A stretch of 52,123 nucleotides of DNA from an uncultured Arcobacteraceae bacterium (lineage in GTDB: Bacteria; Campylobacterota; Campylobacteria; Campylobacterales; Arcobacteraceae), in assembly GCA_964022095.1 (NCBI GenBank), contig CAXHZO010000016.1, positions 1-52,123 of the forward strand, written 5' to 3'. This document shows, piece by piece, positions 1-52,123 of this stretch. Below the pieces are notes generated by a model, which did not search any database, had not been told where the DNA came from, and saw only the letters and a program-made list of their open reading frames with translations. Position 1 is the first letter of the stretch; every line of letters starts with the position of its first letter. A program made the translations under genes and the position numbers.

Positions 1-68
1 TCTTTATTCTCATGCTCTTTTAAATATGCTTCTATATTATCTTTAATTAAATCTGATTGATGTGCCAT
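1..68 (-). CDS. cysN: Sulfate adenylyltransferase subunit 1, 5' part only (runs off the window)
   Basis: Reverse complement from 68 reads MAHQSDLIKDNIEAYLKEHENK, the typical CysN N-terminus; starts 1 nt after the cysD stop. Confidence 0.85.
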   Translation of the reverse strand, partial: MAHQSDLIKDNIEAYLKEHENK

Positions 69-69
69 C

Positions 70-984
70 TTAAAAATATCCTTCTTGTTTCTTTTTCTCC
101 ATTGAGGCATCCCCATCAGAGTCTATTAATCTTCCTTGTCTTTCACTTGTTGTACAAATTAACATTTCTTGAATAATCTCAGGTAAAGTTGTAGCTTCAC
201 TTTCAACTGCACCAGTTAAAGGATAACAACCTAATGTTCTAAATCTTACATTTTCCATTTTTGCTGTTTTTCTTAACTCTTCTGGCATTCTGTCATCATC
301 AACTAAGATTTTTGTTCCCATATATTCAACTACTGGTCGCTCTTTAGAGAAGTATAAATCAGGGATATCAATATTTTCTAAATAGATATATTGCCAAATA
401 TCAAGTTCTGTCCAGTTTGATAATGGGAATACTCTAATTGATTCACCTTGTGTGTGTTTACCATTATAGATATTCCATAACTCTGGTCTTTGATTCTTTG
501 GATCCCATCTATGGTTTTTATCTCTAAAAGAGTAGATTCTCTCTTTTGCTCTTGATTTTTCTTCATCTCTTCTTGCCCCACCAAATACAGCATCAAACTT
601 TTGGATATTTAAAGCGTTTTTTAAACCTTCAGTTTTCATAACATCAGTATGAAGTGCAGAACCATGAGTAAATGGTGAAATATCCATTTCTAATCCTTTT
701 GGATTAGAGTAAACGATTAACTCCATACCAACTTCTTTAGCTCTTCTATCTCTAAACTCAATCATTTCTTTAAATTTCCATTTAGTATCAACGTGCATTA
801 AAGGCAATGGAGGAGGAGCAGGGTAGAATGCTTTTTGTAAAAGATGTAGCATTACTGAGCTATCTTTTCCAACACTATAAAGCATTCCAGGGTTTTGAAA
901 CTCTGCTACTACTTCTCTCATAATATGCATTGATTCTGCTTCTAGTTGTTTTAGGTGTGTTAATCTATCTTGGCTTATTTCCAT
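70..984 (-). CDS. cysD: Sulfate adenylyltransferase subunit 2
   Basis: [34 protein letters not shown] and C-terminal EKKKQEGYF motifs. Confidence 0.97.
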
Positions 985-997
985 TTATTTTCCTTCC

Positions 998-1702
998 TTA
1001 TTTTTTGTGTAAACCACACTCTTTATGTTCTGGGTTTTCCCACCACCATCTTCCAGCTCTTATATCTTCACCTTCTTTTACAGCTCTTGTACAAGGTGCA
1101 CATCCAATACTTGGAAAGCCTTGATCATGAAGTTTATTGTATGGAACATTATTTGATTTAATATAATCCCAAACATCAGTTTCATTCCAGTTAATAATAG
1201 GATTTACTTTGATAACTTCAAAATTTTCATCCCATTCAACTAAAGGCATATCTACTCTTGTAACACTTTGTGTTGCTCTTAAGCCTGTAATCCAAACATC
1301 AAGTCCATTTAATGCTCTTTTTAAAGGCTCAATCTTTCTAATTCCACAACAGTTTTTTCTTTTTTCTATACTTTCAAAGTGACCGTTTACACCTTGAGTT
1401 TGGTATAACTCTTGAACTTTTTGTGAATCTGGAAAGAAAACATTAATTTTGATTCCATATTTTAAATTTGTTGCATCCATCACATCATAAGTTTCAGGAT
1501 GTAATCTTCCTGTATCAAGAGTGAAAATGTTTGCTTCTTTTTTTATTTTTAGCATCACATCTGTTACTACTTGGTCTTCTGCTGCTAAGCTTGAACTTAA
1601 AGCAACTTTGTCAAAAGAAGTTAAAAAATACTCAACAATTTCAGCAGTTGATTTATTTTTTAACTCTTCGTTTAATTTGTTTGCGATCTCTTTATTACTC
1701 AC
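998..1702 (-). CDS. cysH: APS/PAPS reductase, [4Fe-4S] APS-reductase type
   Basis: LDTGRL, CC..RK, GCAPCT, RAGRW and ECGLH motifs. Confidence 0.95.
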   Translation of the reverse strand: MSNKEIANKLNEELKNKSTAEIVEYFLTSFDKVALSSSLAAEDQVVTDVMLKIKKEANIFTLDTGRLHPETYDVMDATNLKYGIKINVFFPDSQKVQELYQTQGVNGHFESIEKRKNCCGIRKIEPLKRALNGLDVWITGLRATQSVTRVDMPLVEWDENFEVIKVNPIINWNETDVWDYIKSNNVPYNKLHDQGFPSIGCAPCTRAVKEGEDIRAGRWWWENPEHKECGLHKK

Positions 1703-1710
1703 TTTATTCC

Positions 1711-1941
1711 TTAAATCTGATAATCATTTTCTGGTGGTTGTACTCTTCCTAGTGGAATTTTATTCCAAGCTCTTTCGTGAAAGTAATACAAAATCATTTT
1801 AGTAACAACTTCGATTGAACCAATTGATGCTGCCATTGCTAAGTTTCCAGTGATAAAGTATGAGATGATTATTGTGTCTAAAGTACCAAGTGTTCTCCAA
1901 GAGATAGTCTTAACTACTGACCGGTAAGCTTTTTCATGCAT
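1711..1941 (-). CDS. DUF2061-family small membrane protein
   Basis: RSVVKTISWR...YYFHERAW signature; common in cys clusters. Confidence 0.85.
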   Translation of the reverse strand: MHEKAYRSVVKTISWRTLGTLDTIIISYFITGNLAMAASIGSIEVVTKMILYYFHERAWNKIPLGRVQPPENDYQI

Positions 1942-1987
1942 AAATTTATTTTCTCCTAATTATAAGGACTATTTACGAGAAGAGTTA

Positions 1988-2920
1988 CTACTCTTCGTCG
2001 TAATCGTATAGTCCTGAACTTAAATATCTCTCACCTGTATCACAAAGAATAGTAACAACTACTTTTCCTTTATTTTCAGGTCTAGCTGCAACTCTTGATG
2101 CTGCTAATACATTTGCACCTGCAGAAATACCAATTAGTAATCCTTCAGTTTGAGCAAGTTTTCTTGAACTTGCAATTGCATCATCGTTAGAAATTTGAAC
2201 AACTTCATCAAATACATCAGTATTTAATACATCTGGAACAAATCCTGCACCAATACCTTGAATTTTATGAGGTCCTGGTTTTCCACCACTTAAAATTGGT
2301 GAAGCTTCTGGTTCAACTGCAATAACTTTTACATCAGGGTTATGTTGTTTTAAAACTTCACCAACACCTGTAATAGTACCACCAGTACCAATACCAGCAA
2401 CAATAATATCAACTTTACCGTCAGTATCTTTTAGGATTTCCTGTGCAGTAGTTTTTCTATGAATTTCAGGGTTTGCTGCATTCCCAAATTGTTGAGGAAT
2501 AAATGAATCTTCGATTCCTTCAGCTAATTCTTGTGCTTTTTCAATAGCACCTTTCATACCTTTTTCTGGCTCTGTTAAAACAAGTTCTGCACCTAATGCT
2601 TTTAATAATCTTCTTCTTTCAACACTCATTGAAGCTGGCATTGTAAGGATTAACTTTATTCCAAGTCCTGCACAAACAGAAGCTAATGCAATACCAGTAT
2701 TTCCTGATGTTGGTTCAATAACTGTTGTTGTCTCTTTAATATGTCCTGCTTCTAAAGCAGATTTGATCATATTTGTACCAATTCTGTCTTTTACTGAATG
2801 TGAAGGATTCATAAATTCACATTTTCCTAAAACTGTTGCGCCGCTAGTTTCACTTGCAGCTTGTAACTTAACTAATGGAGTGTTTCCAATTAACTCTGTA
2901 AAATTATTTGCGTATTTCAT
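1988..2920 (-). CDS. cysK: Cysteine synthase A
   Basis: GNTPLV, SVKDRI (PLP lysine), TSGNTG, GTGGT, HKIQGIG; start moved to ATG 2920 (MKYANN), which has an AAAGGA RBS. Confidence 0.95.
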   Translation of the reverse strand: MKYANNFTELIGNTPLVKLQAASETSGATVLGKCEFMNPSHSVKDRIGTNMIKSALEAGHIKETTTVIEPTSGNTGIALASVCAGLGIKLILTMPASMSVERRRLLKALGAELVLTEPEKGMKGAIEKAQELAEGIEDSFIPQQFGNAANPEIHRKTTAQEILKDTDGKVDIIVAGIGTGGTITGVGEVLKQHNPDVKVIAVEPEASPILSGGKPGPHKIQGIGAGFVPDVLNTDVFDEVVQISNDDAIASSRKLAQTEGLLIGISAGANVLAASRVAARPENKGKVVVTILCDTGERYLSSGLYDYDEE

Positions 2921-2933
2921 TTTGTATCCTTTT

Positions 2934-3347
2934 TTATATGCTGTAATGTAAAAATTCGTTGTATTTGTCTTGATAATCATCTAGTTTGTCTAGTGAAAGA
3001 TCAAATATTTGTTTCATTTTTTCTTTTGATTCATCAAAGAAGATATTTAAAATTGGGTTGTCTGCTTTGACATCCACAACTTTAATATCATCTTCTAAAG
3101 CAATCAAGATATCTACAACTTTAATATCTTGAGGCTTTCTTGCTAACTTATATCCACCTCTAGCACCTCTAATACTTTGTACTAGCTCTGCTCGTCTAAG
3201 TTTACTTAGAAGTTGTTCTAAGTAATTTTGAGGGATATTTGCATTTGATGATATCTCTTTTATTTGTACAGGAGTATCATCAGTATGCTTACTTAATTCA
3301 TACATGGCTGTTAATCCATATACACCTTTTGTCGATATTAACGGCAT
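2934..3347 (-). CDS. Rrf2-family transcriptional regulator (CymR-like)
   Basis: ISTKGVYGL...YLEQLL..L...LV.S.RGARGGY; no cluster-binding cysteines; lies inside the cys operon. Confidence 0.9.
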   Translation of the reverse strand: MPLISTKGVYGLTAMYELSKHTDDTPVQIKEISSNANIPQNYLEQLLSKLRRAELVQSIRGARGGYKLARKPQDIKVVDILIALEDDIKVVDVKADNPILNIFFDESKEKMKQIFDLSLDKLDDYQDKYNEFLHYSI

Positions 3348-3356
3348 CTTATCTTC

Positions 3357-4628
3357 TTACTTTTCTAAAGCTTGATTTAAATCTTCAATTAAATCAGCTG
3401 TATCTTCTAATCCAATAGATAGTCTTACTGTCACTGGATTGATTCCTGCTTTTTCTAACTCTTGTTCACTCATTTGTGAGTGAGTAGTTGAAGCTGGGTG
3501 TGTAATTAAAGATTTACTATCTCCAATATTTACAACAACACTAAATAATTTAGTACTATCAATAACTTTTCTTGCTTCTTCAAATGAAGCTACATCAAAT
3601 GAAATTAATCCTGATGCTTTTCCACCTTTGAAGTATTTTTGTGCTTTTTCATAATATGCATTAGACTCTAATCCTGGGTAATTTACTGCTTTTACTTTTG
3701 GATGAGATTCTAAAAATTTAGCTACTTCAAGTGCATTTGAAGAGTGCTTATCCATTCTTAATGATAGAGTCTCAAGAGTTTGTAGTAACATCCAAGATAC
3801 CATTGGAGCAGCTGTTGCACCAATATCTCTTAATAAATTTAATCTAATTCTTAAACAAAAGTTTGGTAATGGAACATCAACATAAACTAATCCGTGATAT
3901 GAAACATCTGGTTCAACAAAGTGATAATATCTTTTTTCATTTTCTTTAAAGAACTCTGATAATCCATCTCTTTCAACAATGATTCCACCAATAGCAGTCC
4001 CTTGTCCATTTGTATATTTACTTGTTGAGTGAACTACAACATCAACTCCCCATTTAATTGGGTTAAATAAAGCTGCAGTTGCAACAGTGTTATCACAAAC
4101 CGTTAATACACCATTTCTTTTTGCAATTTCAACGATTTTTTCAACATCTGCAATTGCAATTTGTGGATTTGATAATGATTCAAAGAAAATTGCTTTTGTT
4201 GTTTCATCAATTTGCTCTTCTAAATCACTTGCATCAGCACTTTTAAATACTTTAGTATTGATTCCAAATCTTTTCATAGTATATGTTAAAAGTGTTACTG
4301 CTCCTCCATATAATTTATCAGAAATTAAAACTGTATCACCAGCTTCTGCAACATTTGCAATTGCATAGAAAATTGCAGATTGACCAGAAGCAACAGTAAT
4401 AGCAGCTGCTCCTCCTTCAAGTTGTGCAAATCTTTGCTCTAGAATGTCATTTGTAGGATTAGTTAATCTTGAGTAGATTGGTCCTAATTCTTTTAAAGCA
4501 AATAAATTAGCTGCATGTTCACTGTCTCTAAATGCATAAGCAGTAGTTTGAGAAATAGGAACAGCCATCTCTCCATTACCTTGCTTTTTATCGTATCCAG
4601 CGTGTATTGCTATAGTATCTTTTTGCAT
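3357..4628 (-). CDS. metY: O-acetylhomoserine aminocarboxypropyltransferase / cysteine synthase
   Basis: YSRLTNPT, VHSTSKY (PLP lysine), NIGDSKSL.HPASTTH, RLSIGLE; start moved to ATG 4628 (MQKDTI) after an AGGA RBS. Confidence 0.92.
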   Translation of the reverse strand: MQKDTIAIHAGYDKKQGNGEMAVPISQTTAYAFRDSEHAANLFALKELGPIYSRLTNPTNDILEQRFAQLEGGAAAITVASGQSAIFYAIANVAEAGDTVLISDKLYGGAVTLLTYTMKRFGINTKVFKSADASDLEEQIDETTKAIFFESLSNPQIAIADVEKIVEIAKRNGVLTVCDNTVATAALFNPIKWGVDVVVHSTSKYTNGQGTAIGGIIVERDGLSEFFKENEKRYYHFVEPDVSYHGLVYVDVPLPNFCLRIRLNLLRDIGATAAPMVSWMLLQTLETLSLRMDKHSSNALEVAKFLESHPKVKAVNYPGLESNAYYEKAQKYFKGGKASGLISFDVASFEEARKVIDSTKLFSVVVNIGDSKSLITHPASTTHSQMSEQELEKAGINPVTVRLSIGLEDTADLIEDLNQALEK

Positions 4629-4671
4629 ATTATTTTTCCTTTTTTGTTCTAACAACTTTTTATATGATGAA

Positions 4672-4700
4672 ATTATAGAACATTTTTTTATTAATGTCAA
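4672..4700 (-). promoter_or_regulatory. Consensus sigma70 promoter of the metY-cys operon
   Basis: Minus strand reads TTGACA-17 nt-TATAAT, 43 nt upstream of the metY ATG. Confidence 0.8.
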
Positions 4701-4721
4701 GTAATTTAATCACAATTAATA

Positions 4722-4777
4722 TAATACCCATTAAAATAGGGGATTTAATTAAAGTTGATTAAATCTATAGGGATTAT
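4722..4777. promoter_or_regulatory. Two candidate Rrf2 (CymR/IscR-like) operator sites
   Basis: TAATACCCATTAAAATAGGGGATTTA and AAAGTTGATTAAATCTATAGGGATTA, both ending ATAGGG(G)ATT, next to the cys promoter. Confidence 0.4.
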
Positions 4778-4836
4778 ATAATATGATTAAGAAAAGTTAG
4801 GTTAAAATACCAATAAATCAATATTACGGTTACAAG

Positions 4837-5157
4837 ATGAAACAAAATAAATACAACATATTTGATGAAATTTCTATTGATAAAGAAGATGAAAAATTTT
4901 TTGAAATTTTTAAAAATGATGTAATTAGGGTAGAAAAGATTGTTTCAAATGGCCAAAAATCACCTCAAAACTTTTGGTATGAGCAAGAAAAAAGTGAGTA
5001 TATCTTACTTTTAGAGGGCTTTGCGATTTTAGAATTTGAAGATTGTGAATGTGAATTAAAAAAAGGTGATTGTTTAAATATTCCAGCAATGCAAAAACAT
5101 AGAGTAAAATTTACTACTACTGATGAACCAACAATTTGGTTCGCTATTTTTTATTAG
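4837..5157 (+). CDS. Cupin-domain protein
   Basis: RVEKIVSNGQ.SP..FWYEQ...E...G.A.L and IPA..KHRV..T cupin motifs. Confidence 0.85.
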   Translation: MKQNKYNIFDEISIDKEDEKFFEIFKNDVIRVEKIVSNGQKSPQNFWYEQEKSEYILLLEGFAILEFEDCECELKKGDCLNIPAMQKHRVKFTTTDEPTIWFAIFY

Positions 5158-5977
5158 TTTTCATTTTCCCATTTTATAATTTTTCTATCTTCTTGAATAA
5201 TATGTTGTAGTAAAGTGATATCAATCATTTTTGCAAGTTCTTTTTCAAAATCATCAATTTTGATTGTAGGAAGTTTTTTTATAAAGTCATTTAAACTTAC
5301 AATAATACTATTATGAAGTTTTATATGTTCATCAAGTTTTGGATATTTAATTGATTTCATATGCGATTCTTCATTTTTAAAATGTGTTTTCATATAATCA
5401 TATAATTTTGTAATAGTGATTTTTAACTTTTTGTTCATGACTTGGACTAAATTCAAAAGCTTCTTGAGCAATTTCGAATAATATTTTATGATCCTTATCT
5501 ATGAATTCATTATTTACTTTATATGCATCTTTCCAAGATAAAGTATCTTTTAGATTTTCTAGTGGAGTATTCCATAGGTTTATTCTTTTATCTTGAGTTA
5601 TAATATGATTTAAAAAATACTCTTCTATAAAATGATATAAATTGTTTTCTATTTCAATAAAATTTAATCTCTCTAAGTTTTTTATCAAGTCTGATAATTC
5701 ATTTATCATATCTTTATGTAGAAGAATATGATTTGCTAAATCAAGATAATTTATAGATTTCATGTAGTTTTGTTCATTTAAAAAGTGAATTTTTAAGTAT
5801 TTGAATAACTCAAATAATGTTTTTTTTTAATTTATCTTGATTATTATTTGCTTCATTATTCTCAAGACATTGTTGAGCTAGATTGAAAAGTTTTTGATGT
5901 TCAATATCTATAGCTTCGATCTTTACAACGTATTCTGCTTTCCATAAAATTTGTTTTTTTATTATGCTTTTTGTCAT
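5154..5977 (-). pseudogene. Tandem two-domain bacteriohemerythrin interrupted by two frameshifts
   Basis: Three ORF pieces carry hemerythrin motifs (W...Y......ID.EHQKLF, HF.NE..YM, H..LH, HII.QD; second domain IDKDHK, HFKNEE, HIKLH, HIIQED). The frames join if one A is removed from A9 (5820-5828) and one base near 5420-5432. Confidence 0.8.
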
Positions 5978-6104
5978 GAAAACTCCTAAAAATGGCACAT
6001 AAAATAATTATAACTAAAGAATGTCTCAGAAATTACTCATTTTTTATAGTATTTTGTTTTTTTGCTTCATTTGAATATAATTACAAAAAAACTAGGATAC
6101 ATTT

Positions 6105-7334
6105 TTGAAAATAGCAATTATTGGAGCAGGGGCAGCTGGTATCATAGCTGCAATAACAGCAAAGAGAATAAACAAAAAACTTCATGTAGATTTATTTGAT
6201 GCAAATAGTGCTATTGGAAAAAAGATACTTGCAAGTGGAAATGGTAGATGTAATATCTCAAATAGCCAAGTAACTGAAAAAAACTATCTAGGTGAAAATC
6301 CAGATTTTGTATCATATGCACTAAAGCAGTTTACATTTAATGACTTTGAAAAGTTTTGTAAGTCTATTGGCTTATTATTAGATATAAAAGAGACAAATAA
6401 AGTCTACCCACTATCAAATGAAGCAAAATCAGTAGTAAATTTACTACAACTAACACTTGATGAACTAGGGGTAAATCTCTATACAAAAGCTTTTATAAGT
6501 GATATTGAAAAAGTAGAAGATAAATTTGATATCAAAACACAAGAAGATGATGAATTTAAAGGATATGATAAAGTAGTAATCTCAAATGGTCTAGGAGCAG
6601 CTCCACAATTAAAAGCAAATGAATCAGGACTTAATTTTGCCTCAAAGTTTGGACACTCAGTAAATCCAACTTATCCTTCACTTGTTGGACTTCATACAGA
6701 TGTAAACTATCATAGTAAACTTCAAGGGGTAAAAAAAGAGTGTAATGTATCACTTTATATAAATGGAAGTTTAGAGCAAGAAATATATGGAGATGTACTA
6801 TTTACTAAATATGGTGTTTCCGGTTTTGCAATACTTGATATCTCACAAGTAGCAGCATATAATCTATCTTTATATCAAGATGTAAAAATAGCTATAAACT
6901 TTTTTCCAAAAATTCCTAGAAATGACTTAGCTGATCAAATTCAAAGCTTATTTAAAAGCGTACCAAATCAAAAAGCAGTAGATATCCTAACTGGAATGAT
7001 ATCAAATAAAATAGCTCCAGTGCTACTTGATATTTGTAAAATAAATATCGAAACTTTTGCAAAAGATATAAATGCAAAACAAATCAAAGCCTTAGCATAT
7101 CAATTAAACGCATGGAAACTAAAAGTAACTGATACTCAAGGGTTTGGTCATGCTGAAGCTAGTGGTGGTGGAGTTAGAACCGATGAGGTTGATAATAAAA
7201 CTTATGAGAGTAAAAAAGTTCCTAATCTATACTTCGCTGGTGAAGTTCTTGATATAGTTGGAAATAGGGGTGGCTTTAATCTTCAGTTTGCCTGGGCTAG
7301 TGGGTATTTGGTTGGGAAAAGTTTAACTAAATAA
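6105..7334 (+). CDS. HI0933/BaiN-family NAD(P)/FAD-dependent flavoprotein
   Basis: GAGAAG, GKKILASGNGRCN, GEVLDI.G.RGGFNLQFAWASG. Confidence 0.92.
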   Translation: MKIAIIGAGAAGIIAAITAKRINKKLHVDLFDANSAIGKKILASGNGRCNISNSQVTEKNYLGENPDFVSYALKQFTFNDFEKFCKSIGLLLDIKETNKVYPLSNEAKSVVNLLQLTLDELGVNLYTKAFISDIEKVEDKFDIKTQEDDEFKGYDKVVISNGLGAAPQLKANESGLNFASKFGHSVNPTYPSLVGLHTDVNYHSKLQGVKKECNVSLYINGSLEQEIYGDVLFTKYGVSGFAILDISQVAAYNLSLYQDVKIAINFFPKIPRNDLADQIQSLFKSVPNQKAVDILTGMISNKIAPVLLDICKINIETFAKDINAKQIKALAYQLNAWKLKVTDTQGFGHAEASGGGVRTDEVDNKTYESKKVPNLYFAGEVLDIVGNRGGFNLQFAWASGYLVGKSLTK

Positions 7335-7362
7335 AAAATTATAAATACAAAGTGGATAAGGA

Positions 7363-7953
7363 ATGATAGAAAAATTAAAAAAACCTATTGATAAAATAAT
7401 TTATGAGAGTATAAATAGATATGGATTAGCATTTTATTTGCCAATTTTATTCTTACTTTTATTTGGATTTCTTACAGATAATGCCTCTTCTTTCGCAATT
7501 ATTTCTTCTGCTCTAATCGTATTTATTCAGATGAATTATAATATTTATGAATCAAAACTAAAAAAAGATGAAGAAATAAATATTAGAACTATGGAAGTTT
7601 TAAATAAATCATATATGAATGTTAATAATTTTACAAAAGAAGAACAGATACTTCTTATAGAATTTAGAGATTGCGAAGATTATGATATTAATAAACTTAT
7701 TATAGAGCAAGATATTACACAAGAATTAAGAGAAAAGATACTTACTCAATATAATTTATTAGAATATTTATCAACATTAATTAATCAAAAGTTAATTTCT
7801 AAAGAAGTTTATATAATATTAATGCATAAAGAAATTATGTATTGGATAAAGAGAAGTCAATTATTGACTTTTATAGGAGGTGAAAAGCCAGAATACTTTA
7901 TTTCTTTTTGTATTAATGAAAAAATGATAGATAAAAATTATATTAATTTTTAA
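7363..7953 (+). CDS. Hypothetical membrane-anchored protein (possibly DUF4760-like)
   Basis: Two N-terminal hydrophobic helices; NLLEYLSTLINQKLI resembles the DUF4760 core; AT-rich. Confidence 0.55.
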   Translation: MIEKLKKPIDKIIYESINRYGLAFYLPILFLLLFGFLTDNASSFAIISSALIVFIQMNYNIYESKLKKDEEINIRTMEVLNKSYMNVNNFTKEEQILLIEFRDCEDYDINKLIIEQDITQELREKILTQYNLLEYLSTLINQKLISKEVYIILMHKEIMYWIKRSQLLTFIGGEKPEYFISFCINEKMIDKNYINF

Positions 7954-7954
7954 T

Positions 7955-8143
7955 CTAAAACCTCTCCCTCAAAACAGTAAGCTTTCTAAGCTTACTTATC
8001 TCAAATTCTCCAACATCACATTTCACAACATCACCAACCATTTTTAAAGGCTTAATTTTTTTATAGCTCTTATTTTCATAAGAAAAGCTCACATAGTTTT
8101 TATCTTCAATAGCCTTTTTCAAAAACCTAAACTCTACGTTCAT
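7955..8143 (-). CDS. Small hypothetical protein (WYL/SH3-like)
   Basis: LKKAIEDKNYVSFSY...KIKP resembles the start of a WYL domain; overlaps the upstream gene's end. Confidence 0.6.
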   Translation of the reverse strand: MNVEFRFLKKAIEDKNYVSFSYENKSYKKIKPLKMVGDVVKCDVGEFEISKLRKLTVLRERF

Positions 8144-8471
8144 TTGAGTCCTTTGGAGCTTGTTCTCTTTTTTCTTTTGAATAATCCCTTAAAATATTTG
8201 CAACTCTTATTCTATAATCTTCAAAGATTCCAGTATTTCCTTTATCTTGAGCGATTCTGTGTTCAAGCATATTTCTCCAAATCTCTATAGATTTTTCATC
8301 TTCCCAAAAAGATAGGCTTAAAAGTTTGTTTTCGTCAGTTAAGCTTTGAAATCTTTCTATTGAGATAAATCCTTCTTGGTTTTCTAAAAACTCTTTTAGT
8401 TTTGATGCGATTTGTAAATACTCATCTTTCCCCTCTTTAGTTGGCCAAACTTCAAATATAACTGCGTACAT
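8127..8471 (-). CDS. Antibiotic biosynthesis monooxygenase (ABM) family protein
   Basis: MYAVIFEV, GFISIERFQS, LSLSFW.DE, EHRIAQ..G; AGGAG RBS before ATG 8471. Confidence 0.88.
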   Translation of the reverse strand: MYAVIFEVWPTKEGKDEYLQIASKLKEFLENQEGFISIERFQSLTDENKLLSLSFWEDEKSIEIWRNMLEHRIAQDKGNTGIFEDYRIRVANILRDYSKEKREQAPKDSNERRV

Positions 8472-8558
8472 GACTTCTCCTATTTTTATAAATAAAATTT
8501 TACAATAATAAACCATATAGCTACATTCAGATAAGATTTCAAAAAAAAAGGATTTAAA

Positions 8559-8963
8559 ATGGAATTAGAATTATTTACGGCCTTTCTAGGCTTCTTTTTT
8601 ACTGCAGTATTATTAGTAATCATTTTTCTTTATTTATATGCGATTGTTACACCTTATGATGATTACAAGCTTATTTTTGAAGACAACAACTTAGCAGCAG
8701 CTCTTGGTTTTGGTGGAGCTATTATTGGAGTATCGATTCCTTTATATAGTGCCTTAGTACACTCTACATCTTATTTTGATTTTGCTATTTGGGGAGTTAT
8801 TGCTATTTTGATTCAATTAGTTTTCGCATTTATTGTGACAAGACTTGGTGGAAAATACTCTTTTAAAACAAAAATCTCAGATGGAGTTATCTCTGTTGGA
8901 ATTTTGATGGCATTTTTATCAATTTCAATTGGACTTTTAAACGCTGGATCAATGAGTTATTAA
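8559..8963 (+). CDS. DUF350 (YjfL-like) membrane protein
   Basis: TPYDDYKLI...N.AAALGFGGA and C-terminal IGLLNAGSMSY. Confidence 0.88.
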   Translation: MELELFTAFLGFFFTAVLLVIIFLYLYAIVTPYDDYKLIFEDNNLAAALGFGGAIIGVSIPLYSALVHSTSYFDFAIWGVIAILIQLVFAFIVTRLGGKYSFKTKISDGVISVGILMAFLSISIGLLNAGSMSY

Positions 8964-8986
8964 AACTCATTGATAAAGTATTAAAA

Positions 8987-9808
8987 CTACTCTACAATTC
9001 CACTCATACAAGTAACTTCAAAACCTTGATCTCTCCAAGCTTTTACAATCTCAAGTAATCCTATACTATCACTTGGCATATGAGGTGCGATGATGATATT
9101 TCCTATATTTTGCTGTGCTACTGCATCTTTTACATTTTCAGGAACATGCATTGCTACTATTGTTCCAACTCCTGCTTCAAAATATGATTTATACACATCA
9201 ACTCCACCATTTGTTCCACCTGCCATTAGAACTTCAATTTTTCCTGCATAGTCTTCATTTGAGCCTACTCTTATAACTGGTTGAGCTACTTTTCCTATAT
9301 AGTATTCCCATGAATTTAGTTCATTGATGATATCTTTTAGTTTTGTTTTTGGTTTATCTTCAAAAGCTTTATTTAGTCTATCTTGTACTATTTTTTCTGT
9401 GATAAAATCTGCTGGAATATGGATATTTAGGTATGGCATATTCATAAGTCTTGCAGCTGAACTCACTCTATCATAGTTTGAAGCATGTCTTCCTAAGTCA
9501 ATGCTTCCTTGCATTTTTCGTAAAGCTTTTTGAGCTTTGTTTATAGGAACGCCACTTGCTATCATTCTATCAATTTGTACATCCATAACCTTTGCAAAAT
9601 CAACTACACAAGAATCAGCTTTTGGGTGATGTGAAACTACGCAATCATATCCAAGCTCTTTTGCAAGTAGTAATTCAGGTGTTTCCATATCTATACCAAT
9701 TAGGACTTTTTTTATATTTTTACCTTCTACAATTATATTTGTATCATAAGGCATTTCATCTAGGTTTGTTAGTTTTAGGGCTGTGTTCATTAAATCATTT
9801 GTATTCAT
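8987..9808 (-). CDS. NIF3-like dinuclear metal-centre protein
   Basis: KKVLIGIDM, SHHP, HIPAD, GTIVAMH and HMPSDSIG metal-ligand motifs. Confidence 0.75.
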   Translation of the reverse strand: MNTNDLMNTALKLTNLDEMPYDTNIIVEGKNIKKVLIGIDMETPELLLAKELGYDCVVSHHPKADSCVVDFAKVMDVQIDRMIASGVPINKAQKALRKMQGSIDLGRHASNYDRVSSAARLMNMPYLNIHIPADFITEKIVQDRLNKAFEDKPKTKLKDIINELNSWEYYIGKVAQPVIRVGSNEDYAGKIEVLMAGGTNGGVDVYKSYFEAGVGTIVAMHVPENVKDAVAQQNIGNIIIAPHMPSDSIGLLEIVKAWRDQGFEVTCMSGIVE

Positions 9809-9888
9809 AGTATTACCAATATATTTTTTATTTATAATAACATTTAAAATTTTGATTAAACTTATATAAAAAAGTATGTAAAAGAAGA

Positions 9889-9912
9889 TTCAAACCCTAA
9901 GAAGGGTTTGAG
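9889..9912 (-). terminator. Putative intrinsic terminator
   Basis: CAAACCCT-AAGA-AGGGTTTG hairpin just past the stop at 9920. Confidence 0.55.
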
Positions 9913-9919
9913 ATAAGTA

Positions 9920-10279
9920 TTAGTTCCCTAATAGTTTAGTTGCAGATTTTAAAGCATTAGAAGTAGTTGATTCTTTTGCCTCATTAACTGCCCCTTCTAA
10001 ACCTTCAGAAGATTTTTCAGCACAAATATCAATAGCTTTAGCCATCATTCCATCTTCAGCAATACCTACGAATGATTTATATGTAGATGCTTGAGTACAA
10101 TAACTTTTAGCTTGTGCAGCTGTTTGAGGTGCTTTTTCTTTTACTACATTAGCAAGTTTTGCTCCCAAAGACTCAGCAGTAATTCCAGTAGCTTCTCCTA
10201 CTGTTTTTGTAACTGAACCAAGATCAAGAGCAAAAACTGATGATGCAACTAATAATGATGAAAAAATGATTTTTTTCAT
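9920..10279 (-). CDS. Secreted hypothetical protein
   Basis: Signal peptide MKKIIFSSLLVASSVFA; two cysteines; AAGGA RBS. Confidence 0.75.
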   Translation of the reverse strand: MKKIIFSSLLVASSVFALDLGSVTKTVGEATGITAESLGAKLANVVKEKAPQTAAQAKSYCTQASTYKSFVGIAEDGMMAKAIDICAEKSSEGLEGAVNEAKESTTSNALKSATKLLGN

Positions 10280-10411
10280 TTTAATCCTTTTAATAATATA
10301 ATTTTTAGAATTATATAGTTTTTATATTAATAAAAGGCAATACTATGAGTTTTATTCACCAATTTACATATCTTGTGTATTAAAAATCATAAATTCAAAT
10401 AAAATATTATT

Positions 10412-11689
10412 ATGAAACTTTCAATTATAGTATTTAGAAACAACCTTAGAACAGATGACAATTATGCTTTATATCATGCATGTGAAAATAGTGAATATGT
10501 ATTAGGTCTTTATAGTTTAGAAAACTTGCAAAACAGTATTTATGAGTTTAAAAAGTGTGATGTATTTAGGCAAAAATTTATATATGAATCCTTACAAAAC
10601 CTAAAAGATAATCTTTCAAAATATAGTATAAATCTTAGTATAGTAGATGATATCTCAAAAGCTTTAGAGAACTTATCAAAACAGTATGACATCACAGTTT
10701 ATTTTGATGAGGAAGTAGGAACAGAAGAGTTAGCTTTTGAAGGTAAATTAAAAAAATACAATCACAAATCTTATTTTACTCAAACTATGACAGAGCCTTT
10801 TGTTTTTGATTATAAAAAAAGTTTTTCACACTTTAGAAAAAAAGCAGAAAAAATACAGATTAAAAAACCACTTGAAAGTATAAAGACTAAAAAAACAATA
10901 GAGTATAAATCACTTGATTTAGATATACCAAATATAGATATTCAAAACCCTAATGCAATTGTATTTAGAGGTGGAGAAGATGAAGGTATAAGTCAATTAC
11001 AAAGCTATTTGGGTTTAATTCATGAATATAAAAGTACAAGAAATGAAATGAGTGGCTTTGAAAACTCTACAAAGTTTTCACCATATTTAGCAATAGGTTG
11101 TATTAGTCCAAGAAGAATTTATAGTGAGTTAAAAAAACAAGAAGAAAAAACTTATGAGAGTGATTCTTCATATTGGATTTATTTTGAGTTACTTTGGAGA
11201 GACTTTTTTCATCTGGTTATGAAATATAGTCAAAACAGATTGTTTTTAAAATCAGGATTAAAAGACATAAACTATAAATATAGAAATGACAAGAAACTTT
11301 TTGAAGACTTTTTTTGTGCAAATACAGGTATTGATTTAATTGATGCAAGTGTAACTGAACTGAAAACTACAGGATGGTTAAGTAATAGAAACAGACAAAT
11401 TGTAACAAGTTATTTTGTAAAGAACTTAGGACTTGACTGGAGAGTAGGGGCTGCTTTTTTTGAAAGTTTTTTAGTAGATTATAATCCAGCTTCAAATTAT
11501 GGAAATTGGGCTTACCAATCCCATGTTGGAAATGATTCTACATATAGAATCTTTGATGTAAAAAAACAAAGTGATATGTACAATGGTAGTGAATATATAA
11601 ACAAGTGGCTGAATAAAGAGCCATCAAAAAATAAAATTGATTATAGATCTATGGCAGAAGTTGTAAAAAAAGAAGTTTTTTTTGAATAA
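10412..11689 (+). CDS. DASH-family cryptochrome/photolyase
   Basis: FRNNLRTDDN, GGE, STKFSPYLAIGCISPR, FELLWRDFF, SNRNRQ, SNYGNW.Y...VGND. Confidence 0.88.
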   Translation: MKLSIIVFRNNLRTDDNYALYHACENSEYVLGLYSLENLQNSIYEFKKCDVFRQKFIYESLQNLKDNLSKYSINLSIVDDISKALENLSKQYDITVYFDEEVGTEELAFEGKLKKYNHKSYFTQTMTEPFVFDYKKSFSHFRKKAEKIQIKKPLESIKTKKTIEYKSLDLDIPNIDIQNPNAIVFRGGEDEGISQLQSYLGLIHEYKSTRNEMSGFENSTKFSPYLAIGCISPRRIYSELKKQEEKTYESDSSYWIYFELLWRDFFHLVMKYSQNRLFLKSGLKDINYKYRNDKKLFEDFFCANTGIDLIDASVTELKTTGWLSNRNRQIVTSYFVKNLGLDWRVGAAFFESFLVDYNPASNYGNWAYQSHVGNDSTYRIFDVKKQSDMYNGSEYINKWLNKEPSKNKIDYRSMAEVVKKEVFFE

Positions 11690-11776
11690 TGAAGTTTTGA
11701 ATTTATTTAACTTATTTTTACAAGCTTTCTTTTAAAAAACTTTACTATAATTTCAAAAAAAATTGGGAAGTTAATT

Positions 11777-12160
11777 ATGCAAAGCTCAGAAATCGTAAAA
11801 AATCCAGAAACAAAAGATCAAGAAAAACTAGTACAATCAGACTTTAATACTAATGTTGCTTTTTATATTCATTTAAAAGAGTACAATAATCAAGTAAGAG
11901 ATGAATTAAAAAATAGATTAAAAGAGGTTTTCTTTTTTAGTAAAGGAATTGATTGGAAATTTGATAGTTTTGGAATTGAAAATAAAGGTTCAAGAGGAAC
12001 TAATGTTTTAGGTTACTTTATTTTTAGAGCTGTTGAAGTTGAAAAATTACAAAAACTATTTATTGCAGAGTTTAAAGATTATGAAAATGCAACAAGAATT
12101 TCATGTTCGGTTGCAAAGTATGAAAAAGTAGAAGAAGAGTTTTTTGAGTTAAAAGTTTAG
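11777..12160 (+). CDS. Hypothetical protein
   Basis: 127-aa ORF with plausible RBS, ending at a terminator hairpin. Confidence 0.65.
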   Translation: MQSSEIVKNPETKDQEKLVQSDFNTNVAFYIHLKEYNNQVRDELKNRLKEVFFFSKGIDWKFDSFGIENKGSRGTNVLGYFIFRAVEVEKLQKLFIAEFKDYENATRISCSVAKYEKVEEEFFELKV

Positions 12161-12179
12161 GAAACACCTAAACTTTTAA
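12149..12179. terminator. Bidirectional terminator
   Basis: Perfect 13-bp stem TTAAAAGTTTAGG-AAACA-CCTAAACTTTTAA between convergent genes. Confidence 0.75.
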
Positions 12180-13489
12180 TTTAATCCAAAAATCTCAAAC
12201 TGCACAAACCAAACACCAATAGAAATAAAATACCCTATTAATATCATCCATGAATATTTCATATGAGAATTAAAAGTATAAATTCCTTTTAATTTACCCA
12301 TAACTCCAACACCAGCTGCACTACCAAATGATATTAAACTACCACCTATACCAGCTGTTAGAGTAACTAACATCCAATTTGATAAATCCATAGTTGGATT
12401 TGCTTTTAACACAGCACTCATAACAGGAACATTATCTACAATCGCTGATAAAAAACCAACTGCAATATTAGAATAAGTAGGCCCTAAATAATCAGGTTGA
12501 TAAACAATAGCTGCAAGTCCTAGCCATCCTACAAAATACAAAGCTCCAACTACTGCTAAAATACCAAAAAAGAACATTAAAGTATTGTTCTCAATTTTTG
12601 CCATAGATTTAAATACATTAAAATGATTCTCTCCATAAACTTTATTTAATCTAACAGAATAAATTTTTAGCAGTGTAAGACCAAACATCATCCCCCACAT
12701 AGCAGGGAAATCTAAAACTTGATGTGAAACTACCGCTGAAACAATAGTAAAAAACCCTAAGATAATAATTGTTCTTGCACCTTCAAGCATTTGAGGTTTT
12801 TTTTCTTTTGACATATCAAAATGTGGTTGGGTATTTGGCACAACTTTTGATAATAAAAAAGCAGTTACTAAATATCCAATAATTGATGCAGGGAACAGGT
12901 ATAAAAAGTCTATAAAGTGACCTTTTCCTGCTGTCCAAGCCATAAGTGTAGTAATGTCTCCAAATGGTGACCATGCACCACCTGCATTTGCAGCAACTAC
13001 TATATTAATAGCTCCTGGTACTAAAAAATCTTTTCTTTTTTTCTCAATAGTTATTAATACCGTTGATAGTATCAGTGCTGTTGTAAGATTATCAGCAATT
13101 GGGGATATAAAAAAAGCTAAAAATCCAGTTACCCAAAATAGCTTTTTATATGTATAACCCTTTGATATTAAATTGTATTTTAATCTGTCAAATACACCCA
13201 TGTGAATAAGTGACTCAATATAAGTCATCGCTACAAACAAGAAAAATAAAATCTCTGCAATTTCTAAAATCACAGCTTCTGCTTCATCGTGAACTAAATG
13301 AATATTTAGATCATTTATGTAGTAATAAACAGAGATTAATAAAAATGTAAATATTCCTATAAATAGTGCTGGAATTGATTTATCAACGTTGTACTTTTCT
13401 TCATTTGCAATAAAGTAATAACCTATGATAAATATTGCTAAGGTAGCGATTCCAACCCATGTAAATGTTAAATCAATATTATGTGGCAT
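12176..13489 (-). CDS. nhaD: Na+/H+ antiporter NhaD
   Basis: SPIADNLTT, AANAGGAWSPFGDITT, SAIVDNVP, GGSLISFGSAAGV. Confidence 0.9.
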   Translation of the reverse strand: MPHNIDLTFTWVGIATLAIFIIGYYFIANEEKYNVDKSIPALFIGIFTFLLISVYYYINDLNIHLVHDEAEAVILEIAEILFFLFVAMTYIESLIHMGVFDRLKYNLISKGYTYKKLFWVTGFLAFFISPIADNLTTALILSTVLITIEKKRKDFLVPGAINIVVAANAGGAWSPFGDITTLMAWTAGKGHFIDFLYLFPASIIGYLVTAFLLSKVVPNTQPHFDMSKEKKPQMLEGARTIIILGFFTIVSAVVSHQVLDFPAMWGMMFGLTLLKIYSVRLNKVYGENHFNVFKSMAKIENNTLMFFFGILAVVGALYFVGWLGLAAIVYQPDYLGPTYSNIAVGFLSAIVDNVPVMSAVLKANPTMDLSNWMLVTLTAGIGGSLISFGSAAGVGVMGKLKGIYTFNSHMKYSWMILIGYFISIGVWFVQFEIFGLN

Positions 13490-13498
13490 AATTCCCTC

Positions 13499-14650
13499 CT
13501 ACTTGTAACTTCTTATAATTAAAAATGAAATTAGTGAAAGAATAGTTACACTAATACCAATTGGTAAGAAGTTATTACTATGAAAACTAAGAGCAATTGA
13601 TGAAATAATTGCACCTAACCCAAACTGTAGTACTCCAACAACACTTGAAGCAACTCCTGCATTTTTTGAAAAGTGTTCTAGTGCTAAAGCCATACAATTA
13701 CCAAAAATAAACGCCATCATACTCATATATGTAGCCATTAAGACCATTGTAATAGCTAAAGATTTACCTTCAAAATTTATTATCATAAAAATACCTGCAA
13801 TTACTTGAACGATTATTGCCATTTTGATTAACTCTAATTGTGTAAATTTTTTAAGCATAACTACATTTACTCTAATCATAGCTATTAATATTACAAAGTT
13901 AAATCCAAAGAAAAGAGGAAATAAATCTGTTGAAATATCAAAGTGTTCAATGAATATAAAAGATGATTTTGAAATATAGATAAAAAATCCAGAAAAGCCT
14001 AAAGCAAGAGTCATCATAGACTTCATTGCATTTTTATGAGAAAGTACAATTTTAAAAGATTCTAATATATTCTGTTTTGTATATTTAAAACTCTCTTCTA
14101 AGCTTATAAATACCCATATAGCAACAGCAAGAGAATAAACTGTTAAAAATATAAAAACTGCTTTCCATGAATAAAAGTGAATAATAAATGCTCCAATAGC
14201 AGGAGCTAAAAGAGGAGCTAAACTTCTAATAGTTCCTATTAATGAGAATACTTTAGCTGCTTCTGCTCCATGAAATCTATCTCTAACGGCAGCTGCTGCA
14301 TTTACTACAACAATACCACCAAAAAAGGCTTCAAAAAATCTATAAATCCATAATTCATAGATATTTGTACTAAAAACTATTAAAAAACTAAATAGTGAAT
14401 ATCCCAATAGTCCTAAAATAGAACTCTTTTTTCTTCCGTATCTATCTGAAATAGGACCACCAAAAATTTGTCCTATTGAAAAACCTATTAAAAATATTGA
14501 TAAGGAAAGTTCGATCTTTTCAATTCCTACATTTAGAGCTGTTGCGATATCAGGAATTGAGGGGATATAAGTATCAATTCCCATTGGTGCAACAGATGAA
14601 AGAACTGATAATAAAATGATTAAATATATATGATTTGATGAATTCTTCAT
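13499..14650 (-). CDS. Bcr/CflA-family multidrug MFS efflux transporter
   Basis: IDTYIPSIP, GPISDRYGRK; about 12 transmembrane segments. Confidence 0.9.
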   Translation of the reverse strand: MKNSSNHIYLIILLSVLSSVAPMGIDTYIPSIPDIATALNVGIEKIELSLSIFLIGFSIGQIFGGPISDRYGRKKSSILGLLGYSLFSFLIVFSTNIYELWIYRFFEAFFGGIVVVNAAAAVRDRFHGAEAAKVFSLIGTIRSLAPLLAPAIGAFIIHFYSWKAVFIFLTVYSLAVAIWVFISLEESFKYTKQNILESFKIVLSHKNAMKSMMTLALGFSGFFIYISKSSFIFIEHFDISTDLFPLFFGFNFVILIAMIRVNVVMLKKFTQLELIKMAIIVQVIAGIFMIINFEGKSLAITMVLMATYMSMMAFIFGNCMALALEHFSKNAGVASSVVGVLQFGLGAIISSIALSFHSNNFLPIGISVTILSLISFLIIRSYK

Positions 14651-14652
14651 TA

Positions 14653-15075
14653 TTACTCGTTTATTGTGTTTGTTAATTTATCTAATGAATTAAAAAACTG
14701 GTCTATTTCTTCTTCACTCATACAAGCAGCTAACTTTGCTCTAAAATCTTTTACTAACTTTGAAGTAGCTTCTAATACTTCTTCTCCTTTAGGAGTTAAT
14801 TTAATTAAATTTGTTCTTTTATCTATATTTGATTTTGAAATATAGCCTTTAGTTTCTAGAGCTTTTAAAGTTCTACTTATAGTTGTTTTGTCTTTTGCAA
14901 GTATTTGAGCGATTTTGGTTTGATTAACATTATCTTCATATTTTATAATCTCTAATGTAGTTCTTTGCTCAATTGCAATTCCAAAAGCTTGAAGCTCACT
15001 ATTAAATGAGCTATTTAGTAAGTTTGCAGCTTGACCTATTCTAAAACCAATAGACTTTTTTAATTCAGTTTGCAT
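14653..15075 (-). CDS. MarR-family transcriptional regulator
   Basis: DKTTISRTLKALETKGYI, DKR...I.LT.KG; start at ATG 15075 after an AAGGA RBS. Confidence 0.9.
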   Translation of the reverse strand: MQTELKKSIGFRIGQAANLLNSSFNSELQAFGIAIEQRTTLEIIKYEDNVNQTKIAQILAKDKTTISRTLKALETKGYISKSNIDKRTNLIKLTPKGEEVLEATSKLVKDFRAKLAACMSEEEIDQFFNSLDKLTNTINE

Positions 15076-15090
15076 ATTAATTTCCTTAAA

Positions 15091-15118
15091 ATGTATATAC
15101 AACTATTGCATATACAAC
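15091..15118. promoter_or_regulatory. Tandem palindromic MarR operator
   Basis: ATGTATATACAAC (15091) and TTGCATATACAAC (15106), each near-palindromic, directly upstream of the marR RBS. Confidence 0.65.
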
Positions 15119-15205
15119 CTTTTATCAAACTTAATGTAAAAGATAATTCTTGTTAAATAAGAGAAAATGATTTTAGTTATTTAATTTTATTAGAATTTAA
15201 ATGAA

Positions 15206-15239
15206 TTGAGTCATTTTTGAGTCTTTTGTTTGGTAGAAT
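15206..15239 (+). promoter_or_regulatory. Extended -10 promoter with an upstream direct repeat
   Basis: TTGAGTC twice, 11 bp apart (15206, 15217), then TGgTAGAAT (15231-15239). Confidence 0.45.
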
Positions 15240-15268
15240 AAATTGAGAAGTTATTAAAAAGGTTAATT

Positions 15269-16348
15269 ATGGCTAAAGCAGAATTCTATGAAATAATAAT
15301 TAAAGATAAAGAAAAAAATGAAATTTTTAGTAAAGGGATGTCATTAAATGAAGTATTATTAAAATCAATTGTTGATAATGATGAACATGATAAATTTTGT
15401 CAAAGTAAAAAATGTGCAGTAATTCTTAATAATCATATTAAAAGAGATGAAAATAATATAGTGTATGACTTTGCTATGTTTACTGATAAAAAGATTATTA
15501 GTACATTGATTTCTGAACCATTAAAGAGTGAAGATACTTTTGTTGAATATGATAAAAAGATTTTAGAAACAACAAACTATACAAAAATTGAAGAAAAAGA
15601 AGTTAAAGAGATTGTGTCTTTAACTGAAGAAGATAGCTTAATTGATAAATTAAAATCAACAAAAATAGATAACTACAAGATATACAAAATTATACTAGAT
15701 TATGAATTACTAGAAAAAAAACAATTAGAATTATTTGAGAAGTTTGTCATTAAAAGGTTGAAAAAGGATAGTATATTTTTTAATATTATAGAAGATTATG
15801 ATAATTCAGAACATAAAATTTTAATTTATCAAAGTTTAACAGATGGATTAGATATATCATATTTGGAAAAATATTTGAATACACATTTATTAGTAAGTGA
15901 AGATTTTAAATTAAATTTTCATAAATTATATGATGCCGATTTTATGGATTTACTTTTAAATGGAGAATTAAAAAGTTTTATATTTTCTTATTCGACACAA
16001 AATAAAAGTAATTTACTTGATAAAAATTTATTTAACCCATTATATCATCTTGGGGATTTGTTTGGAAAGAATTTAACAAAAGTTGAAATAAAGGCAAAAG
16101 ATGAAGAATTATTAGATAACAATAAATTAATTGATTTCTTTGAAAAAGCTAGTGAAACAGGTTTTTTAGATACTTGTGAATTAAAACAAAAAGGTGGAGG
16201 AAACAAAAAAATAGATTTTAAAGATAAAAAATTAAATATAGAGTATACTGAATCACAGAATATAGATACAATACATAAGTCAGTTGAATTTTTTGAACGG
16301 GCTTTAAAAAAGAAAAAAAACATATTAAAAAAGAGATTAGGAATTTAA
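15269..16348 (+). CDS. Hypothetical soluble protein, possibly DUF6731/DUF4747-like
   Basis: Very AT-rich; N-terminal 'EFYEI' strand and ILIYQS...G....YLEKYLN...F.L......D.DF...L pattern recalled from that group. Confidence 0.5.
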   Translation: MAKAEFYEIIIKDKEKNEIFSKGMSLNEVLLKSIVDNDEHDKFCQSKKCAVILNNHIKRDENNIVYDFAMFTDKKIISTLISEPLKSEDTFVEYDKKILETTNYTKIEEKEVKEIVSLTEEDSLIDKLKSTKIDNYKIYKIILDYELLEKKQLELFEKFVIKRLKKDSIFFNIIEDYDNSEHKILIYQSLTDGLDISYLEKYLNTHLLVSEDFKLNFHKLYDADFMDLLLNGELKSFIFSYSTQNKSNLLDKNLFNPLYHLGDLFGKNLTKVEIKAKDEELLDNNKLIDFFEKASETGFLDTCELKQKGGGNKKIDFKDKKLNIEYTESQNIDTIHKSVEFFERALKKKKNILKKRLGI

Positions 16349-16711
16349 ATGGAATGTTTTACAGAGAAGACATTAGAATTGATGGAGAAAATGGGCTTTA
16401 CTCCAATAGTTTTAATTGGTTTATTAATAGCTTCTTTAACTTTGATACTAAATTTAAAAACAACTAATAAATTTATACAGGACTTCAAAAATAGTAGTAA
16501 CATTGATAAATTTATTAACCTAATTTTTTATACTTCTTTTTCATTGTTATTACTGTTAATATTTTCAGTAATATCAAATTACATTGTTGATGATAATATA
16601 TTATTTGTAATTAGTATAAGCTATTTAGTTTTATTTAGTTTTCTAATATATAGTTTATTTACAATTGTGTTTATTTTAAAAGAAATTGTTAGAACATCTT
16701 TAAAAGATTAA
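16349..16711 (+). CDS. Small hypothetical membrane protein (about 3 TM)
   Basis: Three hydrophobic segments; ATG directly follows the upstream TAA. Confidence 0.7.
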   Translation: MECFTEKTLELMEKMGFTPIVLIGLLIASLTLILNLKTTNKFIQDFKNSSNIDKFINLIFYTSFSLLLLLIFSVISNYIVDDNILFVISISYLVLFSFLIYSLFTIVFILKEIVRTSLKD

Positions 16712-16730
16712 GTATAGGATTAGAAAAAGA

Positions 16731-16958
16731 ATGAATTTCAAACTAACCTCACAAGAAGAATTAAAAGCTCTAAATATCAAAGAAGAGCAAGAGTATTTAG
16801 TAGAGTATAAAAATAAAGACTATTTTAATGGTGAAGAAACTATTGAAAAAGCTAGAGCAAAAGCTATTATAAATGATGGCATAATATCTTTTATTGTTCC
16901 AGATCCAATGGGAATGGAAAGATTTGTAAGTGAAGTTAGAGTTTTAAATCAACAATAA
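16731..16958 (+). CDS. Small hypothetical protein
   Basis: 75-aa ORF with host-like codon usage. Confidence 0.65.
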   Translation: MNFKLTSQEELKALNIKEEQEYLVEYKNKDYFNGEETIEKARAKAIINDGIISFIVPDPMGMERFVSEVRVLNQQ

Positions 16959-17191
16959 TTTTTAGGCTCTTTATCATTTACTTTTATAACTTTATCAAGT
17001 CGGATTTTTAATCCACTTGAAAGTATCATGAACTCTTCTTTATTTGCTGTTTTAAAATCGACTATAAAATCTTCAATCACTTCTTGTATATTATTTTCTT
17101 TATAGGTTATTTCAGACTTTATTTTTTTTACTGCTAGAGCTTCTAGTTCATCATAAAAGTGGCAAGCTACTGCTTGATATTTATCGTTCAT
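16949..17191 (-). CDS. rof: Rho-binding antiterminator (Rof/YaeO family)
   Basis: YQ.V.C.FYDELE...KEEF......KIRLDK family pattern. Confidence 0.75.
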   Translation of the reverse strand: MNDKYQAVACHFYDELEALAVKKIKSEITYKENNIQEVIEDFIVDFKTANKEEFMILSSGLKIRLDKVIKVNDKEPKNYC

Positions 17192-17292
17192 ATATTTTCC
17201 TTTGCGTAATTATATCAAAAGAAAAAATATAATTTTTGTTAATATTTTGTTATAAACATATGATATAATTTTCTTATATCAAGGAGGCTATC

Positions 17293-18096
17293 ATGAGTCT
17301 TAAAAAAATCACTTCACTTACAATGCTTTTAGCAATGGCAATTATGACTTTTACAGGTATTTTACTATTTATCACACCCCCAGGAAGAGTTGCAAACTGG
17401 ACAAATTGGGAAATATTAGGAATGTCAAAAACACTAATAAGTCAAATACATACTACTTTTATGGTTTTATTTATTGTTGTAACTATTTTGCATATTATTT
17501 ATAATTTAAAACCAATGATTAGTTATATGAGAAACAAAGCAAAACAGTTTGTAATCTTTACAAAAGAGATGATAGTTGCAACTGCATTAACTGTTGGTTT
17601 CTTATTTGGAACTATTTATGGAGTTGCTCCTTTTTCTACATTTCTAGATTTTGGTGAAGGTATTAAAAACTCTTGGGAAAAACAGATGTCAACAGCACCT
17701 TATTCTCATGCAGAGTTATCTTCTCTTGAAGAGTTTTCATTAAGAATGGATTATGAATTAGATGAGATAGAAGAGATATTAAAATCAAAAAATATTACAT
17801 ATAAAGTAGAGCAGTCACTCTCTCAAATAGCAAAAAACAATAAGCTCAGTCCAAATAAATTATTTGAAGTTCTACAAGCACAAAAAAGTTCAACGAAAGC
17901 ATATATCACAATGCCTGGAATGGGTAAAAAATCTGTTGAAGATGTAGCTATAACTTTAGGTGTTTCAAGTGATGAGTTAATTGAAAAACTAAAATCACTT
18001 GGAATAGAAGCATCAAGGGATGATAAATTTAAAGAAGTTGCTGAATCAATAGATTCAAGTCCAATGAATGTATTAAAAAGTTTAGGGTATCAATAA
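17293..18096 (+). CDS. DUF4405-domain membrane protein
   Basis: TGILLFITPPGRVANW.NW, two conserved His in TM helices, APYSHAE. Confidence 0.8.
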   Translation: MSLKKITSLTMLLAMAIMTFTGILLFITPPGRVANWTNWEILGMSKTLISQIHTTFMVLFIVVTILHIIYNLKPMISYMRNKAKQFVIFTKEMIVATALTVGFLFGTIYGVAPFSTFLDFGEGIKNSWEKQMSTAPYSHAELSSLEEFSLRMDYELDEIEEILKSKNITYKVEQSLSQIAKNNKLSPNKLFEVLQAQKSSTKAYITMPGMGKKSVEDVAITLGVSSDELIEKLKSLGIEASRDDKFKEVAESIDSSPMNVLKSLGYQ

Positions 18097-18115
18097 GAAG
18101 AATAAAGAAGTATTT

Positions 18116-18772
18116 TTACTTCTTTATTACATCAAGAATATCAAGTGGATGAGCTACTAAAAAATCAGCACCATGCTCACTTAACTCTTTTTCATCTCTA
18201 AATCCCCATAATACACCAATACCAATCATTCCTGCATTTTTTGCTGTTTGCATATCTACCATTGTATCACCTACAAAGTAAACATCTTCAAGCTTTGCAT
18301 CAAAACTTTTTGCAATATTTATTGCTGCAATTGGATCAGGTTTTTTAGGAATATCGCTTTTTTGTCCATGAATCTCTTTGAAATTGTATTTATCAAATAG
18401 GTTATCTGCATATTGAACCGTGAACTCATGGGGTTTATTTGATAAGATTGCTAAATTACAATCAAGCTTTTCAAGCTCATCAAGTAGTTCATATATTCCA
18501 TCATATGCCTTTGTTTTTGAGTGAAGTTTTTGATCATATACAACTTTAAATCTATCTGTAACTTCCTCTTTTATTCTCTCATCATGTCCTGCTAGGGCAT
18601 TTTCAACTAAGACTGAAATTCCACCACCTACAAATTGTTTATAATCATCAATTTTGTGGATAGGTAGATTTACATCTTCTAAAACTTTATTCATACACAC
18701 TGCAATATCTTCTAATGAGTCAATTAGTGTGCCATCTAAATCAAATATAATTGTTTTTTTATTAATTGACAC
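18116..18772 (-). CDS. HAD-family hydrolase (phosphoglycolate phosphatase-like)
   Basis: FDLDGTL, SNK, KKPDP, VGDT..D; GTG start with AGGAG RBS. Confidence 0.9.
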   Translation of the reverse strand: MSINKKTIIFDLDGTLIDSLEDIAVCMNKVLEDVNLPIHKIDDYKQFVGGGISVLVENALAGHDERIKEEVTDRFKVVYDQKLHSKTKAYDGIYELLDELEKLDCNLAILSNKPHEFTVQYADNLFDKYNFKEIHGQKSDIPKKPDPIAAINIAKSFDAKLEDVYFVGDTMVDMQTAKNAGMIGIGVLWGFRDEKELSEHGADFLVAHPLDILDVIKK

Positions 18773-18834
18773 TTACTCTCCTTAATGAGTTAGTTGAATA
18801 ATACACTAAGATTTGTGATAAGTAAGTAAAGAAG

Positions 18835-19749
18835 TTACCAGCCACCACTAGCACCTCCTCCTCCAAATCCTCCTCCGCCTCCAGAAAATCCGCCACCACT
18901 ACTAAATCCACCTCTTCCAAATCCACCAGTTGTTCCGCCCCAACCATTGCTAGAGTGGGAAGTAGTGTTATTTTTAGGAAGAGTATCAAAGTTAACATCT
19001 CGTCTTGTAAATAGGTTAAATAAAAACACAACTATAGTAATAGCAATAGCTATGAGAAGATAATAACTAGTAAAACCAGAAGCTATTACAAATGCAAAAA
19101 AACCAAAAAATGCTGAGGTTACAGAGGATAATGAAGCTTTATATAAAAATTGACTTTTCACTTTTCTAGAAATTGAGTTTATTAGCATAGATATAAAGAT
19201 AATACCAAAATATATAAATGCAAAGTATGAATCAAATTGCATGTCTGTTTCATCATTTTTTATTTTTGGAGTATATTCACCCTTTATAGCCTGTATGATT
19301 TCATCAACAGCTTTAAAAATACCTTTTTCATAATTGTTAGTTCTAAAGCTAGGTTTTAAAGTATAGTTTATAATTTCATAAGAAGTTTTATCAGTAAGCG
19401 CACCCTCAAGACCATATCCAACTTCTATACGAATTTTTTTTTCATCCATTGCAATTACTAGTAAAACACCATTGTCTCTATCTTTTTGCCCAATACCCCA
19501 AAACCTACCAAGCTGATATGAATAGTCAGCTATCTCATAACCATTTAAAGTATTTAAAATCACTACTACTATTTGATTAGAGGTTTGTTCTTCATGGTTT
19601 TTTAAAATTTCAGTTAGTTTTACTTGGTTGCTATTTGATAGAAGATGTGCTTGGTCTATTATTCTTCCTTCTAAAGGAGGAAAATACTGAGTTATATTTG
19701 CATTTAAAAAACTAAAAAGAAAAAAGAATACTAATATAAATTTTTTCAT
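18835..19749 (-). CDS. TPM-domain protein (YgcG-like) with Gly-rich tail
   Basis: WGIGQKDRDNGVLL, RIEVGYGLEG, GGGFGGGGASGGW. Confidence 0.92.
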   Translation of the reverse strand: MKKFILVFFFLFSFLNANITQYFPPLEGRIIDQAHLLSNSNQVKLTEILKNHEEQTSNQIVVVILNTLNGYEIADYSYQLGRFWGIGQKDRDNGVLLVIAMDEKKIRIEVGYGLEGALTDKTSYEIINYTLKPSFRTNNYEKGIFKAVDEIIQAIKGEYTPKIKNDETDMQFDSYFAFIYFGIIFISMLINSISRKVKSQFLYKASLSSVTSAFFGFFAFVIASGFTSYYLLIAIAITIVVFLFNLFTRRDVNFDTLPKNNTTSHSSNGWGGTTGGFGRGGFSSGGGFSGGGGGFGGGGASGGW

Positions 19750-20366
19750 GATTTTAGCTCTATAACTTCATTTGGTAATTCATTTTCATCATTTTCCTGT
19801 ATAGGGAATTTTTCAATTAAAATTGTGCTACAAGATTGAATAGCTTTTAAATACCCTTTTGATAGATGTTTCTTCTTAACATCTTTAATGAATTCATCTA
19901 CGATTTTTTCCCAGTATGAATCATCGATTTTTTTTGATATTTCTTCATCGGCTATTATTTCAACATATTTTTCATCAGAACTTACAAAAAACATAATTCC
20001 TTGATTTGTTTTTGTTCTATTTAATCCAAGATTATAAAACTGTGTAGAAGCATTTTGTGAAGCTTTTTTGTGTTTATAACTTTTTGGAAGAAGTTTAAAT
20101 ATTACTTGATCAAACTTTTCAAAAAATAAAGAGATTCCAACAAATATTAAAAGTTGAAGTTGAAGAAGTTCAAAGGCATCTTTTTGTGTAAAAAAGATAA
20201 GAAAAAAAGAGACTAAAAATAGTATAAATATATTTATAAAAGAAGCAGCATATTTATAATTACTACTTCTTTTTGTAACAACAGCTACTAGTTCAGCAGA
20301 GCTTTTTTTCTCTACATTTTCAATCTCTTTTGAGATTAATTCTTTATCTTTTTTATTTAGTTTCAT
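19746..20366 (-). CDS. TPM-domain membrane protein
   Basis: E.KSSAELV, T....G..FFVS..E.YVEI.AD, NELPN. Confidence 0.85.
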   Translation of the reverse strand: MKLNKKDKELISKEIENVEKKSSAELVAVVTKRSSNYKYAASFINIFILFLVSFFLIFFTQKDAFELLQLQLLIFVGISLFFEKFDQVIFKLLPKSYKHKKASQNASTQFYNLGLNRTKTNQGIMFFVSSDEKYVEIIADEEISKKIDDSYWEKIVDEFIKDVKKKHLSKGYLKAIQSCSTILIEKFPIQENDENELPNEVIELKS

Positions 20367-20959
20367 TAGAATTGTACTTTTGGAGCCTCTTGTTCTGTTA
20401 CACTTGCTTTAAATGTTTCTTTAATTTGAGCACTTGGATGAACAATCGCTGCAACTAGTTTTCCAGGCATTGTTCTTAACTCTGTATTGTAATATTTAAC
20501 TGCTTGTATAAAATCTTTTCTTGCAACTGTGATTCTATTTTCAGTACCTTCTAATTGTGATTGTAAAGCCATGAAGTTTTCATTTGCTTTTAAATCAGGA
20601 TACTTTTCAACTACTAACATAAGTTTTGATAAAGCACCAGAAAGTCCAGCTTGAGCATTTGCAAATTGTTGCATCATTGCTGGATTATTTAAAGTATCTG
20701 CGTTTACATTTATTTGAGAAACTTTACTTCTAGCTTCTGTAACTTCTACAAAAGTACTTTTTTCATGCTCTGCATAACCTTTTACCGTTGCAACTAAATT
20801 TGGGATTAAATCAGCTCTTCTTTTGTACTGATTTTGAACTTGTGACCATTTTTCTTTTACGTTTTCATCTAACTTTGGAATATTATTGTAGTTAGTAATT
20901 ACTAGATATACCAGTGGTATGATTATTGCAAGTACAACAAAAAAAAGTATTTTTTTCAT
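20366..20959 (-). CDS. lemA: LemA-family protein
   Basis: QYKRRADLIPNLV, EKYPDLKA, LEGTENRI.VAR. Confidence 0.93.
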   Translation of the reverse strand: MKKILFFVVLAIIIPLVYLVITNYNNIPKLDENVKEKWSQVQNQYKRRADLIPNLVATVKGYAEHEKSTFVEVTEARSKVSQINVNADTLNNPAMMQQFANAQAGLSGALSKLMLVVEKYPDLKANENFMALQSQLEGTENRITVARKDFIQAVKYYNTELRTMPGKLVAAIVHPSAQIKETFKASVTEQEAPKVQF

Positions 20960-21181
20960 GAGTTACCTTTATTAAAATTAAAATATAGTATAAAAAATAT
21001 TATTAATATAATATAAATGGTTATCTAAAAAGTTATAATATTAAGGAGTATTGGAATATAATTTTTAATCTGTGGAAAAATAACACAGTGGAAAATTTAT
21101 ACAATAAATTTCGTAATATTATAGATAATTTAAACAGATATTGAATACTATTATCAAAAAGTCAAATTAAATGGAGATAAA

Positions 21182-22834
21182 ATGAATGCATCAGATTTAT
21201 TTGTAAAAGCATTAGAAAACGAAGGTGTTGAATATATATTTGGTATTCCAGGAGAAGAAAATCTAGATTTACTAGAAGCTCTTAGAAAATCAGAACAAAT
21301 TAAACTAATTTTAACAAGACATGAGCAAGGTGCAGGTTTTATGGCTGCAACTTATGGAAGATTAACTGGTAAGGTTGGAGTATGTATCTCAACTTTAGGA
21401 CCAGGTGCAACTAACTTTGCAACAGCAGCAGCTTATGCTCAACTTGGTGGTATGCCTATGCTTATGATTACAGGTCAAAAACCTATTAAGAAATCAAAAC
21501 AAGGTAGATTTCAAATTATTGATGTTGTTGGTATGATGAAACCAATGACAAAATACGCAAAAGTTGTAGTAAATGGAAATAACTCTCCAGCTATGATTAG
21601 AGATGCATTTAAAATTGCAACAACTGAAAGACCAGGTGCAGTTCACATTGAGTTCCCTGAAGATATTTCAGCAGAAGAGGGATGTGAAGATAATGTATAT
21701 CCAGTACAAACTTTTAAATACCCAAGAGCAACTAAAGACGCGGTTTTAGATGCAATTAAAATGATTGAAAAAGCTAAAAGACCATTATTATGTATTGGTG
21801 CAGGAGCTAATAGAAATAGAATTGGAAATGCATTAACTGATTTTGTAAATGAAACTGGAATTCCATTCTTCTCTACTCAAATGGGTAAAGGTGTAATTGA
21901 TGAAAATCATAAATTATGTTTAAGTACTGCTGCATTATCAAAAGATGACTTTATTCACTGCGCAATTGACAGAGCAGATTTAATTATCAATGTTGGTCAC
22001 GATGTTATTGAAAAGCCACCATTTTTTATGGAAAATGAAGAGGGAGCTACAAAAGTATTACATGTTAACTTCTTCCCATCAGAAGTTGATGATACTTATT
22101 TCCCTCAAATGGACTTAATTGGTGATATTGCTTCAAACATTGATCAAATGACAAATGCAATTTCTAAACAAGAGCATTGGGATTTTGATTACTATCTAAG
22201 AGTTGCAGAAGATGTTAAAACACACCTTTCTAAATACTTTGGAGATACAAGATTCCCAATTTTACCACAAAAAGCAGTTAGAACTATTAGAACTATTTTA
22301 GATGATGAAGATATCGTAACACTTGATAATGGTGTATATAAGATTTGGTTTGCAAGAAACTATAGATGTGCACAACCTAATACTTTATTATTAGATAATG
22401 CACTTGCAACTATGGGTGCAGGACTTCCTTCTGCGATGGCTGCAAAAATGGTAAATCCTGATAAAAAAGTTGTTGCTGTTTGTGGTGATGGTGGATTTAT
22501 GATGAATGACCAAGAGATGGAAACTGCAGTTAGATTAGGTTTAGACTTAACTGTAATTATCTTAAATGATAATGCATATGGAATGATCAAATGGAAACAA
22601 TCTGGTATGGGGTTTGATAACTTTGGGCTTGATTTAGGTAACCCAGATTTTGTTAAATTTGCAGAAGCTTTTGGAGCACATGGTTATAGACCAGAGTCTT
22701 GTGAAGAGTTTGAAGAAACTTTAGAGAAATGTGTAAATTCAAAAGGTGTACATTTAATTGATTTAGCAGTTGATTATTCTTTAAATCACGCAATTTTAAA
22801 TGACTTATTAGCTAAAAAACAATGTATGATATAA
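21182..22834 (+). CDS. ThDP-dependent acetolactate-synthase-like protein (candidate 2-oxoglutarate decarboxylase)
   Basis: FGIPGEEN, RHEQ, TLGPGATN, DNALATMG, GDGGF...NDNAYG; no ilvH/ilvN small subunit nearby. Confidence 0.85.
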   Translation: MNASDLFVKALENEGVEYIFGIPGEENLDLLEALRKSEQIKLILTRHEQGAGFMAATYGRLTGKVGVCISTLGPGATNFATAAAYAQLGGMPMLMITGQKPIKKSKQGRFQIIDVVGMMKPMTKYAKVVVNGNNSPAMIRDAFKIATTERPGAVHIEFPEDISAEEGCEDNVYPVQTFKYPRATKDAVLDAIKMIEKAKRPLLCIGAGANRNRIGNALTDFVNETGIPFFSTQMGKGVIDENHKLCLSTAALSKDDFIHCAIDRADLIINVGHDVIEKPPFFMENEEGATKVLHVNFFPSEVDDTYFPQMDLIGDIASNIDQMTNAISKQEHWDFDYYLRVAEDVKTHLSKYFGDTRFPILPQKAVRTIRTILDDEDIVTLDNGVYKIWFARNYRCAQPNTLLLDNALATMGAGLPSAMAAKMVNPDKKVVAVCGDGGFMMNDQEMETAVRLGLDLTVIILNDNAYGMIKWKQSGMGFDNFGLDLGNPDFVKFAEAFGAHGYRPESCEEFEETLEKCVNSKGVHLIDLAVDYSLNHAILNDLLAKKQCMI

Positions 22835-22853
22835 GAAAATAGGAGAAGAGTAG

Positions 22854-24245
22854 ATGAGTAAAATAGAAGTAACATCACCATATGATGGAAGCGTAGTTGG
22901 AACAGTACCATACGGATCAGTAACAGAAGTAGAAAATGCATTAGAGTTAGCAAGAAAAACTTTTGATGACCATAAAAATGCATTGCCAGCATATAAAAGA
23001 GTAGAGATTTTAGAGAATGTAGTAAAAATTATGTCTTCTCAAATTGATGAACTAACAAAACTTTGCGCAAGTGAAGGTGGAAAACCTTGGATTGATTCAC
23101 AAGTAGAAGTACATAGAGCGATCAATGGTGTAAAATTAGCAATTGAAGCTTTAGGAGCTAGAGAAGGTAAACAAATAGCTATGGGTCATACTGCATCAAG
23201 TGCAAATAGAATGGCTTATACTTTAAAAGAACCAATTGGTGTTGTTGCAGCAATTTCAGCTTTTAATCACCCCCTAAACTTAGCAATCCATCAAGTAATT
23301 CCTGCAATTGCTGTTGGTTGTTCTGTAATTATTAAACCAGCAACTCAAACTCCAATGAGTGCAATTAGAGTAGTAGAAATCTTAGAAGAAGCAGGTCTTC
23401 CAAAAGGTTGGGCTCAAGCTGTTGTTTGTGATAGAGAAGGTGGTGAATTATTAGCTACATCTGCTAAAGTAAATGCCTTAACTTTTATTGGTTCTGGTAA
23501 AGTTGGTTGGTACTTAAACTCTAAAGTAGCACCAGGTACAAGAGTAGCATTAGAACATGGTGGTGTTGCACCTGTAATTGTAGAAGCTGATGCAAATATT
23601 GATGAATTAATTCCTTCAATTGGTAAAGGTGGATTCTACCATGCTGGTCAAGTTTGTGTTTCTGTTCAAAGAGTATTTGTTCATGAATCAATAGTTGATG
23701 AGGTAGCAAGTAAACTTGCTGATTATGCTTCTAAATTAATAGTAGGTGATCAATTAGACCCTAAAACAGAAGTAGGACCACTAATTAACCATAATGAAAC
23801 AAATAGAGTTGAAGAATGGGTAAATGAAGCAGTAACTAAAGGTGGAAAAATCTTAACTGGTGGAAAAAGAATCACAGATTCAACTTTTGAGCCAACTGTT
23901 ATTTTAAACCCAGCAGATGATGCACTAGTTTCAACTAAAGAAGTTTTTGGACCAGTTGTTTGTATCTATTCTTATTCTGATATAGAAGAAGCATTTGATA
24001 GAGCAAATGCCCTAGAAGTATCATTCCAAGCAGCCGTATTTACAAAAGATTTAGATACAGCTTTAAAAGCAGTAAAAAGACTTAATGGAACAGCAGTAAT
24101 GGTAAATGATCATACAGCATTTAGAGTAGATTGGATGCCATTTGGTGGAGCAAAAGCTTCAGGACTTGGACTTGGAGGAATACATCATTCAATGGAAGAG
24201 TGTACTAATGAGAAATTGATGGTAATAAAATCATCAGTTTTATAA
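22854..24245 (+). CDS. Aldehyde dehydrogenase, copy 1 (candidate succinate-semialdehyde dehydrogenase)
   Basis: AFNHP, LEHGG, GQVCVSVQR (catalytic Cys), EVFGP, MPFGG. Confidence 0.9.
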   Translation: MSKIEVTSPYDGSVVGTVPYGSVTEVENALELARKTFDDHKNALPAYKRVEILENVVKIMSSQIDELTKLCASEGGKPWIDSQVEVHRAINGVKLAIEALGAREGKQIAMGHTASSANRMAYTLKEPIGVVAAISAFNHPLNLAIHQVIPAIAVGCSVIIKPATQTPMSAIRVVEILEEAGLPKGWAQAVVCDREGGELLATSAKVNALTFIGSGKVGWYLNSKVAPGTRVALEHGGVAPVIVEADANIDELIPSIGKGGFYHAGQVCVSVQRVFVHESIVDEVASKLADYASKLIVGDQLDPKTEVGPLINHNETNRVEEWVNEAVTKGGKILTGGKRITDSTFEPTVILNPADDALVSTKEVFGPVVCIYSYSDIEEAFDRANALEVSFQAAVFTKDLDTALKAVKRLNGTAVMVNDHTAFRVDWMPFGGAKASGLGLGGIHHSMEECTNEKLMVIKSSVL

Positions 24246-24271
24246 AATAAACTCAAAGATAGTATAACTAG

Positions 24272-24303
24272 AAGCTAAGGTTTTAAAAACCTTAGCTTTT
24301 TTT
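24272..24303. terminator. Intrinsic terminator after ALDH copy 1
   Basis: AAGCTAAGGTTTT-A-AAAACCTTAGCTT followed by a T tract. Confidence 0.8.
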
Positions 24304-24313
24304 ATTTCTATTT

Positions 24314-25048
24314 TTAACGGGAATCATGCATATATCCCATTCCATAGATATTCTTTATTATTAAACCAGGGGCTTTTTTTCGTAGGCGATATATAAGACT
24401 TTTTAGATGAGTAATATCAGGAGTTAAGTCATATTCATCGGCCCAAATGATATCTATAAGTTTATCAACAGTACAGATTTTTCCATTGTCATTTAGTATT
24501 GTTTCTACAAAACGAATTTCATTTTTTGTTAGTTCTATTGATTTATCGTTCTCTAGTAATTTCTTTTTCTTTTTATCCCAAATTAAAGACTCATTTATTC
24601 TTACAATGCTTTCATCATTATTTAAACGGTCGTGATAGATTAAATTACATAACTTAAATATATCTTCTAAAAAAGTAGAATAATCAATAGGTTTTGTGAA
24701 AAATTGGTGTATTCCTAAATTTACTAAAGGTAGTAAGTAGTTAAATTCATTTCGGGCAGATAAAATTATAACTAATTGGTCTTTTTTAATTTTATATATA
24801 GCATCAATTAACTCTACTCCATCAAAATTAGGCATTTTTATATCTGAAATAATTAAATCATAATATTTATCTGTATTTTCATAATGAGCATTATATTTAT
24901 TTAATGCATCTTGTCCATCAACAGCAGTAGTGACTTTTGGAAAAATATCTTGGAGTAGTTCAGAAAACTCTTTTCTAAAGTCTGTATCATCTTCAACAAA
25001 AAGTATGTGTAGATCTTTAGTATATTTTTTCAATAATCCGTAATCCAT
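24314..25048 (-). CDS. OmpR-family response regulator
   Basis: VEDD, SDIKMP..DG, KP; winged helix LTKNE...LKSLIYRLRKK...GMGY. Confidence 0.92.
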   Translation of the reverse strand: MDYGLLKKYTKDLHILFVEDDTDFRKEFSELLQDIFPKVTTAVDGQDALNKYNAHYENTDKYYDLIISDIKMPNFDGVELIDAIYKIKKDQLVIILSARNEFNYLLPLVNLGIHQFFTKPIDYSTFLEDIFKLCNLIYHDRLNNDESIVRINESLIWDKKKKKLLENDKSIELTKNEIRFVETILNDNGKICTVDKLIDIIWADEYDLTPDITHLKSLIYRLRKKAPGLIIKNIYGMGYMHDSR

Positions 25049-25173
25049 TAGAGTCCTTAAAACGAAAATATTAATTGTCTGTAGTCTTCTTTGAAGGGTT
25101 TTATTTGAATTATACTATCATTTTGTTTCTTATAAGTATGTATAAGATGATAGTTTATATACACAAGCAGTAA

Positions 25174-25205
25174 GTTATTATTTGACTACTATTTAGTGTT
25201 ATACT
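25174..25205 (+). promoter_or_regulatory. Regulator box plus extended -10 for the kinase operon
   Basis: GTTATTATTTGACTACT then TGtTATACT; same architecture at 28996-29027. Confidence 0.55.
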
Positions 25206-25230
25206 ACTTAGAAAAAACAAAAGAGAAATT

Positions 25231-26424
25231 ATGATGGATAAGAAAGTTTTAAAAGATATCACCGTTCTTTATGTTGAAGATGAAGCAATAATTCAAGAAG
25301 GAATAACAGAAACACTAAGTCTTTTTGAAATAAATGTAATCTGTGCACAAAATGGCCAAGAGGGATTAGAAACTTTTAAAAATTCACAAGAAGAAATAGA
25401 TTTAATTTTAACAGATATCAAAATGCCAAAACTAGATGGCATAGGAATGATAGAAAAAATTAGACAATTTAATAAAGATATCCCCGTAATTATTACAACT
25501 GCCCATCAAGAAACAAGTTTTCTAATGCAATCAATTGAGTTAAATATAAGTGCTTATGTATTAAAGCCAATTGATATTTATAAATTAGAAGAGTCATTAG
25601 TAAAAGCAATTGAATCAAAAGTATTAAGAGAAGAGTTAATACTAAAAAATGAGAAACTAGAAATAGAAATTGCTAAAAACGAAGAGAAACAAAAGATTAT
25701 GGAAACACAATCAAGATTCGCTGCAATGGGAGAAATGATTAGTATGATTGCTCATCAATGGAGACAGCCATTAGCTTCAATTGGAACTGCTTCTTTTAAT
25801 TTAAAGTATAAATTATTATCAGGAAAGTTTGATTTAAACACGAAAGAAGGAAGAGAACAGCAAGCAGAATTTTTTAGTAACAAATTAGATGAAATAGAGT
25901 TTTATGTTCAAAATCTCACAACTACAATAGATGATTTTAGAAATTTTTATAAAAGTGATAAAGTAATTGTTAATAAAACAATTGATATTCCATTACAAAA
26001 TAGTATAAAAATATTAAGAAAAGATTTTAAAACTAACAATATAGATATTGAACTAAAGTTAAATAGTAAAAATCAAATTAATATCTATGAAAATGAAATA
26101 ATGCATGTTTTAATCAATATATTAAAAAATGCTCAAGATAAGTTTTTAGATAAAAATACTAAAAATGCAAAAATACAAATAGAAACTCAAGATATAAAAA
26201 ATGCAGTTAAAATCGATATTTATGATAATGGTGGAGGAATAGAAAAAGATAATCTCGATGTAATCTTTGAACCATATTTTTCTACAAAAAAAGAGAAAAA
26301 TGGAACAGGAATTGGGCTTTATATGTCAAAAATTATAATTGAAAATAATCATCAAGGAAAAATATATGCTTCAAATATTAAAGAAGGTGTTTGTTTTTCT
26401 ATAATTTTAGATTGTATGTTATAA
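25231..26424 (+). CDS. Cytoplasmic hybrid receiver-histidine kinase
   Basis: N-terminal REC domain (VEDE, TDIKMP), H box IAHQWRQP, NILKNA, DNGGG, GTGIGL; no TM segment. Confidence 0.92.
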   Translation: MMDKKVLKDITVLYVEDEAIIQEGITETLSLFEINVICAQNGQEGLETFKNSQEEIDLILTDIKMPKLDGIGMIEKIRQFNKDIPVIITTAHQETSFLMQSIELNISAYVLKPIDIYKLEESLVKAIESKVLREELILKNEKLEIEIAKNEEKQKIMETQSRFAAMGEMISMIAHQWRQPLASIGTASFNLKYKLLSGKFDLNTKEGREQQAEFFSNKLDEIEFYVQNLTTTIDDFRNFYKSDKVIVNKTIDIPLQNSIKILRKDFKTNNIDIELKLNSKNQINIYENEIMHVLINILKNAQDKFLDKNTKNAKIQIETQDIKNAVKIDIYDNGGGIEKDNLDVIFEPYFSTKKEKNGTGIGLYMSKIIIENNHQGKIYASNIKEGVCFSIILDCML

Positions 26425-26451
26425 TCAAAAAAATTTATTAGGGAGTTTTAT

Positions 26452-28923
26452 TTGAAGTTTATTGTTTATCTTTTACTTTTTTTAAGTTGTTTATATTCTG
26501 ATACCACAGTATTAACACAAAAAGAAAAGCAGTGGATAAAAAATAATAGTATTAAAGTAGGAGTTACAGATTTATTCCCTTTAAGTTATTTAAATAAAGA
26601 TTACCAAAAAGACGGTTTTGCAATTGATATTTTAGATCTTATTATAAAAAAATTCCAAATTAAAACTAAAACAGTAGATATTAATCAAGGTAATATTGAG
26701 TTTGCATTTGAAAATGGTGAAATAGATTTAATACCTATTGTTAATAATTCAAAAACAAAAAGTGAATTTGGTGAATACTCTTCTGAAATACTAAAAATAA
26801 AAAGAGTTCTTTTTGTTAAAAAAGAGCAAAGTAATATTAATTCCTTTGAAGATTTAGCTAGCAAAAAAGTTGCAGTAACAAATGAAGAAGAAATAGTATT
26901 AAATTTAAAGAAAACTCACTCAAATATACAAACAATAGAGACTAAAGATATTGAGCATTCAGTTACTATGCTTTTAACTGATAAAGTTGATGCATTGATT
27001 GCTTCACCTATTATTATTCAAAAATTTTTAGAAGATAATTTGATTATTGATTTAAAAGCAGTTCCTTCAGTTACTTTTGAACCTTCAAACCTATATTTTA
27101 TGACTAACAAAAGTAAGCCAGAGCTTCAATCAATTATAGAAAAAGGCTTAAATTTAATTTCAATAAAAGAAGAAAAAGAGCTATTTGATAAATGGTTTTT
27201 AAAAGATCTTGCAGAATTACCTATAATTTTCACAAAAGAAGAGTCAAAATATTTACAAAAAAAATCAAAAATAAATCTATGTGTAGATCCTGATTGGATG
27301 CCATATGAAAAAGTAGAAGACCATAAACATGTAGGTATAGTAGCAGATTTTATGAAAGATTTTCAAAAGAAAATTGGCATACCTTTAGAACTTGTGGAAA
27401 CAAAAGATTGGACGCAGGCTTTAAAGTATGTTGAAAATAGAAATTGTGATGTTCTTTCTTTAGTGATGGATATGGAATCAAGACGTCATTATATGAACTT
27501 CACAAAACCTTATGTCACAGCACCTTTGGTACTAGTTACAAAAAGGAATGTTAGTTTTATTAGTGATTTAAAAGATTTAAAAAACAAAAAAATTGGTATT
27601 CAAAAAAACTTTGCTTCAAATGAAATTATCAGAACCAACTATCCAAACTTTGAAGTTGTAGATGTAGCTCATTTAAGAGATGGATTAAAAAAAGTAGAAA
27701 GGGGCGAACTTTTTGGGCAAGTTACAACTCATCTAAATGTAGCATATGCTTTCCAAGAAGAGTTTTATGGAAGCTTACAAATATCTGGTAAATTTGATGA
27801 ACAATGGCACTTGTCAGTTGGTGTTAGAAATGATGATTTACTTTTATTAAATATATTTGAGAAAATAGTTAATTCAATAAGTGATGAAACAAGACAAAGA
27901 ATTATTAATAAATGGGTTTCGGTTAAGTATGAAAAAAGTATCGATTACAAACTGTTTTGGAGTATTATTTCATTTTTAGTATTTGTTTTATTATCTATTT
28001 CTTACACATATATTCTTCAAAGAAGATATATTAACAAATTAACAAAAGTTAAAAAAGAAATAGAGATGTTAAATAGTACTTTAGAGAAGAAAGTACAATC
28101 AAGAACACAAGAGCTAGAGTTATCAAATACTAAATTAAAATTAAAAACTCAAGAGTTAGAACACTTGAATAATACATTAGATATAAGAATTAAAGAAGAG
28201 ATTAATAATAGAAAAAAACAAGAACAACTTTTAATCCAACAATCAAAACTTGCAGAAATGGGAGAGATGATTAGTATGATTGCTCACCAATGGAGACAGC
28301 CTCTTAGTGCTCTTAGTACAATTATTCAAAATATTCACCTACGACACTCTTTAGGAAAGTTAGATAAAGAGTATCTTGATAAACAAAGACTGTTAAGTAA
28401 TGCCTTAACAGAAAAGATGTCAATGACTATTGATGATTTTAGAAACTTTTTTAAACCAAATAAAGAAAAACAAGAATTCTCAATAAAAGATGCAATTCAA
28501 CAAACAATTTTTCTTATTGATGATAGCTTTAAAAGCAGTAGTATTAAAATTGAAAATCAAATTTCAGATGATGTTATATTAAATGGTTTTCAAAGTGAAC
28601 TATCTCAAGTTTTACTAAATATCATTACTAATTCTAAAGATGCTTTTTTAGAAAACAATATTGAAAATCCAAGGATTACTGTAAAAACAAAAAAAGTTCA
28701 AACGCATATAAAAATATTAGTTTGTGATAATGCTGGAGGAATTAATGAATCTATCATTAATAAAGTATTTGAACCTTACTTTACTACTAAAGACAGTTAC
28801 AATGGAACTGGACTTGGTTTATATATGAGTAAAATGATTATTGAACAAAATATGAATGGACAACTAAGTGTAAAAAATATTGACCAAGGAGTGCAGTTTA
28901 CAATCTATATCCCCATTAATTAA
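26452..28923 (+). CDS. Membrane sensor histidine kinase with two periplasmic solute-binding (family 3) domains
   Basis: TTG start, signal peptide, two PBP2-type repeats (LTQKEKQWI..., FTKEESKYL...DPDWMPYE), TM segment, coiled coil, IAHQWRQP, GTGLGL. Confidence 0.9.
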   Translation: MKFIVYLLLFLSCLYSDTTVLTQKEKQWIKNNSIKVGVTDLFPLSYLNKDYQKDGFAIDILDLIIKKFQIKTKTVDINQGNIEFAFENGEIDLIPIVNNSKTKSEFGEYSSEILKIKRVLFVKKEQSNINSFEDLASKKVAVTNEEEIVLNLKKTHSNIQTIETKDIEHSVTMLLTDKVDALIASPIIIQKFLEDNLIIDLKAVPSVTFEPSNLYFMTNKSKPELQSIIEKGLNLISIKEEKELFDKWFLKDLAELPIIFTKEESKYLQKKSKINLCVDPDWMPYEKVEDHKHVGIVADFMKDFQKKIGIPLELVETKDWTQALKYVENRNCDVLSLVMDMESRRHYMNFTKPYVTAPLVLVTKRNVSFISDLKDLKNKKIGIQKNFASNEIIRTNYPNFEVVDVAHLRDGLKKVERGELFGQVTTHLNVAYAFQEEFYGSLQISGKFDEQWHLSVGVRNDDLLLLNIFEKIVNSISDETRQRIINKWVSVKYEKSIDYKLFWSIISFLVFVLLSISYTYILQRRYINKLTKVKKEIEMLNSTLEKKVQSRTQELELSNTKLKLKTQELEHLNNTLDIRIKEEINNRKKQEQLLIQQSKLAEMGEMISMIAHQWRQPLSALSTIIQNIHLRHSLGKLDKEYLDKQRLLSNALTEKMSMTIDDFRNFFKPNKEKQEFSIKDAIQQTIFLIDDSFKSSSIKIENQISDDVILNGFQSELSQVLLNIITNSKDAFLENNIENPRITVKTKKVQTHIKILVCDNAGGINESIINKVFEPYFTTKDSYNGTGLGLYMSKMIIEQNMNGQLSVKNIDQGVQFTIYIPIN

Positions 28924-28995
28924 TATACCTATTTAAACACTCTTTTTTATCTTTATAATCTCATATATAAAAAACATATCAAATTAAAACTTACG

Positions 28996-29027
28996 GTTAC
29001 TTTCTGACTACTCTTTTCTGAGATAAT
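28996..29027 (+). promoter_or_regulatory. Regulator box plus extended -10 for the dctP-gabT operon
   Basis: GTTACTTTCTGACTACT then TGaGATAAT; 14/17 match to 25174-25190 with identical spacing. Confidence 0.55.
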
Positions 29028-29115
29028 TAAATTATCTAAAATATTCATGTATTACTTCTTCATGAAATCATTAGAGAAACTCTAATTGATGGTACATATA
29101 AATATCTTAGACAAT

Positions 29116-30158
29116 AAACAAAAAGGAAAGATAGATGCTAAAACTAATTAGTAATATGAAAAGAAGTATGATGGCAACATCAATAATAGCATTGTTAAGT
29201 GTAATGGCTATTGTAGATACTGCATCAGCAGCACAAAACTGGAGGTTTTCAAACCTATACGGAAGAGGGACAGCATTTGGTGATTTATATCAACAATTAG
29301 CAAAAGATATAGAGAAAAACACAAATGGTGAAGTAAAAGTACAAGTTTTATTCTCAGGTGAAGGTGTAGGAACATCAGGATTATTAGGTGCAACAAAATC
29401 AGGTCTAATTACAATGGCAGCACCATTTCAATCAATGCACGCAGGAGAATTACCAGCAGGTGTAGTAGAAATTGGACTTCCAGGTGGAACAGCAGATACA
29501 GATAAATTAAATAAATTATTCCATGAAGATGGATGGGATAAAATATTAGAAAAAGCATATGGATCTCAAGGATTAGTATGGTTAGCGCCATATATCCAAC
29601 CACCAGTATATATAATCACTAAAAAACCAATTGAAAAAATAGAAGACTTTCAAGGATTAAAAATTAGAGCTCCAGGAGCATATGGTAAATTCTTAAGAAA
29701 CTTAGGAGCATCGCCAGTATCTTTAGCGTGGAGTGAGATTTATACAAGTTTAGCAACAGGTGTAATTGATGGATCAATTGGATCAAATATGATTGACCAT
29801 AGAGATGGTAACCATGTAGAAGTTGCAAAGTATATGTATAAACTTCCATTAGCAGGAGCACAAGTATTACCAATCGTAGTAAATAGAAATGCATGGAATA
29901 AATTAAGTGATGAAGCGAAAGCTGGAGTAAGAGCTGCAACAGTAGCACATGCAAAATCACAATTAGAGATGTCAAAGAAATGGGAAAAAGAAGCAGTAAC
30001 TCAAATGGAAGCTAAAGGCTTAAAGTGGTCACCAGCTCCAAGTGAAGCAGATAAAGCTGCATGGAAAAAGGCAGGTGCTGGATTATGGGATGAGTATTCA
30101 TCAAAAGATAAATACAGCAAACAATTAATTGATGTATTAAGAAATCAAGCTAAATAAT
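29116..30158 (+). repeat. 1043-bp direct repeat, copy A (RBS plus dctP)
   Basis: Matches 31552-32594 (offset 2436); only 4 differences seen, at 30049, 30068, 30070 and 30109. Confidence 0.95.
29135..30157 (+). CDS. dctP: TRAP transporter substrate-binding protein, copy 1
   Basis: Signal peptide, TNGEVKVQV, DFQGLKIRAPG, EIYTSLATGVIDG. Confidence 0.92.
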   Translation: MLKLISNMKRSMMATSIIALLSVMAIVDTASAAQNWRFSNLYGRGTAFGDLYQQLAKDIEKNTNGEVKVQVLFSGEGVGTSGLLGATKSGLITMAAPFQSMHAGELPAGVVEIGLPGGTADTDKLNKLFHEDGWDKILEKAYGSQGLVWLAPYIQPPVYIITKKPIEKIEDFQGLKIRAPGAYGKFLRNLGASPVSLAWSEIYTSLATGVIDGSIGSNMIDHRDGNHVEVAKYMYKLPLAGAQVLPIVVNRNAWNKLSDEAKAGVRAATVAHAKSQLEMSKKWEKEAVTQMEAKGLKWSPAPSEADKAAWKKAGAGLWDEYSSKDKYSKQLIDVLRNQAK

Positions 30159-30191
30159 TAGGATTTTTCAATGAATAAAAAGGTGCAACTA

Positions 30192-31475
30192 ATGAGTAAC
30201 AATGAATTACAAGATAGAAAAAATAAAGTAATTGCAAGAGGACAAGGAAACGCTTATCCAGTTTATGTAGAAAAAGCAAAAAATGCTGAAATTTGGGATG
30301 TAGAAGGAAATAGATTTATTGATTTTGGTACAGGTATTGCTGTTTGTAATACTGGACATTCTCATCCAAAAATTGTTGAAGCTGTTAAAAATCAAGTTGA
30401 GAAGTTTTCTCATACTTGTGTAATGGTAAACCCTTATGAAGTTGCAGTTGAATTAGCAGAAAAGTTAACAAAACTTGCACCAGGTGATAGCGAAAAGAAA
30501 GCAATTTTTGTAACAACTGGAGCAGAAGCTGTTGAAAACTGTGTGAAAATTGCAAGAGCTCATACGAAAAGAAGAGGTGTAATTGCATTTAATGGTGGTT
30601 TCCATGGTAGAACAAATTTAACTATGGGATTAACTGGAAAAATTGCTCCATATAAAATTGGATTTGGACCATTCCCTGGTGATATTTATCACCTACCTTA
30701 TCCAACAAAATTAAATGGTACATCTGTAAAAGATAGTTTAGTTGCCTTAAAAAATCTTTTTAAAGTAGATATTTTACCTGAAGATGTTGCAGCAATTATT
30801 GTAGAACCTGTTCAAGGTGAAGGTGGATTTTATGAAACACCAGCAGAACTTTTACAACAATTAAGAGCAATTTGTGATGAACATGGAATTTTATTAATTT
30901 TAGATGAGATTCAAACTGGATTTGGAAGAACTGGAAAAATGTTCAGTGCTGAGCATTCAGGTGTTGAAGCAGATTTAATGACTATGGCCAAAGGAATTGC
31001 AGGTGGTTATCCACTATCAGCAGTTGTTGGAAAATCTGAAATTATGGACTCTCCAATTCCTGGTGGATTGGGTGGAACTTATGGTGGTTCACCAGTTGCT
31101 TGTGCTGCTGCACTTGCTGTATTAGAAATTATTGAAGAAGAAGATTTAATTAATAGATCAAATCAAATTGGAGATATTTTTAATAGAAGATTAAATGATT
31201 TAAAAACTAAATTTCCAGATTTAATTTCAGATGTTAGAAATAAAGGTTCTATGATTGCTTTAGAATTAATGAAAGATGGAAATCCAGAAAATGCAAATGT
31301 TGAATTAACAAAAGAAATTACTGCAAATGCAGCAAAATATGGATTAGTACTTTTATCTTGTGGATTTAATGCAAACGTAATTAGATTCTTACCAGCTTTA
31401 ACTACTAGTGATGAAATAGTAAATGAAGGACTAGATAAGTTTACTGAATTATTTGAAAGTTTAGTAGCAAAGTAA
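30192..31475 (+). CDS. gabT: 4-aminobutyrate--2-oxoglutarate transaminase
   Basis: IWDVEG.RFIDF, HTC.MV.PYE, TGAEAVEN, EPVQGEGGF, DEIQTGFGRTG, MAKGIAGG, PGGLGGTYGG; start set at ATG 30192 after an AAAGG RBS. Confidence 0.92.
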   Translation: MSNNELQDRKNKVIARGQGNAYPVYVEKAKNAEIWDVEGNRFIDFGTGIAVCNTGHSHPKIVEAVKNQVEKFSHTCVMVNPYEVAVELAEKLTKLAPGDSEKKAIFVTTGAEAVENCVKIARAHTKRRGVIAFNGGFHGRTNLTMGLTGKIAPYKIGFGPFPGDIYHLPYPTKLNGTSVKDSLVALKNLFKVDILPEDVAAIIVEPVQGEGGFYETPAELLQQLRAICDEHGILLILDEIQTGFGRTGKMFSAEHSGVEADLMTMAKGIAGGYPLSAVVGKSEIMDSPIPGGLGGTYGGSPVACAAALAVLEIIEEEDLINRSNQIGDIFNRRLNDLKTKFPDLISDVRNKGSMIALELMKDGNPENANVELTKEITANAAKYGLVLLSCGFNANVIRFLPALTTSDEIVNEGLDKFTELFESLVAK

Positions 31476-31551
31476 TTTAACTTAATAGGAGGAGGTGTAT
31501 TTCTATATAACTATAAAAACTCTTGTAAAACTAGTAGAAGGTCAAAAAATA

Positions 31552-32594
31552 AAACAAAAAGGAAAGATAGATGCTAAAACTAATTAGTAATATGAAAAGA
31601 AGTATGATGGCAACATCAATAATAGCATTGTTAAGTGTAATGGCTATTGTAGATACTGCATCAGCAGCACAAAACTGGAGGTTTTCAAACCTATACGGAA
31701 GAGGGACAGCATTTGGTGATTTATATCAACAATTAGCAAAAGATATAGAGAAAAACACAAATGGTGAAGTAAAAGTACAAGTTTTATTCTCAGGTGAAGG
31801 TGTAGGAACATCAGGATTATTAGGTGCAACAAAATCAGGTCTAATTACAATGGCAGCACCATTTCAATCAATGCACGCAGGAGAATTACCAGCAGGTGTA
31901 GTAGAAATTGGACTTCCAGGTGGAACAGCAGATACAGATAAATTAAATAAATTATTCCATGAAGATGGATGGGATAAAATATTAGAAAAAGCATATGGAT
32001 CTCAAGGATTAGTATGGTTAGCGCCATATATCCAACCACCAGTATATATAATCACTAAAAAACCAATTGAAAAAATAGAAGACTTTCAAGGATTAAAAAT
32101 TAGAGCTCCAGGAGCATATGGTAAATTCTTAAGAAACTTAGGAGCATCGCCAGTATCTTTAGCGTGGAGTGAGATTTATACAAGTTTAGCAACAGGTGTA
32201 ATTGATGGATCAATTGGATCAAATATGATTGACCATAGAGATGGTAACCATGTAGAAGTTGCAAAGTATATGTATAAACTTCCATTAGCAGGAGCACAAG
32301 TATTACCAATCGTAGTAAATAGAAATGCATGGAATAAATTAAGTGATGAAGCGAAAGCTGGAGTAAGAGCTGCAACAGTAGCACATGCAAAATCACAATT
32401 AGAGATGTCAAAGAAATGGGAAAAAGAAGCAGTAACTCAAATGGAAGCTAAAGGCTTAAAGTGGTCACCAGCTCCAAGTGAAGCGGATAAAGCTGCATGG
32501 AAAGAAGCAGGTGCTGGATTATGGGATGAGTATTCATCAAAAGACAAATACAGCAAACAATTAATTGATGTATTAAGAAATCAAGCTAAATAAT
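31552..32594 (+). repeat. 1043-bp direct repeat, copy B
   Basis: Partner of 29116-30158. Confidence 0.95.
31571..32593 (+). CDS. dctP: TRAP transporter substrate-binding protein, copy 2
   Basis: Identical to copy 1 except one K-to-E change near the C-terminus. Confidence 0.92.
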   Translation: MLKLISNMKRSMMATSIIALLSVMAIVDTASAAQNWRFSNLYGRGTAFGDLYQQLAKDIEKNTNGEVKVQVLFSGEGVGTSGLLGATKSGLITMAAPFQSMHAGELPAGVVEIGLPGGTADTDKLNKLFHEDGWDKILEKAYGSQGLVWLAPYIQPPVYIITKKPIEKIEDFQGLKIRAPGAYGKFLRNLGASPVSLAWSEIYTSLATGVIDGSIGSNMIDHRDGNHVEVAKYMYKLPLAGAQVLPIVVNRNAWNKLSDEAKAGVRAATVAHAKSQLEMSKKWEKEAVTQMEAKGLKWSPAPSEADKAAWKEAGAGLWDEYSSKDKYSKQLIDVLRNQAK

Positions 32595-32604
32595 CGGATA
32601 TATC

Positions 32605-33138
32605 ATGAAAAAAATCCTACAACTTATATGTTCAGTTATTGATAAGATTATTATGTTGTTAGGTAAAGGGGCATCATTTATGATGCCCATCCTTGCCTTC
32701 ATCGTTGTTTATGAAGTAGTTGCAAGATATCTATTTGATGCCCCAACAATTTGGGCATATGATTTATCACTATTTCTATTTGGTTATATAGCAGCTTTAG
32801 GAGGAGCTTATGCTCAACAAAAAAGAGCCCACATAAACGTGGATATACTTTATTTATCAGTTTCTCCTAAAGTTAAAAATATTTTTAATCTAATTTCTTA
32901 TTCTCTTGGTATCTTCTTTCTTATCATTATTCTTTATATGAGTATTACAAAATTTAATGAAGCAATAGAGTTTGATTATAGAAGACAAAGTGAATGGGCT
33001 CCAGCTATGTGGCATTTTTGGGTTATGTTAGGAATTGCAAGTGTTTTATTTATCATGCAATTATTTAGAGACATGATAGGAGAAGCATATCATTTATTTA
33101 CTGGAACAGAATTAATAGAAAAGGAGAATAAAAAATGA
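32605..33138 (+). CDS. dctQ: TRAP transporter small permease
   Basis: YEVVARYLFDAPTIWA, HINVD; 4 TM. Confidence 0.92.
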   Translation: MKKILQLICSVIDKIIMLLGKGASFMMPILAFIVVYEVVARYLFDAPTIWAYDLSLFLFGYIAALGGAYAQQKRAHINVDILYLSVSPKVKNIFNLISYSLGIFFLIIILYMSITKFNEAIEFDYRRQSEWAPAMWHFWVMLGIASVLFIMQLFRDMIGEAYHLFTGTELIEKENKK

Positions 33139-34463
33139 TTGGTGTAGAACTATTGACAGGTATTTTATTACTTTGTATTTTATTATTCTTTGCACTTGGT
33201 GCACCAGTAGGTTTAGCTCTTGGTGGAATCGCTATGTTAATAGGATATTTTACTTGGGGAGATGGAATTTTTAATGTAATTCCTACAACAGTAGAAGCGA
33301 CTTTTTTTAGTTTTATTTTATTAGCTATTCCTTTATATATTTATATGGGACAACTCTTAACCCACTCAGGTATTGGTGATTCTATGTTCGCTGCTAGTCA
33401 AATGATGATCGGTAAAATTAGAGGTTCACTTGCTATTAGTGTTGTATTTATCTGTTCTATGATTGGTGCAATGGTTGGTATTATTGGTGCTGGAATTATG
33501 AGTTCAGGGAGTATTGCTTTAAAGCCAATGCTTGATGCAGGTTATAATAGAAGACTAGCTTTAGGAACTATTATGGCAGGAGGTGCTTTAGGTATCTTAA
33601 TTCCACCTAGTATTCCAATGATTATGTTTGCAGCTTCTACTCAAAACTCTGTTGGTAGGATGTTCTTAGGTGCGATGGTTCCTGCATTAGTTACTATATT
33701 CTTTTTGATTTTATATATTGTAATTAGTTCTAAGTTAAAACCTGAAAATGCCCCACTTTTAAGTGAAACAACACAAGGTTTACCAGAACTTACTGGAAAA
33801 GAAAAATTCAAAGTATTTAGAAATGGTTTTTTCTCTATTGGTTTAATTTTTGTTGTTTTAGGAAGTATTATTTCAGGTATTGCAACACCAACTGAATCAG
33901 GTGCATTAGGAGTAGCAGGTGCTATTATTCTTGCATTTTTCTTTAAGAAGTTTAAAGTTGAAATGTTCAGAACAGTAGGAATGCAAACTACAATTTTAGT
34001 AAGTGTTGCTATGTGGATTATTCTTGGAGCATCAGTGTTTAGTAATTTCCATTTACTTATGGGAATTCAAGGAATGATTGCAGATTTTACAAATGGATTA
34101 GATTTACCTCCAATTGCAATTATTATTATGTTCCAATTAATTATGTTATTACTTGGATTTATTATTGATGAGTTTATTATTGTATTAATGTGTGCGCCAT
34201 TATTTACACCAATTGCAGTTTCATTAGGATATGACCCAATTTGGTTTGGTGTTTTAATGATTATTAATATTTTAATTGCAGTACAAACTCCACCTTATGG
34301 ATTTGCACTATTTTATTTAAAAGGGATTGCTCCTGCTGGTGTTGGTATGGGTGAAATTTATAAGTCTGTAACTCCATTTATTTTAATTAATTTAACAGTA
34401 CTTATAATTTGTATGGTTTTTCCAGAGATAGTACTTTGGCTACCAAATAAAGTCATGGGATAA
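33135..34463 (+). CDS. dctM: TRAP transporter large permease
   Basis: AIPLYI.MG, LGILIPPSI, ATPTES, TPPYG. Confidence 0.93.
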   Translation: MIGVELLTGILLLCILLFFALGAPVGLALGGIAMLIGYFTWGDGIFNVIPTTVEATFFSFILLAIPLYIYMGQLLTHSGIGDSMFAASQMMIGKIRGSLAISVVFICSMIGAMVGIIGAGIMSSGSIALKPMLDAGYNRRLALGTIMAGGALGILIPPSIPMIMFAASTQNSVGRMFLGAMVPALVTIFFLILYIVISSKLKPENAPLLSETTQGLPELTGKEKFKVFRNGFFSIGLIFVVLGSIISGIATPTESGALGVAGAIILAFFFKKFKVEMFRTVGMQTTILVSVAMWIILGASVFSNFHLLMGIQGMIADFTNGLDLPPIAIIIMFQLIMLLLGFIIDEFIIVLMCAPLFTPIAVSLGYDPIWFGVLMIINILIAVQTPPYGFALFYLKGIAPAGVGMGEIYKSVTPFILINLTVLIICMVFPEIVLWLPNKVMG

Positions 34464-34473
34464 AGGTTTTAAA

Positions 34474-34908
34474 ATGTTTAAAAAAATATTAGTACCTATT
34501 CATTTAGCGTATAAAAAGAATCATAAAAAATTATTTGCAGGTGCATTAAATGTACTTGATGATGATGGAGAATTTTCATTACTTTATGTAAACACAAATA
34601 GAAATCATGGTTCGGTTTATCCTATACTTGATGATAATAGTGAAGAAAATTTTAATCATTCTGCTTACGAAGAGTTAAAACAGATTATAGATTCACATGA
34701 TTTACCAAAAGATAAATTATCAATGAATATTAGAAATGGCTCAGTTCATAGAGAAATATTAGAAGAAGCAAGAAGAATTGGTGCAGATGCAATTGTAATG
34801 ATGGCAACAAAGCCAGGAGTAGGAAACTATTTTATTAGTAGTACAGCAGAGCGTGTAATTAGACATGCTAATTGTTCTGTATTTGTTATTAGACTTACTG
34901 GTTATTAA
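34474..34908 (+). CDS. Universal stress protein (TeaD-like position)
   Basis: MFKKILVP...ADAIVM...STAERVIRHANCSVFV. Confidence 0.9.
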   Translation: MFKKILVPIHLAYKKNHKKLFAGALNVLDDDGEFSLLYVNTNRNHGSVYPILDDNSEENFNHSAYEELKQIIDSHDLPKDKLSMNIRNGSVHREILEEARRIGADAIVMMATKPGVGNYFISSTAERVIRHANCSVFVIRLTGY

Positions 34909-34926
34909 TTAAAAATAGGAGAAGAG

Positions 34927-36318
34927 ATGAGTAAAATAGAAGTAACATCACCATATGATGGAAGTGTAGTAGGTGAAGTGCCATTTAGTACATATGAAGA
35001 AGTGCAAGCTGCGATAGATACAGCATATGAAAAGTTTGAAGATAAAGACAACTGGATTCCAAAATATAAAAGAATAGAAATACTAGAGAAACTTATGGAA
35101 ATCATGAGTTCTCAAGTAGAAGAATTAACAATTCTTTGTGCAAGTGAAGGTGGAAAACCATATATGGACTCAAAAGTAGAAATACAAAGAGCAATAAATG
35201 GTATTAAAATAGCAATTGAACAAATAGGAGCTATTGAAGGTCAAGAAATAGCAATGGGTCATACAGCAAGTAGTGCAAATAGAATGGCTTATACAATGAA
35301 AGAACCAATCGGTGTAGTAGCAGCAATTAGCGCATTTAATCACCCCTTCAACCTTGCAGTTCATCAAGTAATTCCAGCAATCGCAGTAGGATGTCCAGTA
35401 ATTATAAGACCAGCAACTCAAACTCCAATGAGTGCAGTAAAATTAATAGAACTTTTAGAAGAAGCAGGACTTCCAAATGGTTGGGCACAAGCAGTAGTTT
35501 GTGATAGAACAGCAGGTGAATTATTAGTAACAAGCCCTAAAACAGCATTCTTTACTTTTATTGGTTCAGGACCAGTTGGTTGGTACTTAAATTCTAAAAG
35601 CTCACCTGGAACAAGAAGTGCCCTAGAACATGGTGGAGTAGCACCAGTAATTGTAGAACCAGATGCGGACTTTGCTTCAATGGTTCCAGATTTAGGTAAA
35701 GGTGGATTCTACCATGCAGGTCAAGTTTGTGTTTCTGTTCAAAGAATTTTTGCTCATGAATCAATCGCTGATAAATTAGCAGATGAATTAACAACTTACG
35801 CTAAAAACCTTGTAGTAGGTGATCAATTAGATCCTAAAACAGAAGTAGGACCACTAATTAATCATGATGAAGTAAATAGAGTAGAAGAATGGGTAAATGA
35901 AGCAGTACAAAAAGGTGGAAAAATACTAACTGGTGGTAAAAGAATTTCAGATTCATTATATGAACCAACAGTAATTGTTAATCCTTCTGATGATGCAATT
36001 ATTTCTCAAAAAGAGATATTTGGGCCAGTAGTAGTTGTTTACTCATATAAAACATTAGATGAAGCAATAACAAGAGCGAATCAATTAGATGTATCGTTCC
36101 AAGCAGCAGTATTTACAAAAAATATTGATGTAGCATTAAAATCAGTAAAAAGACTAAATGCAACAGCAGTAATGGTAAATGATCATACAGCATTTAGAGT
36201 AGATTGGATGCCATTTGGAGGAGCTAAGACATCAGGATTAGGATTAGGTGGAATACCAGATTCAATGAATGAAATGCAAAACCAAAAGATGATGGTTATT
36301 AAATCTCCTTCTTTATAA
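34927..36318 (+). CDS. Aldehyde dehydrogenase, copy 2 (candidate succinate-semialdehyde dehydrogenase)
   Basis: Colinear 463-aa paralog of 22854-24245; last gene of the gabT operon. Confidence 0.9.
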   Translation: MSKIEVTSPYDGSVVGEVPFSTYEEVQAAIDTAYEKFEDKDNWIPKYKRIEILEKLMEIMSSQVEELTILCASEGGKPYMDSKVEIQRAINGIKIAIEQIGAIEGQEIAMGHTASSANRMAYTMKEPIGVVAAISAFNHPFNLAVHQVIPAIAVGCPVIIRPATQTPMSAVKLIELLEEAGLPNGWAQAVVCDRTAGELLVTSPKTAFFTFIGSGPVGWYLNSKSSPGTRSALEHGGVAPVIVEPDADFASMVPDLGKGGFYHAGQVCVSVQRIFAHESIADKLADELTTYAKNLVVGDQLDPKTEVGPLINHDEVNRVEEWVNEAVQKGGKILTGGKRISDSLYEPTVIVNPSDDAIISQKEIFGPVVVVYSYKTLDEAITRANQLDVSFQAAVFTKNIDVALKSVKRLNATAVMVNDHTAFRVDWMPFGGAKTSGLGLGGIPDSMNEMQNQKMMVIKSPSL

Positions 36319-36337
36319 AATAAAAAATAGTATAATT

Positions 36338-36372
36338 AAAAGCTAAGATGAGTTTTCATCTTAGCTTTTTTT
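36338..36372 (+). terminator. Intrinsic terminator after ALDH copy 2
   Basis: AAAAGCTAAGATGA-GTTT-TCATCTTAGCTTTT plus T tract. Confidence 0.85.
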
Positions 36373-36396
36373 ATATCAAAATTTAGGGATACAAAT

Positions 36397-37041
36397 ATGA
36401 ACTGGGATGAAGTAATACAAATAGAGCAACAAAAAGATTATTACAAAAAATTACATGAAGAAATAGAAAAACGATATCAATCAACTACAGTTTTCCCTGA
36501 AAAAAAAAATATTTTTAAAGCTTTTTCCCTTACAAAGTTAGAGAACCTAAAAGTAGTAATATTTGGGCAAGATCCTTATCATGGAACGGGACAAGCTCAA
36601 GGTTTAGCTTTTTCTACACCAAGCGAAATTAAAAATCCTCCATCAATGGTAAATATATTAAAAGAGATAAATGATGATATAGGAAAATCAACTTGTGAAG
36701 ATGGTGATTTAACACCTTGGGCTAAGCAGGGTGTTTTACTTTTAAATACTATTTTAACAGTAGAAGAATCAAAACCAAAATCTCATCATAAATTAGGTTG
36801 GGAAGTTTTTACAGATAATATTATTAAGTATATTAGTGAAAATTGTGAAGGTATTGTATTTATACTTTGGGGTGCACCAGCTATAAAAAAAACTAAATTA
36901 ATTGATGAATCAAAGCATCATATTTTAACGTCTCCTCATCCAAGTCCATTATCTTCTTATAGAGGTTTTTTTGGATGTAAACACTTTTCAAAAACAAACG
37001 AAATATTAAAAAAACTGAGAAAAGAACCTATACGTTGGTAA
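36397..37041 (+). CDS. ung: Uracil-DNA glycosylase
   Basis: GQDPYH, QGVLLLN, HPSPLS. Confidence 0.96.
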   Translation: MNWDEVIQIEQQKDYYKKLHEEIEKRYQSTTVFPEKKNIFKAFSLTKLENLKVVIFGQDPYHGTGQAQGLAFSTPSEIKNPPSMVNILKEINDDIGKSTCEDGDLTPWAKQGVLLLNTILTVEESKPKSHHKLGWEVFTDNIIKYISENCEGIVFILWGAPAIKKTKLIDESKHHILTSPHPSPLSSYRGFFGCKHFSKTNEILKKLRKEPIRW

Positions 37042-37042
37042 T

Positions 37043-37390
37043 TTAATTAAAGATTTTAAATACTTTTGATTTTATAGTACTTAATGATAATTTTATTGCA
37101 GAGTATTTCATTACTTTTGCAACTTGTTTCCACTCATATTTTTCATAACAAGGGTTAGGACATTTTCTACATCTTGGTTTTATTTCATGGGGACAGTTTT
37201 GTAATTTTTCAAAAGAGTAGTCAATGTTTTTCTTACATTCATTACATAAAGTTAATGAGATATCAAACTCTGTATCTTGATAAATAACTGATATTTTTTT
37301 GTAATGAAGGTCTGTATGTTTATCTAAACAGTATGTTTCAAAAAACTTTTTAAGGGTTGCTACTTCTGTTTCAAATTTGAGTTTTGTCAT
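37043..37390 (-). CDS. YgbA / nitrous-oxide-stimulated-promoter family protein
   Basis: YC..KH, LC.EC, CP...KP.C.KCP.PCY, VMKYS; start set at ATG 37390 after an AAGGA RBS. Confidence 0.8.
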   Translation of the reverse strand: MTKLKFETEVATLKKFFETYCLDKHTDLHYKKISVIYQDTEFDISLTLCNECKKNIDYSFEKLQNCPHEIKPRCRKCPNPCYEKYEWKQVAKVMKYSAIKLSLSTIKSKVFKIFN

Positions 37391-37479
37391 AACAAAGTTC
37401 CTTTTTTGAAAAATAAGATAATTTTTATCTTGTTTTAATCGTACTTTTAATATTTTTACATAAAATAACATAATATGTA

Positions 37480-37493
37480 TTGACAATAATCAA
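37480..37493. promoter_or_regulatory. FNR-type box
   Basis: TTGAC-AATA-ATCAA, one mismatch from TTGAT-N4-ATCAA, between divergent ygbA-like and Crp/Fnr genes. Confidence 0.6.
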
Positions 37494-37506
37494 GAAAAGA
37501 GAGAAC

Positions 37507-38154
37507 ATGAGTAAAATACAGTTTGATGATTTTTATTTATTTAGTTTTTTAAATGATGAAGATTTGGATAGATTAAAACAAATAAGTGTTAAAAAGAAGT
37601 TTGAAAAAGATTCAATTCTTTTTTATAAAGGAGATGAACCTGTATATTTACATTTATTAGTAAAAGGTATTGCAAAACTTTATGTTCATGACCATAAAGA
37701 AAATGAAGTTATAATTCATAATTTAATTGCACCATCTTTAATTGCTGAAATAGTAAATTATGAAGATACAAAATTCCCTGCAAATTGCTCATTTGAAGTT
37801 CCTTCTGAAGTTATTTTAATTAACTACAAACAGTTTAAAGAAGAGTTTTTATCAAAACCTGAAATCTCAATGTTCTTTATTAAATCTCTAACAAAAAAAA
37901 TCAAAGCATTAGAAGGCTTTATTAATTATAATATTAGTTCAAGTAGTATTGAAAAAATAGCAAAATTCTTATATGAGAATGAATCAAATTTAAGCACATT
38001 AAAACAAGTTAAAATAGCTCAAATTTTAAATATTACTCCAGAAACTTTTTCAAGAAAAGTTGCTAAATTAAAACAAGAAGGAATCATAAAAAATGAGAAG
38101 GGAAAAATTTCAATATTAGATTACAAAAGATTAAAAGACTATATTGTCAATTAA
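37507..38154 (+). CDS. Crp/Fnr-family transcriptional regulator (NssR/DNR-like)
   Basis: cNMP domain LFYKGD...IAE...FPA; HTH IAQILNITPETFSR; no FNR cysteine cluster; start set at ATG 37507. Confidence 0.88.
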   Translation: MSKIQFDDFYLFSFLNDEDLDRLKQISVKKKFEKDSILFYKGDEPVYLHLLVKGIAKLYVHDHKENEVIIHNLIAPSLIAEIVNYEDTKFPANCSFEVPSEVILINYKQFKEEFLSKPEISMFFIKSLTKKIKALEGFINYNISSSSIEKIAKFLYENESNLSTLKQVKIAQILNITPETFSRKVAKLKQEGIIKNEKGKISILDYKRLKDYIVN

Positions 38155-38177
38155 TCTTTTATTTAGAGTACATATAA

Positions 38178-38537
38178 TTATTTTGCTTTAAAATCTAGTG
38201 AGATTGAATTTACACAATGTCTTGTACTTTTAGAAGTCATTCCCTCACCTTTAAATACATGGCCTAAGTGGCCTCCACAATTTGCACAAACTATTTCAAC
38301 TCTTCTTCCGTCTGCATCAGGAAGCTCTTTTACTGCATTTGATACTGTATCATCAAAGCTTGGCCAACCTGTTCCTGAATCAAACTTTGTATCTGATGGG
38401 AATAGCTCCGCATTACATTGACGACAAGTATATATGCCACTTTCATGGTGATCCCAAAACTTACCTGTAAAGGCTCTTTCTGTGCCTTTATTTATAATTA
38501 CTCTTTTTTCTTCTTCATTTAGTTCATTAAATGCCAT
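38178..38537 (-). CDS. msrB: Methionine-R-sulfoxide reductase
   Basis: GTERAF, KFDSGTGWPSF, HLGHVF, RHCVNS. Confidence 0.95.
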   Translation of the reverse strand: MAFNELNEEEKRVIINKGTERAFTGKFWDHHESGIYTCRQCNAELFPSDTKFDSGTGWPSFDDTVSNAVKELPDADGRRVEIVCANCGGHLGHVFKGEGMTSKSTRHCVNSISLDFKAK

Positions 38538-38548
38538 AATTTTCCTTT

Positions 38549-39040
38549 TTATATAAATGAATCAAATCTTTCAAAATGACAAGTGTATCCATTAGGGTTT
38601 TTTACTAGATAGTCTTGATGATAATCTTCAGCTGGCCAAAAAGTTGAAAATGGTTCTAGCGTAGTTACAACTGTATCTTCCCATTTTCCAGATTTATTTA
38701 CTAAATCAATTACCTCTTTGGCTATTTTTTCTTCTTCTTCATTTTGAATAAAAATTGTAGATCTATAACTTGAACCCTTGTCATTACCTTGTCTATCAAC
38801 AGTTGTTGGGTTGTGTATTCTAAAAAAATAGTCTAAAATTTCTTTAAAAGACGTAATTTCTGGGTCATAAGTTATTTCAACACTTTCTGCATGCCCAGGA
38901 TGATTTTGATACGTAGGATTACTATTTTCTCCACCTTGATACCCAACATGAGTATCCACAATACCTGCTCTTTTTCTTATAAGGTCTTCCATTCCCCAAA
39001 AGCAGCCACCAGCAATGTATGCTTTTTTATAATTATCCAT
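38549..39040 (-). CDS. msrA: Methionine-S-sulfoxide reductase
   Basis: GGCFWG, GHAE, QGND.G.SYRS, AEDYHQDY. Confidence 0.95.
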   Translation of the reverse strand: MDNYKKAYIAGGCFWGMEDLIRKRAGIVDTHVGYQGGENSNPTYQNHPGHAESVEITYDPEITSFKEILDYFFRIHNPTTVDRQGNDKGSSYRSTIFIQNEEEEKIAKEVIDLVNKSGKWEDTVVTTLEPFSTFWPAEDYHQDYLVKNPNGYTCHFERFDSFI

Positions 39041-39437
39041 CTAAATCCTTATTTAATTCATTTAATAACTCATAAGTAGTTTTTTTATGATTTTTATCTA
39101 ATATTATAAATAAATATGAAACTACAACTACATTCATATATATAATTGCTTCTGAAAAAGGTGTAAAAGCAAAAATTACCCCTGTAATAAGTATAAATAC
39201 AGGATTTAAAACTTTAATTAAACCTTCTGCTTTAAATGCTTTTTCATTATACTCACTTAGGTTTGCTTTTAAATAGTTTTTGTCATCAAGTGTTAACTCA
39301 CCTTTTATTTTTAAATCTTCAAGTCCTTGAAGAACATCAAGTCTTTTTTTATATCTTAAATATTTGATTACAATACCTATACATATCAGTATAGAAATAG
39401 CATTTGATAATATCTGTAAAGAAATATCTGATTGCAT
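39033..39437 (-). CDS. Hypothetical membrane protein
   Basis: Three hydrophobic segments; GAGG RBS; overlaps the msrA start. Confidence 0.7.
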   Translation of the reverse strand: MQSDISLQILSNAISILICIGIVIKYLRYKKRLDVLQGLEDLKIKGELTLDDKNYLKANLSEYNEKAFKAEGLIKVLNPVFILITGVIFAFTPFSEAIIYMNVVVVSYLFIILDKNHKKTTYELLNELNKDLDG

Positions 39438-39557
39438 TATTTACCTCTTTTAACATAAATTAATATATAATAACGAAAAAACTTATAGGACGATATTATA
39501 AACTACATCGAAATTTTATTTATTTCATTATCATTTATTCCAATAACATATTATAGC

Positions 39558-39866
39558 ATGAGATTTATATTTGATAAAAAAGATTATGAAAATTATGTGA
39601 ATGATACTTTTTTTAATTCAAAAGACTCATGGAAATGGGAATGGCATAAAAATGAAATAGTGTCACTAACATCTGTATGCTCAACATGTAAAACAGGTTT
39701 ATTATACGATGAAAACAAATATAATGATAAAGTTTACTATTATTGCCCTTGCTGTAATAAGTCACCAATTAATATAAATGGTGGCAATTATAAACACTCT
39801 CAATCAATTATAAAAAGAGAAATAAGAAGGAAAGCTTTCCCTAATTTGTATAAAAAAGTTTCATAA
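39558..39866 (+). CDS. Hypothetical zinc-ribbon protein
   Basis: CSTC...CPCC pair. Confidence 0.6.
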   Translation: MRFIFDKKDYENYVNDTFFNSKDSWKWEWHKNEIVSLTSVCSTCKTGLLYDENKYNDKVYYYCPCCNKSPININGGNYKHSQSIIKREIRRKAFPNLYKKVS

Positions 39867-39964
39867 TAGAACTTTTTCACAATTAATACATAAATATTAC
39901 TTAGTATAAATAATATCTTATTTTACTTAGATATAATAAATTAAATTATTTAAAAGGGGACATA

Positions 39965-40405
39965 ATGAAAAAAATCATTGCGATGTTAATGTTAACTGCA
40001 TCATTTGTTTTTGCAGCAATTAACTTACAAACAGCTTCTAAGCAGGAGTTAATGACTATTAAAGGAATTGGTGAGAAAAAAGCTGAATCTATAATTAAAT
40101 ATAGAAAATCAAATAAAATCAAAAGTGCTGATGATCTTATTAATATCAAAGGTTTTGGAGAAGGTATTATTAAAAACGTAAAAGGGAACAAAACTGTTTC
40201 TAAAGCTAAAGAAAAAACTTCTAAAACAAAAAAGAATACTTCTAAAACAAAAGAAAAGTCTTCAAAAATGAAGGACAAGGTTTCTAAAAAAACAAAAGAG
40301 AAAAAATCTTCAGTTAAAAAAACTAAAGAAAAGTCTGCTAAAATAGTAAAAGAAAAAAAATCTACTTCTAAAAAAATAAAAAAAGAAGTAAAAAAGAATA
40401 AATAA
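39965..40405 (+). CDS. ComEA-like helix-hairpin-helix DNA-binding protein with Lys-rich tail
   Basis: Signal peptide, INLQTAS..EL..IKGIGEKKA..I..YR, KGFG. Confidence 0.88.
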   Translation: MKKIIAMLMLTASFVFAAINLQTASKQELMTIKGIGEKKAESIIKYRKSNKIKSADDLINIKGFGEGIIKNVKGNKTVSKAKEKTSKTKKNTSKTKEKSSKMKDKVSKKTKEKKSSVKKTKEKSAKIVKEKKSTSKKIKKEVKKNK

Positions 40406-40438
40406 GCATTATGTAGGCATTTACCTACTTTGCTTTTT
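40404..40438 (+). terminator. Putative terminator
   Basis: AAGCA..GTAGG-loop-CCTAC..TGCTT plus T tract. Confidence 0.5.
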
Positions 40439-40482
40439 ACTTAATTATGGTAAAATCTCAAAAAAAATTATGAGGTTTTATT

Positions 40483-40896
40483 TTGAAATTTCCACCAAAT
40501 AATCCTTGCCCTTGTGGCTCTTTAAAAAAATACAAAAAATGTTGTAAAGTATTTCATGATGGTACACTTCCTGTTAGCGCATTAGAGCTTATGAAATCAA
40601 GATTTAGTGCATTCGCAACTCATAAATCTCAATACATAATATCAACAACTCATAGTGACAATCAAGATTTTACAAGCGACATAAACTCTTGGATTAGTAG
40701 TATTAATCAATTTTGTGAAAACACACATTTTGAAAAGCTAGAAATAGTGGATTTTCAAGATGGTGATACTGAAAGTTTTGTAACTTTTAAAGCAACACTT
40801 TTCCAATCAAATCAAGATGTTTCATTTATTGAGAAAAGTAGATTTTTAAAAGAAAATAAAAAGTGGTTATATGTTGATGGGGAATTTATTAATTAA
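40483..40896 (+). CDS. ychJ: YchJ-family (SEC-C motif) protein
   Basis: CPCGS.KKYKKCC, LMKSRFSAF, E.SRF......W.YVDG. Confidence 0.88.
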   Translation: MKFPPNNPCPCGSLKKYKKCCKVFHDGTLPVSALELMKSRFSAFATHKSQYIISTTHSDNQDFTSDINSWISSINQFCENTHFEKLEIVDFQDGDTESFVTFKATLFQSNQDVSFIEKSRFLKENKKWLYVDGEFIN

Positions 40897-40905
40897 AGGA
40901 TAGAT

Positions 40906-41649
40906 ATGAAAGTGTTATTTTCACCAAGTGAAGCAAAGTATAGTGGAGGAGAATCAAAAAGTTTTGATAAGGACTCTTTTTTATTTCCAGAGCTTTTTGA
41001 TAAAAGATTAGAGATTATAAATTCATACAATGAGTATATTTTAAACTCACCTAATGATAAACTAATGAAGTTATTTGGTACAAAGAAAGAGGATGTTTTA
41101 AATCATTATAAAAAAGACATTTTCAAAAGCGAAACTATGAAAGTTATCAAAAGATATGATGGAGTAGCTTTTGATTATGTTAAATATGATGAGTTAAATA
41201 GCGATGAACAAAACTATATTGATGAAAACGTAATTATATTTTCAAATTTATTTGGACCAATTAGTGCTGGAGATGTAGGTCTTCCTGATTATAAACTAAA
41301 ACAAGGTGAGAGCTTTGAAGGTTTAAAAATAGAGAAGTTTTATAATGAAAATTTCACTGATGCGCTTGATGAATATTTTAAAGATGAAGATATTATTGAT
41401 TTAAGAGCAGGATTTTATGAGAAGTTTTATAAATTAAAACAGCCATATATCACTATGAAGTTTATAAAAGAGGGGAAAGTAGTTAGTCATTGGGCAAAGG
41501 CTTACAGAGGAATTATTCTAAATCAACTTGCTAAAAATAGTATTAAAACTATTGATGAACTTATGAATTTAGAAATAGAAAGTTTAAAAGTAGAAGAGAT
41601 AAAAGAGACAAAACTAAAAAAAGAGATTATTTATAGTATTCAAAGTTAA
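40906..41649 (+). CDS. yaaA: YaaA-family peroxide stress protein
   Basis: SPSEAK, RYDGVAF, SNLFG, SHWAKAYRG. Confidence 0.85.
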   Translation: MKVLFSPSEAKYSGGESKSFDKDSFLFPELFDKRLEIINSYNEYILNSPNDKLMKLFGTKKEDVLNHYKKDIFKSETMKVIKRYDGVAFDYVKYDELNSDEQNYIDENVIIFSNLFGPISAGDVGLPDYKLKQGESFEGLKIEKFYNENFTDALDEYFKDEDIIDLRAGFYEKFYKLKQPYITMKFIKEGKVVSHWAKAYRGIILNQLAKNSIKTIDELMNLEIESLKVEEIKETKLKKEIIYSIQS

Positions 41650-41657
41650 GGACTAAA

Positions 41658-42626
41658 ATGAAAAATGGTTTAGAGCATGCATTGATTTTAGATAAAAAAG
41701 GTAGTGCAAAACAAATATCTTATGATGAGCTAGAAAAAGTTGACTTTCAAAATAATTTAGTATGGCTTCATTTTGACTTCCAAAGTGTAGAAGCTATTAA
41801 TTGGATTACAAATAAAAGTAGTATTGATCCAATTGCAATTGAGTCACTATTAACAGCAGAGACTAGACCTAGAACAATCATTTTAAATGACTCTTTACTT
41901 TTGGCTTTAAGGGGCGTTAATTTAAATGCAAATTCAAATCCAGAAGATATGATATCTATTAGAATTTTTATAAATGAAAATCTAATAATCACTACAAAAA
42001 GAAGAGATTTACTCTCTGTGAGTGATATTTTTGATTTATTCAAACAAAAGAATGGTCCAAAAAGCTCTTCAGAGTTTTTAGTAAAGTTAACTGATAGATT
42101 AACAACAAGAATGCAAGGTACAATAGATGAACTAGATGATAGATCTAGTGAACTTGAGCAGATTGTTATGGATTCAAGTAATAGTGAACTTAAAAGTGAA
42201 ATATCAAGTATTAGAAGGGAGTCTTTATCTTTAAGAAGATATCTATCTCCACAAAAAGAGGCTATGTATAAACTTTTACATGAAAGAATTACCTGGATAA
42301 ATGAGTATGAAAGAATACAATTAAGAGAGATTAATGATCAGTTAATAAGATATATTGAAGAGCTTGATACTATAAAAGATAAAGTTGCATTAATTCAAGA
42401 AGAACTAACAAATAAAATTAGTGAACAGATGAATAATAAGATGTATGTACTATCAATAGTTTCAGCAATATTTTTGCCACTTGGTTTTTTTACAGGATTA
42501 CTTGGCATAAATGTAGGTGGAATACCAGGAACTGAAAATCCAAATGCTTTTTATATATTTAGCGGTTTTTTAGTTGTTGTTGTAATACTACAGTTTATAT
42601 ACTTTAGAAAGAAAAAATGGATCTAA
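41658..42626 (+). CDS. zntB: ZntB/CorA-family divalent cation transporter
   Basis: ETRPR, LRGVNLN...PEDMISIR, FLPLGF.TGLLGINVGGIPG. Confidence 0.88.
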   Translation: MKNGLEHALILDKKGSAKQISYDELEKVDFQNNLVWLHFDFQSVEAINWITNKSSIDPIAIESLLTAETRPRTIILNDSLLLALRGVNLNANSNPEDMISIRIFINENLIITTKRRDLLSVSDIFDLFKQKNGPKSSSEFLVKLTDRLTTRMQGTIDELDDRSSELEQIVMDSSNSELKSEISSIRRESLSLRRYLSPQKEAMYKLLHERITWINEYERIQLREINDQLIRYIEELDTIKDKVALIQEELTNKISEQMNNKMYVLSIVSAIFLPLGFFTGLLGINVGGIPGTENPNAFYIFSGFLVVVVILQFIYFRKKKWI

Positions 42627-42627
42627 T

Positions 42628-43992
42628 ATGGAAGAGTTAAGAACACAAGAAGAGATAAAAAATTACTTTTTAAATGTAATAGAAGAGTTCAAAAGTGATA
42701 AGTGTGAAGTGCATCCTTATGATTTAGCTCAAGATTTACAAAAATTAAGAGATTTAAGTGATGAAGATTATGAGTTTGTTTGTAAAAAAATTCCAAGTGA
42801 ACTTTTTGCAGAGATTCTTTGTGAGATGCCTAATTACGTCCAAGAAGAAATTAGTGAGGTATTAAGTAAAAGAAAAATTGCAAATATTACTTCAATTATG
42901 GATAGTGATGATGCAAGTATGCTTATTCACAATATTTCACAAAATGATGAAGAAGCAGCACAAACGATTTTATCAAAACTTGATGATGAAGAAAAGCAAA
43001 TTATTGAGCATCTTAACTCATTTGATGATGATGTTGCTGGTGCTTATATGCAAAGTGAAATATTTAGTGTTAAATTAAATGAAAATATTAAAGCAACACT
43101 ACTAAGATTGAAAAAGCAAAAAGAAAATGATGAATTAGACAATATCTTCCATGCACATGTTATTGATGACAATGGAGTTTTTATAGGTTCTATTGGACTT
43201 GAAGAATTAATTTTATTTGATAGTAGTTTAAAATATAAAGATATTCCTGAGGATAAGTTCACAAATTATAGTATCAATCATAAAGCTGATATAAAAGATG
43301 TTGTTGAAATGGTTACTCACTACAATTTAAGTGCTTTAGCAATTGTTGATGATGAGAATAAACTTATCGGTAGAATTACACATGATGATATTCATGATGT
43401 TATTCAACAACTAGATACAAAACAACTTTACTCACTTGCAGGAACAAATGATGAGTCAGAGCAAGAAGAGAGCATGTACTTAATTGGTAAAAACAGAGCT
43501 TTATGGCTAGGAGTAAATCTAATTACAGCAATTTTAGCTTCAGTTGTTATTGGTTTGTTTGATGCGACAATTCAATCTTTAGTTGCCCTTGCTGTACTTA
43601 TGCCTATTGTTGCATCAATGGGAGGAAATGCTGGAACTCAAACTTTAACAGTAACAGTTAGGCAAATGGCATTGGGAGAAATTTCATATGAGGATGCAAA
43701 AAAGATTATATATAAAGAGGTAGTTATATCTTTAGTAAATGGATTTATATTTGCTTTTGTAATAGGTTTTATTGCATATCTTTGGTTTGATATTGCTCTT
43801 TTAGGGCTTGTAATTGCTATATCAATGGTAATTAATTTATTTAGTGCAGGTTTCTTTGGAGCCGTAATTCCAATATTTTTACAAAAAAGAGGAATTGACC
43901 CAGCAATTGGTTCTACTGTGATTTTAACAACAGTTACTGATGTAGTAGGATTCTTTAGTTTTCTGGGACTTGCAACTTTAATTTTATTATAA
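42628..43992 (+). CDS. mgtE: Magnesium transporter MgtE
   Basis: CBS pair, MPIVASMGGNAGTQ, DPA...TTVTD. Confidence 0.95.
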   Translation: MEELRTQEEIKNYFLNVIEEFKSDKCEVHPYDLAQDLQKLRDLSDEDYEFVCKKIPSELFAEILCEMPNYVQEEISEVLSKRKIANITSIMDSDDASMLIHNISQNDEEAAQTILSKLDDEEKQIIEHLNSFDDDVAGAYMQSEIFSVKLNENIKATLLRLKKQKENDELDNIFHAHVIDDNGVFIGSIGLEELILFDSSLKYKDIPEDKFTNYSINHKADIKDVVEMVTHYNLSALAIVDDENKLIGRITHDDIHDVIQQLDTKQLYSLAGTNDESEQEESMYLIGKNRALWLGVNLITAILASVVIGLFDATIQSLVALAVLMPIVASMGGNAGTQTLTVTVRQMALGEISYEDAKKIIYKEVVISLVNGFIFAFVIGFIAYLWFDIALLGLVIAISMVINLFSAGFFGAVIPIFLQKRGIDPAIGSTVILTTVTDVVGFFSFLGLATLILL

Positions 43993-44016
43993 AAGAGTCT
44001 ATTTAAGACTCTTTTA
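43990..44016. terminator. Bidirectional terminator
   Basis: TAAAAGAGTCT-ATTTA-AGACTCTTTTA between convergent genes. Confidence 0.7.
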
Positions 44017-45808
44017 TTTCTTCAAGCTCTTTTTTTAAGTGAACATCCATTTGAGGGAATGGAATCTCAATTTCATATTTATTTAATGTTTCATATATAA
44101 ATACTAAAAAGTCAGAAATATTAGATGAATCAAGTCCAGCTCTATTTGTATTTGTATGAATCCAAACCATTAGTTTAAAATCAACACTACTAGCACCCAT
44201 ACCTGTCATCCAAACATTTGGTAATCGTGTCATATCATCTTTTATATAAACTAGATTACTTTTATCAAGTTCTTCTTTGATTAGATTAATCACATATTTT
44301 GCATCAGTTCCATAGGCAACTCCAAATGGAATATTTAATCTTCTAATATCATCGCCAAATGTCCAGTTTGTAACATTGTTCTGCATTAAAGTTGAGTTTG
44401 GAATAATTACATCAATATTATCAAATGTTGTAATAACACTACTTCTCATATTGATTTGAGTTACTCTACCTTTTGTTTCTCCGTCAATATCAATAATATT
44501 CCCAACTTGAATAGACTTTTCAAAGATTAGAATAATTCCAGAAATAAAGTTAGAAACAATATTTTGTAAACCAAAACCAATACCAACTGAAAGAGCACCA
44601 ACTAAGATTGTAAGTGATGATAAATCAATACCAACAGAATTTAATGCAAATATAAATGTTAAAAATACTAAGAAATAAAACCCTAAGTTAGCAAGTAATG
44701 TTTTAGTTGCTTGAGAACTATTTTTTAAGTTTGCTTTTCCAATTTTTCTTTTATAAAAACTTGCTAATGAAAATCCAATAATAAAAATAAATAAGAATTT
44801 AGAAATATCAAGTATTGAAACTCCTTCTCCTAAAGGAATATAAGGCTTATTTACTTCATTCCAACCAAATTTTATTATATCAGTGAAGCTCTCTTTTGTA
44901 TCGGCAAAAGTTGATTTTGTTATTCCAATATGAACTCTTGATAAATACTTCAATAATTCAGTTAATGAATCATAATTTACATTATTTGTTTTTAAAAATG
45001 AGATTAAATCATTATTTAAATCAAAATAAATAGAATCTTTTTCTTTTAATGGTTTTAATAATTCTTCAACTTTGTAAAAAATAATAGTATCAATTAGTTT
45101 GATTTTCTTATTTTCAATCTTTTCTAGTTCTTTTTTTGTATTTTCTATTTGTTTTTCATTTTCAGAAATTACAGCTTTATCTAAAAGCAAAGATAATCTA
45201 TTTTGATCTTTAGATATAGAATCTAGTTCTTCTACAGATTTAGTGATATTTTCATTTAGTTTTCCATCTAAAGTAAATGTAGTAGTTTCAAGTGACTTAA
45301 CTAATGATTCTTTATATTGATTTAACAATACTTCAAGTGTTTTTAGCTGATTTTTATCATTTTTATTTTCTAAAATATATAAAGCATATAAAAGTTGAGA
45401 GTTAGTAGTACTTATAAGCTCTTTATCATTTATTTTATTGATTTGATTTTCTAAAGTTTTTAACTTATTTGATTTCTCTTCTATATTTTGCTTTGTAACA
45501 TTAAAAGATGAATTAATTTGTAAATAAGTTTTTACACTCTTTATAAAACTATTAGTATCTTTTATTTCTACTGGTTTTTCAAATTTTAATTTAGAATCAA
45601 AGTTTAACTCGTCACTTAATCTTTTCAACAACAATTTCTGGTAATCTATTTGCTCTTTTTGTTCACCTACTTCATTTGTAGATATTTTATTTACTTGTTC
45701 AGTATAGATTTTTTGTAACTCTTCATTTGTATTATCAAACCAAGTTTTATCAATACTTATGGCAAAAAGTGTGTTAATAGATATAATTAATATTAATAAA
45801 AATTTCAT
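44003..45808 (-). CDS. MscS-family mechanosensitive channel with long periplasmic N-terminus
   Basis: GALSVGIGFGLQNIVSNFISG, IPNS, IEIPFPQ. Confidence 0.9.
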   Translation of the reverse strand: MKFLLILIISINTLFAISIDKTWFDNTNEELQKIYTEQVNKISTNEVGEQKEQIDYQKLLLKRLSDELNFDSKLKFEKPVEIKDTNSFIKSVKTYLQINSSFNVTKQNIEEKSNKLKTLENQINKINDKELISTTNSQLLYALYILENKNDKNQLKTLEVLLNQYKESLVKSLETTTFTLDGKLNENITKSVEELDSISKDQNRLSLLLDKAVISENEKQIENTKKELEKIENKKIKLIDTIIFYKVEELLKPLKEKDSIYFDLNNDLISFLKTNNVNYDSLTELLKYLSRVHIGITKSTFADTKESFTDIIKFGWNEVNKPYIPLGEGVSILDISKFLFIFIIGFSLASFYKRKIGKANLKNSSQATKTLLANLGFYFLVFLTFIFALNSVGIDLSSLTILVGALSVGIGFGLQNIVSNFISGIILIFEKSIQVGNIIDIDGETKGRVTQINMRSSVITTFDNIDVIIPNSTLMQNNVTNWTFGDDIRRLNIPFGVAYGTDAKYVINLIKEELDKSNLVYIKDDMTRLPNVWMTGMGASSVDFKLMVWIHTNTNRAGLDSSNISDFLVFIYETLNKYEIEIPFPQMDVHLKKELEEIKES

Positions 45809-45901
45809 TGCTTATCCTTTCTTGCGGAATGATACTATATTTTATATACGAAACAACTCAAAAAGTCGGGTATATCATGTATGAATAATATACAATCGAG
45901 A

Positions 45902-46996
45902 TTATACTACAGTTTTAGAATCTTTTTTTACAAAATATAAAGAGATAAGTGCAATTGATGAGAATAGGGCACTATATAAGAATAAATACTCTCCATAAAC
46001 TACTCCAGAGATATATGCCCCAAAGAATCCTCCAAGGCCATAAGCAACTCCATACATGAACTGTTGAGCAAGTTTTTTATTTGAGTATAAAGTATATAGA
46101 TAAATTATCACAGCACTATGATATAGTCCAAATGAAAAGGCATGAATACTTTGTGAGAAGAAAGTAATTGATAGCGAATCAGGGTATAAATATAAAAGTA
46201 CCCATCTAAAGATAGTTATTCCTACACAAAACTTTATTACTGCAAGCAAATTGTTTTTTAAAATAGGTCCTTGAAAATAAAGCATAACAATTTCGCATAT
46301 AACCCCAAATGACCAAAGATATGATGTCATCTCTAAACTTATGCCATGTTCTGTTTCATAAATAGTGAAGAAGTTATAAAAGCCACCAAAGCTTAATTGC
46401 ATAGCAAAAAGACTTAACCAAAATGGCCAATATTTAAAGAATGAAAACTCTTCATCTGGTGATTCTTCTTCATTGTGTTCAACATCATATTTTAATAAAA
46501 GTAAAGCAAATACTACAGTTAAAATATTCACTACTAAATAGTAATGGATTGCTATAAATGGTTCAGTTAAAAACCTTCCTAAAAGAAGAGCAATTACTGT
46601 AAATCCAATTGAACCATATAGTCTTGATTTTCCATATTTCTCTTTTCCCAAGTTTTTAATTGCAGTTACTTCTAGATAGGGAAGAATTAAAGATAAACAT
46701 GCTGCTAAAAGTGCATTATTTATCATAAAAGCAAAAAAGTTTTCAATTGTAAGATAAAAAAATGATGTACCAATTATTGAAAAGTACAAGGCACTTTTAA
46801 ACATCTTTTGGTCAAGTTTAATATGTTTTAAAAATAAAAATGGAGTAGCAAACCTCATAAGTGGTGCTATTGCTAAAACAATACCTATATCAAAAGCACT
46901 GTATCCAATATCATGAAGTACCTTTGGTAAAAATATTACATACACACCAACAGCAGCAAAATAAAAAAAATAAAAAGCTGAGAGGTTAAAAAACAT
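45902..46996 (-). CDS. MFS transporter (HcaT-like)
   Basis: YGKSRLYGSIGF, WSFGVICEI, HAFSF...H. Confidence 0.85.
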   Translation of the reverse strand: MFFNLSAFYFFYFAAVGVYVIFLPKVLHDIGYSAFDIGIVLAIAPLMRFATPFLFLKHIKLDQKMFKSALYFSIIGTSFFYLTIENFFAFMINNALLAACLSLILPYLEVTAIKNLGKEKYGKSRLYGSIGFTVIALLLGRFLTEPFIAIHYYLVVNILTVVFALLLLKYDVEHNEEESPDEEFSFFKYWPFWLSLFAMQLSFGGFYNFFTIYETEHGISLEMTSYLWSFGVICEIVMLYFQGPILKNNLLAVIKFCVGITIFRWVLLYLYPDSLSITFFSQSIHAFSFGLYHSAVIIYLYTLYSNKKLAQQFMYGVAYGLGGFFGAYISGVVYGEYLFLYSALFSSIALISLYFVKKDSKTVV

Positions 46997-47484
46997 TAGT
47001 TTTTACAGGGGATTATTATTGTGTTTGAAAAGATGTCTTGGATTGTTTTTTTATCTTTTCTAAAAAAAGGAAGGAACATTAAAAATATTGAAATCACAGA
47101 AAATGTAGTAACTAAATATCTAATGATTACTTGAATTACAGATACTCTTTGCTTTGTTTTATTATCAACTAATTTGCCTTCATAGGCTTTTAGCCCTGGA
47201 GTTTGACCATTTTTAAGCCAAAAAATTGCAATGATAAGAAAGTGTGCTCCCAAAATAAGACTCCAACCAAGAGTTCTATCTTGAGCAAACTCTTCACCAC
47301 TTCCCATAATTAAATATATAACAATATAAAATATGGGAGTTGTGATTAAGAATGTATCTGTTAGAAAGGCTTTTAACCTTGAAGGGATAGATGCAGATTC
47401 AATAATATTTTCTTCAATAATTTTTGAAGAATTATTTATAGATTCTTTTGCTCTTTTTTGTTTTACATCCCTCCATTTAGCCAT
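46996..47484 (-). CDS. RDD-family protein
   Basis: RLKAFLTD, GQTPG.K, QD.FS.T. Confidence 0.88.
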   Translation of the reverse strand: MAKWRDVKQKRAKESINNSSKIIEENIIESASIPSRLKAFLTDTFLITTPIFYIVIYLIMGSGEEFAQDRTLGWSLILGAHFLIIAIFWLKNGQTPGLKAYEGKLVDNKTKQRVSVIQVIIRYLVTTFSVISIFLMFLPFFRKDKKTIQDIFSNTIIIPCKN

Positions 47485-48083
47485 TAGTTTCCTCTTGATC
47501 CTGGTTTATAAGCAATATCTTTAAAATCACATTCTTCTGGAGTGTACATTTTAAAAGTAAAGTCATCTAATGCAAAAAGGGGCTTGTCTAAAGGAAGTTT
47601 ACAATTTTTTTCTCTTTGAATATCACTTCCCTCTCTTGAACAAAAACCTCTATTAGCAAGTGCTGCATAAGCAGTGATTTTTCCACCCGCTTTTTCAACT
47701 TGTTTTGCAGCTTCTAGTGCACTTCCACCCGTTGTGATAATATCTTCACAAATAATATAGTTTTCATTTTCTTGTACTTCAAAGCCTCTTCTGATAGTCA
47801 TTTCCCCATCTACTCTTTCAGCAAAAATAAATCTTACATCAAGTGCAGTAGCTAATGCAAATCCAGCAATTAATCCACCAAGTGCGGGTGAACAAACAGC
47901 ATCAACCTTTATTCCAGATTCTTTGATTTGTTTAGCTAGCTCTTCTGCTAATAACTTTGCTGTTTTAGGGTCTTCTAAAACCTTTGCAGATTGTAAATAA
48001 AATTTAGAGTAGTTACCACTACTTAATTTAAAATGGCCTTCTAATAATGCATTTGCATCTTTATATATTTGTTCTACGTTCAT
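47484..48083 (-). CDS. pyrE: Orotate phosphoribosyltransferase
   Basis: [22 protein letters not shown]. Confidence 0.95.
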
Positions 48084-48085
48084 GA

Positions 48086-48643
48086 TTATACCGTTAAGAT
48101 TTCTTGTTCTTTTGCTTTTAGAGTTTCATCTGCTCTAGTAACATAAGAATCAGTAATTTTTTGGATCTCATCTTGAGCTTTTTTGTGCTCATCATCAGTA
48201 ATTTCTTTATCTTTGTGTAAAGTTTTTGCTTTATCATTTGCATGTTTTCTTACATTTCTGATAGCAACTTTAGCATTGTCAGTCATAGTTTTTGCTTGTT
48301 TTGCAGTCTCTTTTCTTTGATCAACTGTCATTGGAGGGAAAAATAATTTAATTACTTCACCATCATTATTTGGGTTAACTCCAACATTTGCTGCATTAAT
48401 TGCTTGTTCAATATCACCTAAAAGGTTTTTCTCCCAAGGGTTAATTACAATTGTAGTTGCATCTGGTGCTAATACAGAACCTACTTGATTAAGATCAGTT
48501 GGTGTTCCATAATAATCAATTCTAATACCTTCTAAGATATTTGTATTAACCTTACCAGTTCTTAAAGATTTGTAATCTTTTTTAAGTGCTTCAATTGATT
48601 TTTCCATATGCTCAGTTGTATATGCATAAACTTCTTCTAACAT
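48086..48643 (-). CDS. frr: Ribosome recycling factor
   Basis: [19 protein letters not shown]. Confidence 0.97.
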
Positions 48644-48653
48644 TCATTCTCCT

Positions 48654-49595
48654 TTATTTAATTAATAGTTTATTTGAAATAGTATAGTAATCAGTGCTTA
48701 TTGCAATTCTACTTCTATTTAGTTTTAACTTTTTGTTAATTTTGAGATCGATTATACCATTTTTAACTTTTATATCCTGCCAACCGTAAGTTGAAATATA
48801 AAGTTTTGCGTTTTTTATTGATGGATTTACTTTAACTTTAACTTTTTTTACTATTCCATCTTTAGGATAATCTTTTGGCTCAATCCAAGTAGCTTCTAAA
48901 GTTTTATATTTAAGTTTTTGTTTTAAATTAACTTTTCCTACTAATGCAACTCTATTTAAATCGTATTTATCACTATTTATATTTACAGATCCATTATTCT
49001 GATTTCCAATATAATCGAAATCAAATTTACTAATTATATTTTTAACTCTTTGATTATATTCTCCATATGGATAAACATATCCTTTGGGTTCAAATCCTAG
49101 TTTTTCTTTGAAAATAGCGTATGATTTTTTCGTATCATTATAAATCTCTTTATCACTTAGATGAGTTAAATGCGCATGTGAATATGAATGTAAAGCTATT
49201 TCTCCATATTTTGAAGTCTCTTTTATCTCTTCCCACGTCATAAAGTCATTATATTTTTTTTCTGTAGCTTCAACATAAACAAATAAAGTGAAAGGATAAT
49301 TATATTTTTTAAATAGATTTAAACCATTTTTATAAAAACTTTTATATGAATCATCAATATGAAATGCTACCCAATTATCAGGTATTTCTTTATTGTCTTG
49401 AAGTCTTTGAATTATTTGAGATGTTTTAACTACTTCATAGTTATTATCTTTGAAGTATTCAAACTCTTTTTCTAACTCTTTTAAAGTTGTGTTAGTACTT
49501 TGGTGATTTGCATCACCAAATCTATGATACACAAAGATATGTGCATCAGCTAGTATATAAAGATAAGATACACAAAGAAGTAAAAAATACTTCAT
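48654..49595 (-). CDS. Polysaccharide deacetylase family protein
   Basis: YHRF, IDD, HSYSH, YPYGEY. Confidence 0.88.
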   Translation of the reverse strand: MKYFLLLCVSYLYILADAHIFVYHRFGDANHQSTNTTLKELEKEFEYFKDNNYEVVKTSQIIQRLQDNKEIPDNWVAFHIDDSYKSFYKNGLNLFKKYNYPFTLFVYVEATEKKYNDFMTWEEIKETSKYGEIALHSYSHAHLTHLSDKEIYNDTKKSYAIFKEKLGFEPKGYVYPYGEYNQRVKNIISKFDFDYIGNQNNGSVNINSDKYDLNRVALVGKVNLKQKLKYKTLEATWIEPKDYPKDGIVKKVKVKVNPSIKNAKLYISTYGWQDIKVKNGIIDLKINKKLKLNRSRIAISTDYYTISNKLLIK

Positions 49596-49613
49596 ATCTT
49601 TTTTCTCTTTGTG

Positions 49614-49988
49614 TTATTTAGCTTCAGGTACTGTTGGTACTGCTGGAACTTCTGTATTTGTAGAAGGAACCGCAGGTGCTGCTGGTGCTGTAGTTTGTTT
49701 TTCAATTGGAGTTGAAGGAATTAATGTCTCAGTTTTTACTGAGTCAATAGCACTTTCATTTCTTTCTTGATTATATAAATATCCTAATGTTACTGTGTTA
49801 ATTACAAAAACTAATCCTAATACCATAGTGGCTCTAGTCAAAAAGTTAGCAGGTCCCTTAGCACCAAATACAGAGTCGTTACTTCCGCTGTATGCACCAA
49901 GTCCAATACTTGAACTTTTTTGTAGCAGGATTATAATTGTTATAAGAATTGCTAAAACAAACTGAACAATTAAAAGTGTAGATGTCAT
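49614..49988 (-). CDS. secG: Preprotein translocase subunit SecG
   Basis: LLQKSSSIGLGAYSGSN.S.FG, as in Campylobacterota SecG. Confidence 0.95.
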   Translation of the reverse strand: MTSTLLIVQFVLAILITIIILLQKSSSIGLGAYSGSNDSVFGAKGPANFLTRATMVLGLVFVINTVTLGYLYNQERNESAIDSVKTETLIPSTPIEKQTTAPAAPAVPSTNTEVPAVPTVPEAK

Positions 49989-50060
49989 AATCTATTTCCT
50001 TTTTTAAAAATGGTGGCTATTTTATCTAAAACTTATTAAGAAAAAGTTAAAATATAATTT

Positions 50061-50753
50061 ATGTCAAAAAAAAATCAATTTTCTAAATACGCAAAAGAGT
50101 ATAGCTCTCATAATATCATTCAACAAATAGTAGCAAAATCATTAATAAGAGAATTAAAATCGCATCCAAAAAAGATACTAGAATTAGGTTGCGGATCTGG
50201 TCAAGTATTTAATCATATTGATTGGGATATAGACTTTTATAAAGCAATTGATGCATCAAAATCTATGTGTGAACTTCATCCAAAGGGTGAAAATATAGAA
50301 GTAAAGTGTTTTGATTTTGATACAAAAGAGTTTTTAGAAGATATTAAAAAAGATAAATTTGATATTGTTTTATCTTCTTCAGCCCTACAATGGTCAAAAG
50401 ACTTATCAAAAATACTTAAGACATTAAAAGAAATCTCTAATGAAATAAATGCAGTGTTATTTACTTCAAATACTTTTAAAACAATCCAAACTATTACAAA
50501 TACAAGTTCACCTATTTTAGATGAAAATACTATAACAGAATCATTTTCAAAATATTTTAATTGTGAGTTTGAAACAATTACATATAAATTAGAGTTTGAG
50601 AATAAAAAAGATTTATTTGATTATATTAAAAAATCAGGTGTTAGTGGTGAAAGTTCACTATCTTTTAGTAATGCTAAAAAATTATATAAAGAGTATAATC
50701 TAAATTACTTAGAGTTTGAAGTAATTTTTGTTAAAACAGTTTCTAAAATATAA
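50061..50753 (+). CDS. SAM-dependent methyltransferase (BioC-like)
   Basis: F...A..Y....IQ, LELGCGSG, SSSALQW. Confidence 0.8.
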   Translation: MSKKNQFSKYAKEYSSHNIIQQIVAKSLIRELKSHPKKILELGCGSGQVFNHIDWDIDFYKAIDASKSMCELHPKGENIEVKCFDFDTKEFLEDIKKDKFDIVLSSSALQWSKDLSKILKTLKEISNEINAVLFTSNTFKTIQTITNTSSPILDENTITESFSKYFNCEFETITYKLEFENKKDLFDYIKKSGVSGESSLSFSNAKKLYKEYNLNYLEFEVIFVKTVSKI

Positions 50754-51109
50754 AGCTCATATCTTATATATTTGAAGTTTTCACTATCTTCAATAGATGT
50801 TAGCTTTGTGAACTCTTCAAGAATTCTAGAACTCTCTTGAGCTCTTTTAAAATTAGCGATTAGTATAGAGTACAAGTCATCTCTATTTTGTTCACTTTTA
50901 ATTGAACTTCTTAATACATCATTTTTTACATCTCTTGTTTCTAAAAGTTCAGTATAATTTTTTGTTCTAGCTTTATGTCTTAATTCTTTAAGTTTTAGTG
51001 CAGTACTTTTGTCATTATAGATATATCTAAATATGTCTTCAACAACACGAATTCCTTCACGTAGTCTGTTTAAGTTAGCGTCAATTAGTCTTAAGTTATT
51101 TGAGTTCAT
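50705..51109 (-). CDS. Stand-alone ThiD2-like protein (homologous to the N-terminal domain of cyanobacterial ThiE)
   Basis: RLIDANLNRLREGIRVVED..R, K.LRH, ANFKRAQES.R.LEE, RYELY.LE. Confidence 0.85.
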   Translation of the reverse strand: MNSNNLRLIDANLNRLREGIRVVEDIFRYIYNDKSTALKLKELRHKARTKNYTELLETRDVKNDVLRSSIKSEQNRDDLYSILIANFKRAQESSRILEEFTKLTSIEDSENFKYIRYELYILETVLTKITSNSK

Positions 51110-51118
51110 ATTATGTAG

Positions 51119-51146
51119 TAAAAACTAACTCCAAATGGAGTTAGTT
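51119..51146 (-). terminator. Terminator after the yccA-like gene
   Basis: AACTAACTCC-AAAT-GGAGTTAGTT with a T tract on the minus strand. Confidence 0.7.
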
Positions 51147-51150
51147 AATA

Positions 51151-51852
51151 TTAGTCATCATTGCTATTCATGATCCCTAAAATCTGTAATAAAGATATAA
51201 ACAGATTAAAGAAGTCTAAGTAAAGTGATAATGCAGCTTCAATTGGTGAATCATAATTACCTTTGATAATATTCTGTGTATCATATAAAATGAATGCAGA
51301 GAATAATAAAGCACCACCACTTGCAATAATTAATTGCATCATAGAAGATTGAATAAAGATATTTGAAATACCTGCAACAATCATAATGATTAAAGCAATG
51401 AATAAAAATTTACCCATAGCTGAGAAATCTCTTTTAGTTGTCATAGCAAATAAAGAGATACCACCAAATGCAACTGAAGTCATTAAAAATGCTTGACCAA
51501 CAATTGCAGCTCCACTAGGCATTGCAAAAATAGCTGCTAATAATGGAGCAATTGTTAAACCTGTAATAAATGTAAATGCAAATAAAACTGCTAAGTTAAC
51601 GCCCGGAGTATGTTTTACTCTTGGGATAACAAAGAAAATTAATGCTAGTTCAACTGCAAATAAAACCCATTTTACTGGTCCCATTAATAAAGAAACAATC
51701 CCTAATCCAACATATGCACCAGCAGTAGCTGCTAGTAATGAACCTGCAAATAATTGATATGTAGCTTTTAAAAAAGCCATCAATTCTGATTTTGAAGATT
51801 CCTGTGTTGTATATTCAGAAGATTGATTCGAAAGATAATCTCTATTATACAT
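51151..51852 (-). CDS. Bax inhibitor-1/YccA family membrane protein
   Basis: 7 TM; ILYDTQNI, ALSLYLDFFNLF. Confidence 0.92.
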   Translation of the reverse strand: MYNRDYLSNQSSEYTTQESSKSELMAFLKATYQLFAGSLLAATAGAYVGLGIVSLLMGPVKWVLFAVELALIFFVIPRVKHTPGVNLAVLFAFTFITGLTIAPLLAAIFAMPSGAAIVGQAFLMTSVAFGGISLFAMTTKRDFSAMGKFLFIALIIMIVAGISNIFIQSSMMQLIIASGGALLFSAFILYDTQNIIKGNYDSPIEAALSLYLDFFNLFISLLQILGIMNSNDD

Positions 51853-52108
51853 TGTATATTTCCTTTTTTATTTTTAAGTACGTAATTTTAATTAGTTACT
51901 CTTAATAATATCTTTAATTAATATAAGAATACCAATTACAATATATTATTTTAATGTAAAATCGTAAACAAAAGGTTAATATAAGGGATAAAAATTATCC
52001 AATAAGATTAAAAATAAGAGAAATATTGAAAAAACCCAAGAGAAGTATAGTAAAAAGAGCAAGAATAAGTATATTTTACAATTTAAGTTATATTTAAGCC
52101 AAAACCCC

Positions 52109-52123
52109 TTGACAAAGCGAAAA
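52109..52123 (+). promoter_or_regulatory. Probable -35 element of a promoter firing out of the window
   Basis: Perfect TTGACA at 52109-52114 after a 250-nt AT-rich intergenic stretch; the -10 would lie beyond the window. Confidence 0.35.

Follow-up and report, generated by a model that had tools for sequence, protein, structure and literature searches.

A candidate CoA-free route from 2-oxoglutarate to succinate encoded by a ThDP enzyme and aldehyde dehydrogenase gene pair in Arcobacteraceae

In an uncultured Arcobacteraceae bacterium, two adjacent genes probably encode enzymes that convert 2-oxoglutarate to succinate by a CoA-independent path, with succinic semialdehyde (SSA) as the intermediate. 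The window analyzed is a stretch of 52,123 nucleotides (assembly GCA_964022095.1, contig CAXHZO010000016.1), in which the gene for a ThDP-dependent enzyme (P0001) is followed by that for an aldehyde dehydrogenase (ALDH1, P0002; Table 1). In the proposed pathway, P0001 would decarboxylate 2-oxoglutarate non-oxidatively to SSA and CO2, and ALDH1 would oxidize SSA to succinate with NAD(P)+. The paralog ALDH2 would catalyze the same second step on the SSA that GabT makes from imported GABA. From family membership, gene order, residue conservation, genome distribution and linkage to sucCD, all of which are observed directly, we infer that 2-oxoglutarate is the substrate, and likewise which product and cofactor are involved and what the pair does in the cell. 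The best reading is that an established pathway occurs here in a host new to it: in the cyanobacterial bypass formed by OgdA/KGD and SsaD (Synechococcus sp. PCC 7002 A2770/A2771, Synechocystis Sll1981 and Microcystis MaKGD; EC 4.1.1.71 plus an SSA dehydrogenase, SSADH), a decarboxylase gene also adjoins an aldehyde dehydrogenase gene and the proposed chemistry is the same. The literature searched yielded no relevant report of a 2-oxoglutarate decarboxylase route in Campylobacterota, in keeping with a preliminary description of the locus, whose author did not know of such a shunt in this phylum.

That description placed the ThDP enzyme 19 nt upstream of an aldehyde dehydrogenase and away from any regulatory small subunit or ilv gene, and the two open reading frames are arranged exactly so. 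A scan of 17 proteins from 17293 to 36318 finds neither an acetolactate synthase (ALS) small subunit nor an ilv gene. The only small subunit in the genome adjoins a canonical large subunit on another contig (ilvI/ilvH, C2:284005-286193), so the separate ilvIH pair that was to be looked for does exist, and acetolactate decarboxylase (PF03306) has no match in the genome. Judging by the sequence, the P0001 and P0002 genes are most likely co-transcribed as a two-gene operon.

Table 1. Features of the locus and its surroundings (window coordinates).
Feature	Coordinates	Strand	Evidence or remark
P0001, ThDP-dependent enzyme, putative 2-oxoglutarate decarboxylase, 550 aa	21182..22834	+	NF006187/PRK08322 family, clade A
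Intergenic spacer, 19 nt, AGGAG ribosome-binding site	22835..22853	+	Sequence reading
ALDH1 (P0002), ALDH21-like, putative SSADH, 463 aa	22854..24245	+	Aldedh 436.7 bits
Intrinsic-terminator-like hairpin, 14-pair stem then T run	24270..24300	+	Closes predicted two-gene operon
OmpR-type response regulator	24314..25048	-	Response_reg + Trans_reg_C; position conserved in G309
Receiver-histidine kinase hybrid	25231..26424	+	Response_reg + HATPase_c; conserved in G309
Sensor histidine kinase, periplasmic SBP_bac_3 domains	26452..28923	+	Pfam; conserved in G309
TRAP solute-binding protein DctP, copy 1	29135..30157	+	DctP 140.7 bits
GabT, 4-aminobutyrate:2-oxoglutarate transaminase, SSA-producing	30171..31475	+	TIGR00700 569 bits vs cut-off 506.65 (equivalog)
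TRAP solute-binding protein DctP, copy 2	31571..32593	+	Profile + Pfam matches
TRAP permease DctQ	32605..33138	+	DctQ 97.5 bits
TRAP permease DctM	33135..34463	+	234.2 bits Pfam, 299.2 bits TIGR00786
Universal stress protein	34474..34908	+	Usp 68.3 bits
ALDH2, ALDH1 paralog, putative SSADH, final gene of gabT operon	34927..36318	+	Pairwise comparison

The citric acid cycle has looked broken in Arcobacter genome papers since 2007 because succinyl-CoA synthetase (SucCD) is missing. The source genome (G000), which is 99.99% complete, encodes OorDABC and a succinate dehydrogenase/fumarate reductase flavoprotein; sucA, sucD and CoA-transferases (PF02550, PF01144) have no match in it, and sucC yields a 26.6-bit match only. 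In the literature, A. butzleri and A. thereius have the same SucCD gap, and the A. butzleri paper treats the TCA cycle as incomplete. With OOR present and no succinyl-CoA synthetase, the gene pair is the only recognizable carbon link from 2-oxoglutarate to succinate for the TCA cycle in the source genome, and its predicted reactions would most likely fill this gap. If the pair converts 2-oxoglutarate to succinate, the citric acid cycle is closed in Arcobacter. The genome resembles those of OgdA/SsaD hosts in having no 2-oxoglutarate dehydrogenase and differs from them in also carrying OorDABC; one role of the pair could be that of an oxygen-insensitive alternative to OOR/SucCD.

P0001 belongs to NF006187, the NCBIfam family of which the cyanobacterial 2-oxoglutarate decarboxylases with assayed activity are members. 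This is its best-scoring model in the NCBIfam profile search (861.4 bits against a cut-off of 509), followed by the AlsS model NF006378, on which it stays below the cut-off (448.3 against 510), as it does on TIGR02418 (408.8 against 551.1) and TIGR00118 (383.9 against 538.35). The family model is not fully specific, since B. subtilis exceeds its cut-off in a control search. P0001 shares with AlsS, IlvB and IlvI a three-domain ThDP fold (Pfam TPP_enzyme_N, M and C) and the annotated name: the NCBI model name and all source-given names among the best 120 database matches read "acetolactate synthase large subunit" or differ from it only slightly, and the names in the clusters of 20 representatives are nearly all merely "acetolactate synthase". 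The closest solved structure, 13bb_A (512 bits), was also named acetolactate synthase by its depositors; solved AlsS structures score 277-330 bits. Unlike these enzymes, P0001 has no small subunit or alsD partner, is paired or, in relatives, fused with an aldehyde dehydrogenase, and carries different active-site residues.

P0001 is 43-46% identical to the proteins of the cyanobacterial loci. The PGEEN and GDG...D motifs of OgdA/KGD occur in it as well, as do the catalytic Glu and both lysines that are candidate 2-oxoglutarate ligands. In the alignment, E48 and the diphosphate-binding motif G435-D436-G437-G438/D463 correspond to MaKGD E50, G434-G437 and D462, whose roles are taken from PMC10418658. 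The same paper proposes, from docking on a model and not from a crystal structure, that K386, K471, A408, V382, L467 and Q254 of MaKGD contact 2-oxoglutarate. At these docking-based positions, P0001 retains K387, K472 and A409, and has N383 for V382 and M468 for L467. Across 17 MaKGD positions, five, their roles likewise docking-derived, differ (V382N, A384V, H385Y, L467M and Q254, the last in an uncertain stretch of alignment), and pocket positions 383, 385, 386 and 468 are unlike those of cyanobacterial KGDs. These comparisons come from a MAFFT alignment table; a constant-offset check gives only 11 of 17 matches because indels make it under-count. By constant offset, 15 cyanobacterial loci agree with the assayed Microcystis KGD at every one of the 17 active-site positions published for it. 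The N-terminal motif given for OgdA in the preliminary description occurs letter-perfect in a cyanobacterial locus (L050) and, with a single change of L to I, in P0001. Conversely, positions 25-27, 236, 387, 409 and 472 set P0001 apart from AlsS-like and IlvI-like proteins; where it has K387 and K472, AlsS-like proteins have Y or Q and Q, and IlvI has Q and W.

Trees place the NF006187 proteins in one group, separate from AlsS-like and IlvI-like proteins. Within it, P0001 falls in clade A, a set of 19 rows (SH-aLRT 100) without a characterized member, and the cyanobacterial KGDs fall in clade B; the join of the two clades has an SH-aLRT of only 80. The proposed affinity to the cyanobacterial KGDs, as opposed to AlsS/IlvB, is thereby borne out, whereas P0001 lies in a clade sister to that of the assayed enzymes and not inside it. 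Family membership is no guarantee of useful activity, given that a pair of cyanobacterial KGDs with over 80% identity is reported to differ about 500-fold in activity (PMC10418658). For Thiomicrorhabdus (Gammaproteobacteria), PMC9751133 proposes, from genomes only, that a KGD and SSADH set completes an oxidative TCA cycle; a Thiomicrorhabdus locus (L097) belongs to a clade sister to the cyanobacterial KGDs, in clade B, as opposed to clade A of P0001. With P0139 as the query, a protein that matches 16 of the 17 MaKGD residues, the named hits among the 120 matches listed are archaeal only, with no cyanobacterial ones. Likewise, a tblastn search of plasmids did not find cyanobacterial sequences; it returned haloarchaeal pairs of an ALS-like gene and an SSADH gene.

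The second enzyme also has an assayed relative. Moss PpALDH21A1 (PDB 5mz5, 5mz8, 5n5s), one of the top-scoring solved structures for P0002, is an NADP+-dependent SSADH; it is a distant eukaryotic enzyme and, unlike P0002, stands alone. The score of 305.7 bits against 5mz5 is too distant for substrate transfer by similarity alone, and the uncharacterized aldehyde dehydrogenases 5kf0, 5j6b and 5jry score as well. The catalytic residues C268, E234 and N138 of P0002 are in place, with the LEHGG motif at residue 233. According to a 2026 preprint that cites the original ALDH21 paper, the moss enzyme binds the SSA carboxylate through Arg121, Tyr296 and Arg457; in the HMMER alignment to 5mz5, these correspond to R88, Y262 and R424 of P0002, and a single offset of 18 fits all three positions in that alignment. 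The trio is conserved in all 12 P0002-type enzymes examined, ALDH2 included. The retention of these SSA-binding residues supports the suggestion that the LEHGG-type subfamily would be an SSADH; by itself, the predicted two-arginine pocket shows only that the aldehyde should carry a distal carboxylate and leaves the chain length unfixed. The parallel once drawn with cyanobacterial SsaD fails for the dehydrogenase, as P0002 belongs to another ALDH subfamily, is only 24-28% identical to SsaD and has different substrate-binding residues. A GabD/Sad-type SSADH was not found in the source genome, whose remaining aldehyde dehydrogenases are of other kinds.

The association of the two genes extends well beyond the source genome. 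A P0002-type gene lies directly downstream of the ThDP gene in 77 of the 82 Arcobacteraceae genomes that have the latter, and in 10 of 80 loci of other phyla, all ten belonging to the clade whose sister group is the cyanobacterial KGDs. Two metagenomic proteins, P0123 and P0137, are natural fusions of the ThDP enzyme and the dehydrogenase, and the ALDH domain of P0123 is 57% identical to P0002. A partner retained in 77 of 82 genomes, and fused in two proteins, implies that the ThDP enzyme releases a free aldehyde. In cyanobacteria and on a Haloarcula plasmid, the same ThDP family occurs with other ALDH types, that of Haloarcula being annotated as SSADH. The gene order is reversed relative to the cyanobacterial bypass: the dehydrogenase gene is downstream in Arcobacteraceae and just upstream of the ThDP gene in 22 of 27 cyanobacterial loci.

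The distribution of the pair can be compared with that of sucC across 121 Arcobacteraceae genomes. The ThDP gene alone is present in 35, sucC alone in 36, both in 47 and neither in 3, counts that make no correction for common descent; a single loss could account for the sucC-less genera. Thus, of 38 genomes in which sucC has no match at the search threshold, 35 have the pair. Two of the three genomes with neither gene carry sucC fragments at contig ends, leaving one genome truly without both; G311 (99% complete) is without sucC and without the ThDP gene, and only the dehydrogenase is there, adjoining LemA. The pair is no simple replacement for SucCD, because 47 of the 121 genomes keep both routes. 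In 19 of these 47, sucCD directly flanks the pair, the distance between sucC and the ThDP gene being less than 3 kb; in seven more it is 5-19 kb. The orders ThDP-ALDH-sucC-sucD or sucC-sucD-ThDP-ALDH, confirmed with NCBIfam models, occur in three genera. The shunt from 2-oxoglutarate through SSA to succinate put forward in the preliminary description is supported: the sequence-based checks suggested there all turned out favorably, and the strongest support is comparative, from the absence of SucCD, the complementary distribution and the sucCD linkage in relatives. The support is qualified by the sister-clade position of P0001, the five of 17 residues that differ from MaKGD and a dehydrogenase that is not of the SsaD type.

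The pair may instead act on a different dicarboxylic 2-oxo acid. For instance, it might convert 2-oxoadipate through glutarate semialdehyde to glutarate, with the "gabT" operon handling 5-aminovalerate, or oxaloacetate to malonate semialdehyde. GabT-type and 5-aminovalerate transaminases are close relatives, the two-arginine pocket would be compatible with other chain lengths, and P0001 differs at four pocket positions in a clade that has no assayed member. We nevertheless consider another substrate improbable: the dehydrogenase residues match those of an enzyme assayed on SSA, GabT scores above the equivalog cut-off for 4-aminobutyrate transaminase, and the flanking sucCD genes, together with the presence of the pair in nearly all sucC-less genomes, indicate succinate as the product.

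Alternatively, the reactions could be as proposed and form only a side route without significant TCA flux, the SucCD gap being bridged otherwise or left open. The pair would then serve glutamate/GABA catabolism or aldehyde detoxification under the neighboring two-component system. It does lie in a conserved island with sensor kinases, GABA uptake and the GabT operon, and the many genomes with both routes, the existence of G311 with neither and the view of the cycle as incomplete in A. butzleri all agree with a minor role. However, the pair mostly occurs without the GABA island; a second ALDH copy is present in only 13 of the 83 genomes with a P0002-type match, and the neighbors around the pair differ in L106. 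Moreover, its retention in 35 of 38 sucC-less genomes and a P0001 protein 82-96% identical across the best 120 matches suggest strong selection, so that a mere side route appears unlikely. Finally, it is very doubtful that P0001 is a genuine acetolactate synthase or other carboligase next to an unrelated dehydrogenase: the database names, the label of 13bb_A and the imperfect specificity of NF006187 favor the annotation, but P0001 falls under every AlsS and IlvB model cut-off and has residues unlike theirs, the genome has its own ilvI/ilvH pair and no acetolactate decarboxylase, and a synthase, which releases no free aldehyde, would not account for the conserved and twice fused partner.

Within the preferred reading of a 2-oxoglutarate to succinate route, it can be suggested only tentatively that a clade-A decarboxylase and an ALDH21-type SSADH form the main, oxygen-insensitive link between these metabolites in Arcobacteraceae. 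If true, the pair would supply the TCA step noted as missing since 2007 in SucCD-less species such as A. butzleri, and in species with both routes the ThDP-ALDH-sucCD locus would add to the ferredoxin-linked OOR/SucCD route an aerobic one that needs no CoA. The neighboring amino-acid-sensing two-component system would govern expression of the locus, and the module would help explain the better air tolerance of these organisms compared with other Campylobacterota. Should the pair make succinate from 2-oxoglutarate, whatever its share in the flux, the metabolic models built for these food- and water-borne organisms would have to be revised, and the name "acetolactate synthase large subunit" would be wrong for many database entries. 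A testable function would also be gained for an uncharacterized KGD clade and for a bacterial ALDH21 branch.

Among RNA runs, none contains the strain itself (word shares of 0.05-0.08). Metatranscriptome contigs of relatives (80% likeness) cover both genes, and one spans their junction; DNA carry-over is possible, and the contigs are not proof of a transcript. The gabT operon reads DctP-GabT-DctP-DctQ-DctM-Usp-ALDH. As the preliminary description had it, this operon ends in a colinear paralog of ALDH1 about 12 kb away: ALDH2 starts 12,073 nt downstream of ALDH1, is identical to it at 342 of 463 residues (74%) and aligns without gaps, and GabT passes TIGR00700. In G262, of the same genus, a 95%-identical ortholog of the gabT-type ALDH2 directly follows the ThDP gene, and in G309 ALDH2 is followed by sucC. 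The two DctP copies of the gabT operon are identical at 1019 of 1023 nt.

The ThDP enzyme P0001 and the downstream aldehyde dehydrogenase (ALDH) P0002, or ALDH1, would together take 2-oxoglutarate via succinic semialdehyde (SSA) to succinate, as in the cyanobacterial bypass. This function had been proposed in the preliminary description, and in silico it is supported as the probable one by protein family, active-site residues, gene pairing, the SucCD gap and distribution. The bypass itself is known from cyanobacteria, and related genes were reportedly noted by Zhang and Bryant in 2011 in methanogens and other anaerobes; here the host belongs to a different phylum, the decarboxylase falls in an uncharacterised clade, and its partner is an ALDH21-type enzyme instead of the cyanobacterial type. 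The same enzyme set, 2-oxoglutarate decarboxylase (KGD) plus SSA dehydrogenase (SSADH), is likewise proposed from genomes for Thiomicrorhabdus (PMC9751133). A search of one paper library gave no paper linking Arcobacter-type bacteria to the bypass, in agreement with the earlier remark that it is not known to be described in Campylobacterota.

Both ORFs and the 19-nt spacer were recovered where they had been reported, and the two genes read as an operon because the spacer holds a ribosome-binding site and a terminator-like hairpin follows the second gene. The other statements about the surroundings also held. None of the 17 neighbouring proteins scanned around P0001 is an acetolactate synthase (ALS) small subunit or ilv product, and a separate, canonical ilvI/ilvH pair sits on contig C2 of the host genome, G000. 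The colinear paralog that ends the gabT operon, ALDH2, is identical to P0002 at 342 of 463 residues with zero gaps (pairwise comparison), and the GabT of the window scores 569 bits (equivalog cut-off 506.65).

Features of the ThDP-ALDH operon and the ALDH paralog in the window
Feature	Position	Strand	Remarks
ThDP enzyme P0001, 550 aa	21182-22834	+	ORF; three ThDP-enzyme domains
ALDH1 (P0002), 463 aa	22854-24245	+	ORF; Aldedh protein
AGGAG ribosome-binding site	in the 19-nt spacer between the P0001 and P0002 genes		read from sequence
Terminator-like hairpin, 14-bp stem	24270-24300		downstream of the P0002 gene
ALDH2	34927-36318		last gene of the DctP-GabT-DctP-DctQ-DctM-Usp-ALDH operon

With 861.4 bits, P0001 clears the cut-off of NCBIfam NF006187 (PRK08322), which is 509, and it reaches the cut-off of no AlsS or biosynthetic AHAS model. 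Among its best database matches, the named ones come from Arcobacter arenosus (91% identity) and further Arcobacteraceae. From a search against 1.84 billion cluster representatives the best 150 matches were listed, 98 of them with 500-600 residues. In a scan of the leading 50 of these 98, NF006187 was the best family for every one, and 45 exceeded its cut-off. The link to assayed enzymes was made through Microcystis KGD, for which 17 active-site residues have been published (PMC10418658). An archaeal representative, P0139, matches 16 of the 17 at constant offset, and the alignment headed by it was used to retrieve 80 loci from named genomes. Twenty-seven of these form a single cyanobacterial clade, whose proteins are 43-46% identical to P0001; 15 of the 27 match 17/17 residues when a constant offset is applied, and several of them need no shift from the published numbering. 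This residue matching marks the clade as orthologs of the assayed KGDs. Trees from FastTree (190 rows) and IQ-TREE (LG+C20; 68 rows picked from those 190) both set AlsS-like and IlvI-like proteins apart from the NF006187 group, and in this comparison of OgdA with IlvB/AlsS types, suggested in the preliminary description, P0001 falls in the NF006187 group. The NF006187 group divides into two clades. Clade A (SH-aLRT 100) contains P0001, other Arcobacteraceae, one fusion protein and most metagenomic representatives, whereas clade B (SH-aLRT 86) contains the cyanobacterial KGDs, their proteobacterial/planctomycete sister clade, methanogens and Chloroflexota; the two join at SH-aLRT 80. With the assayed KGDs in clade B, P0001 is best placed as a member of the same family but not as a clade-mate of any assayed enzyme.

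Common to clades A and B in the alignment are E25-E26-N27 (PGEEN), K236, K387, A409, M411, D463, Y466, K/H472 and Q473. At the matching positions AlsS-like proteins have A/G25, K26, A236, Y/Q387, Q409 and Q472, and IlvI-like proteins have G25, Q387, G409, L466 and W472. P0001 K387 and K472 are the counterparts of the two Microcystis KGD lysines proposed to bind 2-oxoglutarate (PMC10418658). Relative to the cyanobacterial KGDs, P0001 has N instead of V at position 383, Y instead of H at 386 and M instead of L at 468, and it also differs at 385. These four pocket substitutions, the published residue Q254 as a further position that could not be aligned, and the place of P0001 outside the assayed clade are weak points of the bypass reading. 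A rival reading is that the substrate of the pair is another dicarboxylic 2-oxo acid; the reading with 2-oxoglutarate is the more probable.

Among solved structures, P0002 comes closest to moss ALDH21 (5mz5; 305.7 bits) and to three ALDHs that are uncharacterised. ALDH21 is described in a review as an NADP+-dependent SSADH, and a 2026 preprint has its Arg121, Arg457 and Tyr296 binding the SSA carboxylate. In a HMMER alignment to 5mz5, where an offset of 18 places these residues at chain R139, R475 and Y314, they correspond to P0002 R88, R424 and Y262. All 12 P0002-type ALDHs examined (among them ALDH2, the ALDH domains of the two fusion proteins and eight partners from other phyla) keep the same R, R and Y as well as the catalytic Cys, Glu and Asn, whereas cyanobacterial partner ALDHs carry K, L/I/V and S at the SSA-carboxylate columns. 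No GabD/Sad-type SSADH was found in G000, and its other ALDHs are of different kinds (PutA, an ExaC-like enzyme and a 2-hydroxymuconic semialdehyde dehydrogenase), beside a short, unclassified ALDH-like ORF on C14, which leaves ALDH2 as the only predicted candidate for oxidising the GabT-made semialdehyde. Since glutamate decarboxylase is absent from G000, the gabT operon would handle imported GABA and not an internal shunt. In G262, a genome of the same genus, the island from the ThDP gene to ALDH2 is absent, and 26 nt behind the ThDP gene comes an ALDH 95% identical to ALDH2 and 74% to ALDH1, so that the GabT-associated and ThDP-associated ALDHs are predicted to be interchangeable.

G000 (99.99% complete) encodes OorDABC, the 2-oxoglutarate:acceptor oxidoreductase (four of four subunits above cut-offs), a Por-type oxidoreductase and a succinate dehydrogenase/fumarate reductase flavoprotein. 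Searches of this genome gave no match to 2-oxoglutarate dehydrogenase E1, SucD, or AcetylCoA_hydro-type or class I CoA-transferases, and the sole SucC match reached 26.6 bits. A lack of SucCD is likewise reported for A. butzleri, in its genome paper, and for A. thereius, and the pair offers a testable answer to this gap in the Arcobacter TCA cycle. Among 121 Arcobacteraceae genomes, each at least 90% complete, the ThDP gene is found in 82 and sucC in 83: 47 have both, 35 only the ThDP gene, 36 only sucC and 3 a match to neither. By raw counts, uncorrected for shared ancestry, the ThDP gene is present in 35 of the 38 genomes with no sucC match. Five genera with sucC in no sampled member have the ThDP gene in 33 of 34 genomes beside G000, and five with the ThDP gene in no sampled member have sucC in 13/13. 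Two of the three genomes with neither carry sucC fragments at contig ends; in the third, G311, sucC gave no match and the ThDP gene is missing where LemA adjoins the ALDH (L113, G311:C92:8000-15000; 3484-5589). This LemA matches as two overlapping pieces and may be frameshifted. The 47/121 genomes that keep both routes, and G311 with neither, weigh against the bypass, and in a rival reading the pair is a side route carrying little TCA flux. Where both genes occur, sucC lies <3 kb from the ThDP gene in 19 of 47 genomes and 5-19 kb away in 7 more. By NCBIfam, the order is ThDP-ALDH-sucC-sucD in loci L103 and L105 and sucC-sucD-ThDP-ALDH in L104 (three genera). In G309 the whole island is syntenic, with sucC starting ~140 nt past ALDH2. 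Elsewhere in a sample of 251 genomes of the phylum, the ThDP gene turned up in 10 of the 11 genomes that belong to the same family and in a single genome of another family, G229, which also has sucC.

A P0002-type ALDH lies directly downstream of the ThDP gene in 77 of the 82 Arcobacteraceae carriers, and in at least two of the five exceptions (G303, G329) the ThDP gene is at a contig end. In other phyla, such an ALDH (48-54% identical) is the next gene downstream in 10 of the 80 loci, every one of them within the sister clade of the cyanobacterial KGDs. Of the 27 cyanobacterial loci, 22 carry an ALDH of the cyanobacterial type immediately upstream. On a Haloarcula plasmid, an annotated 'NAD-dependent succinate-semialdehyde dehydrogenase' overlaps the start of an ALS-like gene by 4 nt. 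Among metagenomic proteins, P0123 (1016 aa) and P0137 (1019 aa) are ThDP-ALDH fusions; the parts of P0123 are 60% identical to P0001 and 57% to P0002. Pairing and fusion imply a released aldehyde product, which would fit a decarboxylase rather than a synthase. The nearest solved structure to P0001, 13bb, bears the label acetolactate synthase, another weak point of the bypass reading. A true acetolactate synthase is the least likely of the rivals, given that no alsD was found in G000 and that an ALDH accompanies the ThDP gene or is fused to it.

Two other fusion types of the ThDP family were seen among P0141 (677 aa) and P0194 (907 aa), one with a C-terminal cyclic-nucleotide-binding domain (cluster of 16 members) and one with an N-terminal NAD-dependent epimerase/dehydratase domain. 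P0031, a copy with 87% identity to P0001, is a Trinity contig that EukProt assigns to a eukaryotic transcriptome assembly; bacterial contamination of that data set is the most likely explanation. Metatranscriptome contigs of relatives (wastewater, plastic biofilm) cover both genes of the pair (window 21114-24305), with summed word depths in the thousands that drop sharply just beyond both operon edges; the drop may mark transcript ends or merely flanks not conserved among relatives. G000 also has a catechol meta-cleavage cluster (G000:C5:81416-85965; L021 1416-5965) with catechol 2,3-dioxygenase, 2-hydroxymuconic semialdehyde dehydrogenase, 2-oxopent-4-enoate hydratase and acylating acetaldehyde dehydrogenase, all above cut-offs.

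The two G309 ALDH copies (L109, G309:C1:114500-134400; 2111-3499 and 14866-16254) are 83.8 and 83.6% identical to ALDH1 and 77.75% each to ALDH2; these almost equal values suggest that the two copies hardly differ, where ALDH1 and ALDH2 of the window share only 74%. The ALDH paralogs seem homogenised in some genomes and left diverging in others. The DctP genes flanking gabT in the window are near-identical direct repeats (1019/1023 nt), with identity reaching 19 nt upstream of the genes (29116-30158 and 31552-32594). G309 also has the DctP-GabT-DctP layout, and each of its DctP copies is ~86-87% identical to both window copies, which suggests gene conversion inside each genome.
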